Source: Saprospiraceae bacterium (GTDB lineage Bacteria; Bacteroidota; Bacteroidia; Chitinophagales; Saprospiraceae). From it: a DNA stretch of 64,000 nt. Shown here piece after piece: positions 1-64,000 of the stretch. Numbering within the stretch: the stretch's first letter is position 1; the number at the start of each line of letters is the position of its first letter. The position numbers and the translations under genes are program-made. Where the stretch lies: the NCBI GenBank assembly GCA_022448955.1, contig JAKVCU010000006.1, forward strand, positions 276 through 64,275, written 5' to 3'. A model generated the notes under the pieces. It was given only the letters and a program-made list of their open reading frames with translations. It had not been told where the DNA came from and searched no databases.

Positions 1-414
1 CTTTTGGAAGCAGCAAAAGCTGCTTTACAGCTTTCTTATTCTCCTTATTCAGAATTTCGAGTCGGAGCGGCGGTATTATTGGCAAATGGGGCTATTGTTT
101 CAGGAGCTAATCAAGAAAATGCAGCATATCCGATGTGCTTATGTGCGGAGCAGGTAGCTCTTGCTGCTGTAGCCTCTCAATATCCTGATGTTGTTGTAAA
201 AAAAATGGCAATTACCGTAACAACTAAACACACTGATATTAACGAACCTGCATCACCATGCGGTTCCTGCCGTCAGGTAATTTGTGAAAAAGAAGACAGA
301 CAAAAAGGAGTACCTATAGAAATTATCCTTCAAGGAGAAAAGGGAGATATTTATAAATTAAATTCTGGAAGAGATTTACTTCCTTTTGCATTTGATGGTG
401 ATTTCTTAGGTTAG
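1..414 (+). CDS. cdd: cytidine deaminase, 5' end probably outside the window
   Basis: Frame is open from base 1. PYSEFRVGAA, CAEQVA and PCGSCRQV zinc-ligand motifs are typical of small cytidine deaminases. The TTG at base 4 is probably internal. Confidence 0.85.
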   Translation, partial: LLEAAKAALQLSYSPYSEFRVGAAVLLANGAIVSGANQENAAYPMCLCAEQVALAAVASQYPDVVVKKMAITVTTKHTDINEPASPCGSCRQVICEKEDRQKGVPIEIILQGEKGDIYKLNSGRDLLPFAFDGDFLG

Positions 415-953
415 GCTTTTCTTTTGTCAAATCCACCAATATGCATTTTGTGATCGCCATTTTTTCGATCTTCAAAGAAATGCTTTAAAGTAAAAATAGA
501 AGAAGGGAAAGCGATGTCTTTCCAAGGAACTTCTTCTTCTGCAAAGAGCGCCACTTCAGAGCTCTCTTCACCTACTCCATATTTCCCATCTATCAGATTT
601 CCTACAAAATGAATATATACTTGATTAATGTGTGGTATGCTGTATATAGCATGCATTTTTAGGTTTTGCACTTTTGCTTCAGCCTCTTCCCAAACTTCTC
701 TTTTAGCACCTTCTTCTACCGTTTCGCCATTTTCCATATATCCACTCGGCACATTCCAATAGCCTTTCCTAGGTTCAATAGCTCTTTTGGCCAATAGAAC
801 CTTTCCTTCCCAAATAGGAAGGCAACCAGCAACAATATTGGGGTTAGAATAATGAATAGTTCCACAATTATAGCATACAAACCGCTTTCGATTATCTCCT
901 TTTGGGATAATAAAATAGATATTATTCGAACCACAATTGCTACAAAAATTCAT
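411..953 (-). CDS. NUDIX hydrolase with N-terminal zinc ribbon
   Basis: CSNCG...CYNCG zinc ribbon followed by the Nudix box GYMENGETVEEGAKREVWEEAEA. Confidence 0.85.
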   Translation of the reverse strand: MNFCSNCGSNNIYFIIPKGDNRKRFVCYNCGTIHYSNPNIVAGCLPIWEGKVLLAKRAIEPRKGYWNVPSGYMENGETVEEGAKREVWEEAEAKVQNLKMHAIYSIPHINQVYIHFVGNLIDGKYGVGEESSEVALFAEEEVPWKDIAFPSSIFTLKHFFEDRKNGDHKMHIGGFDKRKA

Positions 954-1195
954 TCGGATTCTTTTTCTTGTTCTCTTTCAAAACGCACTCTATTCAAGAT
1001 AGCTCCTCCAAAAACACATAAACCCGTATTGAGTACAATCAAAGCGAAAGTTCCATAAGCCACCCAATCAAAGAGTGGTGCATCCCCATATTTGACCATT
1101 GCTGCTTCAGCCACTAGACATACACCAAAACCAAAAATAATCAAACCTACAGGCGCCATGTAGAGCCATTTCCTATAATATTTATTTTGCATCAT
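950..1195 (-). CDS. small two-pass membrane protein, unknown function
   Basis: 81 aa with two hydrophobic helices. Its stop overlaps the NUDIX start by 4 nt. No family recognised. Confidence 0.45.
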   Translation of the reverse strand: MMQNKYYRKWLYMAPVGLIIFGFGVCLVAEAAMVKYGDAPLFDWVAYGTFALIVLNTGLCVFGGAILNRVRFEREQEKESE

Positions 1196-1292
1196 AAATA
1201 TGGAAGGCTTTAAAATATAAAAGGTTCAAATAATTAGGAAGGATTAGTCCTTTATAGCTTCAATTAAAAGATTTTTTGTCTAGATAGGTATT

Positions 1293-1748
1293 TTATATAG
1301 ACTGCCTAATGGTATCAAAAGCCTTCAAGCTAAATGCTGGCAAGTTAATTTTAAAATAATCGTTCCAAAACATCGTCCAAATCATTACATCCTTTAAATT
1401 TCCATGAGTATCCCTCATCCTGTTTCTTGATAAACCTTTAAGAATAAATCCTATTTTTTCGGGCATAGGTCAAATTGGAATGTTATCAGAAGCACAGTGT
1501 ATTTGGATTCTATCCAACTGTTCTATTTCAAATCCAACTTTGGTTAAGGCCATCACATTTTCAGTTGCCACCCCTAATTTTACACATTTAGTATTCACGC
1601 AATAACCTAGCTCTGTTGTATTGCCATTTAATCGAATATGAAGCCCAGTTGAACCAATGAAGCTCATTTCTTTTTCCCAAAGATGCAATCAATCCCTACT
1701 CGAATTGTCCTCTGAACTTTCTGAGTCTTCGCAGATATAGGTCAGCAT
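1293..1748 (-). pseudogene. GNAT (RimJ/RimL-like) N-acetyltransferase remnant interrupted by in-frame TGA codons
   Basis: A single reading frame gives ...ELGYCVNTKCVKLGVATENVMALTKVGFEIEQLDRIQIHCASDNIPI-TGA-PMPEKIGFILKGLSRNRMRDTHGNLKDVMIW. GNAT-like sequence continues in the same frame across the TGA at 1470-1472. A second in-frame TGA lies at 1689-1691, and the N-terminal part is too short for a GNAT fold. Confidence 0.55.
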
Positions 1749-1764
1749 CTCCATCAATTAAGGT

Positions 1765-2517
1765 TTAAGCTTTATTTCCTTTTAAATAATCTAAGGCTTT
1801 ATCTAAATCATTAGGTGTATCAATCCCAAAGGTTTCTTCTTGGGTTAAACCAACTGCTATGGAATAGCCATTTTCTAACCATCTGAGTTGCTCTAGTGAT
1901 TCAATCTGTTCTAGCTGGCCTTGCGGCAAATGAGCAAGCTGTAGTAAAACATTTCGGCGAAAGCCATACAAACCGATATGCTTAAAGAAAGTAGCATTTT
2001 GCATCCAATTTGTTTTTTCTGCATTTCTTACAAAAGGAATTGGATTTCTACTAAAGTATAATGCTTGTTGCATTGCGCCGAACACTACTTTTACCACATT
2101 TGGGTTAAAGATTTCATCTTTTTCTTCAATTACTTTAGCCAAAGTAGAGATATCGACACCTTCATAATCCATGAGTGCATGTATAACTTTATCAATTTGT
2201 GATGGATTAATAAAGGGTTCATCTCCTTGTATATTAACGACTAAATCAAAGGCAGAATGTCTTTGTGCTACCTCAGCACAACGATCTGTGCCACTTTTAT
2301 GGTCTTCAGCTGTCATTTCCACCTGCCCCCCGAAAGACTTTACAGCATCAAAAATTCGTTGGTCATCTGTAGCGACAATGACACTATCCATTAGGCTTGC
2401 TTTTTGAACCTGTTCATAGACCCTTTGGATCATTAATTTACCTGCTATATCTACCAAAGGTTTGGCAGGGAAGCGAGTGGAAGCATAGCGAGCAGGGATT
2501 ACACCAAGTGTTTTCAT
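1765..2517 (-). CDS. kdsB: 3-deoxy-manno-octulosonate cytidylyltransferase (CMP-KDO synthetase)
   Basis: GVIPARYASTRFPAKPL N-terminus, NIQGDEPF motif, and the length (250 aa) match KdsB. Confidence 0.92.
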   Translation of the reverse strand: MKTLGVIPARYASTRFPAKPLVDIAGKLMIQRVYEQVQKASLMDSVIVATDDQRIFDAVKSFGGQVEMTAEDHKSGTDRCAEVAQRHSAFDLVVNIQGDEPFINPSQIDKVIHALMDYEGVDISTLAKVIEEKDEIFNPNVVKVVFGAMQQALYFSRNPIPFVRNAEKTNWMQNATFFKHIGLYGFRRNVLLQLAHLPQGQLEQIESLEQLRWLENGYSIAVGLTQEETFGIDTPNDLDKALDYLKGNKA

Positions 2518-2570
2518 AAAAATATTAATTTTTATCGTTAAGTGAAGAGTAAAACTTCCCTGAACGTTCC

Positions 2571-2578
2571 TATTTTTG
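2571..2578 (+). promoter_or_regulatory. Bacteroidota -7 type box TAttTTTG
   Basis: Matches TAnnTTTG and lies 26 nt upstream of the ATG at 2604. This 8-mer class also occurs by chance in AT-rich DNA. Confidence 0.35.
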
Positions 2579-2603
2579 CAAAAATTAGATACAAATTTAA
2601 GCT

Positions 2604-3458
2604 ATGAGGAGAATAATTATAGCGCTGGTAATTTTTTTTACCCAACTACACAACTTAAAAGCAACTGGAGATAGCCTGAGTTATCTTCTACCTACGGATA
2701 CGATCTTTTTAAATATAGGCAGATTTGAAGAGAAGATGTTTATGCATCAAATTGAAAAAAAGCAAACCTTATTCTCTTTAGCCAAGTTTTATGGCTTATC
2801 AGTAGAAGAATTGTACTGGGCCAACCCAGGCCTAAAAGATGCTTCTATTCATATAGGTTATGCTGTAAAAATACCGATCCCTAATCGAGCCATAATTCGA
2901 TATACAGAATCTGATTTTGATGAAAATCAACATGCGCCAATATATTACAAGGTCAAAAAGGGAGATACAATGTATCGAATTGCGAAATATTATTTCCGAA
3001 TGCCTGTGAAAGATTTGCAAAAGCGCAATGAAATGGAAGGGATTGGTTTAAAGATAGGCCAAGACTTATTTGTTGGCTGGATGCATATAGATGGTATTCC
3101 CGAAGAATATCGCGAATTTGCAGGTGGTCCTTTAGCAAGACGCAATAATGCTTTATCGAAGATCTATCGGCATGAACTGGGAGATAAAAAAGAAATTGAA
3201 GAAAAAGGGCCTGCCATTTGGCAAACAAAGAGTACAGAAAATTCGGACTTATATTGTTTGCATGCTAAAGCACCTATCAATAGTATCGTTAAGATAGAAA
3301 ACCCTATGAGCAATCGTACTGTATATGCAAAAGTTGTTGGGAGAATTCCTGCAACGAGATACGAAGCTAATATAAAAGCTGTACTTTCGCCTTTGGCGGC
3401 CAAATTACTTGGCGCCATTGATCCTAGATTCTATGTCCGGGTATATTATAAAAAGTAA
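2604..3458 (+). CDS. secreted LysM-domain peptidoglycan-binding protein with RlpA-like C-terminal barrel
   Basis: Signal peptide, two LysM repeats (HQIEKKQTLFSLAKFYG..., YKVKKGDTMYRIAKYY...), and a C-terminal VKIENPMSNRTVYAKVVGRIP double-psi-barrel-like segment. Confidence 0.75.
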   Translation: MRRIIIALVIFFTQLHNLKATGDSLSYLLPTDTIFLNIGRFEEKMFMHQIEKKQTLFSLAKFYGLSVEELYWANPGLKDASIHIGYAVKIPIPNRAIIRYTESDFDENQHAPIYYKVKKGDTMYRIAKYYFRMPVKDLQKRNEMEGIGLKIGQDLFVGWMHIDGIPEEYREFAGGPLARRNNALSKIYRHELGDKKEIEEKGPAIWQTKSTENSDLYCLHAKAPINSIVKIENPMSNRTVYAKVVGRIPATRYEANIKAVLSPLAAKLLGAIDPRFYVRVYYKK

Positions 3459-3473
3459 AACCAAAAATAAAAG

Positions 3474-4832
3474 ATGTACTATCAGAACATTCTTCAGACC
3501 ATAGGCAACACTCCTCTTGTAAAGTTGAATCGCGTTGTCGACGAAATACCTGCTCTGGTATTAATGAAAGTAGAAACATTCAATCCTGGTCATTCGATCA
3601 AAGATCGCATGGCCCTGAAAATGTTGGAAGACGCTGAAAAGAGGGGAGATATCAAACCAGGAGGTACCATCATCGAATGTACTTCTGGAAATACAGGTAT
3701 GGGACTCGCTATTGCAGCTTGTGTGAAAGGATATCGTTGTATTTTTACCACTAGTGATAAACAATCAAAAGAAAAGATTGATTTGCTGAAAGCAGTTGGT
3801 GCTGAAGTGATTGTGTGCCCGACAAATGTAGAACCAAACGATCCCCGATCTTACTATTCTGTGGCCGAAAGATTAAGCAAGGAAATCCCCAATTCTTATT
3901 GGTGTAACCAATATGACAACTTATCTAACCGACTCGCACATTTTGAAAGTACTGGACCTGAAATATGGGAACAGACAGAAGGAAAAATTACACATATGAT
4001 TGTTGGTGTAGGGACTGGTGGCACCATCTCTGGAACTGGACGCTATTTGAAAGAACAAAATCCTGATGTAAAAATCTGGGGTGTAGACACTTATGGCTCT
4101 GTGTTTAAAAAATACCACGAAACAGGCGAATTTGATCATAAAGAAATCTATCCTTACATTACAGAGGGTATTGGTGAAGACATTATACCCAAAAATGTTG
4201 ATTTTGATATCATCGATCATTTTGAGAAAGTAACAGATAAGGACGGAGCAGTTATGGCTCGTCGTTTAGCTAGAGAGGAAGGAATCCTATTGGGCTACTC
4301 TGCTGGATCAGCCGTAGCTGGTTTGCTGCAACTGAAAGACCAATTGACTGCGGATGATGTGGTGGTTGTAGTCATTCACGATCATGGCAGTCGTTATGTT
4401 GGCAAAATATACAATGATGATTGGATGCGTGAGCGAGGATTTTTAGACACAGAAATGCGCGTGAAAGATATCGTTTCCATGAAAAGTGGTAAGGGTTTTG
4501 TAGGTGTAGATGTCAATGAGAAAGTGCGTTCTGTTTTTAATATGATGAAAGATCACGACCTTTCTCAATTACCAGTCACTAATGGTGGAGGCTCTATTGT
4601 GGGTTCTGTAACCGAAAGTAATGTTTTGAGTTACCTATTAGAAAATCCAATCCATAATGCTGAGAAAAAAATTGAATCTATCATGGGAGAACCTTTCCCA
4701 ATGGTAGATATGGACACTCCTTTTAGTCAGTTGAATAAATATGTCAACAAAAAGATTCCTGCAGTGATGACAAAAGATAAGGCAGGAGATTTACACATTA
4801 TTACGAAGTATGATATTATACAAGCGATGTAA
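3474..4832 (+). CDS. PLP-dependent cystathionine beta-synthase / cysteine synthase family protein with C-terminal CBS pair
   Basis: NPGHSIKDR lysine motif, SGNTG, GVGTGGTISG loop, and two CBS-like modules in the last ~130 aa. Confidence 0.88.
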   Translation: MYYQNILQTIGNTPLVKLNRVVDEIPALVLMKVETFNPGHSIKDRMALKMLEDAEKRGDIKPGGTIIECTSGNTGMGLAIAACVKGYRCIFTTSDKQSKEKIDLLKAVGAEVIVCPTNVEPNDPRSYYSVAERLSKEIPNSYWCNQYDNLSNRLAHFESTGPEIWEQTEGKITHMIVGVGTGGTISGTGRYLKEQNPDVKIWGVDTYGSVFKKYHETGEFDHKEIYPYITEGIGEDIIPKNVDFDIIDHFEKVTDKDGAVMARRLAREEGILLGYSAGSAVAGLLQLKDQLTADDVVVVVIHDHGSRYVGKIYNDDWMRERGFLDTEMRVKDIVSMKSGKGFVGVDVNEKVRSVFNMMKDHDLSQLPVTNGGGSIVGSVTESNVLSYLLENPIHNAEKKIESIMGEPFPMVDMDTPFSQLNKYVNKKIPAVMTKDKAGDLHIITKYDIIQAM

Positions 4833-4850
4833 GACTGTTGAATAGTTGAT

Positions 4851-4903
4851 GGTATAATAGTTATTGGTTTTCGACCCTTCGATTAACCTTAGCTATTATA
4901 CTG
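4851..4903. terminator. long AT-rich imperfect hairpin between convergent genes
   Basis: ggtataatagttattggtt (4851-4869) pairs with aaccttagctattatac (4885-4901) with a few mismatches. It lies between the stop at 4832 and the stop at 4915. Confidence 0.45.
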
Positions 4904-4914
4904 TTAGCCTTCCA

Positions 4915-5763
4915 TTAGAACAATTCTACCTGATTAGATGCTATGCTAGGTTTTTCAAATACTTTTTCCTGTTTTTTAGAGGATGGAGGCAAAACTCGGC
5001 GAATTACCCGAAGTTTATGCGTGTAGCGAGATTCTTCTTCATTATAAATGCCATAATGATCGAGCCGATCAATTCTCACATTGCCATGTGCGTGAATGAC
5101 TTCGCTCTCAGGCATGATGATTCCGACATGTACGATTCTTCCTACTTTATTCTCGAAAAAGGCTAGATCTCCGGGCATGGCTTGCTCTGCAAAATCAACA
5201 GATTTCCCCATATAGACCTGTTCTGCAGGATCTCTGGGTAACTTAATACCTGCCATTTTGAATACTACTTGTGTAAAACCTGCACTATCTAAACCAAAAG
5301 GAGAACGACCACCCCACAAGAAAGGCGCATTGATATATTTACGAGCGATTTTCAAAATAAAATCCGCTGTTTTCTCAACATCTGTAGGGAAAACAGCCTG
5401 TCCGCTAAAGGTAAACTGCTCGTCACCAAGTATAAAGCGCATCCCATCAAAATTAGGTAGCCTTGCAGCTAAGGTAATGGGAATATATTGTTTGGACCCC
5501 ATGACAGCTTGCATGAGCTCTAGGCTGTAGGCATAATGATTTTGGAAAAGCTCGAATTCAGTAGGTGTAATCACTTTGATCTGCGGAAAGGCAACCCATC
5601 CAACAAAATTATCCCATTGACATCTCACTTTGAGCCATTGCCTACCCTTTTTTTCAAGGATCTCCACTAATTCACCAAAAAGCAATTGGGATATCATCTC
5701 ACTCTTATCAGAAGAATTAGACCGAATAGGAACTACACTTAAAGGACAAATGCCAAACTGCAT
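4915..5763 (-). CDS. SH3b + NlpC/P60 (C40) family cell-wall peptidase homologue, catalytic Cys replaced by Ser
   Basis: PFLWGGRSPFGLDSAGFTQ ... IVHVGII ... VIHAHG. The canonical motif is DCSG, and here it is DSAG (AGT codon at 5284-5286 on the minus strand). Confidence 0.85.
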   Translation of the reverse strand: MQFGICPLSVVPIRSNSSDKSEMISQLLFGELVEILEKKGRQWLKVRCQWDNFVGWVAFPQIKVITPTEFELFQNHYAYSLELMQAVMGSKQYIPITLAARLPNFDGMRFILGDEQFTFSGQAVFPTDVEKTADFILKIARKYINAPFLWGGRSPFGLDSAGFTQVVFKMAGIKLPRDPAEQVYMGKSVDFAEQAMPGDLAFFENKVGRIVHVGIIMPESEVIHAHGNVRIDRLDHYGIYNEEESRYTHKLRVIRRVLPPSSKKQEKVFEKPSIASNQVELF

Positions 5764-6181
5764 ATCAAATATAATATAGAGTACTGTACGACTATTATCT
5801 TAATAGTTTTCGGGTACCAATCTCTTTAATGATTTTCGCCACCAAAGGTTATCTATAGGGCGAATGACTTTCTCATGAGGAGCACAGCAAGATATTTAAA
5901 TATGACTCCCATTCAAAAATAATAAATATTTATTAAAGACCGTTTTTTTACTGACAAATTAACAATAATGCGCTCATAAGGTTTGAATAGGATATTTTCA
6001 AAAGCATTAGTTTTAAGTTTATTGATAATCAAGAGCATGTCATTTTGGCGGTACTAATTAAGGAAACTGCTTGGCTTCTTGAATATCAACTAAGATTTGG
6101 CTCAATTAGCTTAAGGAGTAGATTTACAAACACAAATTAAATAAAATAGCCTCTTGAGTGCCTATTTTATTTTTCACTTCA

Positions 6182-6189
6182 TACCTTTG
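6182..6189 (+). promoter_or_regulatory. TAccTTTG -7 type box
   Basis: Matches TAnnTTTG, about 137 nt upstream of the ATG at 6326. The same 8-mer recurs upstream of three other genes in the window. Confidence 0.3.
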
Positions 6190-6325
6190 CAGCCTAATGG
6201 AGCATTGATGATACTATTCCTTCTGGATATGCTTAGCAAGCTTTAATTGCAGCTTTTATTTGAAAGCAAGGTGGCAAAAACGAATATCATTTAATCCGTC
6301 CAAGTGCTCGAACATTGAAAAAAAT

Positions 6326-7387
6326 ATGATGAGGAAGAATCGTTTTATTATTTTATTTCTATTGATGGGCTTGAGTTTCTCTGCTTTTAGCCAAGATCAA
6401 CACTTTACACAATTTTATGCATCACCTCTAACGCTAAATCCTGCTTTAACCGGTGCATTACAGGGAAAATATAGATTATCCTTAATATATAGAGATCAGG
6501 CGAGAAACATAGTAAATGATCCCTATGTAACCTTTTCAGGCGCCATGGATTTTCGTTTTCCAGTAGGTACAAGAACTTCCAGAGTAAAAGATGCTATAGG
6601 TGCTGGTGTATTATTTTACAACGATAAAGTACCTGATATTGGTTTTTCTACCAATCAAATTTTCTTTTCTGGTGCTTACCACAAATCGTTAGGATCAAAA
6701 AATGAGCAGTACCTATCATTAGGTTTCCAACTCGGCCTTTCGCAACGAAATGTCAACTATGGAAAATTGACCTTTGATGATCAATTTAATGGTTCGAATG
6801 GCTATACGGATCCTACTTCAGAATCCTTACCTGAAAATAATTTCTCCTTTGCGGATTATGCCGTGGGTATCAATTATGCATACGCGCCTGAAAAGCGTAC
6901 TGCGATTTATGTTGGTGCAGCCATGCATCATATTTTGGAGCCCCAAGTAGGCTTCTTTTTTGATGAAGAGCAAGCAGAAGATTATGATAAAGAATTTTTG
7001 AATAGAAAGATCACTGCTTATATCAATTTGGATATTCCGATCAATTCAATCATTCGTTTTTCACCAAGAGCCCTTATGTATAGTCAAGGTCAACACCTTG
7101 CGATCAACTCTGGTTTCAATTTCCGCTTCTTATTAGATGATATTTCAGGAACAGCCTTGCACCTAGGTGGATGGGCTCGCCCTGTAAAAGACGAAGATGA
7201 GGCCATTGATATAGATGCCATTATTATGATGGCTGGTGTGGAATATAGCAACTTTTTGATTGGCTTCAGCTATGATGCTAGCTTTGGACAAATTGCAAGC
7301 AGAAGAAGTGGCCAAACTGCATTTGAAATTTCAATTGCTTACTTGGGTGAATACGTAGACGAGACGGTGATTTGTCCGAAGTTCTAA
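6326..7387 (+). CDS. type IX secretion system membrane protein, PorP/SprF family
   Basis: Signal peptide followed by QDQHFTQFYASPLTLNPALTG, the characteristic PorP/SprF N-terminus, with a beta-barrel-like remainder. The ATG at 6326 is preferred over the TTG at 6260. Confidence 0.85.
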   Translation: MMRKNRFIILFLLMGLSFSAFSQDQHFTQFYASPLTLNPALTGALQGKYRLSLIYRDQARNIVNDPYVTFSGAMDFRFPVGTRTSRVKDAIGAGVLFYNDKVPDIGFSTNQIFFSGAYHKSLGSKNEQYLSLGFQLGLSQRNVNYGKLTFDDQFNGSNGYTDPTSESLPENNFSFADYAVGINYAYAPEKRTAIYVGAAMHHILEPQVGFFFDEEQAEDYDKEFLNRKITAYINLDIPINSIIRFSPRALMYSQGQHLAINSGFNFRFLLDDISGTALHLGGWARPVKDEDEAIDIDAIIMMAGVEYSNFLIGFSYDASFGQIASRRSGQTAFEISIAYLGEYVDETVICPKF

Positions 7388-8022
7388 AGGACTGCCATTA
7401 CCATAGAGACACCATTAACATACTTCGAGTTTTTGGTTAAGCGAAAAGGAATATGTTGGGTAATCCGATCTGCTTCTTTTTCAAAAATAGCATCGTATTT
7501 TAATTCCAATATGATGCTATTTTCATCTTTGTATGGTAAATGGCGAAGGTGAGTTTGAAAATGACCAAATTGCATATCCCAATCAATCGTTATTCTAAAT
7601 TTTTGATCAGCAGTCATAAAATAAGATCGTTCGTAAGTATTCACTAGTACGGGAACTATACTAGCCTGATTGGGACTCATTCGCTGGATAGTGGGTAGAA
7701 TGGAACGAAAAGATAGATTATTTAAATCCAGCAGTTGCTTACTGAATTTAAATCCTACTTGATTTTGTTTATACTTAATTTCAAAAGTAGGATGTTTCAT
7801 TTGTGAAAGCTCCTCACCATACCATCTTACTCTATACTTCTTTCTTTCACTAACCCCTGCAACATTAGCCCGATAAGTTTCAAAGTCTGGCGTATCCAAA
7901 TAGATATTATTGACCCTCCGATCTGGATAGGCCTTTCGAAAGCCGGCAGGATGCATTTTCACTATCTGATTGATGAGGGATATGTCTACATTTTCGATCC
8001 GATATTTGCGCTCATATCGCAT
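7384..8022 (-). CDS. VTC (polyphosphate polymerase / CYTH-like) domain protein
   Basis: MRYERKYRI ... NNIYLDTPDF ... RKKYRVRWY pattern typical of bacterial VTC-domain proteins. The start lies 3 nt after the GT2 stop. Confidence 0.75.
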   Translation of the reverse strand: MRYERKYRIENVDISLINQIVKMHPAGFRKAYPDRRVNNIYLDTPDFETYRANVAGVSERKKYRVRWYGEELSQMKHPTFEIKYKQNQVGFKFSKQLLDLNNLSFRSILPTIQRMSPNQASIVPVLVNTYERSYFMTADQKFRITIDWDMQFGHFQTHLRHLPYKDENSIILELKYDAIFEKEADRITQHIPFRLTKNSKYVNGVSMVMAVL

Positions 8023-8025
8023 ATA

Positions 8026-9222
8026 TTAACTCCTTTTAGGTGGCTGCCAGATATTGGTTTGGATACCTTTCAAAAAACGGATAAACCCCTTTAGTAAGGC
8101 CCAGTTCATTACTACAAAATAACGGATACTACGAAATAAGAAATTATTTTGACCAAACGATTGCAGTAATCTATCCAAAGCAGGTACTACAAAAATGAAG
8201 GTGAACAATGCTAGCATAGTCCATTGATAAAACCATTGAGCTGTAAATAAAAGTACACAATTAGTCACTAACATTCCTATCATTAATAATGGACCTAACC
8301 ACCGTAATACCTTATGCGAAAAAAAGGCAAAATTAACAGCTCTAAAGGAAGGGAACCAAAGTCTAGTAAAGGTAAATAAGTTCTGAAAGTTTCCAGCAGA
8401 TATCCTAGCTTTTCGGCGAAACTCTTCATGGATCTCATGAGAAACATTCTCTAGACAAACGGCGTCTAAATCATTGATAGCTTTGCCTCCACGTTCAAAG
8501 ACCTTCATAGCAATGTAGAAATCATCTACCAAGAAGTTGGAAGGTACTTTTGAAAAGAATTCTGAGCGAATAGCATAGCAACCTCCAAATGGTCCGATCA
8601 TTTTACCCCATACTATTCCTTCTCGATGTTTCATCATCACCTCTCCAGAAATATAGCGATCTTCAGATTTGGATATTCCTTCTTTTTGCATTCCAACATG
8701 TATCATATTAGAATCTACAATAATGATTTCTTCATTTTTAAAATGTTTCATGAGATGTAGAAAGGTATCCTCTTGAGGCATAACATTGGCATCTGTAACG
8801 ACAAATATATGTTCTGCTCCAGAGGTATTTGATGCTAGTGCTATATCAGAGAGTTCATTAATCACACCAGGTTTACCTCTTCTTTGTGAAAAAGGATAGA
8901 AATGAATTTGAGGATGTTGTTTCGCATAAGCAGAAACTACTTCATTGGTCTGATCTTCTGAGCAATCAGAGCCAATAAAAAAACGAATCCGATCCTTTGG
9001 ATAATTCAAGGCCAATAAACAATCCAGTTTATCTTTGATAACGTGTTCCTCATTATATAAAGACATAATGACAGATACCAAAGGCCAGGCATCTTCAGGA
9101 GTGTATTGAACGGCATTATTTTGCTTCCCAGCAGCCAAAAAGCGAAGGATAATAGGGTAAAACATGTAAGTGTGAAACAGCCCAAAACCACACAACCAGA
9201 ATATCATTTCTGGAATAATCAT
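8026..9222 (-). CDS. membrane-embedded family 2 glycosyltransferase (processive synthase-like)
   Basis: N-terminal TM helix, VSVIMSLYNEE, DAN (DXD-type), FGGCYAIR, RRKARISAGNFQ in place of the QxxRW region, and C-terminal TM helices. Confidence 0.85.
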   Translation of the reverse strand: MIIPEMIFWLCGFGLFHTYMFYPIILRFLAAGKQNNAVQYTPEDAWPLVSVIMSLYNEEHVIKDKLDCLLALNYPKDRIRFFIGSDCSEDQTNEVVSAYAKQHPQIHFYPFSQRRGKPGVINELSDIALASNTSGAEHIFVVTDANVMPQEDTFLHLMKHFKNEEIIIVDSNMIHVGMQKEGISKSEDRYISGEVMMKHREGIVWGKMIGPFGGCYAIRSEFFSKVPSNFLVDDFYIAMKVFERGGKAINDLDAVCLENVSHEIHEEFRRKARISAGNFQNLFTFTRLWFPSFRAVNFAFFSHKVLRWLGPLLMIGMLVTNCVLLFTAQWFYQWTMLALFTFIFVVPALDRLLQSFGQNNFLFRSIRYFVVMNWALLKGFIRFLKGIQTNIWQPPKRS

Positions 9223-9246
9223 AGTTAAAAAATAAAAACCGATTGC

Positions 9247-10458
9247 TTAGATCACTTCTACCATTAGCGAAGAATACTCTTTGATTAAATCCTTTGCCAA
9301 TTCATCGCTATCATAACTGGTAGAAACGAACTCTTTTGCACAACGGCCAATTCGTTCTAATTTATTTCTATTTTGATAGCAGTAGTTAATTGACTTTTCA
9401 AATTCAGCAACTGTTTCTGCAATCAAGACTTCTTTTTTATGCTTGGCATGAATGCCTTCTAAACCAATAGGTGTAGTCAAAACCACTTTACCCAGTGACA
9501 TTCCTTCAAGTATTTTTGCCCTCATTCCACTACCTGAAAGCAAAGGAACAACCATAATTGAATGTTCATTTATAAATTTATGCGCACATGGAACCTCTCC
9601 ATATACCTTTACATTCTTTCTCTTTATCTGTGAAATCCACTTGGGTGTATTACGCCCTGCAATATGCAAACTTAGATTAGGATTGCGTTGGGATAATCTA
9701 GCCCACACCTTATCCAGAAACCATTTCAAGCCTTCCTGATTAGGCATCCAATCTAAGGAGCCAATAAAAGAAATAGAAAGATCTTTTTGATAACTATCAT
9801 AATCCGGCCTATATTGGTCGCTATCAACACCTATTGGCGTAACTTTTGAAGTTCCTTTAAAACCAAAACTTTTAAATTTCTGCTCATCGCGCCTAGATAT
9901 TGGAATCAATAGATCGTATTGATTTTGTACCTCAATTTCGTAGCGTTTTAGCTTTTTCGTAAGATGCGCGAGGTACATTCGCTTTGGCAGGAAACGGGTA
10001 TTTGCTGTAATACGCTCCCAGATTTCATGCTCTACATTATGGGAACGCATAGCTATAATAGCATCCGAATATTTACGGATAGTTGAAATATAGGGCGCTA
10101 GATAGAGTGTTTCTAATTGAACTACATCAAACTCTTCCTTTCTCAAAACATCCTTTAACTTTTGTTCGAAGTCTGTATTGATAAATCGCTGGATATGATA
10201 AGATTCCTTTGAGAAAAGATTCCAAAAAGCATCTGATGGCCTAATCCTATTATCTAAATCTGTAGCATAGATAGCACTATAATGCAATAAGGCATTTGGC
10301 GTAGAGTTCAAATTAAAATAGTGTTTCCGAGTATTCATGGCTAAAAGCGTGACTTCGCAGCCCTGCTCTGCCAGAGAACGCGCTAAACTAGTAATGGCAA
10401 TAGATTCCCCATCCTTTAATGGAAAAGGAAACTTCTTGCACAATTGAAGTATTTTCAT
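9247..10458 (-). CDS. GT4-type (GT-B fold) glycosyltransferase
   Basis: C-terminal SGSGMRAKILEGMSLGKVVLTT matches the E-x7-E region of retaining GT4 enzymes. 403 aa. Confidence 0.85.
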   Translation of the reverse strand: MKILQLCKKFPFPLKDGESIAITSLARSLAEQGCEVTLLAMNTRKHYFNLNSTPNALLHYSAIYATDLDNRIRPSDAFWNLFSKESYHIQRFINTDFEQKLKDVLRKEEFDVVQLETLYLAPYISTIRKYSDAIIAMRSHNVEHEIWERITANTRFLPKRMYLAHLTKKLKRYEIEVQNQYDLLIPISRRDEQKFKSFGFKGTSKVTPIGVDSDQYRPDYDSYQKDLSISFIGSLDWMPNQEGLKWFLDKVWARLSQRNPNLSLHIAGRNTPKWISQIKRKNVKVYGEVPCAHKFINEHSIMVVPLLSGSGMRAKILEGMSLGKVVLTTPIGLEGIHAKHKKEVLIAETVAEFEKSINYCYQNRNKLERIGRCAKEFVSTSYDSDELAKDLIKEYSSLMVEVI

Positions 10459-10668
10459 GCAGCCAATTTTTCGATAAGCAGCATTAGTATTGATGGCAAT
10501 AAATATGGATGCCTAAACTAAAATAGACGTTGCTAAACTTATCATTTTTTAATTATACAACCTTGGATTATCGCTTTCAATTATGAAAACCCATCCGTAT
10601 TTTCGACTGCCCCAAAAAAGGAACAAGTCATATATTGAAATCGAAAATAATATTTTTCGATTAATTAT

Positions 10669-11049
10669 TTATTTATGTACTTCATTCAAAACTTCTTCTT
10701 CCTCCTCATTCCATGGGGGACTAACCATACATAAAAAAGTAAGTCGCTCAGAACCAGTATTTTTCACATATTGATTTGCTCCTTTTGGCACAATTACAGT
10801 AGAGCCAGTTTTAACATTTAAAACTTCACCTTCAATTGTAATTTCCCCATTTCCAGACAAAAAGAAGTAAGTTTCTTCACTTTTGTGAAGAATATGGGGT
10901 AAAGAATGATGGCCCTCCTCTAAGTAGGCATATGCAAGGCTGTATGGCAAATCGATAGCATCATTCTTACGGTGCCATACTTCTTTAAGCAAGGTGTTAT
11001 CTCCTGCTGAAAAAGCTGTAAGTTCTTCTATATTTTTATGCTGAATCAT
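10669..11049 (-). CDS. cupin domain protein
   Basis: 126 aa with HxH...E and G-x5-P-x-G cupin-like motifs (HHSLPHILHKSEETYFF, VIVPKGANQY). It directly abuts the M1 peptidase stop. Confidence 0.7.
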   Translation of the reverse strand: MIQHKNIEELTAFSAGDNTLLKEVWHRKNDAIDLPYSLAYAYLEEGHHSLPHILHKSEETYFFLSGNGEITIEGEVLNVKTGSTVIVPKGANQYVKNTGSERLTFLCMVSPPWNEEEEEVLNEVHK

Positions 11050-12888
11050 TTATCTATTCTGCCATTCGTTATTAGAACGTTCAACATCCATCATCTTAAT
11101 ACTTGGATCTATGCTAATTTTAGCAATTTGCTCTTTTGCTACATCCAACTGCAAATTATAAGATGGATGAGTCCATGGCCAATCCTCTGCTATCTCACCT
11201 TCAAAGTTTTTGTTACCACGCATTATACGAAGGGCAATATTATACATTTTTTTACTACCGTCTTTCATCTCCACCACAACATCAAGTGGCATTGGCATCA
11301 CCCCAATTTTTTGTAAACTTAATACAGCTTTGCCTTCTTCATTATCTATGACATCATTAATTCCATAGTCAATCATATGAGTTGTATTCACCCAATATTC
11401 ACGGTACCAATCTAATTCTAAACCAGATGCTTTTTCCATAATACGGATAAAATCATTTGCATTTGGATGCTTAAACTTCCATTCATCAAAATAATTAAGC
11501 ATTCCTTTTGCAAAAGTTGTTTCACCTACTATATAAGAGAGCTGATTTAAGAAAATGGAACCTTTTGTGTAAGCCCCAACACCATAAGCCGCATTTGAGG
11601 TAAAATGATCAGCATGTGTACTTAGTGGTTCTTCCATACCGCTTTTCGCGAAACCTGCAAAACCGATATAATTTCTTAAAAAAGGGTTTTCTCTAGCTTC
11701 GCCAGGTAATTTACCCTCTTTACGAAGATGATTCATCACCATTGCGGATGCATAACTTGTAAAACCTTCATCCATCCACGCATACAAACTTTCGTTTGTT
11801 CCAAGTATCATTTGGTACCAAGAGTGCATTAATTCGTGGACAGATACGCCCACTAAGCTTCCTAGGTTACGCTCACCTGTAATGAGCGTACTCATTGGAT
11901 ACTCCATACCACCATCACCACCTTGTACAAAGGAATATTGTTTGTATGGATATTGTCCAAAATTTTCATTAATGTAATCAAAGGCACAATCCATTATTTC
12001 TGGCAATTTAGCCCAATTCTCTTCTGTCTTATCATTTTTCTGGAAATAGAAATGAAGTACGGTACCATCCTTTCGCTTCAATTGGGTGTGTGTGTAGTCT
12101 GGGTCAGCGCCCCACATAAAATCGTGTACATTTGGAGCGAAAAAATGCCAAGTTAGTTTATCTCCTTTCACTTTTTTCACCTTCACACTTTTCTCTTCAT
12201 AACCATGACCAATTTCGTTTGGATTTTGCAAATATCCAGTTCCACCAAGCGTGTAATCTTTGTCAATACTGATTTTTACATCAAAATCCCCCCAAATACC
12301 ATGAAATTCACGACCGACATATGGGTTGGCATGCCAACCTTGATAATCATATTCGCACATTTTTGGATACCACTGCGACATTGAATAAGAAATCCCTTCT
12401 TTATTGTCGCGACCAGAACGGCGAATTTGGACAGGAACTTGTGCTTCAAATTCCATATCAAAAACAGCACTACTATTTGCTGGGATTGGTTCGTTTAAAA
12501 TAACTTCAAGAATCGTTCCTACGACCTCAAACTTTACATCAACTCCATTTTGTTTCAAAGATTTAATCTTCTGATAACCAATTTCATTATCTTTCAAAGC
12601 TCCAATTCGGCTTCCTACTCTAGGATCTGCATCTGTAATCGTATTACTACGCACATCCATCATACTACCTGGCTGAAAAGCATTAAAATAAAGATGGTAA
12701 AATACTTTGTGCAACTCATCTGGAGAGTTATTCGAATAGAATGCTCTTTGCTTGCCATTGTATTGATGCTTTTTCACATCAAAATCAATGTCCATATCAT
12801 AATAAATTCTCTGTTGCCAACGATCTGATTGTGCTTCAACAACTGTCGCCAAACAAACGACAATGAGGATAGATAGGATAAATCTCAT
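11050..12888 (-). CDS. secreted M1 family metallopeptidase
   Basis: Signal peptide, GGMEYP (GxMEN-like) motif, and HELMHSWY followed by WMDEGFTSY (HExxH-x18-E). Confidence 0.9.
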   Translation of the reverse strand: MRFILSILIVVCLATVVEAQSDRWQQRIYYDMDIDFDVKKHQYNGKQRAFYSNNSPDELHKVFYHLYFNAFQPGSMMDVRSNTITDADPRVGSRIGALKDNEIGYQKIKSLKQNGVDVKFEVVGTILEVILNEPIPANSSAVFDMEFEAQVPVQIRRSGRDNKEGISYSMSQWYPKMCEYDYQGWHANPYVGREFHGIWGDFDVKISIDKDYTLGGTGYLQNPNEIGHGYEEKSVKVKKVKGDKLTWHFFAPNVHDFMWGADPDYTHTQLKRKDGTVLHFYFQKNDKTEENWAKLPEIMDCAFDYINENFGQYPYKQYSFVQGGDGGMEYPMSTLITGERNLGSLVGVSVHELMHSWYQMILGTNESLYAWMDEGFTSYASAMVMNHLRKEGKLPGEARENPFLRNYIGFAGFAKSGMEEPLSTHADHFTSNAAYGVGAYTKGSIFLNQLSYIVGETTFAKGMLNYFDEWKFKHPNANDFIRIMEKASGLELDWYREYWVNTTHMIDYGINDVIDNEEGKAVLSLQKIGVMPMPLDVVVEMKDGSKKMYNIALRIMRGNKNFEGEIAEDWPWTHPSYNLQLDVAKEQIAKISIDPSIKMMDVERSNNEWQNR

Positions 12889-12920
12889 TTATTCAATAAT
12901 TTAGGTTCAATCTTGCAATA

Positions 12921-13979
12921 TTATTTCCAGTTAACCTCATCCATTAGCATTTCTGCTTTTGAATATTGCTTGGCTACCTGACTTAGTTTTTGATCGGATT
13001 CTCTAAAACCGCCGAGCGAGATTAAAAAATCACCGGGAATGACCATTGGATTTACTGGATAGGCACGAATAGCATTAGCGAATTGACCTTGATATTGTTC
13101 GCTTGATAAAAACTCAATCAAAGTTAAAGCCATTTGCCATTTTTTTGAATTTTTAACTACACCTACCCCACTAGTATTGACATAAGTTCTCCCTTGGTTA
13201 TTCATTGGAAAAACTAATCCTATTTTTTCTCCATTTTGGAAGTGTTCAGGATTACCATCCATTTTATATTTAATGAAAGCGGAGGAACTCAATAGACCTA
13301 CCTGCTTCTCACCACTAGCAATTGCTTCAATAATATTTATTTCACTGTTGTAAAGGCTATCTGTGGTATTTTTTTTCAAGCCATTGACTAGTTGCTTTGT
13401 TTTTCTTTCTCCTTCTGATAGCAAGATATTAGCGAATAACATGTTTAATCGATCATCTTCGTTGCATAAGGCTAACTGACCCTTCCATTTTGGCTTTGCC
13501 AAATCAGCAATTTTTAATAATTCAGTTGGTTTTACATTCTCTATATTATAAGCTAAACAATTGACCTCTTTTGCTAAAGAAATCCAATAATTTTCATCAT
13601 CTCTATATTTTACAGGAACACTTTCATCTGTTGTCCCTGAAGCAAAAGCTTGAAGCAAACCTCTTTCTTTTGCTTCCTCTAAAAGGCCTACATTCTCCAA
13701 AATTACCAGATCTGCTTGAGGGTTTTCTTTTTCAGCCTCTAATCGATCTAGAATATCACTTCCTTTAGCCTTGAATACTTCAACTTTTATGTGGTATTGT
13801 TCACCTAAACGTTCAAATAACTCTTGATCAGTGGTAAAATAACGATAAGTATACAAATTAATCGTTTCGTAATGCTGTGTTTGGTCAGACGGCTTGCTTT
13901 CTTTTTGTGATGGAGCTGAAGACTCGCAGGAAAACAAGCTAGAAACGACGAATAAAATCAATAAATAAAATAGCTTCAT
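12921..13979 (-). CDS. lipoprotein, ABC-type extracellular solute-binding protein (iron(III)/PBP2-like)
   Basis: Lipobox LFSC. The NLYTYRYFTTDQELFE ... ADLVILEN pattern resembles Fe3+-type binding proteins. No permease or ATPase gene is adjacent. Confidence 0.7.
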   Translation of the reverse strand: MKLFYLLILFVVSSLFSCESSAPSQKESKPSDQTQHYETINLYTYRYFTTDQELFERLGEQYHIKVEVFKAKGSDILDRLEAEKENPQADLVILENVGLLEEAKERGLLQAFASGTTDESVPVKYRDDENYWISLAKEVNCLAYNIENVKPTELLKIADLAKPKWKGQLALCNEDDRLNMLFANILLSEGERKTKQLVNGLKKNTTDSLYNSEINIIEAIASGEKQVGLLSSSAFIKYKMDGNPEHFQNGEKIGLVFPMNNQGRTYVNTSGVGVVKNSKKWQMALTLIEFLSSEQYQGQFANAIRAYPVNPMVIPGDFLISLGGFRESDQKLSQVAKQYSKAEMLMDEVNWK

Positions 13980-14201
13980 AAATACAACTAAATTTTGACC
14001 AACAAAAGTAATCTTTTTACGGTAGTTTATAGAAGAAATACCTGAGTTCTAAATTAAAGCATCTATTTGAGATTTATTATTAAAGTGCCCAGACAAAATT
14101 GCTTATACAATAAAATTGTTCATTCGGAAATTATAAGTAACTGACGACAGAAAAGTTACGCATGATTTTTGAGCAAACGTAACCCTGCAAGCTTGTGGCT
14201 G

Positions 14202-14270
14202 AAATTACATTATACCAATTCTAGCCTGCTGGCAGGCACGCTTTCGGGCAAACTACTTAGCTTGTAATGC
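14202..14270. repeat. about 70-nt intergenic element with GC-rich palindrome, copy A
   Basis: aaattac..tata..aattc..gcctgctggcaggc..aactactta..taatg. The same ordered blocks recur at 49684-49745. Confidence 0.4.
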
Positions 14271-14515
14271 CTACTATTTGACTTATATTTCTTTCAAAAT
14301 TGATCAATTTTACCGAACACTTCAACTCAAAGAACAAGTCTGTAACATAATATAAAATACATACTTAATACCAATGGTGTAGAATTTAGTATACTTTAGC
14401 TCGAAGTAGTCCTTATATAATTTGATTGATGAAACATACAAGCATCTAATAGTAGCAAAGGCCTAGAACTTATGGGAAAACCATTTTTGCTTTAGTATTA
14501 TTCACTCGATTGATG

Positions 14516-14523
14516 TACCTTTG
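14516..14523 (+). promoter_or_regulatory. TAccTTTG -7 type box
   Basis: Matches TAnnTTTG, 43 nt upstream of the ATG at 14566. Confidence 0.4.
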
Positions 14524-14565
14524 CCAAATGATTTTGATAAGAACTAATTCAAAATATAGCGATTT

Positions 14566-15135
14566 ATGAAATCATTCTTAAATTGGAAAATGGGCCTAGC
14601 TTTAGTAATCATTGTATTAGCCGCACTTAGTAGGGTTGTTCCACATATCTGGAATTTTACGCCCATCGCAGCTATGGCTTTATTCGGTGCTGCATATTTC
14701 CCTAAAAAATGGTATGCAGTCATTATTCCTTTTGCAGCCATGTGGTTAAGTGATTTATATTTGATCAATGCTGTTTATGCACCAATGTATCCTGATTATT
14801 ATGGAGAAGGCTTCCACTTTTTTGGTGTAGGAAGTGTCTATCTAAGTTTCTTAATAATCGCAGGTATTGGCTTTTTGCTGCTTCGCAAAGTGAGTTTAAT
14901 GAATTTGATAGGTGCTAGCCTTTTGGGTTCTATTGCTTTCTTCCTAATTACTAATGCAGGTTCTTGGTTATCTTCACCTGCATATACTAAAGATTTCGCA
15001 GGCTTGATGGCTTCTTATACAGCTGGTTTACCGTTTTTCCGTTACACAGTAATGGGTGACTTATTTTATGTCGGCTTATTATTTGGTAGCTTTGAGTTAG
15101 TGAAATATATAGCTAAAAAGCCACAAATGGCGTGA
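14566..15135 (+). CDS. DUF6580-like putative transport membrane protein
   Basis: 189 aa with about 5 TM helices. NFTPIAAMALFGAAYF and YTAGLPFFRYT motifs match that family as I remember it. Confidence 0.7.
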   Translation: MKSFLNWKMGLALVIIVLAALSRVVPHIWNFTPIAAMALFGAAYFPKKWYAVIIPFAAMWLSDLYLINAVYAPMYPDYYGEGFHFFGVGSVYLSFLIIAGIGFLLLRKVSLMNLIGASLLGSIAFFLITNAGSWLSSPAYTKDFAGLMASYTAGLPFFRYTVMGDLFYVGLLFGSFELVKYIAKKPQMA

Positions 15136-15147
15136 TTTAGTTGTTCG

Positions 15148-15208
15148 TTATTGGTTGATAGTTATTGATTAAACACAATCCTATCAACCAATAATAATCA
15201 ACCAATAG
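15148..15208. repeat. array of three copies of an 11-mer (one inverted, two direct) forming a 14-bp stem
   Basis: tattggttgat at 15149-15159. Its complement atcaaccaata occurs at 15183-15193 and 15197-15207. The 14-bp perfect inverted repeat is 15148-15161 with 15181-15194. The array ends 3 nt before the ATG at 15211. Confidence 0.6.
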
Positions 15209-15210
15209 CA

Positions 15211-15399
15211 ATGAAGTTGGAAGAAGGAAAAGACTATTATATAGAAGATGGCATGTACGTCTTCACGGAACATTTCTTGCGAAAGCGAGCTTATTGTTGT
15301 GAAAATGGCTGTCGCCACTGTCCTTATGGTTTCAAAAAAATCACAACTCCTTCTTCTCCTCCGGATACTCAATCCGAACGTGATGAACAGACTTCATAA
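15211..15399 (+). CDS. DUF5522-like small Cys-rich protein
   Basis: The YCCENGCRHCPYGF motif is the hallmark of this small family. The unconserved tail overlaps the convergent gene by 59 nt. Confidence 0.7.
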   Translation: MKLEEGKDYYIEDGMYVFTEHFLRKRAYCCENGCRHCPYGFKKITTPSSPPDTQSERDEQTS

Positions 15400-17431
15400 T
15401 CTGCTTGAATACTTGTTTACATTCTTCTAATTCCTGAAAGCTCATCTGAGAATCTTCCAATTGCCCTTGTGTAATTTTGCCTGCGATGATTTTATCAATA
15501 AAATCATTGAGCTCTTTTTCAGAAGGGTTATTTAAACTTTTACATGCTGCTTCGATAGAATCAGCCATCATTAAAATAGTTTCTTCTTTAGTAACAGGCC
15601 TTGGTCCAGGATATCTAAATAGATCTTCGTCAAACTCAGTTCCAGGGTTTTCTTTTATATAGGAGCGGTAAAAGAACTCTGTTCGCGTAGTTCCATGATG
15701 TGTTCTGATAAAATCAATCAATACATTAGGTAGACGATGTTTTTTGGCCATAGCCACCCCTTCTTCTACATGTCCAATAATTATCTTCGCGCTATCCAAG
15801 AATGATATCTCATCGTGAGGGTTTTTCCCTGATTGGTTTTCTATAAAAAACGCTGGTTTGGTCGTTTTACCAACATCATGATAAAGTGCCGCCACTTTTA
15901 CTAAAAGTGGGTTCGCTCCAATACGCTGAGCCGCTCCTTCCGCCAAATTTGCCACTTGTAAGGAATGTTGTAATGTACCTGGCGCTTTCAAAGCTAATTC
16001 TCTAAGCAAAGGCCTATTCATATCCGACAACTCCATCAAAGAAATCGAAGAAGTAAATCCAAAGAACCGCTCCAATAAGGGAATAAGTGGATAGGCCAAA
16101 AGCGTCAAAAATACATTGATAAATATCCAAGTGTAAACATTCCAATCAATAGTAGAAAGCTTACCTTCTTTAATTAAAGAAAGGCCGAGATAAGCCAAAC
16201 TATATGCTAAAAAAATATACAATATAGAATAAAAAAAACGCGACCAATCACGTGTATCCACATCACTTAATAATACAACAATACCAGCCAAGATGTGCAA
16301 AAAGGTAAATTCATACCCCAAAGAAGATAAAAAACTAGCAATAAGCACTACGACAATATGAGTGAATAAAGCTAAGCGCGCATCATAGAATGTTTTAATT
16401 ACAATTGGAACAATACAAAAAGGAATTAAGTAAGCACTCAATACATCCACACTTTCTACAACATATACTAAATAGCTGTAAACGACAATCCATAAAAACA
16501 CAAAAAGTAATTTCCAAAAACTAGCATATATTTCCCTGGCATACAACTGTAAATACATTAAATAAACCCCAATAATAAGAGAAGTTAGCAAAATATAGCC
16601 AAAAAGTACACCGTAAATAGATCGTTGTGCACTTACTTCTACTTGATACTGTTCCTTAAGAGAAACTAATTTCTGATAAGCTTCATCTGTTATTACATCT
16701 TCTCTTTGAATAATTAGTTCACCTTTTCGAACCATCCCTGAAGAGGTCGAAAGGTTCGCCAACTCACGACTTTTAAACTGTTGTGTTAAAGAATCACTGT
16801 AGACAATATTGGGTTGAATAACATTTTCAAGGATAGGAAATAAAAACTCTGGTTCTCTCAAACGACTGTATGGCAAAGAATCACTTAACTGCTCCTTAGC
16901 GGCTTCTTCATTCAATAGATTGCTAAGCGTTCTTTGTTCTTGAAGGTTACCTCGTTGAACTACAATGACAAAATCTCTTCCTTCGGAAGAATGCGACGAA
17001 GCCAACTGTACAATCCCTCTTTTGAATAAACGGTCTAGGAAAGCTAGACCATAATTTTGGTACTTTTTAGGATTTCGTGCTACATCAGGGAACTGATTAG
17101 CTGAATCATCTTGCTCTAATTGTGTTCGGAATTCTTCGTTAAATAGTCTTTTACTTTCCTTTTCTCTATCAAATTGTACTTCATAATGTGGTGAGAAGTT
17201 GTCAAGTACAGCTTGTCTTTCTCGTTCTATATTTTCTGCTGGTTTGCGAATCGCAAAATCGAATGGTGCATCCAAATCACTATATCGCCAGCTTTGTCCC
17301 TTTTCAAATTCATAAGTAAACTGTACATGATTAGGAAACAAAAAACTGATAAAAGCAATAACACCAATTACCATGAGAATTTTAAAAATCCCTGGCAATT
17401 GTTCAATAGCATTTCTTACTCGTGTATTCAT
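15341..17431 (-). CDS. 7TM receptor with intracellular HD/HDIG phosphohydrolase domain
   Basis: N-terminal extracellular domain, seven TM helices, then QHSLQVANL ... YHDVGK ... HHGT HD-domain motifs. 696 aa. Confidence 0.88.
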   Translation of the reverse strand: MNTRVRNAIEQLPGIFKILMVIGVIAFISFLFPNHVQFTYEFEKGQSWRYSDLDAPFDFAIRKPAENIERERQAVLDNFSPHYEVQFDREKESKRLFNEEFRTQLEQDDSANQFPDVARNPKKYQNYGLAFLDRLFKRGIVQLASSHSSEGRDFVIVVQRGNLQEQRTLSNLLNEEAAKEQLSDSLPYSRLREPEFLFPILENVIQPNIVYSDSLTQQFKSRELANLSTSSGMVRKGELIIQREDVITDEAYQKLVSLKEQYQVEVSAQRSIYGVLFGYILLTSLIIGVYLMYLQLYAREIYASFWKLLFVFLWIVVYSYLVYVVESVDVLSAYLIPFCIVPIVIKTFYDARLALFTHIVVVLIASFLSSLGYEFTFLHILAGIVVLLSDVDTRDWSRFFYSILYIFLAYSLAYLGLSLIKEGKLSTIDWNVYTWIFINVFLTLLAYPLIPLLERFFGFTSSISLMELSDMNRPLLRELALKAPGTLQHSLQVANLAEGAAQRIGANPLLVKVAALYHDVGKTTKPAFFIENQSGKNPHDEISFLDSAKIIIGHVEEGVAMAKKHRLPNVLIDFIRTHHGTTRTEFFYRSYIKENPGTEFDEDLFRYPGPRPVTKEETILMMADSIEAACKSLNNPSEKELNDFIDKIIAGKITQGQLEDSQMSFQELEECKQVFKQIMKSVHHVRIEYPEEKKEL

Positions 17432-17602
17432 ATCTCAAATATAAGGCATGAAGTATAAACTCAATGAACAAGTTCCTTTATAAATATCCAATGTTCACCA
17501 GCTTCTTTTTTACTTCATTCCAAAAAATAAAAATTTTTACGCTTCTACCCAACCCTTTTTATTAAACGCTCTGTCTATGCGAGTAAGTTTATCTAAATAA
17601 AA

Positions 17603-17812
17603 ATGAAGGTTATGAAAATTTCCAAGTCCTTACTTCAAGCCATAGCACTAGGTGCTACACTTGGTATTGCAGCGACATCTTGCAGTCTTTTAGAAGATGA
17701 GATCAAAATCACTCCTAATGCAACAGATGAAACTTGTGAAAAAGAAAATAAAGGTCGGAATGATAACAATACCCATCATTGGGATAATTGCCCGGCCTGT
17801 GGAATGGGTTAA
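17603..17812 (+). CDS. RiPP precursor peptide candidate, ChrA-like, with lipoprotein-type signal peptide
   Basis: 69 aa: MKVMKISK + hydrophobic LLQAIALGATLGIAATS-C + ...NNTHHWDNCPACGMG-stop. It lies 69 nt upstream of the DUF692 gene on the same strand. Confidence 0.7.
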   Translation: MKVMKISKSLLQAIALGATLGIAATSCSLLEDEIKITPNATDETCEKENKGRNDNNTHHWDNCPACGMG

Positions 17813-17881
17813 ACATGACTAGTCGTAAAACAATCTTTATATCCAGTATCCAGAAACTTACGGCTAAACGAACTTTCTCCT

Positions 17882-19021
17882 ATGACCAAAATTCATTCCA
17901 CACTTGCTTGTAATTTAGACAAAAACATTCTTATGGCCGCCCTACCGCTGCTAGCAGCAGAAAAGGTAGAGGCCATAGAATGGTCTTTTGATGCCCTATT
18001 CAAAACGCGTAATATCCCCAATTGGTTTGTTGATTTGCTTAGGACCTATAGTCAAGGCCAAGCGCTTATAGGCCACGGTATTTTCTTTTCTCTCTTCTCC
18101 GGTCGATGGTCACCCGAACAACAACAGTGGCTTAATCATTTAAAAAGAATAACAAAGGAGTTCAATTTCGAACACATTACAGAACATTTTGGCTTTATGA
18201 CTGGCAAAAACTTTCATCAAGGTGCGCCGATTAGCGTACCTTATAATGAAAGAACACTTGCCCTTGGGCAGGATCGCCTAAAAAGAATGTACGAAGCATG
18301 TCAGCGACCAGTGGGGCTTGAAAACTTAGCTATTGCTTATTCGACTGCTGAGGTTCAGCAACATGGCGAATTTCTGGAAGCACTCCTCTCTCCTATTAAT
18401 GGTTTTATCATTTTAGACTTACATAATTTTTATTGCCATCTCCACAATTTTGAAGAAAACTTTGACCGACTAATTCAGTCTTATCCTGTTCACATGGTTA
18501 GAGAAATTCATATTTCTGGAGGATCATGGCAGAATTCAGAATGGTTCGATGACAAAAAAGTTCGAAGGGATACGCATGATGATGGTGTTCCAGAAATAGT
18601 TTTTGAGTTATTGGAAAAAGTCATTCCGCTTTGCCCCAATTTAAAATATGTAGTACTAGAACAACTAGGTACTGGCTTAAAAACAGATGGACAGAAAACA
18701 AGATTTCAGAAAGATTTCTTAAGAATGGACGAGATCGTTCAACCATCTATTCCTCATAAGAAAACTCAGAATGATTTTTTGCCTAAGCAGAAAATTAAAT
18801 TCGATGAAATTGTAGAAGATGAAGTTTTTCATCAACAGCAAATGCAGCTTTCCGCCATTTTAGAAAATGCGGTAGACGCAGCATCCGCAGAAAAACTCTT
18901 AATGAATTCAGCTTTAGCCAAAACAGATTGGAAAGTCGAAGAATGGAAGACACATATGCTAGATGCAGTTATTCAAATTGCACAGCAATGGAAAAAAGGA
19001 TTCCAATCCCCAGCAAATTAG
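17882..19021 (+). CDS. DUF692 / multinuclear non-haem iron oxidase (MNIO) with about 93-aa C-terminal extension
   Basis: GHGIFFSL, EHITEHFGF, LENLA, ILDLHN, EIHISGG, RRDTHDD and VVLEQ follow the metal-ligand pattern of the DUF692 TIM barrel. Residues ~287-379 are additional and look helical. Confidence 0.8.
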   Translation: MTKIHSTLACNLDKNILMAALPLLAAEKVEAIEWSFDALFKTRNIPNWFVDLLRTYSQGQALIGHGIFFSLFSGRWSPEQQQWLNHLKRITKEFNFEHITEHFGFMTGKNFHQGAPISVPYNERTLALGQDRLKRMYEACQRPVGLENLAIAYSTAEVQQHGEFLEALLSPINGFIILDLHNFYCHLHNFEENFDRLIQSYPVHMVREIHISGGSWQNSEWFDDKKVRRDTHDDGVPEIVFELLEKVIPLCPNLKYVVLEQLGTGLKTDGQKTRFQKDFLRMDEIVQPSIPHKKTQNDFLPKQKIKFDEIVEDEVFHQQQMQLSAILENAVDAASAEKLLMNSALAKTDWKVEEWKTHMLDAVIQIAQQWKKGFQSPAN

Positions 19022-19039
19022 GGATTGGAATATTATGTT

Positions 19040-20068
19040 TTAATTCTTTTTTCTCTTTCTAGTTTTTGTTGTTTTTGTTCGGCTTCTGGTCACAGTATTA
19101 CCTTTCTTCTTAGCTTTCGTCGTCGTTGTCCTTTTCCTTGTAGTCGTTGTTTTTCCTCTATTTGTTTTACTAACTGTTGTAGTTTTTTTTCTAGCTCCAA
19201 CAGTGCCATTATTCTTCTTACCAACAGTCGTGCTTGTTTTGGTTACCGTTGTTCTTCTCGGTGTGCTTGTTTTGGTCACGGTTGTTCCCCGAGCTGTAGT
19301 TCTTACTCTTGTGGTAGATTTGGCTACTACAACTCTGGAAGTTGTTCTTCGAGGTGTATAAACACGATGCGCTCTTACCACTCTTGGTGTACGTACCACA
19401 TGATATCTTGGACGATAAACTACTGTTCTTGGGTAAAACACTCGCCATGGACGTGGACGCCATGGACGCCACCATCTAGGATAAACACCCCATCCAAATG
19501 GGGAAACCCAAACTCGATATCCTGGACGGTAAATAAAACGTACACTTGGCCACAACCAAACATTCACCACTACTCTCCTAAATTCTAAATCTGCACTTGG
19601 TCCACCATTTCCACCACTTGCCCCTTCATCAAATGGTTCAACGAAGTAGTCTTCACCATATAGGGTCTCATCTCCTATAATTTGCAAGACCGCTTGTTCA
19701 TCACCTGTTTTTTCTATGGCTATTACAGCAATATCTTGCGATTCACTTTTACTAAAAGGTACTTGCAGTGCAATAGCATGCAAATTACCTTCCATGTTAT
19801 CTACAACTCTTACGTAATCAATCTCTCCATCTTCGTTTAGATCAAGATTATTGATATTATTACCTTCTCTATTTAATGCCTCTTCAAAGGCTTCTAATGA
19901 GGATGCCTGTTTAAATAGAGTCAAAGCCCCTTCTAAGCAAAAATTGTCTCCTAACAAACCAGTACTATCTTTAACAATATCTTGTCCTTGTGCAACTGCA
20001 TTTTGAACAGAAAAAATAGAGGCTAATAAAATCAATGCATTCAACAACAACTTTTGTTTCATATTCAA
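19040..20068 (-). CDS. secreted protein with EF-hand-like loop and extremely basic W/R/P-rich then T/K/R-rich tail
   Basis: Signal peptide (cleavage near AVAQG), DLNEDGEIDYVR loop, then WPSVRFIYRPGYRVWVSPFGWGVYPRWWRPWRPRPWRVFYPR, then about 130 aa made almost only of T, R, K, V, S. The antisense ORF 19025-19588 is a mirror artefact. Confidence 0.7.
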   Translation of the reverse strand: MNMKQKLLLNALILLASIFSVQNAVAQGQDIVKDSTGLLGDNFCLEGALTLFKQASSLEAFEEALNREGNNINNLDLNEDGEIDYVRVVDNMEGNLHAIALQVPFSKSESQDIAVIAIEKTGDEQAVLQIIGDETLYGEDYFVEPFDEGASGGNGGPSADLEFRRVVVNVWLWPSVRFIYRPGYRVWVSPFGWGVYPRWWRPWRPRPWRVFYPRTVVYRPRYHVVRTPRVVRAHRVYTPRRTTSRVVVAKSTTRVRTTARGTTVTKTSTPRRTTVTKTSTTVGKKNNGTVGARKKTTTVSKTNRGKTTTTRKRTTTTKAKKKGNTVTRSRTKTTKTRKRKKN

Positions 20069-20264
20069 TTATTTTGATTGATTCAAATGAATGGAAAGTA
20101 CTCCATTTTAAATGTTTGCTCCTTTGATAATAGAATGATTAAAAGGTTTAAAATGTTTTTTGTTAAATAGTGTTAAGATAGCATTCGAACGATTCGAGTG
20201 TTAAAATTTCGTGTTTTATTTTTAATATTTGCTCAAAAGCAGATAGAAATTTGCCAAAGCTTTT

Positions 20265-20272
20265 TATTTTTG
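20265..20272 (+). promoter_or_regulatory. TAttTTTG -7 type box
   Basis: Matches TAnnTTTG, 29 nt upstream of the ATG at 20301 (first gene of the PUL). Confidence 0.4.
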
Positions 20273-20300
20273 GTGAAATATTGTATTCAACTTTAACAAC

Positions 20301-21722
20301 ATGACTAGACAGAGTAGGCTTATTCTGTGCATTGGTGTGCTTATGCACTTCAGTTATTTCCTAGATGCTCAATCCTTCTACTTTGGAGCAGACCTTTCCT
20401 ATATCAATGAAATGGAGGATTGTGGAGTTATCTATAAAGAAAACCAATCTCCAAAGGATCCTTTCCAAATTTTTGCTGATCATAATTGTAACTTAGTCCG
20501 TTTGAGACTCTGGCATACGCCCGCTTGGTACGATGATTTGAACAGCGGAGAGCGCTATTCTGATTTCACTGACGTGAAAAGGAGTATCGCAAGAGCCAAA
20601 GAGCAAGGGATGGAAGTCTTACTTGATTTCCACCTATCAGATAATTGGGCAGATCCAGGCAAGCAAATCGTTCCAGCTGCTTGGCTAGATGTAGTCAATG
20701 ATTTGCCTAAATTAAAAGATTCCTTATACGCTTATATCACCTCTACTCTTCTAGCATTGCATCAAGAGGATCTCCTTCCAGAAATGGTGCAAATTGGAAA
20801 CGAAACTAATAAAGGAATTTTACTTTCTCCAGAAGATAATACCAACTCAGGAATCGACTGGAACCGCAATAGCCAGTTATTCAATAGAGCTATTCAAGCA
20901 ATAGAAGTTGTTGAACTTATAACGCAGAAAGATATCAAGATCGCCATTCATGTTGCAGGCCCCGATGCAGGAGACTGGTTAATCAATGGGTTTATTGAAA
21001 ATGGAGTAACCGATTTTGAGGTCATTGGAATTTCCTACTATTGGGCATGGCACCAACCTACTACTATTGAACAAACTGGTCAAATTATAGGGGACTTACG
21101 TACTTCTTTGCCAGATAAAGAGCTTATCATATTTGAAACTGGATATATCTGGACTACAGAATTTAACGATAATGCCAATAATATAATCAATGCTACTCAT
21201 CCTGATTATTCCCCCCCAAGCCCACAAGCACAAAAACAATGGTTAATAGATCTTACCACTGAGGTGATAGAACACGGAGGAAGTGGTGTCATCTATTGGG
21301 AACCAGCATGGGTATCTTCTAGTTGTTGGACCCAATGGGGGCAGGGGTCTCACCAAGAACATGCTACCTTCTTTGATTTTGACAATAATTTAATCGAAGA
21401 TGGAGGTATTTCATGGATGGAAGAAAGTTATCCAACCTCAATCAACACCATTCTCAAAATAGAATCCGTAAGTATATTTCTCAACCAAAGTGCTCAACAG
21501 CTTATCATCAAAGATCCTAAGATGGAAATAGATACTTCAAGTATACTTCAAATTAATAACCTAAACGGACAGACTCTATTTTCTTCATCGATTAACTCAT
21601 TAAATAAATCTGGAAACGAATATCGAATTCGGTGGCCCGAACTGCCAACTGCTATTTATGTAGTAAGCATTTGGAGTCAAAAAAAGGAAGTCTACAGCAA
21701 AAAGATTAACTATATCAAATAA
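20301..21722 (+). CDS. GH53 endo-beta-1,4-galactanase with T9SS C-terminal sorting domain
   Basis: FGADLSYINEMEDCG ... NLVRLRLWHTP ... VQIGNE ... ISYYWAWH match GH53. The last ~80 aa (LNGQTLF...AIYVVSIW...) look like a type A T9SS CTD. Confidence 0.85.
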   Translation: MTRQSRLILCIGVLMHFSYFLDAQSFYFGADLSYINEMEDCGVIYKENQSPKDPFQIFADHNCNLVRLRLWHTPAWYDDLNSGERYSDFTDVKRSIARAKEQGMEVLLDFHLSDNWADPGKQIVPAAWLDVVNDLPKLKDSLYAYITSTLLALHQEDLLPEMVQIGNETNKGILLSPEDNTNSGIDWNRNSQLFNRAIQAIEVVELITQKDIKIAIHVAGPDAGDWLINGFIENGVTDFEVIGISYYWAWHQPTTIEQTGQIIGDLRTSLPDKELIIFETGYIWTTEFNDNANNIINATHPDYSPPSPQAQKQWLIDLTTEVIEHGGSGVIYWEPAWVSSSCWTQWGQGSHQEHATFFDFDNNLIEDGGISWMEESYPTSINTILKIESVSIFLNQSAQQLIIKDPKMEIDTSSILQINNLNGQTLFSSSINSLNKSGNEYRIRWPELPTAIYVVSIWSQKKEVYSKKINYIK

Positions 21723-21792
21723 ACAATTTTTAAGGAAAGCCATTGCTTTCCGGCGTATCAACTTTAAAAAATGAAAAAATATTCTTGCTAGT

Positions 21793-24741
21793 ATGAAACG
21801 ATTGAATACATTTTTATTCTCCATGCTCTTAGCTTTGGCACCGACCTTTTTGCTTGGCCAGCGAGCCATTACAGGTACGGTTACAGATGCAGACACTAAA
21901 GAGCCATTAATTGGAGCAAACATATTAATTCAAGGTACAACCATAGGTACCATTACTGATTTCGATGGCAATTTTTCTCTTGATGTTCCTGAAGGAACAA
22001 CTGCACTTTTAATTAGCTATACTGGATATGCAGACATCGTTTATCCGCTTGGCGCAGAAAATGTGCTGAAGGTTGAATTAACTGCTGGTGAGCTACTAGA
22101 TGAAGTAGTCATCATCGGTTATGGTACAGTAAAAAAAGAAGATGCTACAGGTGCTATTCAAACCATCAATACTAAAGACTTTAATAAAGGAGCAATCAAT
22201 ACTCCTCAGGAGTTATTGGTCGGTAAAGTGGCTGGAGTTCAAATCACGCAAGGGGCTGCACCAGGTGATGGTGCTGCTATTCGTATTCGTGGAGGTTCTT
22301 CTCTTGGTGCCTCTAACGACCCCCTAATCGTTATTGATGGAATACCCATTGATAATGGAGGGATATCAGGTGCTAGAAACCCATTAAATGCGATTAATCC
22401 TAATGATATCGCGTCCTTTAATATTCTAAAAGATGCGTCTGCGACAGCTATTTATGGTTCTAGAGCCTCAAATGGAGTCATCATTATTACCACTAAGAAA
22501 GGGAAAACAGGCAAAGGTGTAAAAGTAGATTATGCAGGTAATGTATCTATCAGTGAAAATGTTAGATTCTTAGATGTATTAAATGCGGATGAATACAGAT
22601 CATTAGTCGCCGAACAATTCCCAGATTCATTTGAACCTGATTCGTTATTAGGTAATGCTAATACTAATTGGCAAGATCAAATTTATCAAACAGCTATTGG
22701 ACAAGACCACAATCTTTCTTTCTCTGGAGGAATTAGTGACTTTTTACCATACCGTGTATCTTTAGGTTATACCAATCGTAATGGTGTACTTAAAACAGAT
22801 GAATTCCAAAGAACAACGCTTGGTGTCAACTTAAATCCTTCATTTTTAGACAACCGCCTTCAAATAAATTTGGGTATTAAAGGAAGTTTTTCACAAAACC
22901 AATTTGCGAACCGTGGCGCCATAGGATCTGCAGCTCGCTTCGACCCTACTCAAGAAGTGTTGGATCCAGGCAATGCCTTCGGTGGCTATTTCACCTGGAC
23001 ACAAGAGGGTACTGGAAATCCAAACAGTTTAGCCGCTCCAAACCCTTTAGCTTTGTTAGAGTTACGGGATGACCAGTCGGAAGTAGCACGTTATATCATG
23101 AATGCTTCTATTGATTATCGTTTTGCATTCTTACCAGAATTAAGGGCTAATCTTAGCTTAGGGTATGATTATGCTAGAGGTGAAGGAACAGTCGTTGTTC
23201 CTAATTTTGCTTCATTTGCATTCGATGCAGTAAATGGTGGTGGTCAGAATTCAAGATACGATCAAGAAAAGACCAACAAGTTGTTAGACTTTTACCTAAA
23301 TTATGTAAAAGAGTTTGGCAATCAGAAAATTGATATCATGGCAGGGTATTCTTGGCAAAGATTCTTCTTTGACAACTATTCCTTCAATACCAATGCTGCA
23401 GGGACACCCACTCCTGACATCACTACCGAGTTTTTTGATTCTGGCGAGCTGTTTTTATTATCTCTTTTTGGCCGTTTGAATTATACCTTGGATGATAAGT
23501 ACTTATTTACTTTCACCCTTCGCCGTGATGGTTCATCTCGTTTCTCTCCTGATACCCGTTGGGGTCTCTTTCCAGCAGCAGCTTTCGCTTGGAAAATTCT
23601 TGAGAATCAAAATGGTATCTTGAATAACTTAAAACTCAGGCTAGGATATGGTGTAACTGGTCAGCAAGATATTGGCGGATATTACCTATACCTTCCTACA
23701 TATACGATAGGCCAACCTACCGCAGCTTATCCTTTCGGAAATGATTTTGTACAAACACTACGCCCTGAAGAGTATGATGCAGATATCAAATGGGAAGAAA
23801 CCACAACCTACAATCTCGGTTTAGATTTCAGTTTACTGAATGATCGAATTTCTGGCTCTGTTGAATATTATATAAGACAAACAAACGATCTGCTATTAGG
23901 TATTCCTATTCCAGCGGGTACCAACCTCTCTAACTTCCTCATTACAAATATTGGAGATTTAGAAAATAGAGGGGTAGAGCTTACGCTAAATGCAATTCCA
24001 GTACAAGTTGAAAACTATAGATGGGAAGTAGGCTTTAACTTTACAAGAAATGAAAACAAAATCACTAAACTATTAGCTACGGATGATCCAGAATTCCAAG
24101 GAAACCGCGTTGGAGGTATATCAGGTGGTTTAGGTAATACGGTTCAAATTAATAGTGTAGGTTTCCCCGCTTCTAGTTACTTCTTGTACGAGCAGGTTTA
24201 TGACGAAACAGGTACACCAATTGAAGGATTATATGTTGATCGTAATGGTGATGGCGTTGTGAATCCAGACGATTTATATCGTACCGAAAATCCAGCACCA
24301 GATTACTTTTTAGGAATAAACTCTACTTTTGATTATAAAGGATTAAGCTTAAGTTTCTCTGCTAGAGCTAATCTAGGTAATCATATCTACAACAATGTAT
24401 GGTCTGATTTCGGAACCTATGCTAGTTTATATAACTCCGCTGGTTTCTGGTCAAATGTACACGCTAGTGTAAATGATATCCGTTTCCAAAACCCACAATA
24501 CTTAAGTGACCACTTCTTGCAAGATGGTTCTTTTATAAGATTTGATTATATCACTCTTGCCTATCAATTTGGTTCATTATTCAAAAAATCAATCAAAAAC
24601 TTAGGCATCTCAGCAACGGTTCAGAATCCATTTGTGATTACAAACTATGAAGGTATTGATCCTGAGATTTTTGGAGGTATTGATAATAACATTTATCCAA
24701 GAGCAAGAACTTTTGTATTTGGATTAAACGCTAGTTTCTAA
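21793..24741 (+). CDS. SusC/RagA family TonB-linked outer membrane protein
   Basis: CarboxypepD_reg-like N-terminus (ITGTVTDADTKEPLIGANILIQGT), TonB plug (ASATAIYGSRASNGVIIITTKKG), 982 aa, C-terminal F. Confidence 0.95.
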   Translation: MKRLNTFLFSMLLALAPTFLLGQRAITGTVTDADTKEPLIGANILIQGTTIGTITDFDGNFSLDVPEGTTALLISYTGYADIVYPLGAENVLKVELTAGELLDEVVIIGYGTVKKEDATGAIQTINTKDFNKGAINTPQELLVGKVAGVQITQGAAPGDGAAIRIRGGSSLGASNDPLIVIDGIPIDNGGISGARNPLNAINPNDIASFNILKDASATAIYGSRASNGVIIITTKKGKTGKGVKVDYAGNVSISENVRFLDVLNADEYRSLVAEQFPDSFEPDSLLGNANTNWQDQIYQTAIGQDHNLSFSGGISDFLPYRVSLGYTNRNGVLKTDEFQRTTLGVNLNPSFLDNRLQINLGIKGSFSQNQFANRGAIGSAARFDPTQEVLDPGNAFGGYFTWTQEGTGNPNSLAAPNPLALLELRDDQSEVARYIMNASIDYRFAFLPELRANLSLGYDYARGEGTVVVPNFASFAFDAVNGGGQNSRYDQEKTNKLLDFYLNYVKEFGNQKIDIMAGYSWQRFFFDNYSFNTNAAGTPTPDITTEFFDSGELFLLSLFGRLNYTLDDKYLFTFTLRRDGSSRFSPDTRWGLFPAAAFAWKILENQNGILNNLKLRLGYGVTGQQDIGGYYLYLPTYTIGQPTAAYPFGNDFVQTLRPEEYDADIKWEETTTYNLGLDFSLLNDRISGSVEYYIRQTNDLLLGIPIPAGTNLSNFLITNIGDLENRGVELTLNAIPVQVENYRWEVGFNFTRNENKITKLLATDDPEFQGNRVGGISGGLGNTVQINSVGFPASSYFLYEQVYDETGTPIEGLYVDRNGDGVVNPDDLYRTENPAPDYFLGINSTFDYKGLSLSFSARANLGNHIYNNVWSDFGTYASLYNSAGFWSNVHASVNDIRFQNPQYLSDHFLQDGSFIRFDYITLAYQFGSLFKKSIKNLGISATVQNPFVITNYEGIDPEIFGGIDNNIYPRARTFVFGLNASF

Positions 24742-24771
24742 AATTAAGATGCAAAGAAAAATCTAAATAAA

Positions 24772-26982
24772 ATGAATATCAAATTATATTTCCGCTCCCT
24801 CTTTATCCTACTGGGCATGACTGCAAGCTTTACTGCTTGTTTCAATGATTTGGATACGACCCCCATCGATCCAGATTCTGTGACAGCGGCGAATGTTTAT
24901 GATGATCCTGCCGCTTACCGTCAGGTTTTAGCAAAATTGTATGCTGGTCTGGCTGTCTCTGGCCAACAAGGCCCTTCAGGCCAAGCTGATATTGAAGGTA
25001 TTGATGAGGGCTTTGGCCAATATCTTAGAGGTTTGTGGTATCACCAACAATTACCTACGGACGAGGCGGTTATCGGTTGGAATGACCAAACGATTAAGGA
25101 TTTTCACGAACAAGATTGGGATGCTAATGATCCTTTTATTTATGCATTTTACAGTCGTATCTTCTACCAAATTTCTGTTTGTAACGAATTTTTACGCGAA
25201 ACAACAGAAGATAAATTGAATGAAAGAGGTGTTGACGATGCATTAAAAACAGAAATCCAAGGATTTCGTGCAGAAGCACGTTTCTTACGTGCACTGAGTT
25301 ATTACCACGCTTTGGATCATTTCCGCAATGTTCCTTTTGTAACTGAAGAAGATCGAGTAGGTTCTTTCTTCCCTGAGCAAATTCAGGCACCTCAGTTATT
25401 TGATTTCTTAATCACAGAACTTACAGAAATCGAAGGACAGCTACCTACACCAAAGGCTAATGAATATGGTCGTGCAGACCAAGCTGCTATTTGGATGCTT
25501 TTAGCAAAGCTTTACTTGAATGCTGAGGTATACGCTGGTAAAAATGAATATGCGAATTGTTTGACACAAATCGAAAAAGTAATCAATGCTGGTTATGAGT
25601 TAGATGAAGAATATGAACACCTATTTATGGCAGATAATGACCTTTCAAACGAAGTGATTTTTAGTATTCCTTTCGATGGTATCAATACCAAAACTTGGGG
25701 AGGTACAACATTCATCCTTCGTGCCGGCATTGGTGGATCAATGAATGATAATGCACCTACAGATTATGGTGTAGCTGATGGTTGGGGTGGAACACGTGTT
25801 ACCTCTTCATTGGTAGGTAAATACCCAGCTGTGGCAAGTGAACAAGGAGGAGGTCTAATTGTGCTACCTAATTCAGGGGAAGATTATACGCAAGCATATG
25901 TACCAGGATCATTTGTACAATGGAACCCTGCCAATGCACCTGCATTGACTTCACCAAATGAAGACGATGTTTTTGAGGGATATATCTATTTTGAAGAAGC
26001 AGATCAAAAGTTCATCATCACGAGACAACGTTCATTTGCCAACAACTTTGGAGATGATGGCCAAGATGGTACTTTAGAACCAAACGGTGACCAAATTGAT
26101 GTGGCTGAGCCAGGTGTTTATTACCTAAATGCAGATTTAACCAACCTAACTTATACGCTTGAAAAAGTAGAATTCGGAATCATCGGTTCTGCAACGGCTA
26201 ATGGTTGGGATAGTGATATTGACATGGTTTACAGCCCAGAAGATACTGCTTGGGTTTACGAAGGCCTATTAAGCGCTGGTGAGATGAAATTCCGTGCAAA
26301 TGATGATTGGGCAATCAATTATGGAGACGACGGCGCAGATGCTATCTTAGAATTAGATGGTGGAAACATTATTGTTGAATCCACTGGAAATTACCGTGTC
26401 AAATTCTTCACAGCAAGTGCAGACTATACTTACTCTTTAGAATTGACTAGTTCTGATAAAAGAGCCAACTTTTATACGGAAGGCCAAACTCTAGAAATTG
26501 CAGATATTGCACAATTCACGGAAGGATATGCTTCGCAAAAATATAAGAATGTAACTAGAGATGGCTCTAGAGGCAGTGATCTAACACATGTTGATATTGA
26601 CTTCCCGATGTGGCGCTTAGCAGATGCCTATTTAATGTATGCAGAAGCACATCTTAGAGGTGGTGGTGGTGATGCCAATACTGCTGTAGATTATATCAAT
26701 ATGGTGAGGTTAAGAGCTTATGGCGACGAATCTGGACAAATTACAACTAACGATCTAAATCTAGATTTCATTCTGGATGAAAGAGCAAGAGAACTATACT
26801 GGGAAGCACATCGTCGTCAAGATTTAGTTCGTTTTGGTCAATTCTCTGATGGATCATACGTATGGCCTTGGAAAGGTGGAGTAGTAGACGGTGCAGCTGT
26901 AGAGGAACACTTTGATGTGTACCCTATTCCATCTGCTGATATTGGAGCTAATCCAAGTCTAACTCAAAACACTGGTTATTAA
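24772..26982 (+). CDS. SusD/RagB family lipoprotein with internal insertion of two SusE/F-like domains
   Basis: Lipobox FTAC. The SusD N-terminal half and C-terminal end (FPMWRLADAYLMYAEA, LDERARELYWEAHRRQDLVRFG, YPIP) are interrupted by residues ~375-559, which contain GIIGSATANGWDSD...KFRANDDWAINYG. 736 aa. Confidence 0.9.
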   Translation: MNIKLYFRSLFILLGMTASFTACFNDLDTTPIDPDSVTAANVYDDPAAYRQVLAKLYAGLAVSGQQGPSGQADIEGIDEGFGQYLRGLWYHQQLPTDEAVIGWNDQTIKDFHEQDWDANDPFIYAFYSRIFYQISVCNEFLRETTEDKLNERGVDDALKTEIQGFRAEARFLRALSYYHALDHFRNVPFVTEEDRVGSFFPEQIQAPQLFDFLITELTEIEGQLPTPKANEYGRADQAAIWMLLAKLYLNAEVYAGKNEYANCLTQIEKVINAGYELDEEYEHLFMADNDLSNEVIFSIPFDGINTKTWGGTTFILRAGIGGSMNDNAPTDYGVADGWGGTRVTSSLVGKYPAVASEQGGGLIVLPNSGEDYTQAYVPGSFVQWNPANAPALTSPNEDDVFEGYIYFEEADQKFIITRQRSFANNFGDDGQDGTLEPNGDQIDVAEPGVYYLNADLTNLTYTLEKVEFGIIGSATANGWDSDIDMVYSPEDTAWVYEGLLSAGEMKFRANDDWAINYGDDGADAILELDGGNIIVESTGNYRVKFFTASADYTYSLELTSSDKRANFYTEGQTLEIADIAQFTEGYASQKYKNVTRDGSRGSDLTHVDIDFPMWRLADAYLMYAEAHLRGGGGDANTAVDYINMVRLRAYGDESGQITTNDLNLDFILDERARELYWEAHRRQDLVRFGQFSDGSYVWPWKGGVVDGAAVEEHFDVYPIPSADIGANPSLTQNTGY

Positions 26983-27009
26983 TCCTAATTTGAAAAAAGA
27001 AAATGTGTC

Positions 27010-28059
27010 ATGTTAAATAAAAATACTTTATCACTTCTTGTTGCTCTAAGCATGCTATTTTTTGCGTGTGAAGAAAAAACATTTGACCCTGTAGTCGAAT
27101 TAGTGACCGCCCCAGAGCTTACAGCTCCTACTACAGGTACTGGATTTGTCTTAGCAGAAGACGCAGTAGAACAAAATCTAACCACATTTACTTGGACTGC
27201 GGCAGATTTTGGCTATTCTGCAGGTATTACTTATCGAATCGAATTTGATATCGTAGGAAATAATTTCGCTGAAGCAATCACACTAGGTTCTTCGAACGAT
27301 CTAAGCTTTACGAATCTTTCTATTGGAAAGATGAATAATATTCTTTTAGCAAAAGGCTTACCATTTGGATTTGACAATGAACTAGAAGTTAGGGTTTGCG
27401 CCAGCGTAAGTACCCAGGTAGAAACCATGTGCTCTGAACCAATCACCATTACCGTTAACCCATTTGCTGCAGAAGTAGAATATCCCTTTTTAACTGTTCC
27501 TGGTGACTATCAAGGTTGGAACCCTGCTGATGAATCGAGGGCAATATTTTCAAGAAGAAGTGACGATATTTATACCGGTTTTATCTACTTCCAGATTGAT
27601 AATGCTGTTTACAAATTTGTTCAGGGCCTTAGCTGGGATGTCAACTGGGGGGATATAGAACCAGATGGAGTACTAGACCCACAAGGGCTTGGAAATGATA
27701 TTATGATTCCAGACGGTGCAGGTATGTATTTACTTACTTGCGACCTCAATACGTTAACCCATGCTGCCCAGAAAACCAATTGGGGCCTACTTGGCGATGC
27801 CACGCCCAACGGCTGGGATACCGATGTAGATTTCGAATGGGATACTGAAAGGGAAGTGCTAAGTGTTACCTTAGACCTAAATCCTGGATCAATTAAATTC
27901 CGTGCAAATGATACGGATGATATCAGCTTTGGCGATGACTTCACAAATGGAACACTGGAGTTTGATGGTGACAATATTCCAATTACAGAAGCAGGAAACT
28001 ACACCATCGATCTCATTTTGATGACAGCAGATTATTCTTACACCATTACGAAAAATTAA
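27010..28059 (+). CDS. SusE-like outer membrane lipoprotein (SusE N-domain + two SusE/F-like beta-sandwich domains)
   Basis: Lipobox FFAC and TTFTWTAADFGYSAGITYRIEFD (SusE N-domain style), followed by PGDYQGWNP... and GLLGDATPNGWDTD...KFRANDTDDISFG. Confidence 0.85.
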   Translation: MLNKNTLSLLVALSMLFFACEEKTFDPVVELVTAPELTAPTTGTGFVLAEDAVEQNLTTFTWTAADFGYSAGITYRIEFDIVGNNFAEAITLGSSNDLSFTNLSIGKMNNILLAKGLPFGFDNELEVRVCASVSTQVETMCSEPITITVNPFAAEVEYPFLTVPGDYQGWNPADESRAIFSRRSDDIYTGFIYFQIDNAVYKFVQGLSWDVNWGDIEPDGVLDPQGLGNDIMIPDGAGMYLLTCDLNTLTHAAQKTNWGLLGDATPNGWDTDVDFEWDTEREVLSVTLDLNPGSIKFRANDTDDISFGDDFTNGTLEFDGDNIPITEAGNYTIDLILMTADYSYTITKN

Positions 28060-28165
28060 ATACTAGATATCAACTAGGCTATATACATGGGGTAAATCCT
28101 TGATTTCACCCTAGGATACAATACATCCAAATTAATTACGATTCAACTTTTTAAAAATTACTATT

Positions 28166-29935
28166 ATGTTAAAAAAATTACTCTATCTATTTACAATTAC
28201 TTTATTAACCGCAGCTATTGCTCAAGCTCAATCTGTGGGTATCATCGGTTCTGCTACTCCTGGAGGATGGGATGAGGATACAGATTTGACACAAGATGCT
28301 GATAACCCTGATATATGGACAATCTCTGGACTAGCCCTTAGTACGGGTGAAACTAAATTCCGTCAAGATGATGACTGGACAGTCAACTGGGGTGCTACCT
28401 CATTCCCTAATGGTACAGGTGAGCAGGATGGTCCTAACATCCCTACTGCTGGTGGTACCTATGATATTACTTTTAATTCGGCTACAGCTGAATATACTTT
28501 CACAGAAACTTCTCCCACTTATGGGTCTATAGGTCTCATCGGTACAGGTACTTCTATCGGAAACTTCGATGAAGATGTCGATATGACTGCAATCGACACT
28601 ATTCCATGGGTTTGGACATTAGAAACAACATTAGTTGCTGGTGATGTAAAATTCCGTGCTGATGATGATTGGACCAACAACTGGGGAGCAATCGATTGGC
28701 CATCAGGTGTTGGCACACCAGGTGGTGATAATATTCCAAGTGTACCAGGTGATTATCTAGTAACATTCAACTCTGCTACGGGTGAATACTCTTTCGAAAC
28801 TTTAGTTCCACTTTACAATACGATCGGTGTTATCGGTGATGCTACACCAGGTGGATGGGATGCTGATACAGATCTAGAACAAAATCCTAATAATCCTTCT
28901 TTATGGTCTGCTAATATTACTTTCACTGATGGTGAAGCAAAATTCCGTGCTGAAGATGACTGGGCAGTCAACTGGGGTGCAGAAGATTTCCCTATGGGTA
29001 CGGCTGTTTTAGAAGGTCCAAATATCCCTGTTGTTGCTGGCGAATACAATGTTCAGTTCAACTCCGCTACAGGTGAATACAACTTTGCCCCACCAATTTC
29101 AATCTTCGAAACAGTAGGAATTATTGGTGATGGTACTGGTCTTGGTTGGGATGAAGATATCGATATGTATGTTGATCCAGCACAGCCAGATCAATGGACA
29201 GTTCAGTTGCACCTAACAACAGGTGAAGTAAAATTCCGCGCAAATAATGCTTGGGATGTCAACTGGGGTGACGATGGTTTCCCTACAGGTACAGCTACTG
29301 AAGGTGGACCAAATATTCCTGTTTTTGAAGGTGATTGGGAAATTACTTTTAATGCAACAACTGGAGTCTATTCTTTCACTCCTGTATCAATCGGTATCAT
29401 CGGTACAGCTACTGCAGGTGGTTGGGATTCTGATACAGATATGGCTGCTAGTAATACAGCGGGAAGTGTTTGGTCGCTTGATATCGATTTGATGGATGGT
29501 GAAGCAAAATTCCGTCAAAATGATGATTGGGCAATCAACTGGGGTGAAGCTACTTTCCCTACTGGTGCAGGTACACAAGATGGTCCTAATATCCCTGTAA
29601 CAGCAGGATCGTACAATGTTAGCTTAAATACAGCTACTGGTGATTATGCATTTAATGGTTCAAATAATACTTTAAATCTATTGGACGGAAGTGCAATCCA
29701 GGTATTTCCTAATCCAACTCGCGAATTACTAAATATCAATATTGAAGCAGTTGAATTACAGAACGATGTAACTGTTCGCGTTCTTAACTTAGAAGGACAA
29801 GTAATCAGCGTTCAGCAATTTAATCAGTTAGAATCATTAAACATTGATGTTTCTAACTATGCTGCAGGTGTATATATTCTTCAGTTATCTAATAACGAAT
29901 ACATACTTGGTAAGCGTTTTTCAGTTATTAAATAA
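28166..29935 (+). CDS. secreted protein with five tandem SusE/F-like domains and T9SS C-terminal sorting domain
   Basis: Signal peptide, five ~92-98-aa repeats each with IIG.ATPGGWD...W...GE.KFR..DDW..NWG...GPNIP...Y...FN.ATGEY.F, then VFPNPT...GVYILQL (T9SS CTD). Confidence 0.88.
   Translation: MLKKLLYLFTITLLTAAIAQAQSVGIIGSATPGGWDEDTDLTQDADNPDIWTISGLALSTGETKFRQDDDWTVNWGATSFPNGTGEQDGPNIPTAGGTYDITFNSATAEYTFTETSPTYGSIGLIGTGTSIGNFDEDVDMTAIDTIPWVWTLETTLVAGDVKFRADDDWTNNWGAIDWPSGVGTPGGDNIPSVPGDYLVTFNSATGEYSFETLVPLYNTIGVIGDATPGGWDADTDLEQNPNNPSLWSANITFTDGEAKFRAEDDWAVNWGAEDFPMGTAVLEGPNIPVVAGEYNVQFNSATGEYNFAPPISIFETVGIIGDGTGLGWDEDIDMYVDPAQPDQWTVQLHLTTGEVKFRANNAWDVNWGDDGFPTGTATEGGPNIPVFEGDWEITFNATTGVYSFTPVSIGIIGTATAGGWDSDTDMAASNTAGSVWSLDIDLMDGEAKFRQNDDWAINWGEATFPTGAGTQDGPNIPVTAGSYNVSLNTATGDYAFNGSNNTLNLLDGSAIQVFPNPTRELLNINIEAVELQNDVTVRVLNLEGQVISVQQFNQLESLNIDVSNYAAGVYILQLSNNEYILGKRFSVIK
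28232..29653 (+). repeat. five tandem coding repeats, period about 276-294 nt
   Basis: Repeat units start at residues S23, S121, T219, T316 and S408 of the 28166 ORF. Confidence 0.85.
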
Positions 29936-29970
29936 TTGGTGTAAAGATTTACATTAACGTTCATTACTTT

Positions 29971-30000
29971 AAGGCTTATCTTCTTCGGAGGGTAAGCCTT
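29971..30000. terminator. hairpin between convergent genes
   Basis: aaggcttatc / ggtaagcctt arms (9 of 10 bp) with a ttcttcggag loop, flanked by T and A runs. Confidence 0.6.
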
Positions 30001-30450
30001 TTAGTTTTGTGTCAGATATAACTTTTGAATTCTTACCGTTGGACCAGGACACATCGCTTTATGACAGCTCATACAGTTGTTAACCATATCATGAAATAAT
30101 GCTGCTGCTTGCGCAGAATCCGCATTTTTCAAAGCATTTAAACTCGCTAGATAAGTCTGTGCATAAGAATGATAGATAGGACTTTCTGCTTTTTCAGCTT
30201 CTGTGGCTTTCGCCGAATAAATTTCTTCAAATGTTTTTAACACCTTTGGTGTTTTTCCTGCCTTTATCTCTTCTTTCATTCGTTCTGCATCTTCAAACAT
30301 CTCGCGCATTAGTAATGCTAATTCACTATCACCATTTGGATTAACAGGTGCTTCGGAAATAGTATAGGTAGGTTGAGGCTCCTTTGTCCCCGAACAAGAG
30401 AGTGCAAAAATCAAACAACAAATAACGGAAAAGGCAGTCAGTGATCTCAT
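30001..30450 (-). CDS. lipoprotein, class II (cytochrome c'-like) c-type cytochrome candidate
   Basis: Lipobox LSC, a mostly helical 149-aa sequence, and a single CMSCH haem-binding motif close to the C-terminus. Confidence 0.6.
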   Translation of the reverse strand: MRSLTAFSVICCLIFALSCSGTKEPQPTYTISEAPVNPNGDSELALLMREMFEDAERMKEEIKAGKTPKVLKTFEEIYSAKATEAEKAESPIYHSYAQTYLASLNALKNADSAQAAALFHDMVNNCMSCHKAMCPGPTVRIQKLYLTQN

Positions 30451-30671
30451 TATGCTAATTTTACTGCAATGTTAAAGAAATCCCTCCAATCTACTAGTGA
30501 TAAAGCTCTCTTTGTTTATTTCTCCGATAAATCAAAAAATCTACTAGAAAGGATGAAGACAAAATGAACGGTCATCCCTCACCGTCCCATTTTCGGACAC
30601 TCATCCCACAAACGCACAACTTAAGAAGCCCAAATAAACAACAAATAACTGAAAATCAATAATTTAAACTT

Positions 30672-30687
30672 TGGCACGCCTCTTGAA
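30672..30687 (+). promoter_or_regulatory. sigma-54 type -24/-12 promoter
   Basis: TTGGCACGcctcTTGAAT versus the consensus TGGCACG-N4-TTGCW (one mismatch in the -12 element). It lies about 26 nt upstream of the ATG at 30713, and a sigma-54 activator is encoded in the same operon. Confidence 0.6.
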
Positions 30688-30712
30688 TTAGAAATGATAA
30701 AAAATACTAAAA

Positions 30713-31957
30713 ATGGACAGACCTGTTCAACAATCATTAAAAACGAAACGCAACTTAAAATGGATATTTTATAGTATTCTATGTGTTGGAGCTCTTTATG
30801 CAAGTTGGCAATTTTTAGGTAATCAATTAAAAACAAGCATTGATCCTAAAGATTTTATTACTGCTAAAGTGGAAAAAGGTAATATTGAAAGTACCATTTC
30901 AGCCGCAGGCGAAGTCATCCCTATTTACGAACAAGTATTGAGTAGTCCTATTAAAGCTACTATCCAAGAAGTATTAAAGCCGATTGGCACGAAGGTGCGA
31001 AAAGGTGAAGCTATATTGGTGTTGGACAAAAGCGAATCTTTGTTAGAGTTTGAAAAACTTACAGATCAATTAGAATTAAGAAAAAATGAAATCACCCGAC
31101 TGAAATTAAATCTCAAAAAAGAGTTATTCGATCTAGAAATTTCAGATTCTATCAAAGCACTGAATGTCCAACGCCTAACTGCCGATAGAGATAATACCAA
31201 ATATCTTTTAGATATCGGTGGCGCTACACAAGAACAAATGGATGAGGCCGAATTGCAATTAAAAATTGCCTTACTAGAGAAAAAACAATTAGACCACAGC
31301 CTGAAAACTAAGAAACAATCTACCGAAACAGAAATCTTCGAAAAAGACTTACAAGCCAAGATTCAAGGCCATGCTATTACAGAATTGGAGCAAAAACTCC
31401 AAAAAGCAGACATCAAAGCACAAAGATCAGGTGTACTCACTTGGGTAAATGACCGAATAGGATTGCCCGTAAATCCAGGAGAAACATTAGCTAGATTAGC
31501 TGACCTAGGATTTTTTAAAGTAATGGGGAGTATATCCGATATTTATGCGGATAAAATCAAAATCGGACAGCGTGCTATTGTAACTGTAAATGACCAGCCT
31601 TTAAGTGGAACGATCAATAATATCCGCCCCACAGTAGAAAACAATATCATTACCTTCGAAGTACAACTCGATCAATCTAATCATGAAGCTTTACGTCCCA
31701 ATATGAAAGTGGAAGTATATATCATCTTGGCTAGTAAATCGGAAACACTTAGAATTGCTAATGGTCCTGCTTTTAATGGTAAAGCAAAACAAAAGTTATT
31801 CCTACTTCAAGATGGAAGAGCTATTCAAAAAGAAGTCCAAATGGGACTCAGCAGCTTCGAATATGTAGAAGTACTTAGCGAACTACGTCTCGGAGATGAG
31901 ATCATCATCTCTGACATGAAACAATACGAACACTTATCTGAGATCACAATAAAATAA
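30713..31957 (+). CDS. HlyD-family efflux periplasmic adaptor
   Basis: N-terminal TM helix, long coiled-coil section, and barrel-sandwich/beta-barrel C-terminal motifs. 414 aa. Confidence 0.85.
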   Translation: MDRPVQQSLKTKRNLKWIFYSILCVGALYASWQFLGNQLKTSIDPKDFITAKVEKGNIESTISAAGEVIPIYEQVLSSPIKATIQEVLKPIGTKVRKGEAILVLDKSESLLEFEKLTDQLELRKNEITRLKLNLKKELFDLEISDSIKALNVQRLTADRDNTKYLLDIGGATQEQMDEAELQLKIALLEKKQLDHSLKTKKQSTETEIFEKDLQAKIQGHAITELEQKLQKADIKAQRSGVLTWVNDRIGLPVNPGETLARLADLGFFKVMGSISDIYADKIKIGQRAIVTVNDQPLSGTINNIRPTVENNIITFEVQLDQSNHEALRPNMKVEVYIILASKSETLRIANGPAFNGKAKQKLFLLQDGRAIQKEVQMGLSSFEYVEVLSELRLGDEIIISDMKQYEHLSEITIK

Positions 31958-31962
31958 AAGAT

Positions 31963-32628
31963 ATGATTAAGTTATCCCAAATTGAAAAGGTTTATACCAC
32001 CAAAACAATCGAAACCTTAGCCCTCAATAATATCAACTTGGATATTATGAAAGGAGAATTTGTATCTATCATGGGGCCTTCGGGCTGTGGTAAAAGTACC
32101 CTCTTAAACATTATGGGTTTATTAGATGATCCTTCTACGGGCCAAGTAGAAATTAATGGAGAGTCATTTGCTAGATTTTCAGACAAACAGCTAGCAAAAT
32201 TTAGAAATAATACCATTGGCTTCATCTTTCAAAGTTATCACCTGATTAATGATTTATCGGTAATTGATAATGTAGAGCTGCCCTTGCTTTACAGAAATGT
32301 ATCTAGTAGCGAAAGAAGAAAATTGGCTTCAGAAGCATTAGAAAAAGTAGGTCTAGCCAATAGAATGAAACACTTCCCAAGTCAGTTATCAGGTGGTCAA
32401 AAGCAAAGAGTGGCGATTGCAAGAGCAATCGTTGGACGGCCACAAATTATCTTGGCCGATGAGCCTACTGGAAACCTTGATAGTGTGATGGGTAATGAAG
32501 TGATGGACATTTTGCTTAAGCTGAATGAACAAGAGGATACCACTATTGTGATGGTTACGCACGATGAAAGCATGGCACAGAAAACGCACCGATTAATTCG
32601 CTTATTTGACGGAAGTCAAGTAAACTAA
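31963..32628 (+). CDS. ABC transporter ATP-binding protein (MacB/LolD type)
   Basis: Walker A GPSGCGKST, Q-loop, signature LSGGQKQRVAIARA, Walker B ILADEPTGNLD. Confidence 0.93.
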   Translation: MIKLSQIEKVYTTKTIETLALNNINLDIMKGEFVSIMGPSGCGKSTLLNIMGLLDDPSTGQVEINGESFARFSDKQLAKFRNNTIGFIFQSYHLINDLSVIDNVELPLLYRNVSSSERRKLASEALEKVGLANRMKHFPSQLSGGQKQRVAIARAIVGRPQIILADEPTGNLDSVMGNEVMDILLKLNEQEDTTIVMVTHDESMAQKTHRLIRLFDGSQVN

Positions 32629-32662
32629 ACCCTTTTCCCGATCTTAAATAATCCGACGTATC

Positions 32663-33907
32663 ATGCTTATAAATTATATTAAAGTTGCTCTAGCTGTACT
32701 GGGTAGAAATCGTTTTTTCACCTTTGTCAGTTTGTTTGGTATTAGCCTCACATTAGCAGTCTTGATTATTGTTTCTGCCTTCTTAAATCAATTTCTTCAT
32801 TCTTCCTATCCCAATTTTAAAAAGGATAGAATTTTAATGATCCAAAACGTAGGTGTGCAAAATGAAAATCAAAGGTCTAGCAGTGCTGCCAGCTTTTACC
32901 TCTACAAAAATCATATCAAAAAATTAAAAACACCTGAAATCATAGGGGTCATATCCTATGGCCAACAAAGAAATGTCTTTATTGGCAATCAAAAACTACA
33001 ATTATACGAGCGCCTATCAGATGCTAATTTCTTTGAAATCATGGATTTCGATTTTATCGAAGGCAAAGCCTATGATAAAGGTCATATCGAAAGAAATGAG
33101 TTGGTTGCCGTTATCACGAAATCCTTAGCAGAAGATTACTTTGGAACGGCTAAGGGAAATATTGGAAAGCCTATTCAGATTGAACAAACCAGCTATAAAG
33201 TCATTGGCGTAGTAAGAGATGCACCTAGCTATAATTCACTCGCCTATGCAGATATCCTACTGCCTTATAGCGTTTCAAAAAGAAACTTAACTAAACACGA
33301 AATTACTGGTCCCTTTATTCCGCTGCTACTAGCAAAAAATAAAGAACACAAAAAAGCAATCAAAGCAGAGGCCAAAGCAATAGTTAATCAAGTTGCTTTT
33401 CCTCCTGATGCTTGGTATGAAGAAATGTCTTTGGATGTCGGAACCAATACCGAATTCTTGGCTAAAGCATTAGTAAATCCTAGAGGAGAAATGAATGAAT
33501 CCGAACTGAATAAGTTATATGCCATCATTTTTGGAGCTATGATATTATTTATGCTTTTACCTACACTCAATTTAATTAATCTAAATTCTGGTAGAATAGT
33601 GGAGAGAGCATCAGAAATAGGTGTGCGTAAGGCATTTGGAGCTACCTCTTCTACCCTAGCCTTCCAATTTGTTATTGAAAATATCATCATTACTTTCATC
33701 GGTGGTGTAATCGGCTTATTGCTTGCTTTTGGGGTACTAAAAACAATTGAAGCCTCTAGATACATACCCCATGGGGAATTTCCTATCGACTTTAGTGTAT
33801 TTGCTTATGGCATATTCTTGTGTTTCTTATTTGGTATTCTTTCTGGGGTTGTCCCTGCATTAAGAATGTCCAAAATGTCAATTGTGTCAGCTATTAAAAA
33901 AGCCTAA
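32663..33907 (+). CDS. ABC transporter permease, FtsX/MacB-type
   Basis: N-terminal TM helix, a large periplasmic domain, and a C-terminal FtsX-like 3-TM bundle (GVRKAFGAT). Confidence 0.85.
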   Translation: MLINYIKVALAVLGRNRFFTFVSLFGISLTLAVLIIVSAFLNQFLHSSYPNFKKDRILMIQNVGVQNENQRSSSAASFYLYKNHIKKLKTPEIIGVISYGQQRNVFIGNQKLQLYERLSDANFFEIMDFDFIEGKAYDKGHIERNELVAVITKSLAEDYFGTAKGNIGKPIQIEQTSYKVIGVVRDAPSYNSLAYADILLPYSVSKRNLTKHEITGPFIPLLLAKNKEHKKAIKAEAKAIVNQVAFPPDAWYEEMSLDVGTNTEFLAKALVNPRGEMNESELNKLYAIIFGAMILFMLLPTLNLINLNSGRIVERASEIGVRKAFGATSSTLAFQFVIENIIITFIGGVIGLLLAFGVLKTIEASRYIPHGEFPIDFSVFAYGIFLCFLFGILSGVVPALRMSKMSIVSAIKKA

Positions 33908-33917
33908 AATTTCAATT

Positions 33918-35105
33918 ATGATCAAGCATATATTTTTAATGATTTGGAACCAAAAAGGAAGAAACATTGGACTTCTTTTGGAGATTTTCTTCTCCTTTAT
34001 CGTTCTATTCGCAGTTTCGACTTATATTATTTATCAATACAATATTTATCATCAAAACCTTGGCTTTAATTACGAAAATATCTGGATGCTCCAAATGGAT
34101 GCTAGAGAAAGTAATGCGAAGGAAATTGCCCAAACAAAAGATCAAATCGCACGGTATTTAAAGCAACAAACAGAAATTCAATCTTTTTCTTATTCGTCAA
34201 ATAATATGCCTTATGGCAGTTCAACAAGTATGACGGTTTTGAATCATAACGGTAAGGAAACGAATCCAGATTACTTTCAAGTTGAGCCTTCCTTTCTAGA
34301 AACCTTCCAATTGGAGCTAATGGAAGGTAGATGGCTTAAAGAGGACGATAAAGCTGCTAATGCTATACCAATTGTAATCAATAGTGAACTTAAAAAAGAA
34401 CTATTCGAAGATGAAGATGTCATTAACCTTGAACTCTTAGATGATGAAGGGAACACAGAGTTTAAAATTGTGGGTATACTTGATCAATTCAAATTCCAAG
34501 GAGAATTTTCTCCAGCCAGAGCAGGTTTTTTTAGATTAATGCCAGATTCCTTAAATTACCCTGGCTCAATGATGCTGAAAATTCAGCCCAATGCAGGTGC
34601 TGCCTTTGAAGCAAAAATGATGAAACAGCTCAATAAAATGGCGGGTAATTGGTCTTTCAATATCTCCTACATGGAAGAATCAAGAAAGAGCCGATTAAGA
34701 GAAACACAGGTCCCTATAATCGTCTTAATGACTATTTGTGGTTTTTTACTTTTTAATGTTGCCCTTGGATTGTTTGGTATTCTTTGGAGTAATATCAATA
34801 AAAGAAAAGCAGAAATTGGTATCCGCAGAGCGATGGGTGCTACAAAAAACGGACTCAATTGGCAATTCATTGGCGAGATGATGATGATTTGTACCTTCAG
34901 CTTAGTACTCAGCACCTTCTTTGCCATCCAACTACCATTGCTAAAAGTGTTTAGTGGACCACCATTCTTCATCAGTGTATGGATCTATTTTCTAGCAATT
35001 TTTGTATCCATCTTAATAATTTATGGGATTGTCTTGATTTGTTCTTATTTTCCAAGCAGACAAGCAGCGCAGCTGCATCCAGCAGTTGCATTACATGAGG
35101 AGTAG
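33918..35105 (+). CDS. ABC transporter permease, FtsX/MacB-type (second copy)
   Basis: Same architecture (GIRRAMGAT). The ATG at 33918 is preferred over 33882, which would overlap the previous gene. Confidence 0.85.
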   Translation: MIKHIFLMIWNQKGRNIGLLLEIFFSFIVLFAVSTYIIYQYNIYHQNLGFNYENIWMLQMDARESNAKEIAQTKDQIARYLKQQTEIQSFSYSSNNMPYGSSTSMTVLNHNGKETNPDYFQVEPSFLETFQLELMEGRWLKEDDKAANAIPIVINSELKKELFEDEDVINLELLDDEGNTEFKIVGILDQFKFQGEFSPARAGFFRLMPDSLNYPGSMMLKIQPNAGAAFEAKMMKQLNKMAGNWSFNISYMEESRKSRLRETQVPIIVLMTICGFLLFNVALGLFGILWSNINKRKAEIGIRRAMGATKNGLNWQFIGEMMMICTFSLVLSTFFAIQLPLLKVFSGPPFFISVWIYFLAIFVSILIIYGIVLICSYFPSRQAAQLHPAVALHEE

Positions 35106-35110
35106 GCTTT

Positions 35111-35169
35111 GTTTTTGGTTGCTGGTTCTTAGTTTGCAAACCACCAACTAAAATCCAACAACTAAAAAC
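35111..35169. repeat. long imperfect AT-rich inverted repeat between permease and response regulator genes
   Basis: gtttttggttgctggttcttagtttg pairs with the complement of ccaccaactaaaatccaacaactaaaaac (21 of 26 positions) around a 4-nt loop. Confidence 0.5.
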
Positions 35170-35173
35170 TATT

Positions 35174-36532
35174 ATGATCTTAATCATAGACGATGACATT
35201 GCGGTACAAACATCACTTGCTCTTCTATTGAGTCAGCATGGCTTTCAATGCCTTTCGGCAAATGGTAGAGCAGAAGCACTTCAAGTCATTGACCAACAAG
35301 AGCTTGAGCTAATCATCCTAGACCTTAACTTCAGCATTTCAACTACTGGAGAAGAAGGGATGAGTTTATTAAAAGAAATTCGAAAAATTATTCCTCAAGT
35401 TCCCGTCATCCTTATTACTGGTTGGGCAACAATCGATCTAGCTATTGAAGGCATGAAAGCTGGTGCAAAAGATTTTATTAGCAAACCTTGGGAAAATGCA
35501 CATATCTTACAATCTGTCCGCACCATTTTAGATTTAAAAAGCTTGCCTGAAAATTCCATCAATAGAAGAAAGCTGGATGAAGAATATGAACTTGATTATA
35601 TCATTGGAGAAGACCCTGCCTTTCTTTCTATTTTAGAAAATTTAATGCGCATCGCCCCAACAGACGCCTCCGTTCTAATTTTAGGCGAAAGCGGAACAGG
35701 AAAAGAATTGATTGCAGAAGCAATACATCAAAATAGTAAACGTAAAAAACAGGCATTCATAAAAGTAAATCTAGGAGGAATTCCGGCAAACCTCTTTGAA
35801 AGTGAATTATTTGGTCATAAAAGAGGCGCATTTACAGATGCCAGATTTGACCGAAAAGGTCGATTTGAATTGGCAGATAAAGGAAGTATCTTCTTGGATG
35901 AAATTGGCGACATTGACAAAGCTAACCAAGTTAAACTACTAAGAGTATTGCAAGACCGTACTTTTGAAGTATTAGGTAGTAGCTATACCAAAACTGTAGA
36001 TGTTCGCATCATCAGTGCTACGAACAGGGACCTTACTGAAATGGTGCAAAAAGGCACCTTCAGAGAAGACTTATTCTATCGCATCAATCTAATTACTATT
36101 AAACTTCCCCCTTTACGAGAACGGCCAAGTGATATCCCGCTATTAGTGCAGTTTTTTATAAATAATTTGCGAAAGCTATATCATCGTCCTGATTTAAAAG
36201 CAACTAGGGCAGCAATGAATTGGTTAAAGCAACTCCATTTGCCAGGCAATATTCGTCAATTAAAGAATTTAGTAGAACGAACTGTGCTGGTCAGTCCGCA
36301 TGATGAATTAGATATCGAGGATTTCCAGGATCAATTAACTTCTACCTCAAAAACATCTAGTGGACATTTACCAGAAGTGGGAAGTATGACATTAGAAGAA
36401 ATGGAAATCGAAATGATCAAAAAGGCTATGATTTTCCATAAGGGAAAAGTAACGGCGGTTGCCCGAACACTTGGACTGACAAGAAGTGCCATGTATAGAC
36501 GATTAGAAAAATATAATATACCTTACAGCTAG
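35174..36532 (+). CDS. sigma-54-dependent response regulator (NtrC family)
   Basis: Receiver domain (ILIIDDD...DLNF), AAA+ domain with GESGTGKE, a GAFTDA variant of the GAFTGA loop, and a C-terminal Fis-type HTH. Confidence 0.93.
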   Translation: MILIIDDDIAVQTSLALLLSQHGFQCLSANGRAEALQVIDQQELELIILDLNFSISTTGEEGMSLLKEIRKIIPQVPVILITGWATIDLAIEGMKAGAKDFISKPWENAHILQSVRTILDLKSLPENSINRRKLDEEYELDYIIGEDPAFLSILENLMRIAPTDASVLILGESGTGKELIAEAIHQNSKRKKQAFIKVNLGGIPANLFESELFGHKRGAFTDARFDRKGRFELADKGSIFLDEIGDIDKANQVKLLRVLQDRTFEVLGSSYTKTVDVRIISATNRDLTEMVQKGTFREDLFYRINLITIKLPPLRERPSDIPLLVQFFINNLRKLYHRPDLKATRAAMNWLKQLHLPGNIRQLKNLVERTVLVSPHDELDIEDFQDQLTSTSKTSSGHLPEVGSMTLEEMEIEMIKKAMIFHKGKVTAVARTLGLTRSAMYRRLEKYNIPYS

Positions 36533-37839
36533 TGCGGCTACGTTATCAATATATCATCTTCATAGTGCTCATTCATCTGGTAGCACTAGTCTTGTCTTTC
36601 TATATCTTGAAAGATTACAAGCTTTTATTCATAGCATCAGAGGCTATCGTATTGCTTTCTCTTTTCTTCTCTATTCGCTTGTATAATGGACTTGTAAAAC
36701 CACTTAATTTACTGCTAGAAGGTGCTGAAGCCATCAAAGATCGTGACTTCAATGTCAAATTCCTGAAAACTGGGAAATTTGAAATGGACCAGTTAATTGA
36801 AGTATATAATAACATGATAGATGAACTTCGCAATGAAAGATTATTCCAAAAGGAACAGCATTACTTCCTAGAAAAGTTAATTCAAAGTTCTCCAATAGGT
36901 ATAATCATTCTTGACTTTGATTTTAAAATTGCACAAATCAATCCTGTTGCCCAATCTTTATTACAAATTGGAAATAAGCCTACGCTCCCACTTCCGTTAA
37001 ATCAGATTCAGCATCCTCTGGCTAAAGAACTGCTGAGATTGTTACAAAACGAACAAACAGATGCCATTACTATCCATTTAGATGGCATTCGTAGCTTTAA
37101 ATGCCAGAAATCTCATTTTATGGATCGTGGTTTTCACAGACATTTTATCATGATCGAGGAGTTAACCGCAGATTTGCTACGGACAGAAAAACAAGCCTAT
37201 GGAAAGGTCATTCGAATGATGGCACATGAAGTGAATAATTCTGTAGGCCCCATTAATTCCATCTTGGATTCATTAGCTTTTTTCCATCAACAATCAGAAG
37301 GAGATCAAGCCAATACTTATGCTAAAGCCATTGAGGTAGCCAAGCAACGCAATCAACGACTCAATAAATTTATGCGCAACTTTGCAGATGTTGTTCGTTT
37401 ACCTGAACTCGAAAAAACAACTCAAGATCTTCGGGATAGCCTAAATAGCATTCATTTACTTTACAGGGCAGAGGCAGAAAGTCGTCAAATAAGTATAAAT
37501 CTAAAATTGCCATCTACGCCAGTACAACTGAGCTATGATGTCCATCAAATCGACCAAGCTTTTGTCAATATCTTAAAAAATGCATTGGAGTCCATTCAAG
37601 AAAAAGGAATTATCCAGATCCAATTAGATGACAACAAAAGAGAATTAATTATTGCAGATAATGGCCCAGGTATTCCCGAAGAATTAGCACAACAACTTTT
37701 CAGACCATTTTTCAGCTCTAAACCAACTGGACAAGGCATAGGCCTGACCATCACTAAAGAAATCCTTTACAGACACCGCTTTGTTTTTAGTCTTTCTACA
37801 GAGGAAGATGGATGGACTAGATTTCGAATCCGCTATTAA
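36532..37839 (+). CDS. sensor histidine kinase (2 TM, HAMP, PAS-like, HisKA, HATPase)
   Basis: MMAHEVNNS H-box and DNGPGIP / GQGIGL ATP-lid motifs. The GTG start overlaps the regulator's TAG stop by 1 nt. Confidence 0.85.
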   Translation: MRLRYQYIIFIVLIHLVALVLSFYILKDYKLLFIASEAIVLLSLFFSIRLYNGLVKPLNLLLEGAEAIKDRDFNVKFLKTGKFEMDQLIEVYNNMIDELRNERLFQKEQHYFLEKLIQSSPIGIIILDFDFKIAQINPVAQSLLQIGNKPTLPLPLNQIQHPLAKELLRLLQNEQTDAITIHLDGIRSFKCQKSHFMDRGFHRHFIMIEELTADLLRTEKQAYGKVIRMMAHEVNNSVGPINSILDSLAFFHQQSEGDQANTYAKAIEVAKQRNQRLNKFMRNFADVVRLPELEKTTQDLRDSLNSIHLLYRAEAESRQISINLKLPSTPVQLSYDVHQIDQAFVNILKNALESIQEKGIIQIQLDDNKRELIIADNGPGIPEELAQQLFRPFFSSKPTGQGIGLTITKEILYRHRFVFSLSTEEDGWTRFRIRY

Positions 37840-38777
37840 CCTTTAAAGATCTGTTTTTTCCATTTTAGCTCTTTAGATTCGTTTGCATAGGTCCAGGCTA
37901 ATATTCGGCTTTGTTTTTGGCCATGTTGCATCTCTAGCACTTTGAATCTAGCTTTGAAATATTCAATTTGCTTTTGCAAATTATCTAAGTGCTTCTTATT
38001 GGAAATCAAAGAAGTAAACCATAAAACTTGTTCTTTATAATCTTGGCTTTCTTCAATCATTTTACTCACAAAGGCCCGTTCTCCTCCAGGATAAGCCAAT
38101 TCACTGCTTTTTCCTTTAAAGTTAAATCCAGTATTCGGATTTTTACCTAGATTTTTCCACTTCCGTTTAGATGCGGTTTTCGCTTTTTCTTCTGAAGAAT
38201 GAAATGGTGGGTTACATACGACTAAATCGAAGATTTCTGTGTCTTTGATGATATCATGAAAGATATGTTCAGCATGGAGCTGTAATCGGCATTTTATCGC
38301 TTTCGCTAGATCATTTGCTTGCACTAATCCCTTTGCTGTTCGGACAGCAGTAGAGTCGATATCTGCGCCAACAAATTTCCATCCATAGGCGCGATGCCCA
38401 AGTAAGGGGAATATACAGTTAGCACCCATACCAATATCAAGTGCCTGAACCAACTTACTAGTAGGCGATCCATTGACTGCAATCAAATCCGCTACTCTAT
38501 GGATATAATCCGCACGACTAGGAATGGGAGGACAAAGGTAACCATCTGGAATATCCCAGAAAGAAATTTGATATTGAGTCATCAACAAAGCTTGATTCAA
38601 AGCTTTTACCGCATTGGCATCTGAAAAATCAATCGTAGCTACATCACTTTTTTTCTTATCTGAAGTTGTTTTCAAATAAGCTTTCAAAGGAGGATGCTGC
38701 TGAACTAGTTTTTCAAAATCGTAGCGACCTTGATGTTTATTTCTTGGATGAAAAGATGCTGTATTACTCAAAATCAA
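37836..38777 (-). CDS. rlmF: 23S rRNA (adenine1618-N6)-methyltransferase
   Basis: HPRNKHQGRYDF, WDIPDGYLCPPIPSRADYIH, CNPPFH and GQKQSRILAWT are collinear with E. coli RlmF. The exact start (TTG) is uncertain. Confidence 0.9.
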   Translation of the reverse strand: MILSNTASFHPRNKHQGRYDFEKLVQQHPPLKAYLKTTSDKKKSDVATIDFSDANAVKALNQALLMTQYQISFWDIPDGYLCPPIPSRADYIHRVADLIAVNGSPTSKLVQALDIGMGANCIFPLLGHRAYGWKFVGADIDSTAVRTAKGLVQANDLAKAIKCRLQLHAEHIFHDIIKDTEIFDLVVCNPPFHSSEEKAKTASKRKWKNLGKNPNTGFNFKGKSSELAYPGGERAFVSKMIEESQDYKEQVLWFTSLISNKKHLDNLQKQIEYFKARFKVLEMQHGQKQSRILAWTYANESKELKWKKQIFKG

Positions 38778-38943
38778 ATAGTTTGGCCAACCAATATAGC
38801 TTGCTTTCCTTTCAATTATAGAGAAAGCAGAAGGCCAAAAGTAAGTAATTTATTCTTAACCGTCCATTTATAACTAGGCATATACAATGAAGCATTTTGA
38901 CGCTCTAAGCAAATGCGGTAAAAGAAGCCAACTTAAGCCTTAC

Positions 38944-40062
38944 CTATGAAAATTCTTTTTTTAACGCCTCGCAAAAACGCTGAATATCCTCCGTACTACC
39001 TGTACTTATCCTGCACCATTCTCTTAGAGGAGGGAAAGCTCGGCCTATAGCTATACCATGCTTCAAAATTGCTTTTTGGACCTCAGCAATATCCTTTCCT
39101 GTTTTAAAAAACACGAAGTTGGTATGAGATACTTGATACTCCATACCTAATTCATCCAATGTTTCATAAATCATGTTTTTACAGATACGGTTTTTTGCTA
39201 AACTCAATTGATAAAAATCTTTATCCTTTAATGCTTCAATCGCAGCAAAGATGGCCAAAACATTGGGCCTTGCCATCATGGCCTGACCTAATCTAGCAAT
39301 AATATCTGGCCGAGCAATCAAGTAACCAACTCGGATACCTGCTAAGCCAAAAACCTTGGAGAAGGTACGCGAAACAACAACATTTTTATCTTGTTTCACC
39401 AATTCTATCATAGATGGATAATTCGGTTCAGTGATATAGTCAAAATAAGCTTCATCCGAAAATACCATTGTCCGATCAGATAATTCATCACAGAATTGAC
39501 GCATCTTCGAAGCTGGCAGCACGGTTCCGGTTGGATTTCCAGGATTACAAACAAAAACCAATCCTGTATTTTGAGTAATTCTTGCTTCCATTCCTTCTAG
39601 ATCATGCTGCAATTGATCATCAACTGGAACCTTATGGATAAATGAGCCAAAATGCTCTGCATAACTTAAAAGGGATTTAAAAACTGGATCTGCTGCGACT
39701 ATCTCCTTTCCATTAGATCCATAAGTCAAGCCGCACAACTTAAGCCCTTCTGTAGAGCCCGCTACTAAGAGAATATTTTCTTTTGCAACACCATGTTTAT
39801 CAGCTAGCATTTGCTGCAATTCAGACTGAAACATTCCTGGATAACGGCATACCTTTTCAAAGGCATTTACCATGGCAGAACGCACTTTTTCAGACGGGCC
39901 ATAGGGGTTTTCATTTGCACTGAGGCGTATTAAAGGAGCCCCGTTTACAGGAGATTGGCATAGGGATGATGCCATATGAGCCGATGCCGTATGAGCAAAG
40001 AGTGATCCCAAACCTGCTAATGTAGCTGTTTGCATCCATTGACGTCTATTTAATTGGTTCAT
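38944..40062 (-). CDS. HisC-like class II PLP aminotransferase with twin-arginine (Tat) signal peptide
   Basis: NRRQWMQTATLAGLGSLFAHTASA-H signal, then RLSANENPYGPS, NPGNPTG, DEAYFDY and SRTFSKVFGLAGIRVGY (PLP lysine). Confidence 0.85.
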   Translation of the reverse strand: MNQLNRRQWMQTATLAGLGSLFAHTASAHMASSLCQSPVNGAPLIRLSANENPYGPSEKVRSAMVNAFEKVCRYPGMFQSELQQMLADKHGVAKENILLVAGSTEGLKLCGLTYGSNGKEIVAADPVFKSLLSYAEHFGSFIHKVPVDDQLQHDLEGMEARITQNTGLVFVCNPGNPTGTVLPASKMRQFCDELSDRTMVFSDEAYFDYITEPNYPSMIELVKQDKNVVVSRTFSKVFGLAGIRVGYLIARPDIIARLGQAMMARPNVLAIFAAIEALKDKDFYQLSLAKNRICKNMIYETLDELGMEYQVSHTNFVFFKTGKDIAEVQKAILKHGIAIGRAFPPLREWCRISTGSTEDIQRFCEALKKEFS

Positions 40063-40224
40063 TTTCGTATCGTTTTGAAATTCAATCTAAAGAGGTATTC
40101 TCTAAATTAACAAATTTCCAAACAAGCTTTAGACTTTTTCACACGAAAGTGCAGGAACCTTAGAGAGTCATGATCGACTTAAAGGAAAGGCTTAGTAATC
40201 CAATAAATTATATAAATCGTAAGA

Positions 40225-40251
40225 GGAGCTGTGCCACTAGTTCACAGCTCC
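40225..40251 (-). terminator. hairpin downstream of the aldolase gene
   Basis: ggagctgtg / cacagctcc 9-bp stem with a 9-nt loop, just past the stop at 40259. Confidence 0.55.
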
Positions 40252-40258
40252 TTATTAT

Positions 40259-40915
40259 TTAACCATTAGCTTTTCTGTAATCAGCTAAGAATTTTTCTAA
40301 TCCGATATCTGTTAGAGGATGCTTCAACAAGCCTAAGATAGGACCAAGAGGACTGGTAATCACATCTGCACCTGCTTTTGCAGATTCTACAATATGCTTA
40401 GAACTGCGGATCGAAGCAGCTAAGATTTCTGTTTCGTAACCTTGAATAGCGTAGATTTCAGCAATTTCTGCGATAAGTGTGACGCCATCCCAGTTGATAT
40501 CATCTACACGACCAATGAAGGGAGATAAGTAAGTAGCTCCTGCTTTTGCAGCTAAGATGGCTTGGCCAGGAGAAAAAACAAGCGTACAATTGGTCTTGAT
40601 ATCGTGATCAGTAAACCAACGAATAGCCTTGATTCCATCTTTAATCATAGGCACTTTCACTACGATATTAGGCGCAATCTCTGCTAAGCGTTTACCTTCT
40701 TCTACGATTCCTTCAAAATCCGTAGAAATTACTTCTGCACTTACATCGCCATCAACGATATCACAAATTTGCTTATAGTGGTTAAGGATATTAGCTTCTC
40801 CAGAGATGCCCTCCTTAGCCATTAGAGAAGGATTAGTCGTTACCCCATCAAGGATACCTAAATCTTTTGCCTCTTTAATTTGGTCGAGACTTGCTGTATC
40901 GATAAAAAATTTCAT
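40259..40915 (-). CDS. fsa: fructose-6-phosphate aldolase / transaldolase family 3B
   Basis: [24 protein letters not shown], and the KVP Schiff-base lysine region. 218 aa. Confidence 0.92.
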
Positions 40916-41058
40916 TGCATTGGTTTTTAAGTAGGGACAAATGAAAAGAATCGGAGTTTAATCCCTCTATGAATTGTAAAATAATACTAGCTTATTTAGA
41001 CCCATTAAAATCTAGCCTTCAAATGGACTGAATAATGTCCAAAAGTAAAGATATTCTT

Positions 41059-41066
41059 TACCTTTG
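41059..41066 (+). promoter_or_regulatory. TAccTTTG -7 type box
   Basis: Matches TAnnTTTG, 45 nt upstream of the ATG at 41111. Confidence 0.4.
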
Positions 41067-41110
41067 CCTAAATGAATTCGACTTTTTTATACGGATAAAA
41101 TTATTGATGT

Positions 41111-41635
41111 ATGATTTCAGAGAAAATGGCCAAAGCCTTAAATGAACAAATTGCCTTAGAAGGAAAAGCTTCATTTTTATATTTATCAATGTCTTCTTGG
41201 TGTGATCAAGCAGGTCTAGAGGGTTGCACCAATTTTATGAGAAGGCAATCTGAAGAAGAACACGAGCACATGGTTCGCATATTTGATTATTTGAGCGAAG
41301 TCAATCAACATGCTTTGACGCCTGCAATCCCACAAGTCCCTCACACATTTGAATCGGTTCAATCCTTAATGAAGGAGGTATTTGCCCACGAGCAAAAAGT
41401 TACTGCTTCTATCAATAACTTGATTCATTTAGCGAATGAAGAAAATGACTATACTACCCTAAATTTCTTGCAATGGTATGTCGTTGAACAAAGAGAAGAA
41501 GAGGCTCTAATGAGAACCGTCTTGGATAAAATTGAGTTGATTGGTGAGGGACCAATGACCTTATATTATATTGACAAAGAGATTGCAGCAATCAATACTC
41601 AACAACTAGAAGCAGAACAAGCAGAAACTGAATAA
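41111..41635 (+). CDS. ftnA: non-haem ferritin
   Basis: LNEQI..E..ASFLYLSM, EEEHEHM, and the QWYV.EQ.EEE ferroxidase-centre pattern. 174 aa. Confidence 0.9.
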   Translation: MISEKMAKALNEQIALEGKASFLYLSMSSWCDQAGLEGCTNFMRRQSEEEHEHMVRIFDYLSEVNQHALTPAIPQVPHTFESVQSLMKEVFAHEQKVTASINNLIHLANEENDYTTLNFLQWYVVEQREEEALMRTVLDKIELIGEGPMTLYYIDKEIAAINTQQLEAEQAETE

Positions 41636-41795
41636 GAAAATAACGAATTATATAATTTCTTTGTATATTACAGAACAGTGAAGAGAGGATATAATTGGCT
41701 TATCCTTTATGTCTAACACGTTTTACGACCTGAACTTTTCTTACAAAATATTGCCTGATGGTATATTCATAAGGCCTTGGTTACGTATAAACGGT

Positions 41796-44210
41796 ATGAA
41801 GAAACTACCTATCTGGTTTGGGCTTTTTTTAAGTTTTCTGTTCGTCGACGAGCTTTATGCTGCTCAAAACGGAGATAAAAAAGTAAAGAATGGCGTTCTA
41901 TATCTATCTTACCAAGATATAGAATCTACATACGTAACCTTGGACGGAGAATGGGAATTCTACTGGGATACCCTCTTGTATCATAGGGACTTTTCCATGT
42001 TGGATGCTTCTATTCCTCAAATAGTACCCTTTCCTAGCACTTGGAATATGCTACAAAATAGGTTCAAAAATATCCAACCGCATGGATACGGCACCTACAG
42101 GGTGAGGGTTGAATTGGATTCTGTTCCTGGTTTGTTAGCACTATCTATACCGGATTTTTATACCTCCTACAAACTTTGGTTAAATGGAGAGATTTTTGCC
42201 CAAAATGGAGTGGTAGGCACTTCTCCAGAAAAAAGTGAACCCAAATGGCTACCCCAAACCCTACCCTTTGCCCTAGATGATGCAACAAGCATAGAGATCA
42301 TTCTTCAAATATCGAATTTTGACCATCGCAAAGGTGGCCCAGCAGAACCTATACTCATTGGTAAAGCTGATCAATTATTATCCATTCGCGAAACTAACCA
42401 AAACCTAACCTACGCCCTTTTTGGAAGTTTCATTATTTCGGGCCTATTTCTATTTGGTTTATATTTTTATGGAAAAGGAGAAAATGCAGCACTATTCTTT
42501 TCTCTTTTTTGCTTAATACACAGCTACCGAATTATAGGAGCAGAAGACTACGCCTTACACCACATCTTTACCCGTCTTCCTTTCCATGTTGCGCTGAAGA
42601 TAGAATACATCTCCATGTACCTAAGTATTGCCTTCTTTTGGTATTTCACTTATTTCTTATTTTTTGAATTGTTTAGCAAAAAAATAACAAAATATATCAG
42701 TTGGCTCTTGTATGGACTTTCGTTTTTTATGCTCATACTCCCTTGTAATCTAGCTACTTATACCATATATGCCTTTTATCCTATTTTAATTTTTAGTACG
42801 GTGTATGGCGCGATAAATATAGGTAGAGCTCTTATATTCCGTCTAGGGAAAATGTGGCATGTAAGTACTGGTTATTTAAGTATTTTGTTTATTGCTATTT
42901 ACACATTAGGGGATAACCAAGAATGGTGGCATGCGAATAGCCTTTATGTATTATTAGGCTATTTAAACTTTTTACTATTTATGTCTATCCATCTGTCTAG
43001 TCGATTTGCGATTTCTCTTAGAAGAGCAGTAGAAGAGGCAGAAACTGCAAATAAAGCAAAATCTGCATTCCTTGCCGCCATGTCCCATGAAATTAGAACC
43101 CCTATGAATGGGGTAATTGGATTATCTAATTTGTTATCTAAAACACCTCTTTCATCAGAGCAAAAAGATTATGTAAACCTTATTCAAGTTAGTGGTAAAA
43201 ACCTACTGAGCATTATTAATGATATTTTGGATTTCTCCAAAATAGAAGCAAATAGGATGGAGCTAGACGTGAAGGAGTTTCGATTGCAGCTAATGGTAGA
43301 AGAAACAATGGACATGGTGAAAAAAACAGCAGAAGATAAAGGACTTTATTTTAAATCCACTTTTGCAGAGAATTTACCATTTACAGTAGAAGGTGATATC
43401 ATCCGTATTCGTCAAATTATGATTAACTTACTGGATAATGCAATTAAATTTACCAACAAGGGAGGGATCGAACTTAAGGTCTCTATAAATACTGTAAATG
43501 AGAATATAGCTCAGACAAGGTTTGATGTAATAGACACAGGTATTGGTATTGAAGAGAGCCGTCTTAATGCCTTATTTCAGCCCTTCACCCAAGCAAATAT
43601 TTCCATAGCTAGGGAGTTTGGAGGAACAGGCCTTGGTTTAGCAATCACCCAACAATTGGTATCTCTAATGAACGGAAAAATGCAAGCAACCAGCCTTATT
43701 CATAAGGGCTCTTGCTTTACTTTTACGCTACCGCTCCGCATAACACAACAATCAAAGCATAAAGACTTCCTTCCTCCAATCATTAAAAATGGATTTGACA
43801 CACATCTTAGTAAAAAGATACCCCTCAATATTCTGATTGTAGAAGACCATCCAATAAATAAGATTTTTATTCAATCTTTATTAATGAAATTGGGCTACAA
43901 AACAGATAGTGCTGGCAATGGTAAGGAAGCAGTCAATATCGTTCAGCAGAAAAAGATAGACCTTATTTTTATGGATATACGCATGCCTATAATGGATGGT
44001 ATTGAGGCTACTCAGCATATTCTTCAATCGCATAATCTACCACAGACACCTATCATCGTCGCAATGACGGCTGACGCCATAGAATCCGAAAAAGAAAAAT
44101 GTATGTCTGTTGGTATGAAAGACTATATCACCAAACCTATACTCGATGGAGTAATTGAAGAGTGTATACACAAATGGGGGACCCTGATCATTAAGCAAGC
44201 TAAAATTTAA
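41796..44210 (+). CDS. hybrid sensor histidine kinase/response regulator with 7TMR-DISM type sensor
   Basis: Extracellular beta-sandwich-like domain, seven TM helices, [11 protein letters not shown]-box, HATPase ([15 protein letters not shown]), and a C-terminal receiver ([10 protein letters not shown]). The ATG at 41796 is preferred over 41709. Confidence 0.88.
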
Positions 44211-44370
44211 ATAGAATTTTAGATTTGGCATTTTCATACAATTTGTATTACTTTTAGGCGTTATTTAACAAAACTATTCCCTTCTTACTTGCGTAAAACA
44301 TTGATTTCATTTAATTTACGATTGTAAACAGCTTCAATTGCGCGTTTTATTCAACAAATTAAAACATCTT

Positions 44371-46074
44371 ATGACACGGCATTTACTGATACTTAGCCTA
44401 TGTTTTTCAATCCCTGCGTTAGCTTATGCAGGACCTTTATATATCTTATTCGATAACGATTGTATGGACGTTTTCGAATATGAATTCCAAAATAAAGATG
44501 CTGGTGACAACTACGATGCCTACCATATCAAAGTAAATGATACGGAAAAAGTCATCTTTGATGTCAATCCTGACAGTTACAGATACCAAAACTACCTGCC
44601 TGCTCAGTATATTAGTTGCCAAAATGCAGTTTTTGATAAAAGACTAGTCGCTCAAATTAACAGGTCGGTTGACGAAGTTTATATTATTCAAAAAAAAGGA
44701 AGAAAAAAGTATTATTTACTACCAGTTATTTTTGCAGCCTATTTCAAAAATGATAAGGGTGATATAGATTTTATTTCTCCTAAATACCAATTCAGATTTA
44801 ATACAGAAACAGGTACGATTGGAGAGGACGTCTCTTTCAACAATCCTAAAGCAGATATATTCTTTGAAGCAAAGTTAGAGAATGAATGCTCTGGCGCATT
44901 TTTACTACGTCAAAATGTCAAGGACCAACCTAAAGGGTTAACTTATCTCTTATTTGTTCCAGAAATAGGAATAGTAGAAGAAAGAAATGGCTCGAATTCA
45001 TTAGAGGCATTAGAAAATACGGTAAAGCTAGAAAAGGTAAATAATAAGAGCTTTAATAGTCACTTAAAAGATATTTGTAAAGAGCGCCGTTCAGATGAGG
45101 TTGGAGATTTGGTTTTAAGCCCCGTTGTTCCTGCAAATGATAACAGCTTCCAAAAAGATAATTTTGATCGGCCAGAACCAAAGGTAAATGATGAGTTTGA
45201 AGAAAGAGGCTTTGATGAAACAGAAATTAATATTGATCCAATTGTAAATTATAATCAACCAAAGGTAATTAATACACCACCGACTTACAGTAGCGATACT
45301 GGAGAGCGCTACCATATCGTAAAAAAAGGAGAAACACTCTATCGAATATCCAAAAAATATAATATTTCAGTAGGAGAAATAAAAGCTTGGAATAAACTCA
45401 GCTCCAATACTATTTATCGCAATGACAAATTATTGGTTTCGGGGCCTTCTACACAAACTACAACAGCTTTACCGGCTCCCTATGAGCAAACCACTGAAAA
45501 AGGAATTCCAAAATGGCATACTACCTCAGGTCAGCATACTGTTAAAAATGGTGAAACAGTAGCTTATGTAGCGATGCTGTATGGCTTCACAGAAAAACGG
45601 TTTCGCGAAATCAATAACTTAAAAACGAATGAGGTTGTTCGAATAGGTCAAGTATTAAAAACGCAAGATTGTGAACGCTACCCAAATCCAGATAATGATA
45701 AGCGGCCAGATGTTTATGAAAAAGGAGCCTACCAAGCTGATGTGATCCCAAGAACTAGAGAAAATCAATTCTTAAATGATCCATCAAGAAATACGCCAGT
45801 ATTTTATGACCAACCAGAATCAGGTAACTACCGGAATACTAAAGGAGGTTCAGTTAAAGTTGATCCGGAACTAATGCCCAGAGGATATGAAGGAGCCAGT
45901 CAAAGAATTAATACCAAGCCTTCTGGTCAGCGCATATCTCACATCGTAAAGGATGGAGATACTCTTTATTCCCTAGCACTTCAGTACAATGTCACAGTTG
46001 AACATTTACGCAGAATAAATAATATGGAGGTTAATGAGATCCTCATTCCGCACCAAAAAATTTATATTGACTAA
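44371..46074 (+). CDS. secreted protein with unknown N-terminal domain and three LysM repeats
   Basis: Signal peptide after the ATG at 44371. LysM repeats at YHIVKKGETLYRISKKY, HTVKNGETVAYVAMLYG and HIVKDGDTLYSLALQYN. Confidence 0.8.
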   Translation: MTRHLLILSLCFSIPALAYAGPLYILFDNDCMDVFEYEFQNKDAGDNYDAYHIKVNDTEKVIFDVNPDSYRYQNYLPAQYISCQNAVFDKRLVAQINRSVDEVYIIQKKGRKKYYLLPVIFAAYFKNDKGDIDFISPKYQFRFNTETGTIGEDVSFNNPKADIFFEAKLENECSGAFLLRQNVKDQPKGLTYLLFVPEIGIVEERNGSNSLEALENTVKLEKVNNKSFNSHLKDICKERRSDEVGDLVLSPVVPANDNSFQKDNFDRPEPKVNDEFEERGFDETEINIDPIVNYNQPKVINTPPTYSSDTGERYHIVKKGETLYRISKKYNISVGEIKAWNKLSSNTIYRNDKLLVSGPSTQTTTALPAPYEQTTEKGIPKWHTTSGQHTVKNGETVAYVAMLYGFTEKRFREINNLKTNEVVRIGQVLKTQDCERYPNPDNDKRPDVYEKGAYQADVIPRTRENQFLNDPSRNTPVFYDQPESGNYRNTKGGSVKVDPELMPRGYEGASQRINTKPSGQRISHIVKDGDTLYSLALQYNVTVEHLRRINNMEVNEILIPHQKIYID

Positions 46075-46105
46075 TAAAAAAAGGGCCCAATGGGCCCTTT
46101 TTTTA
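46075..46105. terminator. bidirectional rho-independent terminator
   Basis: aaaaaagggccc aat gggcccttttttt, a perfect GC stem flanked by A and T runs, lying between convergent genes. Confidence 0.85.
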
Positions 46106-46117
46106 TTGCTTCATGGA

Positions 46118-47473
46118 TTACCTTCTTCTTCTAAACCTGCTTTTTGCACGGCCTCCACCACCTCCCATAGCTCCCATACCTTGGGACTTACTCATCTTAT
46201 GCATCATCTTACGCATTTGATCAAATTGCTTCATAAAGGCATTAATTTCGTGGATATTCTGTCCACATCCTTTTGCAATCCTTTTCTTTCTGCTCATATT
46301 CAATAACTCAGGATTCCCTCGCTCAACAGGAGTCATGGATTGAATAATAGCTTCTACTTTGTTAAATGCATTATTATCAATTTCAAGGCCTTTTGTCAAT
46401 TTAGACATACCAGGGATCATATTCATTAAACTCTTTAAATCTCCCATTTTTTTGATCTGATTAATCTGACTTAAAAAGTCATTAAAATCAAATTTATTCT
46501 TCTTGATCCGATCTTCTAAACGCTTAGCTTCCTTTTCATCAAATTGTTCTTGGGCTTTTTCTACAAAGGAAACAATATCCCCCATACCAAGGATACGCTG
46601 CGCGATCCGTTCAGGGTAGAAGATATCCAATGTGTCCATTTTCTCACCTTGAGAAACAAATTTGATTGGTTTATTAACAGTGTACTTAATAGATAGTGCC
46701 GCACCTCCTCTGGTATCCCCATCTAACTTTGTCAAGACAACACCATCGAAATTTAAGCGATCATTAAAAGCCTTAGCCGTATTCACCGCATCCTGCCCAG
46801 TCATCGAATCCACAACAAAAAGCGTTTCATTTGGCTGTACAGCTTCCTTCAATTGTGAAATTTCATTCATCATCTGCTCATCCACACTTAGACGACCAGC
46901 AGTATCGACAATAACAATATCAAAGCCATGATCATTAGCATGTTTAATACCATTCAGCGCAATTTCTACAGGGTTCTTGTTATCTGGCTCTTTGTATATA
47001 CCAGCACCAATTTGTTCTGAAAGTACCGTAAGCTGATCAATAGCAGCAGGACGATAAACATCGCAAGCCACTAAAAGTGGAGATTTTTTGCGTTTTGTCT
47101 TCAGGAAATGTGCTAATTTTCCCGAAAAGGTGGTTTTTCCCGATCCTTGTAAACCAGCAATTAAGAAAACACTCGGTTTGCCTTTTAGGTCAATTCCCGC
47201 TGCCTGGCCTCCCATCAACTCTGTCAACTCATCTTGTACAATTTTGACCATCAATTGGCCTGCTTTTACAGACTTCAGAATGTTCTCTTTGCCAAGAGCT
47301 TTCTCCTTTACCCTATCAGTAAATTCCTTTGCTATTTTATAATTTACATCGGCTGCTACCAACGCTCGGCGAATTTCCTTCACAGACTGAGCGATGTTGA
47401 TTTCTGTTAACTTATTCTCCCCCGTTAGGGTCTTCAAAGCGCCTTCTAAACGATCACTTAAACTTTCAAACAT
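46118..47473 (-). CDS. ffh: signal recognition particle protein
   Basis: NG domain with GLQGSGKTT, DTAGR and TKLDGD, plus a Met-rich M domain. 451 aa. Confidence 0.96.
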   Translation of the reverse strand: MFESLSDRLEGALKTLTGENKLTEINIAQSVKEIRRALVAADVNYKIAKEFTDRVKEKALGKENILKSVKAGQLMVKIVQDELTELMGGQAAGIDLKGKPSVFLIAGLQGSGKTTFSGKLAHFLKTKRKKSPLLVACDVYRPAAIDQLTVLSEQIGAGIYKEPDNKNPVEIALNGIKHANDHGFDIVIVDTAGRLSVDEQMMNEISQLKEAVQPNETLFVVDSMTGQDAVNTAKAFNDRLNFDGVVLTKLDGDTRGGAALSIKYTVNKPIKFVSQGEKMDTLDIFYPERIAQRILGMGDIVSFVEKAQEQFDEKEAKRLEDRIKKNKFDFNDFLSQINQIKKMGDLKSLMNMIPGMSKLTKGLEIDNNAFNKVEAIIQSMTPVERGNPELLNMSRKKRIAKGCGQNIHEINAFMKQFDQMRKMMHKMSKSQGMGAMGGGGGRAKSRFRRRR

Positions 47474-47578
47474 AAGAGCTTCTATTTATCAAAAGAATGC
47501 TATTGCGGACAATCTTACTAGCATCACTCCATAAAGAAGAAATAACAATATATTTTCTGTCCTTTTCTGCTTAGTCGG

Positions 47579-47586
47579 CAAATATA
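47579..47586 (-). promoter_or_regulatory. TAtaTTTG -7 type box on minus strand
   Basis: The complement of caaatata. It lies about 106 nt upstream of the ffh ATG. Confidence 0.3.
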
Positions 47587-48118
47587 AGAACTTTATGGCT
47601 TAAAAGCTTATCAATGAAGTCATAGACTGCAAAAAATAATTGATCTTAAATTGATGAACAATGAAATGACCATATCCAAATGAAGCAATTTAGTAAAGCT
47701 TAATTTTTATTCTATACAGACTGTTGGGGCTACCCTACCAAATTCCTTCTTAAGGAAATGTTAATTTTTTTTGGTAAAGCTTACGAATTCTGACTTTGAA
47801 TTCCTATATTTGGTTGGACCACATTGGTTATTCCTCAAAGCGTAGCAATACGATAGATCCCTACAAGAACATATTTAATCTGACATTTACCAATATAAAA
47901 CATAGCGGTTCTAACTGCTAGGTGCTCAAATAAAATCGCTTGTATAATAATGATGATCAGGCTAAAAATAGTAAGTTACTGAAGATAGAAAAGGGATGTA
48001 TGGCTTTTGGCTGGCCCCAAACCTTTCAGCCTTTGGCGAAAATTTTATGATGTCAGTTTTCGGGCTTACTACTCAAAGAAACTATTTCTTTTATTCTATA
48101 TAACAAACAAAAAAGTCT

Positions 48119-48997
48119 ATGACTGGAATATCTAAAACACTCCTAATGCTAGGTTCCTGGTTGCTTTTTGCAGTAGCCTGGTGGTTTTTAGCATTGAAGG
48201 ATTGTTGTCCGGAAACAGATGGTGCAGCGATAACGGATATAGCTGATACCACCACTGTAGTAGAGCCGGCAGCACCTGTTTTAAGTGCCCCATTAGGATT
48301 TCTTTGGGATTCGGAAGTGGCCCATAAAGGCCCTGGCTTCCAAGCATTCAAAGATTCCATCCTGGCAGGCATGACGGATAACAATATCCTTGAATTTGTT
48401 GGTCACTATTATGAAGGTGAAAAAGCAATGGTAGGAGATAATGAAGAAGAAAGTATGAGCCTCGGTCTTGCCAGAGCCCAAGCACTTCAAGCCTTATTCC
48501 CTGAAGTTCCTGAAGATAGGGCAAGATACGCTGCTAGATCAATCGATAAAGAGGGTGAGGGTGTTCGGACAAATTATTTTGCAGCCCATGCATTCAACTG
48601 GCAAGAAGCAGAAGAAAGTAAAGCAGTAGCCAATACGGTCGAAGAGTTAGATGATCGAATAATCATTCGATTCCCATTTGGTTCTGCGGTCAAAGAATAT
48701 AACAAAGAGGTAGATGAGTACCTTAAAAAGTTATCTGCCAGAGTAATCGAGACGAATGAAAATATCACCTTGACTGGTCATACCGATAATAAGGGCTCTA
48801 ATGAAGATAACTTAAAATTAGGCCAAGATCGTGCGGATGGAATCAAAGCAATTTTGGTAAAAGACGGTGTGGATACAGCTCTCATTACTACCTCTTCAAA
48901 GGGTGAAACACAACCGATTCGTTCCAATGATACAGATGCTGGTCGTTATGAGAACCGCCGTGTAGAAGTACGTCTAATCAAAAAGGAAGAAAACTAA
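48119..48997 (+). CDS. OmpA/MotB-family peptidoglycan-associated protein with N-terminal membrane anchor
   Basis: C-terminal LTGHTDNKGSNEDNLKLGQDRADGIK...NRRVEV. A degenerate OmpA-like segment lies earlier (FVGHYYEGE...LGLARAQAL). Confidence 0.85.
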   Translation: MTGISKTLLMLGSWLLFAVAWWFLALKDCCPETDGAAITDIADTTTVVEPAAPVLSAPLGFLWDSEVAHKGPGFQAFKDSILAGMTDNNILEFVGHYYEGEKAMVGDNEEESMSLGLARAQALQALFPEVPEDRARYAARSIDKEGEGVRTNYFAAHAFNWQEAEESKAVANTVEELDDRIIIRFPFGSAVKEYNKEVDEYLKKLSARVIETNENITLTGHTDNKGSNEDNLKLGQDRADGIKAILVKDGVDTALITTSSKGETQPIRSNDTDAGRYENRRVEVRLIKKEEN

Positions 48998-49023
48998 TTA
49001 ACAAACGAAAAAACTAATCAATT

Positions 49024-49665
49024 ATGTTTAACGATATATTATTATTAGCCTTATTCGGACTTCCTTGTTGGTTGTTGTGGGGATTAGGCTCCTTATTAGC
49101 ATTCTTATTGGGATGGTGGCTGAACTCCTTACTTTCCGGCTACCGTAAAAAAATGGTGGAGGCTGAAAAAGCTAGGGATGCAGAACACGCTCGTTACATT
49201 AATCTGGAAAAAGACCAAAAGAGCCTTCTGTACAAGTTAGAACAATCAGAGGCTGAAACCAAAAAGGTAAGAGGTTTATTAAACAAGTGTGAAGCTGACC
49301 GCATTGGATTATTAGCAAAAATTGAAAGAGATAAAGCAGATGATGACCCAGGCATGGTGGCATCAGGCAGTGGACCAAAAGCTGCTATAAAAGGCGGCTC
49401 TCAAAAAAATGATAATCTTCAGATTATCGAAGGTATAGGCCCAAAAATTGAAGGTCTATTGAAAAATGCCGGCATTAATAATTGGTCAGATTTAGCAGCA
49501 GCTTCCGTTGATAAAATCAAGGAAATACTTGCAGCAGCTGGCGATCGCTATCGCTTGGCTCAACCAGATACCTGGCCAAAGCAAGCTAGCCTTGCGGCAG
49601 AAGGTAAGTTTAACGAATTAAAAGATTATCAAGATGCCCTTGATGGTGGAAAAGATCCGAGCTAA
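49024..49665 (+). CDS. membrane-anchored coiled-coil protein with C-terminal helix-hairpin-helix-like module
   Basis: TM helix, a charged coiled-coil, and IEGIGPKIEGLLKNAGINNWSDLA. No function recognised. Confidence 0.6.
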   Translation: MFNDILLLALFGLPCWLLWGLGSLLAFLLGWWLNSLLSGYRKKMVEAEKARDAEHARYINLEKDQKSLLYKLEQSEAETKKVRGLLNKCEADRIGLLAKIERDKADDDPGMVASGSGPKAAIKGGSQKNDNLQIIEGIGPKIEGLLKNAGINNWSDLAAASVDKIKEILAAAGDRYRLAQPDTWPKQASLAAEGKFNELKDYQDALDGGKDPS

Positions 49666-49683
49666 GCGGCTAGTCAAAATTAC

Positions 49684-49745
49684 TTGTATAATAAATTCCT
49701 GCCGGCAGGCAGGTTCTAGGCTAACTACTTAAACGCTAAATAATG
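49684..49745. repeat. about 65-nt intergenic element with GC-rich palindrome, copy B
   Basis: aaattac..tata..aattc..cctgccggcagg..aactactta..taatg, in the same order as at 14202-14270. Confidence 0.4.
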
Positions 49746-49764
49746 ATAACTAAATCGTAACATT

Positions 49765-49799
49765 AAGCCTTCTTTGTTTGTTCAAAGAAGGCTTTTTTC
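49765..49799 (+). terminator. rho-independent terminator
   Basis: aagccttctttg / caaagaaggctt 12-bp stem with a 6-nt loop, followed by TTTT. Confidence 0.8.
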
Positions 49800-50041
49800 G
49801 AATAATGATTTCATATTTTTAATCGGAACCTTTAGCGTTGTAAATGCGCACGAGAAAGTGGATAAAAATGAACTAAACCCATATTACAACGATTGGAATC
49901 GTTCATAGCGGCTTTCAGCACGCCACGCACCATATTCGAGATGCGATTGGAATAAAAAAGCGAAAGCATATGTTGATCACTGCATGATTTGCAGACGGTA
50001 AGATATATTTTTAAACAACCTCTATAATAAAAAATGAATAA

Positions 50042-50797
50042 ATGAAACAGCTATTACTCTTTTCTTTACTGCTTATCTCTTTTGGCTGTAGCCAAGATGC
50101 ATCTAAACAAAAAAATAATACTCAAGAAAGCGCTACAATTTCTCCCACATCAAAAGCAGAACAAATTGCCGATGAAGTAATCGAAGCTATGGGCGGACAA
50201 GCCGCATATGATGCCACGCGATATTTAGCATGGAATTTCTTTGGGTTCCGTCACCTATTGTGGGATAAACAAACAGGGGATGTTCGTATTAGCATGAAAA
50301 ATGATCAAACTATCTATATCCTCAATATCAATGATAATAGTGGAATGGTGAAACAGGATGGTCAAGTTTTGACACACCCAGATTCCCTCTCTAAATACTT
50401 AGATAGAGCCAAAAGTATATGGGTTAATGACTCCTACTGGCTAGTTATGCCCTACAAATTAAAAGATCCCGGTGTTCATCTAGCATATATCGGAGAAGAT
50501 ACTATGAAAGGTGGTACTAGTGCAGATGTATTGGAACTTACCTTTAATGACGTAGGAAGAACGCCAGAAAACAAATACTTAGTATATGTTGATAAAAATA
50601 CAAGAATGGTTGGCCAATGGGATTATTACAAAAATGCAACGGATAATCTTCCACGCCTTTCCACACCTTGGGGTGAATGGAAAAAAATGGGAAATATTAT
50701 GCTAAGTGAAGATAGAGGAGAGAGAGATTTGAGCGATGTGGAGGTTTTAGAAAGCGTGCCCGCAAACGCTTTTAATACTTTAGAGTCAATAAAATAA
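50042..50797 (+). CDS. lipoprotein of unknown function
   Basis: Lipobox SFGC. 251 aa, no family recognised with confidence. Confidence 0.6.
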   Translation: MKQLLLFSLLLISFGCSQDASKQKNNTQESATISPTSKAEQIADEVIEAMGGQAAYDATRYLAWNFFGFRHLLWDKQTGDVRISMKNDQTIYILNINDNSGMVKQDGQVLTHPDSLSKYLDRAKSIWVNDSYWLVMPYKLKDPGVHLAYIGEDTMKGGTSADVLELTFNDVGRTPENKYLVYVDKNTRMVGQWDYYKNATDNLPRLSTPWGEWKKMGNIMLSEDRGERDLSDVEVLESVPANAFNTLESIK

Positions 50798-50846
50798 CAT
50801 GTCAATTAAGATATAAATTTCTCAAGCATGGCGATTAAATAAAACA

Positions 50847-50854
50847 TATATTTG
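50847..50854 (+). promoter_or_regulatory. TAtaTTTG -7 type box
   Basis: Matches TAnnTTTG, 27 nt upstream of the ATG at 50881. Confidence 0.4.
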
Positions 50855-50880
50855 CGCCTAATTCAAAAAATAAATTGGCC

Positions 50881-52104
50881 ATGCCTGAGATTTCAAAGCG
50901 AGGACAAAAAGTCCCAATGTCGCCATTCCGAAAGCTTGTGCCTTATGCAGATATTGCAAAAGCGAATGGCAAACATGTTTACCACTTAAATATTGGACAA
51001 CCTGATATTCAAACGCCTGCCGCCGCCATGGCCGCTATTCGGAATATTGATCTTGATATCTTAGCCTATGGCCCTGCCACCGGTAACCTTTCCTACCGTC
51101 AAAAACTTGTTCCGTATTACCAAGCGTATGATATTCAGGTAAAGCCTGACCATATTATTGTTGGAAACGGTGCCTCAGAATGTTTGCAGATATTAATGTT
51201 TGCATGTTTTAATCACAATGATGAAATTATCGTACCTGAGCCATTTTATGCCAATTATAATGGTTTCGCTCAAATTGCAGATGTCAATATTCGTCCACTT
51301 ACGTGTAATATTGAGAATGGTTTTGCATTGCCTCCCATAGAAGCTTTCGAAAAAGCCATTACCTCAAAAACAAAGGGCATTGTTATTACCAATCCTAATA
51401 ATCCAACTGGAGCAGTATATAGCCAAGAGGTTTTAGAGCAATTGGGCGCTCTAGCTAAAAAACATGATCTCTACCTTATCTGTGATGAGGTGTATAGAGA
51501 GTTTTGCTTTGATGATACTGAATTTTATTCTATTCTTAATCTAAGAGGCTTAGAAGAGCACACGATTATCATTGATTCCATATCTAAGCGGTATAGCGCT
51601 TGTGGAGCTAGGGTTGGTGCCATTGTTACTAAGAATGAAGCTTTACTTAATACACTTACTCGTTATGTTAAACTTCGACTAAGTCCACCTGGCTTAGGAC
51701 AAATTTTGGCGGAAGCCTCACTAGAAATGGAGAGCCAATACATGGACGACGTACAAGCGGAATACGATCGTAGAAGAATGACTGTTTTTCACCGTCTTCA
51801 GCAAATGAAGGATGTAGTCTGCTATAAGCCCAGCGGGGCATTCTACTGTTTTGCTAAATTCCCAATTGATGATGCAGATCGTTTTTGCCAATGGTTATTA
51901 GAAGATTTTGAACATAATGGAGCCACTGTAATGCTTTCTCCTGGTGCTGGTTTTTATGCAACACCTGGATTGGGAAAAGATGAAGTAAGAATGGCTTTTG
52001 TGCTAAACACAGATGATCTAAATGAGGCAATGGATTGTTTGCAAATAGCTTTAGCTAAATATCCAGGTAGAGTCGCCAAGCAAGAAATATTAGCAGAAAA
52101 ATAA
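50881..52104 (+). CDS. class I PLP-dependent aminotransferase (aspartate/aromatic type)
   Basis: GQPD, NPNNPTG, and the SISKRYSACGARVG PLP-lysine motif. The ATG at 50881 is preferred over the TTG at 50875. Confidence 0.88.
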   Translation: MPEISKRGQKVPMSPFRKLVPYADIAKANGKHVYHLNIGQPDIQTPAAAMAAIRNIDLDILAYGPATGNLSYRQKLVPYYQAYDIQVKPDHIIVGNGASECLQILMFACFNHNDEIIVPEPFYANYNGFAQIADVNIRPLTCNIENGFALPPIEAFEKAITSKTKGIVITNPNNPTGAVYSQEVLEQLGALAKKHDLYLICDEVYREFCFDDTEFYSILNLRGLEEHTIIIDSISKRYSACGARVGAIVTKNEALLNTLTRYVKLRLSPPGLGQILAEASLEMESQYMDDVQAEYDRRRMTVFHRLQQMKDVVCYKPSGAFYCFAKFPIDDADRFCQWLLEDFEHNGATVMLSPGAGFYATPGLGKDEVRMAFVLNTDDLNEAMDCLQIALAKYPGRVAKQEILAEK

Positions 52105-52110
52105 AACCTT

Positions 52111-52136
52111 AAGGTGCCTTCTTTGGTAGGCACCTT
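52111..52136. terminator. hairpin between convergent genes
   Basis: aaggtgcc / ggcacctt 8-bp stem with a 10-nt loop. Confidence 0.55.
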
Positions 52137-52160
52137 ATCTTAACAAGGCTTATCTCTTCA

Positions 52161-52586
52161 TTATAATAAAATCAAACTTGCCTTTGCATCCATTTTTCCA
52201 AAAACAATAGCATTCTGCTCCCACTCTTTAGCTATTTTCAAAGCCTCTGTCCGTTTTATTCCAATAACTAAAAAACTCTCTTCTGCGGGCCATCGGCCGT
52301 CATCTCCAATTCCTGTACCTTCATAATAAAGGTAGCCAGCTTTTTTCAAACTTTCTTTTAAGGATTGATAGCGTTTTTTATTTTCATTATCAGAAAGCAA
52401 GTTGGATTGCGGATTAGATGCGGTGACGAAGCACCAGCTCCGTCTTTCTAATTTTTGAAGCAGTTGATCTAATAATGGACACTTTTCACCGATTCGGATG
52501 TTAATTTTTAAACAAGGAACAGTATAAGTCGTCTGCTTGTAGGCATTTATTAAGGACTCGTCCAAGGAAGCGGAATAATTATCCAT
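52161..52586 (-). CDS. DUF3293-like protein
   Basis: VTASNPQSNLLSDNENKKRYQSLKESL ... EESFLVIGI ... QNAIVF matches the DUF3293 pattern as I remember it. The ATG at 52586 is preferred over the TTG at 52610. Confidence 0.65.
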   Translation of the reverse strand: MDNYSASLDESLINAYKQTTYTVPCLKINIRIGEKCPLLDQLLQKLERRSWCFVTASNPQSNLLSDNENKKRYQSLKESLKKAGYLYYEGTGIGDDGRWPAEESFLVIGIKRTEALKIAKEWEQNAIVFGKMDAKASLILL

Positions 52587-52614
52587 TGCTTTTCTTTTTC
52601 GTTTGAACAAATTG

Positions 52615-52622
52615 TACCTTTG
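52615..52622 (+). promoter_or_regulatory. TAccTTTG -7 type box
   Basis: Matches TAnnTTTG, 69 nt upstream of the yidC ATG at 52691. Confidence 0.35.
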
Positions 52623-52690
52623 GCCTGCTTTTTAGAAAGTAGTTAAAAGTGCATACACTTTATCGTTTTTTTGAATAAACTAATTTATTG

Positions 52691-54610
52691 ATGGATAGGA
52701 ATACCGTCACGGGCTTATTGTTGATTTTTGGTCTTTTTATGTTGTTGCAATATATGAATAGCCCATCGCAAGAGCAAATTGAAGAGCAGCGTAGAATTCA
52801 AGACTCCATAGCTAGAGCAGATTTTATGCAGGATAGCCTTGCCAAAATACAGGCACAAAACCTAGCAGCGGAGGCTAATGATGTGCAAGAAAGTTTGGAT
52901 ATTGCCTCTGACTCTCTTAAACAGAGTCGCCTAACTAGCGAATTTGGACCTTTTGCATTAGCTGCAACTGGAAAAGAAAAAGATATTTTACTGGAAAACG
53001 ACGTTTTCAGAATTATATTTTCGAATAAAGGTGGCAGAATAAAAGAGGTGGAACTCAAAGAGTATTACAAAATTTATGAGGATGAAGAGAAGAATGAAGT
53101 CAAAACCTCCCTCAAACTTTTGGAAGACTCAAAAAATGAGTTTGGTTATTTCTTACCCATCGCTAATCTTCCAAGTGGTGGTATCAATACCGATGATCTT
53201 TACTTTGAAAGCTCCTCCTCCGGACAATCCATTAGCTTTAAGGCTTCCGCTGGAGAAGGTCGCTACTTCGAACAAATTTACACCCTTAAGGAAGGTAGTT
53301 ATGTGATTGATTATAAAGTCAAGTTTAACGGCCTACAAAATGTTCTTTCAGGAAATGCAGATCACATCAACTTAAAATGGGTTAATTTCCTTGATAAATT
53401 AGAGAAAAACGACACTTACGAACGCAACTATTCAAGCATATACTATAAACCACTTGGAGATGAACCCGGTCATTGTTCATGTACCTCCAACGACACAGAG
53501 GATGCTGATAACCAACGCATTAATTGGGTTTCCCATTCTAACCAGTTCTTCAACTCTAGTCTAATTGCCAAAGAAGAGCCTTTCCAAAGTGCAAAGATGG
53601 AAACGCTTATGCTAGATGCTGAAGAAGAAAACTTAAAAGAGCTTAAGACCAACTTTTTGCTTCCTTACGGTAGAGCAAATGAAGAAAGCTTCTCCATGGA
53701 TTTTTATATCGGTCCAAATGATTTTGAAGCACTGGCCAGTACAGCAGAAGATCTGGAATATATCATTCCGTTTGGCTGGAGTATTTTTGGTACGATCAAC
53801 CGTTGGATTATTCGTCCTATTTTTAGCTTCCTATCTACTTACATTGGAAGTGCAGGGATTGTCATCCTAGTACTTACATTTATAGTAAAACTAGTACTTT
53901 ATCCACTGACTTACAAAATGTTGCACTCTCAATCCAAAATGGGTGCTTTGAAACCACAGCTAGAAAATATGCGTGGTAAATTCAAGGATGATCAGCAAAA
54001 ACAACAAATGGAAACCATGAAACTCTATCGAGAGTTTGGGGTAAACCCACTAGGAGGATGTATGCCAATGGTACTACAAATGCCAATATGGTTTGCATTG
54101 TATCGCTTCTTCCCTGCTTCCATTGAGTTTCGTCAAGCAAGCTTCTTATGGGCAACAGATTTATCATCTTACGATGTATTTTTCCGCTTACCATTTGAAA
54201 TTCCATTTGGATTTGGTTCACACATCAGCTTATTTACTATCCTTTGGGCAACGACAACCTTGATCTATACTTTCTATAATACGAAACACATGGACTTCTC
54301 TGCTAATCCAGCGATGAAGTACATGCAGTATATCATGCCCATCTTCTTTGTTGGCTTCTTCAACAGCTTTGCATCTGGTTTGACTTGTTACCTGTTATTC
54401 TCTAACTTATTTAATATCACTCAAACGATCGTTACAAAGAACTACATTATTGATCAAGAGAAGATTAAACGAGAATTAGAGGAATATCGAAAGAAACCGA
54501 AAGAGGAAAAAACAAGTAAATTTCAACAAAGACTTCAACAAGCGATGGAAGAACAACAGAAGGTTCAGGCGCAACGTGAAGCACAAAAGAAAAAGAAAAA
54601 AAGAAAGTAA
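52691..54610 (+). CDS. yidC: membrane protein insertase YidC (long Bacteroidota form)
   Basis: N-terminal TM helix, a large periplasmic domain, a conserved 5-TM core (PLGGCMPMVLQMPIWFALY), and a Lys-rich tail. Confidence 0.93.
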   Translation: MDRNTVTGLLLIFGLFMLLQYMNSPSQEQIEEQRRIQDSIARADFMQDSLAKIQAQNLAAEANDVQESLDIASDSLKQSRLTSEFGPFALAATGKEKDILLENDVFRIIFSNKGGRIKEVELKEYYKIYEDEEKNEVKTSLKLLEDSKNEFGYFLPIANLPSGGINTDDLYFESSSSGQSISFKASAGEGRYFEQIYTLKEGSYVIDYKVKFNGLQNVLSGNADHINLKWVNFLDKLEKNDTYERNYSSIYYKPLGDEPGHCSCTSNDTEDADNQRINWVSHSNQFFNSSLIAKEEPFQSAKMETLMLDAEEENLKELKTNFLLPYGRANEESFSMDFYIGPNDFEALASTAEDLEYIIPFGWSIFGTINRWIIRPIFSFLSTYIGSAGIVILVLTFIVKLVLYPLTYKMLHSQSKMGALKPQLENMRGKFKDDQQKQQMETMKLYREFGVNPLGGCMPMVLQMPIWFALYRFFPASIEFRQASFLWATDLSSYDVFFRLPFEIPFGFGSHISLFTILWATTTLIYTFYNTKHMDFSANPAMKYMQYIMPIFFVGFFNSFASGLTCYLLFSNLFNITQTIVTKNYIIDQEKIKRELEEYRKKPKEEKTSKFQQRLQQAMEEQQKVQAQREAQKKKKKRK

Positions 54611-54624
54611 TATTTCTATAAATA

Positions 54625-54657
54625 AAAAGCCCTTTGAACAGATTTCAAAGGGCTTTT
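54625..54657 (+). terminator. rho-independent terminator of yidC
   Basis: aaaagccctttgaa cagat ttcaaagggctttt, a 14-bp stem followed by T residues. Confidence 0.85.
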
Positions 54658-54681
54658 TTATATTTTGGTATTTCAATATCT

Positions 54682-55239
54682 ATGCTTATGTCTTCTAGAA
54701 TTTTACCCATTTCTGTATTCAGCTTTCTTTTATTTACATTTTGCACACCTAAAAGCACAGAACAACTCCCAAAGCAAAAGACCTTAACGGAAAGCGAAGC
54801 ACCACTTGAAATAGGGCTGATGGAAGAACAGGAAAGGGAAACAATTAGTATGTTGATTAGCTTTCGTAAATCTTCTTGCTACGGTAACTGCCCTGCCTAC
54901 GAAGCTCGATTTTATTCAGATGGTACAGTTCTTTATCATGGAATAAGAAATGTAAAATACCAAGGCTATTTTAAATCTACAGGGCAGCAAACCATGATCC
55001 ATAGTATTTTAAAAAATGCTGAAGCGATTCGTTTCTTTGACCTAGCCGATTTTTATCCAATAGATGCACCAGCCATACCAGACTTACCTTCTACATTTAC
55101 TTACATCAACTACAAAGGCAAGGAGAAAAAGATTCAAAACAATTATGATGGACCAAATACTCTATTTGAGTTGCAAAAACAAATCGCAGATCAGCTGGCC
55201 ACAATAAAGTGGCAAGCTGATTCGAAATGGGATGATTAA
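54682..55239 (+). CDS. DUF6438-like lipoprotein
   Basis: SSCYGNCPAYEARFYSDGTVLYHG motif. The ATG at 54682 is preferred because the upstream TTG lies inside the yidC terminator. Confidence 0.65.
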   Translation: MLMSSRILPISVFSFLLFTFCTPKSTEQLPKQKTLTESEAPLEIGLMEEQERETISMLISFRKSSCYGNCPAYEARFYSDGTVLYHGIRNVKYQGYFKSTGQQTMIHSILKNAEAIRFFDLADFYPIDAPAIPDLPSTFTYINYKGKEKKIQNNYDGPNTLFELQKQIADQLATIKWQADSKWDD

Positions 55240-57686
55240 AGAAGATTAATATCACTAAATGAAGCAGGTATTTCTGCTATCAATACCCCATTTTTGTATT
55301 CAAAATTAAAGGAACTTCCATCAATCAACAGCTGCTTTGGTTGTTCATTTAAGCCAATCCATTCTAATTCAAAAGATTTCAAATCGCCGGAATAAAGGCC
55401 CTCTATCGTCTGGTGAATTTGGCCTGATTCTACTCGATATTTGCGTAAGCTAAATTGCCCTTTTTCATAAGCGTAGCCCTCTCCATTGTCTAAATACAAT
55501 GTACTTTCTGCCTCACCAGCATAGACTTTCAAGGTCATTTTCTCTATTATCTTCTCCCCTACAAATTGCTGTACAGGGAATAACGGCAGTACCGCTCCTG
55601 CTCTTACATAAAATGGGATGTAACCCATTTCTAAAGATACAGCCCCCATTTTACCACCCCCTCTTTGCTCCTTAGTGTAGTAGTGATACCATTCGCCTTT
55701 CGGCAAATATAAAAGCTGTCCTTTCTGGCCTTCCTCCAAAACTGGACTTACTACAATATGATCACCAAACAAGAATTCATTTTCTCTTTCTAAGCAAATT
55801 TTATCAGATTGGTCCTCAAACGATAAACTTCTTAGTATGGGTAAACCTTGGCTTATATTCTGCCAAAATGCCGTATATAAATAGGGTAATAACTGATAAC
55901 GCAGTTCAATTGCCTTACGAACTGAATCCGTGATTTCATCACCAAATGACCATGGCTCTTGATCCATTCGATTAAAAGCTTCTGCTAATTTAATCGCCTC
56001 TGCATCTACCAAAGAAGCGCCATCTGCATGATTCCCCATGGAATGAGTACGGAATAATGGGTGGAAAATACCCAATTGTACCCACCGAAGATATAACTCA
56101 GGTTCTGGCTCTCCCGCAAATCCACCAATGTCTGTTCCTACAAAAGAATAGCCCGAAATACTCAAACGCTGGCACTGAATATTTGCTAAACGCAGATGCT
56201 CCCAAGTTGCTAAATTATCACCAGTCCAAACAGCCGCATATTGCTGTCCACCACTAAACGAAGCTCTTGTTAAGACAAATGGTCTTTTTTCAGGACTTAG
56301 TTCCTTTAAGCCCTCATAAGTTGATCTTGACATTTGATGACCATAAATATTATGTGCTCTTGGATGGGTATTTGGTTCGCCATCCATATCATGCATAATT
56401 TCATCTGGGAAAGTATAGGAATTGACCTTAAAAACAGCTGGCTCGTTCATATCATTCCAAAAACCACTCACTCCTTGCTCTTGATACAACTCCTTATACA
56501 ATCCTTTCCACCAATCTCTCACTTTTGGATGGGTATAATCTGGGAAGACACACTCTTCTGGCCAAACTGGCCCAATCATCAAATCTCCATTTGTTCTTTT
56601 ACAAAACATATCTTTTTCAATCCCTTCATCATATATCGAATACCCCTCCTCTACCTTAATTCCTGGGTCGATCATTACAATGGTTTGAAGTCCCACATCC
56701 TTTAAACGATCAATCATCCATTTTAGACGAGGAAAATATTCCTTATTCCAAGTAAAGCATCGATAAGCATCCATATAATCAATATCTAAATAAATAGCAT
56801 CACACGGAATCTGTTTTTCACGGAATTGCTCTGCAAGTTCCAACACTCTATTCTCAGGGAAATAACTCCAACGACATTGATGATAGCCTAGTGCCCACAT
56901 AGGTGGTAATTCAGGAGTACCTGTGATCTGATGGTAAGATTGGCTTACAGCTATCAACTCTGGACCATACATAAAAAAGTAATCCATCTCTCCTCCTTCT
57001 GCCCAAAAGCTTGTATAGCCTTCCATATCACTATCAAAGTCAAAATGAGAGCGATAAGTATTGTGAAAGAAAATGCCATAAGCATGTCCTTCTTTTACCC
57101 CATAATAGAAAGGCACTGTACGATATAATGGATCTGATTCTTTAGAAAAGCCAAAGGCATCTGTATTCCAATTTTGTAACTGCTGACCTCTTAAATTCAA
57201 GTTACCTGACTTATCTCCTAATCCAAAGTAATATTCATCTTTAGCTGCTTTCTTGCTAATGTTAACTTCGATTAGTCCTTTGTGTATTGTTGTCCTTGCC
57301 CGATAAGGTTTTGCATCTTCAAGGATTAGATGATTATCCTTATCAAGGATTTTCACCCTCAAATCCGACTTACTTACGAATATTTGAATAGCCTTGGTTA
57401 TGATTGCATATTCTGAGCTTGTTTCCCGAATATCAATCTTTGTAGACTCTATTTGAAAATCTTCCGCTAATACATAGGAGAAATCTCTTTCAAATTGTCC
57501 ATTATAGGTATATCTAAATCGTACAATCTTCTCGTTATAAACCACCACTTTTAATGCGGCTTTATTTTCGCAAGAAAACAAAAAGTTTTGCTGATCAACT
57601 TCGATAGTTACCACTTTCTCTGGCAAACGATCTTTAAATACATCATCAAATCGGTCAAAACCTTTTGTTTTTTCGTATCTAATCAT
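55236..57686 (-). CDS. GH31 alpha-glucosidase family protein
   Basis: GFWNDMNEP nucleophile region and WTGDN. 816 aa, with no signal peptide evident. Confidence 0.9.
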   Translation of the reverse strand: MIRYEKTKGFDRFDDVFKDRLPEKVVTIEVDQQNFLFSCENKAALKVVVYNEKIVRFRYTYNGQFERDFSYVLAEDFQIESTKIDIRETSSEYAIITKAIQIFVSKSDLRVKILDKDNHLILEDAKPYRARTTIHKGLIEVNISKKAAKDEYYFGLGDKSGNLNLRGQQLQNWNTDAFGFSKESDPLYRTVPFYYGVKEGHAYGIFFHNTYRSHFDFDSDMEGYTSFWAEGGEMDYFFMYGPELIAVSQSYHQITGTPELPPMWALGYHQCRWSYFPENRVLELAEQFREKQIPCDAIYLDIDYMDAYRCFTWNKEYFPRLKWMIDRLKDVGLQTIVMIDPGIKVEEGYSIYDEGIEKDMFCKRTNGDLMIGPVWPEECVFPDYTHPKVRDWWKGLYKELYQEQGVSGFWNDMNEPAVFKVNSYTFPDEIMHDMDGEPNTHPRAHNIYGHQMSRSTYEGLKELSPEKRPFVLTRASFSGGQQYAAVWTGDNLATWEHLRLANIQCQRLSISGYSFVGTDIGGFAGEPEPELYLRWVQLGIFHPLFRTHSMGNHADGASLVDAEAIKLAEAFNRMDQEPWSFGDEITDSVRKAIELRYQLLPYLYTAFWQNISQGLPILRSLSFEDQSDKICLERENEFLFGDHIVVSPVLEEGQKGQLLYLPKGEWYHYYTKEQRGGGKMGAVSLEMGYIPFYVRAGAVLPLFPVQQFVGEKIIEKMTLKVYAGEAESTLYLDNGEGYAYEKGQFSLRKYRVESGQIHQTIEGLYSGDLKSFELEWIGLNEQPKQLLIDGSSFNFEYKNGVLIAEIPASFSDINLL

Positions 57687-59358
57687 TTTCTAAAACGTTT
57701 TGGTATTCGTATTCAAATCGGGCATGACGATTACATTCTTGTTTAACTTTTTCTTTCTCTTCTAATACCTTTGCATCATCCCATAGGAAGTAGTTTTGAA
57801 ATTCCTTCAAAATCGGTAATAATACTTTTTCTATACTTGGTAGATCAAAATACAAACGCCCTGTGCGGCGATTGAAATAGTCCATTGGTTTGATAACCAA
57901 CTCATTTTCAACAGTAAACCACAATTCTGCTTTGGCTAAAGCCAAATGAATGGGATCACTGCTGTATTCATTCATCTTTTCAATAATGGCATCACTTTGC
58001 TTACCATAATTGGCTACAAGATATGATGCATGATAGTCTTCTAAACCTTTAGCGATCAACTCTTGATGGATAGACTCCGTATATTGAGCTACCTCTTTTG
58101 CGTTTGCAAATGGGCCTCCAATAAGTGGAATGTTATGGGTTTGATTCCTTTTTAAATTTTGGCCACTTGCTACTTGGTATTTTTTGGCTACCATATCAAC
58201 GATACGTTCTGCCATTTTACGATAGCCAGTTAACTTTCCTCCTGCAATGGATAGCAAACCAGTCGATGATTCAAAGATTTCATCCTTGCGTGACATTTCA
58301 GAAGCAGATTTCCCTTCTTCGTGTATCAATGGACGCAAACCAGCCCAACTAGATTCCACATCTTCTTTCATCAAATTGATATCAGGAAACATCTGATTAA
58401 CTGCTTTCAACAAATAATCTGCATCTTCTTGATAAACAGGTATATTGTTGATATCTCCATCATAAGGCGTATCTGTTGTACCGATATACGTCACCCTATT
58501 TCTAGGAATAGCAAAAATCATGCGTCCATCAGGTACATCAAAATAAACGGAATGTTGAATAGGGAAACGCTCATGAGGAACGACGATATGAACGCCCTTT
58601 GAAAGGAAAAGGTGTTTCCCTTTTAAAGAGTCATCTTTTTTACGCAATTTATCAACCCAAGGACCAGCAGCACTAATAATATAATTAGCCTTTATTTCAA
58701 ATTGCTCCTCAGACAATTGATCTTTGCAGATGGCACCGTTTACTTTGCCCTTTTTATCATACAAAAATTCTTCAGCCTTAATATAGTTGAGGCAAATTGC
58801 TCCTTGCTGAACAGCTGTTTTGATATTTTCAATAGTCAAACGTGCATCATCTGTTCGATACTCTGCGTAGAAACCACCACCTTGTAAAATATCCTTTCTA
58901 ATGAGTGGTTCCTTTTTTGCAGTAGCTTTCATGCTTAGCATTCTTCTTCTATCCTCTCCTTTTACGCCAGCTAAAATATCGTACACCCACAAGCCGATGG
59001 AAGTCGCAAAACTTCCATAAGTTCCACCTTTCACTAATGGTAAAAGCATCTTTTCTGCAACCACCAAATGAGGAGCCAGTTTATGAACAATGGCTCGCTC
59101 CTGCCCTACTTCTCGTACCAGCTGTATCTCGAATTGCTTCAAATATCTCAGTCCACCATGAATCAATTTTGTAGATTTACTACTTGTGCCTGATGCGAAA
59201 TCATCCTTCTCTATTAATGCTACCTTCAACCCTCTGGAAGCTGCATCCAAAGCAATACCTGCACCAGTAATTCCACCACCTATAACCAATAAGTCATAAG
59301 TGACATCCTGAAGAGAATAGATAATTTGTGGTCTTTGAATAGAAGAAAGTGTATTCAT
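57679..59358 (-). CDS. glpD: FAD-dependent glycerol-3-phosphate dehydrogenase/oxidase
   Basis: DLLVIGGGITGAGIALDAASRGLKVALIEKDDFASGTSSKSTKLIHGGLRYL. The stop overlaps the GH31 start by 8 nt. Confidence 0.9.
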   Translation of the reverse strand: MNTLSSIQRPQIIYSLQDVTYDLLVIGGGITGAGIALDAASRGLKVALIEKDDFASGTSSKSTKLIHGGLRYLKQFEIQLVREVGQERAIVHKLAPHLVVAEKMLLPLVKGGTYGSFATSIGLWVYDILAGVKGEDRRRMLSMKATAKKEPLIRKDILQGGGFYAEYRTDDARLTIENIKTAVQQGAICLNYIKAEEFLYDKKGKVNGAICKDQLSEEQFEIKANYIISAAGPWVDKLRKKDDSLKGKHLFLSKGVHIVVPHERFPIQHSVYFDVPDGRMIFAIPRNRVTYIGTTDTPYDGDINNIPVYQEDADYLLKAVNQMFPDINLMKEDVESSWAGLRPLIHEEGKSASEMSRKDEIFESSTGLLSIAGGKLTGYRKMAERIVDMVAKKYQVASGQNLKRNQTHNIPLIGGPFANAKEVAQYTESIHQELIAKGLEDYHASYLVANYGKQSDAIIEKMNEYSSDPIHLALAKAELWFTVENELVIKPMDYFNRRTGRLYFDLPSIEKVLLPILKEFQNYFLWDDAKVLEEKEKVKQECNRHARFEYEYQNVLEND

Positions 59359-59594
59359 TATGTTGGATTATATGGTAGTTTACTAATTCAATAAAACAGT
59401 ACTAAATTCAGTTTTTTAGAAAATTTTGACTTATTATTTCTTTCTTTCCACCAATAACTTGCTTTTATTTTAAAATTCTTTCTAGAAAGAAGAAAAATAC
59501 TGTGTGAAAAGTTGGTAACTTTATCACTTAGCACTTTGTGTCAAAATTACAATAAGTTTTAGTTGCTATCAAGCTTATATCTAATTAATTACAC

Positions 59595-60536
59595 ATGCAA
59601 AGCCGAAGAAATAAAGAAATAGATATCCTTTGTGCAGGCGAACTATTAGTGGACCTAATGACCACTGATTACGCTGATAAAATTGATGGTAATCGTTTAT
59701 TCAAACCAGTCCAAGGTGGAAGCCCAGCAAATTTATGCCTCAACATGGCTCGATTGAATAACCAAGCCAAACTAGTCTGCACAGTTGGATCTGATGGTCT
59801 AGGCGACTTTTTACTAGATAATGTACGTATGGGAGGCGTAGATTGTTCATTGGTTCATCGATCTCAGGAACCCACTACTATCATCTTAGTATCTCATTCA
59901 CTTAACTTGCCTAGTTTTGAAGCATATAGAACGGCTGATAAGCATATTACAATGGATCAATTACCAAGTGATATTCTTGATAACACCAATATATTTCATA
60001 CGACTTGTTTTGGTATGAGTTTGGCCCCAGCCCAAGATTCTATTATGGCAGTAGCTAGAAAATCAAACGACTATCAATTACAACTCAGTATTGATGCCAA
60101 CTATGCACAAAAAGTATGGCCAAATCAGCAACAAGCACAAGAGTTAGTGGCAGAGTACGTAAGTTATGGGGCACTGGTAAAGCTAAGTGAGGTAGATTGG
60201 CAAAGACTTTATAATCAACCGCTTAGACAGGCGGAAATAGCTGCAGAACATTTTCTCAAACTAGGAGCCAAGCAAGTATGTGTTACCTTGGGTGCAGATG
60301 GAGCATACCTAGCAACAGCGGCAGAATCTCACTTCCTTGCAGCTCGCCCTGTTACCGTTCGAGATACCACAGGTGCTGGCGATGCTTTTTGGTCAGGTTT
60401 TCTAACTGCTTACCTTGACGGAAAAAACCCACTCAACTGCCTCAAAGCAGGCCGAAAAATGGCAGAGATAAAACTAGAACATATAGGTCCACTACAGCGG
60501 AAAATGGATAAGCAAGAAATTTATGTGGATCTATAG
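59595..60536 (+). CDS. PfkB-family carbohydrate kinase
   Basis: GGSPAN N-terminal motif and DTTGAGDAF C-terminal motif. 313 aa. Confidence 0.85.
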   Translation: MQSRRNKEIDILCAGELLVDLMTTDYADKIDGNRLFKPVQGGSPANLCLNMARLNNQAKLVCTVGSDGLGDFLLDNVRMGGVDCSLVHRSQEPTTIILVSHSLNLPSFEAYRTADKHITMDQLPSDILDNTNIFHTTCFGMSLAPAQDSIMAVARKSNDYQLQLSIDANYAQKVWPNQQQAQELVAEYVSYGALVKLSEVDWQRLYNQPLRQAEIAAEHFLKLGAKQVCVTLGADGAYLATAAESHFLAARPVTVRDTTGAGDAFWSGFLTAYLDGKNPLNCLKAGRKMAEIKLEHIGPLQRKMDKQEIYVDL

Positions 60537-60542
60537 GACTCA

Positions 60543-61664
60543 TCAGGAGTTTTCGTCTTCTGTTTCTGCCTCTCCGATGATTTGAATTAAGCCAAGATCT
60601 TTGGCTCTTTGTTCCCATTTTCGACGCGCCAAATCTTGCATGTCTTCACTATTATCCATTTCATCTACAATTTCTAAGCCTAAAAGGGTTTCAATGACAT
60701 CCTCCATGGAAGCAATACCTGCCATACCTCCAAACTCATCCACTACAAGTGCAATATGCTCTCTGGTTTCGATAAACTTTGTGAAGAGATCAGGAATTGG
60801 AAACTGTTCATTCACGATTAAGATATCTCTTTTGATACTTTTAAGTGCTTGATCCCCTTTTTTATCAATAATATGCTGAAGCAACTCATCTTTTAAGAAA
60901 AATCCAGTAATCTGATCTTTAGCCTCTTTAAAAATAGGCACTCTTGAGAAACGTAATGCATCCCTGTATTTTTCATAAAACTCATTAATAGTCATTTCTT
61001 CATTAGAAGCCACTACAACCGTTCTAGGGGTCATTACATCCTTCGTACGAATGGTATTAAAACGAAGTAAGTTTTTGATAATTTTAGATTCCCCTTCTTT
61101 AAAAACACCTGTTTTTTCACCTATATCTGTCATGGCAGAAAAGTCTGCACGGCTCAATATACTTTTTGACTTATCTTTCTTTAGACTCTTAGTGATTTTC
61201 TGACTCAACCACACAAAAGGAAATAAAATCTTAATCACAAAATCTAGGGATAAAACCGTAAAATTAGTTAATCGCTTCCAATAATTTGCTCCTAATGTTT
61301 TAGGGATAATCTCTGAAAGAATAAGAATAGCTAAAGTCATTACTGTAGCTATAATAGCATTGACTCCGATGTGAAACCCAAATAAATCAAAACCACCACT
61401 TGATTCAAAAACCTTTTCTGCCTGAGCACCTACGCCAATTGCACCTACCGTATGGGCAATAGTATTCAATGTTAAAATAGCAGAAAGAGGACGATCAATA
61501 TTGTCCTTAAATTCATCTAATAATTGACCAACCTTCCCTCCTTCTTTTAATTTGATTTGGGCATAAGAAGGTGTAATACTCAATAAAACGGCCTCCCAAA
61601 TGGAGCATAGAAATGAAAAAATGATTGAAACTAAAAAAAATACTACTAAAGAAAAATAAACCAT
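60543..61664 (-). CDS. CNNM/DUF21 + CBS-pair membrane protein (hemolysin/CorC family), no CorC_HlyC tail
   Basis: Four TM helices at the N-terminus followed by two CBS modules. 373 aa. Confidence 0.8.
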   Translation of the reverse strand: MVYFSLVVFFLVSIIFSFLCSIWEAVLLSITPSYAQIKLKEGGKVGQLLDEFKDNIDRPLSAILTLNTIAHTVGAIGVGAQAEKVFESSGGFDLFGFHIGVNAIIATVMTLAILILSEIIPKTLGANYWKRLTNFTVLSLDFVIKILFPFVWLSQKITKSLKKDKSKSILSRADFSAMTDIGEKTGVFKEGESKIIKNLLRFNTIRTKDVMTPRTVVVASNEEMTINEFYEKYRDALRFSRVPIFKEAKDQITGFFLKDELLQHIIDKKGDQALKSIKRDILIVNEQFPIPDLFTKFIETREHIALVVDEFGGMAGIASMEDVIETLLGLEIVDEMDNSEDMQDLARRKWEQRAKDLGLIQIIGEAETEDENS

Positions 61665-61952
61665 GGTGTTTACTTAAAGCGAAGTTTTGGTTTGAATCGC
61701 TAATTTTCAACAAAGATATACAAATGTTATTGAGTTGCGCAGGCTATTTGTATAAAGCCTATTAATATTCCTTTTATTTCCTAGCATTCGACGACGAACT
61801 TAAGTATCCCAACGATCAATAAAAACTATCACAATCAACAAAAAACACAATAAAACAATAATAAACAACAATAAAAATATAAAAACAGCATTAAATTAGT
61901 AAACAATAATTAATCTCACTCTTTCAAAATTGTCGAATCAAAACGAGAAACC

Positions 61953-62750
61953 ATGAAGAATTCTATTTTAGCGCAAGCCTTTGAGGTATTAACAGAAAGG
62001 GATGTACATTTTGAAAAAATCGGAAGGGATGAATACCAAAATCGTGTCATTTGGGGGCAAATTCTACTCATCTTTCTTTTCACCTTTTTTTATGGACTCA
62101 TTATGGGCTCATACAATAGTGTAGCTCAGGCATTAATCACAGGGCTCAAACTGTGGATGTTACTATTCTTAACACTAATTATATGTTTCCCTTCTTTTTA
62201 TATTGTGCAACTCATCTTAGGTTCGAAAATCAAGATCAGACAATTGCTGATTCTCATTTTAAGTGGATTTGTGATGACAACCACTATCATGGTAGCTTTT
62301 GCTCCTATCACCTTGTTTTTCCAACTTTCAGGTGGCAATTATTCCTTTTTGCAATTACTGCATGTCTTTGTTTTTTTCTTTTCTGGATTTTTTGGAATGC
62401 GTGTAGTACTAGATGCTTTAAAAAGCACCTTTGAGGCATCTAATGTTTATCCAAAAGTTGGGATTTCAGTCTTTAGAATATGGATTGTCATTTTCGCTTT
62501 TGTAGGGATTCAGTTATCTTGGAATTTGAGGCCTTTCATAGGCAACAGAGATATGCCCTTTGAAATATTACGGACAGATACTAGAGGAAATTTTTACTCC
62601 ACGGTATTTGGTGCGCTAGGCAATTTATTTGATGGTCCTAATAGACAAATAAAGAGTGCATCAAAGGTAGAAGAGATACCATCGCCCGATAGTATACCTT
62701 CAAAGGATAGCATCACTATAGACTCTATTCCACAAACAGATACTCAATAA
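61953..62750 (+). CDS. multi-pass membrane protein of unknown function
   Basis: About five or six hydrophobic helices and a hydrophilic tail with DSIP-like mini-repeats (SPDSIPSKDSITIDSIPQTD). Confidence 0.6.
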   Translation: MKNSILAQAFEVLTERDVHFEKIGRDEYQNRVIWGQILLIFLFTFFYGLIMGSYNSVAQALITGLKLWMLLFLTLIICFPSFYIVQLILGSKIKIRQLLILILSGFVMTTTIMVAFAPITLFFQLSGGNYSFLQLLHVFVFFFSGFFGMRVVLDALKSTFEASNVYPKVGISVFRIWIVIFAFVGIQLSWNLRPFIGNRDMPFEILRTDTRGNFYSTVFGALGNLFDGPNRQIKSASKVEEIPSPDSIPSKDSITIDSIPQTDTQ

Positions 62751-62755
62751 TTGGT

Positions 62756-62974
62756 ATGGATGACATTATGACCATAGAAGAGGTGGCTAAATACTTAAAA
62801 ATGAAGCCACAAACTATTTATACCTGGGCACAAAATGGTAAAATCCCAGCTGCCAAGCTTGGAAAAGAGTGGCGGTTTAAGAAGTCCCTCATTGATGAGT
62901 GGTTTAACCAACACATTGATGAGAGATTTCATCCAATTATAAAAAAATTGAAGGATCAAAAAGATAAATCATGA
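62756..62974 (+). CDS. small helix-turn-helix DNA-binding protein (MerR/excisionase-type HTH)
   Basis: MTIEEVAKYLKMKPQTIYTWAQNGKIPAAKLGKEWRFKKSLIDEWF is the typical excisionase-family HTH. Confidence 0.75.
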   Translation: MDDIMTIEEVAKYLKMKPQTIYTWAQNGKIPAAKLGKEWRFKKSLIDEWFNQHIDERFHPIIKKLKDQKDKS

Positions 62975-63420
62975 GAAAGCTAATTATAATTACAGTAATT
63001 CTATTTTGCCTTTTCCGAGCATATACTGCTGTATTCTGGCCTAAGCATATTTTTAGTCCAGCGCCAGCATGTACTAGTCATCCTTTCCTGAGCGAAAATT
63101 GGGAAGATGATGTATTGGATCCCTCCTATCAAAAGAAAATTAGTTCGTTTCTACAAAATTATCAGCCGAATGATTTTCGGTATTTTCGTGAAACATTCAT
63201 CAAAGAAAAAGGAGACACTAACATCATCTTAAATCTAAGAAATGAACAACATTGTTTTCATGCTTTATTTCATATTGACCATTTCAAACAATTAGACAAA
63301 ATGGTCAGTGCAAATGGTCAATCTTGGCCAAAAGAATTATACGATGTAGAATGGAGAATAGAAAACAGACAAGGGCAGCCTATTTTACTTTTTACAAAAA
63401 TGGCAGAAGTCATCGATTAA
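62971..63420 (+). CDS. membrane-anchored hypothetical protein
   Basis: 149 aa with an N-terminal TM helix. The start overlaps the HTH gene stop by 4 nt. No family recognised. Confidence 0.5.
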   Translation: MRKLIIITVILFCLFRAYTAVFWPKHIFSPAPACTSHPFLSENWEDDVLDPSYQKKISSFLQNYQPNDFRYFRETFIKEKGDTNIILNLRNEQHCFHALFHIDHFKQLDKMVSANGQSWPKELYDVEWRIENRQGQPILLFTKMAEVID

Positions 63421-63725
63421 AGAGGTTAAAAATAGGTTAAGGCAACTTAACTTCTTATTCTTCTACCTTATGATTTTAGTAAATTAGGAATTAAGAAGAA
63501 CTAGGATCGTGTTTGGAATTTATTAATCGGCCTTATCAGGCTACTAATTAGTTGATATTTCGTTCAAAGAACACTCATTTAGCTATGGCTAAAGTCGTAA
63601 GCTTTGGTCTCATCTAAACTAATCATTGACAAAATCGGCTGAAAGAATAAATTTCTAATCCCGCTCTAAAAACGTTCCTCTTTGCCCTAAATATTAATCT
63701 TTTAATCACCTTAATTATTAACACC

Positions 63726-64000
63726 ATGCGAATGCTAAAACTATGCGGCTTATCCCTAATGTTGATAGCCCTATCTTTCACATTTGTCCAAGCTCAAAAT
63801 TTAAAAGGTCAGGCCATACCAACTGACCCAAGCGTTAGAATGGGTACTCTCCCCAATGGCATGAAATATTATCTGAAAAAGAATCAAAAACCTGAAAATC
63901 GAGTAGAATTCCGATTAGCCGTCAATGCTGGTTCTATGCAAGAGGATGAAGACCAATTAGGTCTAGCCCACTTCGTAGAACATATGGCTTTTAATGGAAC
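63726..64000 (+). CDS. M16 (insulinase/pitrilysin) family peptidase, 3' end outside the window
   Basis: Signal peptide, then NGMKYYLKKN...RVEFRLAVNAGSMQEDEDQLGLAHFVEHMAFNG with the inverted zinc motif HxxEH. The frame is open to the window end. Confidence 0.85.
   Translation, partial: MRMLKLCGLSLMLIALSFTFVQAQNLKGQAIPTDPSVRMGTLPNGMKYYLKKNQKPENRVEFRLAVNAGSMQEDEDQLGLAHFVEHMAFNG

Follow-up and report, generated by a model that had tools for sequence, protein, structure and literature searches.

A probable DybA/DybH-type DAG-RiPP locus in a Saprospiraceae bacterium

A two-gene locus in the window, by which we mean the whole 64,000-nucleotide stretch of DNA that was analysed, very probably belongs to the DybA/DybH type of DAG-RiPP loci and consists of a small precursor gene followed by the gene of an MNIO (DUF692) enzyme. 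The observations behind this assignment are the gene anatomy, the membership of both products in their families, the fold of the enzyme with its conserved ligand-type residues, the lipobox of the precursor and the conservation of the two-gene unit. Placement in the clade was made by HMM scores and orthologues from other Dyadobacter species, not by a tree. DybA/DybH DAG-RiPPs were described by Chen et al. (bioRxiv 2025 / PNAS 2026; PMC12636315, PMC13056109), and publications of 2025-2026 already cover both protein families, the pairing of the two genes, the chemistry and the lipoprotein route. Since the family is published and the accession of the enzyme, MCH2081132.1, already appears in Supplementary Table 2 of the paper (ChrH-subfamily list; PMC12636315), the locus is correctly recognised but not new. 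The original prediction had regarded it as a stripped-down chryseobasin cluster. This part of the prediction did not hold, as the locus is rather a typical member of the DybA/DybH-type clade; precursor plus MNIO is the normal architecture in the 'other Bacteroidota' clade, which is sister to the Chryseobacterium type (PMC13056109).

Results

Locus organization and conservation

The 69-codon ORF of the precursor lies upstream of the 379-aa MNIO ORF on the same strand, with a spacer of exactly 69 nt between the two genes (17813-17881), as originally predicted. The flanks were also described correctly: a divergent 7TM-HD gene (15341..17431, minus strand; Pfam profiles PF07697, PF07698 and PF01966) stands upstream of the precursor, and a convergent ORF (19040..20068, minus strand) ends 18 nt past the MNIO stop. 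Coordinates of the features within the locus are given in Table 1.

Table 1 Features of the precursor-MNIO locus. Coordinates are positions of the window.
Feature	Coordinates	Strand	Basis
Precursor peptide gene (DybA-type, chryseobasin-related MNIO class RiPP peptide)	17603..17812	+	69 codons from ATG 17603; NF050125 match
Predicted lipoprotein (SPII-type) signal peptide, MKISKSLLQAIALGATLGIAATS	17612..17680	+	Lys-containing n-region, hydrophobic h-region, lipobox A-T-S before Cys
Lipobox Cys codon TGC, Cys24 (66-aa form)	17681..17683	+	Read from sequence; role by analogy with PMC13056109
Extra mid-core Cys, ..TDETCEKEN..	17735..17737	+	Sequence; compared with L049, L051, L052, L018, L036, L031 and L045
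C-terminal CPACGMG, MNIO modification site by analogy	17789..17809	+	Stop codon 17810-17812
MNIO (DUF692) maturase gene, DybH-type, ChrH subfamily	17882..19021	+	379 aa; PF05114, NF050165
TIM-barrel catalytic domain, residues 1-286	17882..18739	+	AlphaFold2 model, Foldseek, conserved ligand-type residues
Linker, residues 287-313	18740..18820	+	No regular secondary structure (DSSP on model); consensus mostly 'x'
C-terminal three-helix bundle	18821..19018	+	Helices 314-329, 333-341 and 357-371 (model)
13-bp inverted repeat	19000..19031		Spans MNIO stop, between convergent genes; T-rich both sides

We surveyed 45 homologous genome loci from several Bacteroidota lineages. A precursor was found upstream of the MNIO gene and on the same strand in 42-43 of them; in L007, L011 and L015 none was recognisable within about 4 kb, even with relaxed patterns. 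These three loci are what could be said for a small ORF that is fortuitous or non-functional, with the MNIO acting on some other substrate. Against this reading, the peptide passes a curated HMM (NF050125, see below) and its counterparts stand next to the enzyme in nearly all of the surveyed loci. The close metagenomic variants of the peptide differ mostly at a few mid-core positions, and all of them keep every Cys and the CPACGMG motif, the one outlier being P0134 from a 947-nt contig. A fortuitous ORF is thereby effectively refuted, and the identification of the small ORF as the CPACGMG precursor of the MNIO, which the original prediction had proposed, is upheld.

Conservation of any other neighbouring gene family in the 45 loci stopped at genus level, and the survey bears out the claim of a minimal two-gene unit without a partner, protease, methyltransferase or transporter gene of its own. 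We considered as possible module parts the 7TM-HD gene, the DUF6580 and DUF5522 genes, the gene of the convergent 342-aa secreted protein and the GH53/SusC genes, and rejected them for lack of recurrence in these loci; the sole recurrence among the tested neighbours was that of SusC-like matches in six Dyadobacter loci. The synteny of the window is common only to its closest relative, L049. Pfam searches across the 64 kb of the window, covering ORFs from 120 aa upwards, revealed no DUF1772 (ChrI), M42 peptidase (ChrP) or ribulose-phosphate epimerase (ChrE), and no partner gene of the DUF2063 type adjoins the MNIO gene. Genes of an RNA methyltransferase (37836-38777) and of a MacB-type ABC transporter (30713-35105) lie 12-19 kb from the module; neither was seen beside it in the other surveyed loci. 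According to the published survey, DybA/DybH-type clusters have no conserved partner protein (PMC13056109; SI Table 1, PMC12636315). The lack of a partner is not a peculiarity of the window, since even ChrH is now considered to be independent of ChrI (PMC13056109).

With respect to non-coding features, the inverted repeat of Table 1 is a probable bidirectional terminator by pattern match alone (consensus scan and T-rich flanks). Promoter-like matches in a consensus scan were not commoner than in shuffled sequence, and the sigma-70 consensus is in any case unsuited to Bacteroidota. Inspection by eye showed TAAGTTTA at 17584-17591, which comes close to the -7 motif of Bacteroidota. An Rfam scan of 17300-19200 found no RNA element, and folding of the 69-nt spacer gave z = -1.0, with no sign of one.

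The MNIO enzyme

The product of the second gene is identical to NCBI MCH2081132.1 and has 1925 homologues at E <= 1e-10. A Pfam search matched PF05114 to residues 52-260 of the 379-aa enzyme with 99.8 bits (E = 2e-28; cut-off 25 bits). The DUF692 motifs that the original prediction had listed are present, and an alignment of 36 sequences shows no variation at the His, Asp and Glu of these motifs. Residues invariant in this alignment are H65, H98, E101, H102, E147, D179, H181, N182, H210, D230, H232 and E260, and the LDLHN, HxxGGSW, DxHD and LE motifs of the enzyme align with the same motifs of TglH. We infer from the alignment that this His/Asp/Glu/Asn set would furnish ligands for two or three iron ions, the attribution of residues to individual sites being equally provisional. 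The AlphaFold2 model of the enzyme (pLDDT 86.9, pTM 0.89) shows a TIM barrel and a three-helix bundle. Its best Foldseek matches were TglH (8hci, E = 3.5e-13, and 8hi7) and MbnB (7tcr, 7fc0 and 7dz9), and phmmer matched the enzyme to 8hci and 3bww. The MNIO has no signal peptide; its N-terminus, MTKIHSTLACNLD, forms the first barrel strand in the model (E5-10) and aligns with the starts of the homologues. Since a signal peptide is lacking, the enzyme as modelled is cytoplasmic.

In order to place the enzyme among MNIO subfamilies, we compared its scores on the NCBIfam models. The ChrH equivalog model NF050165 gave 370.9 bits (E = 6e-111) over residues 13-371, with the model reached to position 361 of 363, compared with an equivalog cut-off of 600 bits. 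The BufB and HvfB models gave 84.6 bits (cut-off 310) and 66.8 bits (cut-off 360), respectively. Dyadobacter orthologues of DybH scored 385-398 bits on the ChrH model and a Hymenobacter homologue scored 404, all of them below 600.

An extra C-terminal helical bundle of about 8 kDa, attached via a linker, is a hallmark of the ChrH subfamily (ChrH, DybH, MelH; PMC13056109). In the model, the C-terminal extension of about 90-95 residues of the window enzyme is the helical bundle typical of this subfamily, which accounts for the last ~95 residues that had been left unexplained in the original prediction. Q320, L323, L327, S343, L345, W350, W355 and W370 of this domain are invariant in the 36-sequence alignment. 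Searched for as a possible stand-alone protein, the C-terminal 90 residues had 46 matches in 1.84 billion representative proteins, and these were mostly short and started at a conserved internal Met (M(D/E/K)RIV..). Such short C-terminal-domain proteins are probably fragments at contig ends.

The precursor peptide

The small plus-strand ORF ends with ...THHWDNCPACGMG and a TAA stop, its C-terminus being NCPACGMG. Although the ORF is open from an ATG three codons earlier, the peptide likely starts at the second in-frame ATG (17612) and would then have 66 aa and begin with MKISKSLLQAI. We preferred this start because homologues start with MK(I/L/V)SKSLLQA and because the first residue matched by the NCBIfam model is number 4 of the 69-aa form. 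The length of 66 aa is also given by most gene callers and by NCBI, where an identical protein (MCH2081131.1) is recorded for a Saprospiraceae MAG.

On NF050125 (chryseobasin-related peptide) the precursor scored 59.3-59.5 bits (E = 4.7e-16; cut-off 40 bits). The Dyadobacter precursors scored 59-67 bits on the same model, which the Hymenobacter precursor also matches. On the ChrA model NF050124 it scored 16.1 bits vs a cut-off of 50, and the match covered only the C-terminal 24 residues. The whole ChrH subfamily has CPxCGxG as its conserved motif, and in DybA this is where the -4 Da modification occurs (PMC13056109). Apart from a few variants, the homologous precursor-like ORFs keep the motif. 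We did not find the window peptide in the precursor table of PMC12636315, which was machine-read, and reading errors may explain this.

The most informative feature of the peptide, its SPII lipoprotein signal with the lipobox Cys (..AATS|C), had been missed in the original prediction. Tested with a PROSITE PS51257-style rule, GATLGIAATSC is a lipobox, with the Cys at position 24 (27 in the 69-aa form) and two Lys within the first 7 residues. The same rule selected 49 of the 52 precursor-like ORFs upstream of MNIO genes in the homologous loci and the window, and a Cys is conserved at the lipobox position in essentially all homologous precursors. In E. coli, the lipobox Cys of DybA becomes triacylated, and DybA occurs in outer-membrane vesicles (PMC13056109). 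By analogy, Cys24 is predicted to be the N-terminal residue of a mature 43-aa peptide and to carry S-diacylglyceryl and N-acyl groups.

We also weighed a peptide with DybH-like chemistry that is not lipidated in the native host, being exported and cut by signal peptidase I or else retained, and whose Cys serves as a disulfide or second modification site. The lipobox test is rule-based, the evidence for DybA lipidation comes from E. coli and not from a native Bacteroidota host, and the further Cys of the window peptide could pair with Cys24. However, the spacing of Cys24 from the preceding K-rich n-region and hydrophobic h-region is canonical, the residues at -1 to -3 are small, and this arrangement holds in the great majority of the precursor-like ORFs despite a freely varying core. 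Moreover, DybH left the third Cys unmodified (PMC13056109). We consider an unlipidated product very improbable. The final location of the presumed lipopeptide is less certain, as the acidic stretch that begins at the lipobox Cys, C-S-L-L-E-D-E, is a poor match to the 'KDD' surface-export signature.

The core of the window peptide has a calculated pI of 4.6 and a THHW stretch right before CPACGMG. Its extra mid-core Cys looks like a remnant of the acidic C-x3-C-x3-C motif in the precursors of other Saprospiraceae. LysC would release GRNDNNTHHWDNCPACGMG from the C-terminus, a fragment with a calculated [M+H]+ of 2098.80, or of 2094.77 in its -4H form.

Methylation of the product

DybH alone converts DybA into a -4 Da product that has a macrocycle, a hydantoin and a free thiol, and ChsH and HymH act likewise (PMC13056109). 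The alternative is a true chryseobasin (ChrA/ChrH) cluster, in which SAM would supply the methyl group of an S-methylated macrocycle (+10 Da) and secretion would be the sole fate of the peptide. Both systems share the CPACGMG motif, the ChrH model is the best NCBIfam match of the enzyme, and ChrH was reported to be SAM-dependent. Moreover, methylation is not confined to Chryseobacterium, as the product of ArlAH is partly methylated and partly unmethylated (PMC13056109). However, the enzyme and the peptide score below the ChrH and ChrA cut-offs (371 vs 600 bits and 16.1 vs 50 bits, respectively), ChrA has an SPI signal where the window peptide has a lipobox, and no ChrI, ChrE or ChrP gene was found among the scanned ORFs of the window. 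Finally, all three tested clade members from Bacteroidota other than Chryseobacterium gave the unmethylated product. We therefore judge a true chryseobasin cluster to be unlikely and retain the DybA/DybH-type assignment. By the same analogy with the tested members DybH, ChsH and HymH, which yield the unmethylated -4 Da congener, an S-methylated chryseobasin product is unlikely at this locus. The native host may nevertheless methylate the product, since S-methylation by ChrAH and ArlAH has no established cause (PMC13056109).

Discussion

Comparison with characterised systems

The closest characterised systems are DybA/DybH of Dyadobacter crusticola, ChsAH of Chitinophaga sancti and HymAH of Hymenobacter gelipurpurascens, which have the same precursor-then-MNIO pair and no partner. 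As in the window, the MNIO of the DybH type is a TIM barrel with a C-terminal helical bundle, and the precursor of the DybA type has an MKISK..LLQA.. start, a lipobox Cys, a variable hydrophilic core and a CP(A/G)CG(M/L)G end. The scores on the NF050125 precursor model and on the ChrH model are also alike. A SusC/TonB-type gene is found near the window module, as in about 40% of DybH-type clusters (PMC12636315). The host is different, being a Saprospiraceae MAG, and the window enzyme is 53-57% identical to the Dyadobacter enzymes. The mature core has 43 aa vs 27-29 aa in Dyadobacter species (about 28 in DybA), and it is more acidic than that of the DybA type, with an extra internal Cys and THHW before the motif. 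The intergenic gap is 69 nt, compared with typically 8-22 nt.

Chryseobasin from Chryseobacterium (ChrA/ChrH(/ChrI); Ayikpoe et al. 2023; PMC10214503) involves the same MNIO subfamily with helical domain and the same CPACGMG. The core chemistry of ChrA/ChrH, with a macrocycle, an imidazolidinedione and thio(hemi)aminals, is that which we propose by analogy for the window. In contrast to the window, the chr operon has ChrI (DUF1772), ChrE and ChrP (PMC10214503), and ChrA is longer than the window peptide and lacks a lipobox Cys (PMC13056109). The product of ChrH is S-methylated (+10 Da), and the window proteins remain below the ChrH and ChrA equivalog cut-offs.

MelA1/MelH/MelHc from a melainabacterium (PMC13056109) show the same CPACGMG modification (-4 Da) and require the same helical domain. 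Cyanobacteria have this required domain as a polypeptide of its own, MelHc, whereas it is fused in the window enzyme. The substrate MelA1, a secreted TPR protein of 34 kDa, has an SPI signal, whereas the window substrate is of the small lipoprotein type.

Bufferins and oxazolins of the lipoprotein type (e.g. NedA/NedBC, Neisseria dentiae; PMC13056109) resemble the window in being MNIO-modified Cys RiPPs with an SPII signal for triacylation. Their MNIOs belong to another subfamily, and the window enzyme falls short of the BufB and HvfB cut-offs. These systems need a partner (NedC, BufC), which has no counterpart among the genes of the window module, and their chemistry differs as well: a thiooxazole or an oxazolone-thioamide for copper binding is formed on an EGKCG motif, compared with CPACGMG in the window.

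Proposed pathway

The chemistry, the independence from a partner and the lipidation set out here are carried over from characterised homologues that are about 55% identical. The 66-aa precursor would be synthesised in the cytoplasm, where the multinuclear-iron MNIO with its fused C-terminal helical bundle would recognise the CPACGMG tail with no separate partner. Using O2, the enzyme would carry out a four-electron oxidation that joins two Cys into a macrocycle. Two thiohemiaminals would arise and the backbone would be rearranged to a hydantoin (imidazolidinedione), for a net change of -4 Da; one thiol would most likely stay free, without S-methylation. The modified peptide would then be exported via Sec by its N-terminal SPII signal. 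Lgt would add a diacylglycerol to the lipobox Cys24, LspA would remove the 23-residue signal and Lnt would N-acylate the new N-terminus. The expected end product is a triacylated 43-residue acidic peptide held in the membrane, with the macrocycle at its free C-terminal end. Anchoring would probably be in the outer membrane, and the peptide may be surface-exposed or present in outer-membrane vesicles.

A possible extra module in the core, and the significance of the locus

Between the lipid anchor and the macrocycle, precursors of the Saprospiraceae lineage may have an additional module that is not described in the main text of the paper. In relatives of the window it is an acidic C-x3-C-x3-C stretch (e.g. 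TCDETCDLNCD), and in the window it is a single Cys (TDETCEKEN) followed by THHW. If the Cys and His residues of this module cooperate with the thiol that the MNIO leaves free, the lipopeptides of this subgroup would be tethered to the membrane and would bind metal or be redox-active. We hold the idea of such a module with this role to be doubtful, and the extra Cys residues might alternatively be further MNIO targets. If true, however, it would give a first functional handle on the DAG-RiPP family.

With regard to discovery the locus matters little, as NCBIfam already models this precursor type. It is a clean example from Saprospiraceae, and its public annotation as 'hypothetical protein' and 'DUF692 domain-containing protein' could be improved. 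It also shows that the part of the peptide from the lipid anchor to the macrocycle can vary freely; here this core is longer and acidic, with an extra Cys and a His-His pair. Natural variants such as the window peptide could help in the design of function tests for these widespread lipidated macrocycles.

Organization of the locus

The two plus-strand ORFs, the 69-nt gap between them, the divergent 7TM-HD gene and the convergent gene 18 nt further on were all found as in the original prediction (see table). Only the start of the peptide gene needs correction. Translation from the next in-frame ATG, at 17612, yields a peptide of 66 aa with the N-terminus MKISKSLLQAI. Because nearly all homologous precursors start in this way, the NCBIfam NF050125 match begins at the product of this ATG, and the 66-aa form is the one given in the NCBI record and by most gene callers, we prefer 17612 over 17603 as the probable start. 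The inverted repeat between the convergent genes is likely a bidirectional terminator.

Neither Pfam nor NCBIfam gave a match for the convergent 342-aa ORF, which encodes a signal peptide and an EF-hand-like loop (DLNEDGEIDY) as well as a stretch rich in Trp, Arg, Pro and Tyr (WRPWRPRPWRVFYPR) and a long tail rich in Thr, Lys and Arg. It is 61% identical to the same-position gene in the homologous locus L049 and does not lie beside the MNIO in other lineages. A polysaccharide-utilisation-type locus lies directly downstream. The transporter and two-component stretch is 12 kb from the RiPP module, beyond the 4-kb flanks compared among loci.

Features of the locus and its flanks (positions in the window)
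Feature	Position	Strand	Remarks
DUF5522 ORF	15211-15399	+	62 aa, with CxxC; annotated by public gene callers; shares 59 nt with the 3' end of the convergent 7TM-HD gene
7TM-HD gene	15341-17431	-	upstream, divergent from the precursor gene
Precursor ORF	17603-17812	+	69 codons, ends ...NNTHHWDNCPACGMG-TAA
MNIO enzyme ORF	17882-19021	+	379 codons
Inverted repeat	19000-19031		13-bp perfect stem; overlaps MNIO stop codon; T-rich tracts on both sides
Convergent ORF	19040-20068	-	342 codons
Polysaccharide-utilisation-type locus	20301-29935		includes a GH53 endo-galactanase with weak T9SS sorting-domain match
SusC	21793-24741		part of the 20301-29935 locus
SusD fused to SusE/F-like domain	24772-26982		
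SusE	27010-28059		
SusF/E-like protein	28166-29935		T9SS C-terminal sorting domain
Transporter and two-component stretch	30713-37839		HlyD-type adaptor, ABC ATPase, two MacB/FtsX-type permeases, then sigma-54-dependent response regulator, histidine kinase

Enzyme and precursor peptide

The 379-aa enzyme, identical to NCBI MCH2081132.1 (Saprospiraceae bacterium MAG), matches Pfam PF05114 (MbnB_TglH_ChrH) at 2e-28, in agreement with its predicted DUF692/MNIO identity. Its best NCBIfam model is ChrH NF050165 (E = 6e-111; residues 13-371 versus 11-361 of the 363 model positions), with a score of 370.9 bits that is well under the equivalog cut-off of 600. An AlphaFold2 prediction from 36 homologues (pLDDT 86.9, pTM 0.89) gives a TIM barrel (1-286) and a three-helix bundle (314-371), joined by a linker without regular structure (287-313). 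Among solved structures TglH and MbnB are nearest in fold, and the sole PDB sequence matches are TglH and the DUF692 protein 3bww. The ligand-type His, Asp, Glu and Asn residues of the motifs listed in the original prediction are invariant among homologues, and so are several Trp and Leu positions of the C-terminal bundle. The enzyme has no signal peptide.

The peptide passes NF050125 ('chryseobasin-related MNIO class RiPP peptide'; about 59.3 bits, cut-off 40) and fails the ChrA model (16.1 bits, cut-off 50). Its N-terminus, MKISKSLLQAIALGATLGIAATS followed by Cys, combines Lys residues in its n-region with a hydrophobic h-region and a lipobox whose Cys, at position 24, is preceded by small residues, and conforms to a PROSITE PS51257-style rule. 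Judged by sequence this is a lipoprotein signal, a feature that had been missed. The predicted mature product (CSLLEDEIKITPNATDETCEKENKGRNDNNTHHWDNCPACGMG) has 43 residues and is acidic (calculated pI 4.6). The stretch after the lipobox Cys, S-L-L-E-D-E, is acidic as well and does not match the 'KDD' surface-export signature.

Local peculiarities of the precursor are a longer acidic core, one extra Cys and an HHW stretch. Saprospiraceae-lineage precursors (homologous loci L049:3819-4016, L051:892-1089, L052:3788-3988; also L018, L031, L036 and L045) carry an acidic Cys-rich stretch between lipobox and CPxCGxG, for example TCDETCDLNCD, TCDETCDESCD, VCEDETCDGEC, KCTTECPEKC and QCTSECGENC, spaced C-x3-C-x3-C (C-x4-C-x3-C in L049). 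Of this stretch window positions 17720-17788 retain TDETC alone, followed by THHW, and the extra Cys seems to represent a degenerate C-x3-C-x3-C motif. The DybAH paper (PMC13056109) does not describe the Cys-rich stretch in its main text.

Comparison with homologous loci

The enzyme has 1925 homologues at E <= 1e-10. Scanning one genome per species gave 45 loci, from Saprospiraceae, Chitinophagales, Ferruginibacter, Ginsengibacter, Fluviicola, Dyadobacter, Solirubrum and others. One or two small same-strand ORFs lie directly upstream of the MNIO in 42-43 of them, with a common layout of MK(I/L)SK..LLQA signal, lipobox Cys and C-terminal CPxCGxG; these ORFs, together with the NF050125 match, bear out the predicted CPACGMG precursor and refute a spurious small ORF. 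The core between lipobox Cys and motif (27-63 residues) varies freely in length and sequence. Apart from the precursor, no flanking gene family is common to the 45 loci beyond genus level; none of the window's neighbour genes recurs except in its closest relative, L049 (67% identity), with which alone local synteny is common. Among close metagenomic variants of the peptide, changes fall mainly at a few positions in mid-core, and every Cys and the CPACGMG motif are retained in all except an outlier on a 947-nt contig. From this conservation, the common layout, the lack of another common neighbour and the variants, we infer that the small ORF is a real gene and that precursor and MNIO together form the conserved unit. 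Of the 52 precursor-like ORFs found, 49 obey the lipobox rule, and a peptide that is not lipidated is disfavoured because the sequence around the lipobox is so strictly conserved.

Nine loci (L005, L008, L012, L014, L020, L024, L031, L033, L045) have two tandem precursor genes ahead of one MNIO, with the motif variants CSSCGMG (L020), CIACGMG (L024), CAACGMG (L005), CLDCGRG (L045) and CPGCGLG (L031). The window has one precursor gene, as does L001 (CPPCGMG). In three Chitinophagales and Bacteroidota MAGs (L007, L011, L015) the MNIO is 58-59% identical to the window enzyme and no CPxCGxG precursor is recognisable within ~4 kb on either side; these enzymes may be orphan or may have precursor genes elsewhere in the genome.

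Family assignment and proposed maturation

The ChrH subfamily falls into two clusters, Chryseobacterium and 'other Bacteroidota'; every member has a C-terminal helical bundle of ~7.8 kDa, which in cyanobacteria is a separate required protein, MelHc (Chen et al., PNAS 2026, PMC13056109). 'Other Bacteroidota' precursors are shorter, end in CPxCGxG and have an additional invariant Cys, which is the lipobox Cys (PMC13056109). DybH alone, in cells and in vitro, turns DybA into a -4 Da product that contains a macrocycle, a hydantoin and two thiohemiaminals and whose thiol stays free and unmethylated; the same conversion is carried out by ChsH and HymH, and ChrI is dispensable even for ChrH (PMC13056109). 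DybA undergoes triacylation in E. coli and also appears in outer-membrane vesicles, and the products were named 'DAG-RiPPs' (PMC13056109).

All features of the window locus that are open to checking agree with this description. On the ChrH model the Dyadobacter orthologues score 385-398 bits and the Hymenobacter homologue 404, the same range as the window enzyme, and their precursors likewise match NF050125. The only notable co-occurrence reported for DybH-type clusters is a TonB receptor plug (frequency 0.41; Chen et al., bioRxiv 2025, PMC12636315). The window has a SusC-type gene 2.8 kb downstream, to which we gave no weight because genes of this kind abound in Bacteroidota.

The original prediction of a stripped-down chryseobasin cluster holds for the two-gene unit without a partner, but not for the class. 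Chryseobasin proper would mean an S-methylated, SPI-secreted product. Methylation is known in ChrAH and ArlAH (PMC13056109) and may also occur in the native host here, but this reading is disfavoured: enzyme and peptide both fall below the equivalog cut-offs, the peptide carries a lipobox, and the three tested clade members behave otherwise. The Chryseobacterium accessory genes ChrI (DUF1772), ChrE (ribulose-phosphate epimerase) and ChrP (M42 peptidase) (PMC10214503) are also missing among ORFs of at least 120 aa in the 64-kb window.

For the DybA/DybH-type locus, maturation steps can be proposed from characterised relatives ~55% identical. The cytoplasmic enzyme would recognise the C-terminal CPACGMG, and its iron cluster with O2 would carry out a four-electron oxidation to macrocycle and hydantoin (-4.03 Da), with a free thiol remaining. 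Sec export would follow, after which Lgt would diacylglycerylate Cys24, LspA would cleave and Lnt would N-acylate.

MCH2081132.1 is listed in Supplementary Table 2 of PMC12636315 among the ChrH-subfamily MNIOs of the similarity network. The window locus is an ordinary, already catalogued member of the published DybA/DybH-type family. The minimal, partnerless arrangement is borne out by the neighbourhood but is the family's norm: a minimal cluster and the lack of a partner protein are published defining features of the family and not peculiarities of this locus.

Follow-up and report, generated by a model that had tools for sequence, protein, structure and literature searches.

A DybA/DybH-type RiPP cassette with a predicted lipoprotein precursor in a Saprospiraceae bacterium

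A lipid-anchored peptide made by an MNIO enzyme was described by Chen, Zhu, Zhang, Berthold and van der Donk for the DybA/DybH system of Dyadobacter crusticola (bioRxiv, 1 November 2025, PMC12636315; PNAS, 30 March 2026, PMC13056109). Acting without a partner protein, DybH converts the CPACGMG tail of its substrate into a macrocycle and a hydantoin with a free thiol, with a mass change of -4 Da, and the modification chemistry of CPACGMG-type tails has been established for DybA, ChsA, and HymA (PMC13056109). The extra conserved Cys of the DybA type belongs to the lipobox of an SPII signal peptide, and mature DybA produced in E. coli carried a diacylglycerol and an N-acyl chain on this residue, the triacylated N-terminal Cys being seen by MS/MS (PMC13056109). 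Outer-membrane vesicles of E. coli contained the lipopeptide, the name DAG-RiPPs was given to such products, and possible surface or vesicle signals were noted behind the Cys, namely, a KDD of moderate conservation and runs of Asp (PMC13056109).

Two other groups of MNIO systems are relevant. Chryseobasin of Chryseobacterium, the product of ChrA/ChrH (Ayikpoe et al., ACS Cent Sci 2023, PMC10214503), involves the same MNIO subfamily and CPACGMG motif and also contains a macrocycle and hydantoin. ChrA differs from the DybA type in its greater length, in having an SPI signal and no lipobox Cys, and in the S-methylation of its product (+10 Da); further conserved genes, such as chrI, belong to its cluster (PMC13056109). 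SPII signals in MNIO-modified peptides are also known from the lipidated oxazolin NedA (NedA/NedBC), which was shown to be triacylated (PMC13056109), and from approximately 16% of Buf2 bufferins in an earlier survey, where they are predicted only (PMC12452194).

Here, a gene pair of this kind is described in a 64,000-nucleotide stretch of Saprospiraceae DNA, the whole of which is referred to as the window. The pair very probably represents a two-gene cassette of the DybA/DybH type, a DAG-RiPP system whose peptide is modified and then lipidated. An earlier sequence-only reading of the locus, in which a lipidated precursor was already proposed, was aware of no described lipid-anchored MNIO product; this statement is out of date since the publication of the preprint and the article cited above. 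The features of the window are listed in Table 1.

Table 1. Coordinates of the cassette, its sequence elements and the surrounding genes in the window
Feature	Position	Strand	Evidence or remark
DUF5522 gene, 62 aa, Cys-rich	15211-15399	+	E = 1.6e-19
7TM receptor with HD hydrolase domain	15341-17431	-	convergent with DUF5522 gene
DybA-type chryseobasin-related RiPP precursor gene	17603-17812	+	ORF, translation, NCBIfam NF050125 match
Predicted SPII-type lipoprotein signal peptide	17612-17680	+	PROSITE PS00013-type rule, homologue layout
Lipobox A24-T25-S26-C27 (69-aa numbering)	17672-17683	+	sequence
Lipobox +1 Cys, codon TGC, C27 (69-aa form) or C24 (66-aa form)	17681-17683	+	48/48 precursors
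Acidic run E31-D32-E33, +5 to +7 of the mature peptide	17693-17701	+	sequence
Extra Cys C45 in the core peptide, within DETCE	17735-17737	+	sequence
C-terminal CPACGMG, predicted MNIO substrate site	17789-17809	+	sequence
MNIO maturase, ChrH/DybH subfamily, 379 aa	17882-19021	+	Pfam, NCBIfam
13-bp inverted repeat spanning the MNIO stop codon	19000-19031	.	terminator-like site, minus strand; consensus match only
342-aa ORF convergent with the MNIO gene	19040-20068	-	ORF
Polysaccharide-utilisation locus	20301-29935	+	GH53, SusC/D/E/F-type genes
SusD-like protein, unusually long, 736 aa	24772-26982	+	Pfam
MacAB-type operon	30713-37839	+	HlyD-type adaptor, ABC ATPase, two MacB/FtsX-type permeases

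The precursor gene and its lipoprotein signal

The precursor ORF was translated exactly into the peptide quoted in the sequence-only reading, MKVMKISKSLLQAIALGATLGIAATSCSLLEDEIKITPNATDETCEKENKGRNDNNTHHWDNCPACGMG, with the stop codon (17810-17812) directly after the CPACGMG motif. The translation confirmed the peptide features described there, with the exception of the n-region given as MKVMKISK, which is probably the shorter MKISK. Translation could begin at the ATG at 17603, giving 69 aa, or at that at 17612, giving 66 aa. The second ATG is probably the start, because homologues begin with MK[ILV], the profile alignment begins at residue 4, and the peptide is recorded at NCBI in the 66-aa form. 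This public record of the exact peptide, MCH2081131.1, is annotated as a hypothetical protein of a Saprospiraceae bacterium MAG. MK[ILV] opens all 46 ATG-initiated homologues from other genomes. With the start at 17612 the n-region retains two Lys and stays basic, and the lipoprotein-type reading is unchanged. The 47th precursor from another genome, that of Dyadobacter sp. CY312 (L037), has IKIPKS in the same register and no ATG at the usual MKI position; its frame, IKIPKSILQAVAVALAVTTVTACAVTE...NCPGCGMG, lies at about locus positions 2840-2989 and may have a non-canonical start or a start-codon mutation.

The peptide matched NCBIfam NF050125 ("chryseobasin-related MNIO class RiPP peptide") with 59.3 bits against a cut-off of 40 (E = 4.7e-16), with residues 4-69 aligned on positions 1-56 of 56, i.e., the full profile. 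By this match the precursor is assigned to the DybA-type chryseobasin-related lipoprotein RiPP precursors. It is taken as a genuine gene and no chance ORF, because the NF050125 match is joined by conserved synteny with the MNIO gene and by agreement with the lipobox rule described below.

Scanning one genome per species yielded 45 loci with full-length relatives of the window MNIO (53-59% identity) in Dyadobacter, Fluviicola, Saprospiraceae, Chitinophagales, Ferruginibacter, Ginsengibacter, and Solirubrum. Directly upstream of the MNIO gene, 42 of the 45 loci contained one or two small ORFs ending with CPxCG(M/L)G. The precursor set analyzed, 48 peptides with the window peptide included (47 distinct), was gathered by scanning the DNA upstream of the MNIO homologues for a terminal CPxCGxG, the motif being the selection criterion; within it, 47 tails end with GMG and one with GLG. 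When the 69-aa peptide was used in a word-indexed protein search, only 5 clusters were obtained, the method being too insensitive for a peptide this short.

Several loci departed from the common arrangement. Two tandem, clearly different precursors per single MNIO gene were present in four Fluviicola/Flavobacteriales MAGs (L008, L012, L014, and L033) and in one Saprospiraceae MAG (L031), approximately 200-450 nt upstream of the MNIO gene (locus position 3001), for example ...TTSCEKQD...HCEPCPACGMG paired with ...SSSCQQNE...YKNCPACGMG; the window has a single precursor. In three Chitinophagales/Bacteroidota MAGs (L007, L011, and L015), whose MNIOs are 57-59% identical to the window enzyme, no ORF ending with CPxCGxG was found in the whole loci (4.4-7.1 kb), and the region upstream of the enzyme gene holds no open frame of the precursor kind; the precursor may be encoded elsewhere or carry a different motif. 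A metagenomic relative 91% identical to the window peptide (P0001) ends with CTACGLGSS in place of CPACGMG, the Pro being replaced and two residues added after the motif; natural variation, decay of the copy or misassembly of its 947-nt contig could explain this ending.

The predicted signal peptide consists of the n-region MKISK, the h-region SLLQAIALGATLGIA and a lipobox with A-T-S at -3 to -1. Lipoprotein signals were scored with a PROSITE PS00013-type rule, the pattern and positional rules of which were coded for the test. The window precursor passed, with A-T-S-C at 21-24 and the Cys at 24 of the 66-aa form. Of the 587 Met-starts in the window that open frames of 40 aa or more, only nine passed, namely, the two starts of the peptide, five plausible lipoproteins (a SusD-like, a SusE-like and a solute-binding protein and two ORFs without assignment) and two that are evidently false positives. 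Residue -3 is Ala, not Leu, which fits the relaxed rule and the usage of the family, in which positions -3 to -1 are mostly TTS, ATA or ITA and the ATS of the window is typical.

In all 48 precursors a hydrophobic stretch comes after a basic MK-x-x-K/S n-region, the lipobox Cys lies at position 23-27 in 48 of 48, and the rule was passed by 46 of them. The lipobox Cys and the hydrophobic N-terminus, whose conservation among homologues had been proposed as a check of the lipoprotein reading, were both universal in this set, and the sequence-level tests failed to refute it. The Cys is the predicted site of S-diacylglyceryl and N-acyl attachment and the predicted mature N-terminus, by analogy with DybA. 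Cleavage by signal peptidase I, e.g., after A-A or T-S, would instead release a soluble, lipid-free periplasmic or secreted product like ChrA of Chryseobacterium. The small residues A, A, T and S before the Cys would also suit such a site, and ChrA and MelA1, from the same enzyme subfamily, have SPI signals (PMC13056109). An SPI site needs no Cys, however, and a Cys occupies the lipobox position in every precursor across several Bacteroidota orders; the homologous DybA was moreover shown to be triacylated (PMC13056109), and cleavage by signal peptidase I is considered very unlikely.

A total of 30 precursors contain three Cys, 14 contain four, and four contain six. The extra Cys of the window peptide, C45, is kept in all close relatives (86-99% identity), and across the wider family of 48 precursors extra Cys residues have no fixed position. 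At least one Asp or Glu occurs within +2 to +7 in 47 of the 48 precursors, and at least two in 17.

The MNIO enzyme and the genomic context of the cassette

The MNIO gene starts 69 nt downstream of the precursor gene. Its product is identical to MCH2081132.1, annotated as a DUF692 domain-containing protein, and has no signal peptide. This accession, from a Saprospiraceae bacterium, is already included in a supplementary file of the preprint, in a file that does not contain the precursor peptide (PMC12636315); the identity rests on the accession and the exact protein match, the machine-read sequence beside the accession being garbled.

The TIM-barrel core (residues 52-260) matched Pfam PF05114 (MbnB_TglH_ChrH) at 2e-28, and residues 13-371 matched positions 11-361 of 363 of the NCBIfam MNIO_ChrH profile with 370.9 bits. 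This score is below the cut-off of 600 for the ChrH equivalog NF050165, and S-methylation or another outcome therefore cannot be read from the sequence; it agrees with the separate cluster formed by enzymes of other Bacteroidota genera (PMC13056109). An additional C-terminal helical domain of approximately 8 kDa, fused to the core, is the hallmark of the ChrH subfamily (PMC13056109). The ChrH profile was matched to residue 371 of the window enzyme, residues 299-370 after the barrel include invariant positions, and this conserved extension fits such a domain.

Among 41 full-length homologues, H98, H102, E147, D179, N182, H210, D230, H232, and E260 were invariant, and H65 was present in 40. On the model of MbnB and TglH, these conserved His, Glu, Asp, and Asn positions, all retained in the window enzyme, are presumed to be the iron ligands. 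The D-x-x-N, H-x-S-G-G, and D-x-H motifs could be aligned with 8hci, a DUF692 protein of solved structure.

The bufferins, which carry Sec signals and had served for comparison in the sequence-only reading, hold as an analogy, but the enzyme belongs to the ChrH/DybH subfamily and not to BufB. Assignment to the bufferins was rejected, with an MNIO_BufB score of 84.6 bits against a cut-off of 310, no Pfam match of the precursor and no partner gene. NedA and the bufferins differ from the window system by EGKCG repeats or BUF_6/12Cys precursors, by another MNIO clade with a BufC/HvfC-type partner, and by oxazolone-thioamide or thiooxazole products and copper binding, and the window showed none of the NedA or bufferin features.

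The precursor and the MNIO gene look like a two-gene operon. The inverted repeat over the MNIO stop codon, followed by a T-rich tract on the plus-strand side, is probably a bidirectional terminator at the end of this operon. A sigma-70 promoter scan gave hits no commoner than in shuffled sequence, its consensus being ill-suited to Bacteroidota, and a -7-like element, TAAGTTTA at 17584-17591, was a one-mismatch match only and is not claimed as a promoter. Recent horizontal transfer was also considered and rejected, the GC content of the cassette (0.39) being close to that of the window (0.37).

Apart from distant SusC-like matches in five Dyadobacter loci, no flanking gene of the window was conserved beside the cassette in other genomes, and the cassette is therefore regarded as self-contained. 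Bacteroidota clusters outside Chryseobacterium have likewise been reported without conserved flanking genes (PMC13056109). No gene for a ChrI/DUF2063-like partner was found among the flanking genes, which encode the 7TM-HD protein, the DUF5522 protein and an unassigned secreted protein. The last of these is the product of the ORF that runs convergently to the MNIO gene. Its N-terminus resembles a signal peptide, its middle is rich in P, R and W and its very basic tail in Thr, Lys and Arg, and it contains the EF-hand-like sequence DLNEDGEIDY; no Pfam or NCBIfam model matched it, and it is not kept next to the cassette in other genomes. A plus-strand ORF at 19025-19588 is probably its shadow. 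On the other side, the DUF5522 gene overlaps the 3' end of the 7TM-HD gene by 59 nt.

Clusters of the DAG-RiPP type often lie near SusC/D genes according to the defining paper (PMC13056109). In the window, the proximity of the cassette to SusC/D genes looks coincidental, and since the cassette flanks are not conserved, the GH53/SusCDEF genes were treated as a separate polysaccharide-utilisation locus. This locus encodes a GH53 galactanase, a SusC-like TonB-dependent receptor, and SusD-like, SusE-like and SusF/E-like proteins. The T9SS sorting-domain match of the galactanase was weak (20 bits, below the Pfam cut-off of 27), and that of the SusF/E-like protein was above the cut-off (50.8 bits). 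In the unusually long SusD-like protein, a SusF_SusE-type match (470-583) stands between SusD-like_3 and SusD_RagB matches, overlapping the start of SusD_RagB at 568, and could represent an inserted carbohydrate-binding module. Further downstream, genes for a sigma-54-dependent response regulator and for a histidine kinase come after the MacAB-type genes, and no link between this operon and the RiPP cassette was found.

Predicted maturation, lipidation and surface display

By analogy with DybA/DybH, we infer both the chemistry and the lipidation of the window product. The 66-aa precursor would be translated in the cytoplasm, where the adjacent MNIO would recognise the C-terminal CPACGMG and carry out a four-electron oxidation. 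The two Cys of the motif would thereby be linked in a thiohemiaminal macrocycle with a hydantoin ring, with a predicted net change of -4 Da. The N-terminal signal peptide would then bring the modified peptide to Sec, Lgt would add diacylglycerol to the lipobox Cys, LspA would cleave before this residue, and Lnt would N-acylate it. The expected outcome is a peptide of approximately 43 residues with a triacylated N-terminus and the macrocycle at the far end. This order of cytoplasmic modification, Sec export and lipidation had been put forward in the sequence-only reading and is supported by the sequence features of the family and by the DybA/DybH experiments (PMC13056109).

Leader peptide dependence is usual in most RiPP pathways, and the hydrophobic N-terminus might accordingly be seen as a conventional leader for enzyme recognition, with no Sec export. 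The N-terminus nevertheless has the n-h-c layout of a signal peptide, and enzymes of the ChrH/DybH subfamily need no partner protein and act on the C-terminal motif of widely differing substrates, a protein of 34 kDa among them (PMC13056109), which makes such a role extremely unlikely. Export of the modified peptide followed by lipidation remains the preferred reading.

The location of the lipopeptide is less certain. The product may reside in the outer membrane, where it might be exposed at the surface or packed into vesicles, and the acidic cluster after the Cys may act as a non-canonical determinant of sorting to the surface or to vesicles. Like surface-exposed lipoproteins of Bacteroidota that bear a lipoprotein export signal (LES), the window peptide has a negatively charged cluster closely after the lipobox Cys, but its acidic residues are at +5 to +7 and are preceded by Leu-Leu. 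The export signal of Capnocytophaga canimorsus, C-X-K-(D/E)2-X, depends critically on position (PMC5080379), and that of Bacteroides thetaiotaomicron, CS(D/E)2, has its acidic residues at +3 and +4 (PMC6222051); the C-S-L-L-E-D-E of the window matches neither. The proposal that this cluster is a surface-display signal is suggestive, given the negative charge near the Cys, but the acidic residues lie further from it than in the tested signals.

A modified and lipidated peptide could instead stay on a periplasmic face, anchored either in the inner membrane or in the outer membrane's inner leaflet, without being displayed or packed into vesicles, and this location is considered a somewhat unlikely possibility. 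It would be consistent with the position of the acidic residues after S-L-L, as the tested Bacteroidota signals need K, Q or S and then two acidic residues at about +3 to +5 (PMC5080379, PMC6222051), and the SusD-like and SusE-like lipoproteins of the window have acidic residues nearer the Cys (CFNDLD and CEEK). On the other hand, what mattered most in both export-signal studies was an overall negative charge near +1, and three acidic residues stand in a row in the window peptide. DybA made in E. coli was found in outer-membrane vesicles (PMC13056109), and the sorting rules are known from hosts other than Saprospiraceae. Surface export of the window lipopeptide is thus possible.

The Saprospiraceae locus within the DAG-RiPP family

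As in DybA/DybH, the window precursor lies directly upstream of a ChrH-like MNIO, here with a putative C-terminal helical domain, and without a partner-protein gene, and, as in DybA, it starts with MKISK, has its lipobox Cys at approximately 23-24 and ends with CPACGMG. The MNIO is 53-57% identical to its Dyadobacter homologues. In contrast to DybA, in which approximately 27 residues follow the Cys, the core of the window peptide has approximately 43, with the extra Cys45 (DETCE), which has no DybA counterpart, and with His-His-Trp just before the motif. The residues after the lipobox Cys are S-L-L-E-D-E, compared to the A-D-M-D or K-D-D type, and the host is a Saprospiraceae MAG.

The window peptide and its close relatives form a sub-group of Saprospiraceae-type precursors together with those of loci L002, L018, L031, L036, and L045, in which the cores are longer, with one or three additional Cys, and stretches rich in His adjoin the motif. 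DybH-type enzymes leave the thiohemiaminal thiol free (PMC13056109), and the Saprospiraceae-type product might differ from lipo-DybA, for example, by a disulfide between Cys45 and this thiol, giving a bicyclic lipopeptide, or by a membrane-held Cys/His metal site; such a difference is regarded as unlikely.

The phenomenon is already described, and the locus is an ordinary member of a published family with a curated model. With the family, its chemistry, the lipidation, the model and the listing of the enzyme already available, the discovery value is small, and this marine-type Saprospiraceae member with an extra Cys provides at most one more sequence for comparative work. Reading the sequence alone nonetheless recovered a biosynthetic idea that has been established by experiment, namely, that RiPPs can use the general lipoprotein pathway.
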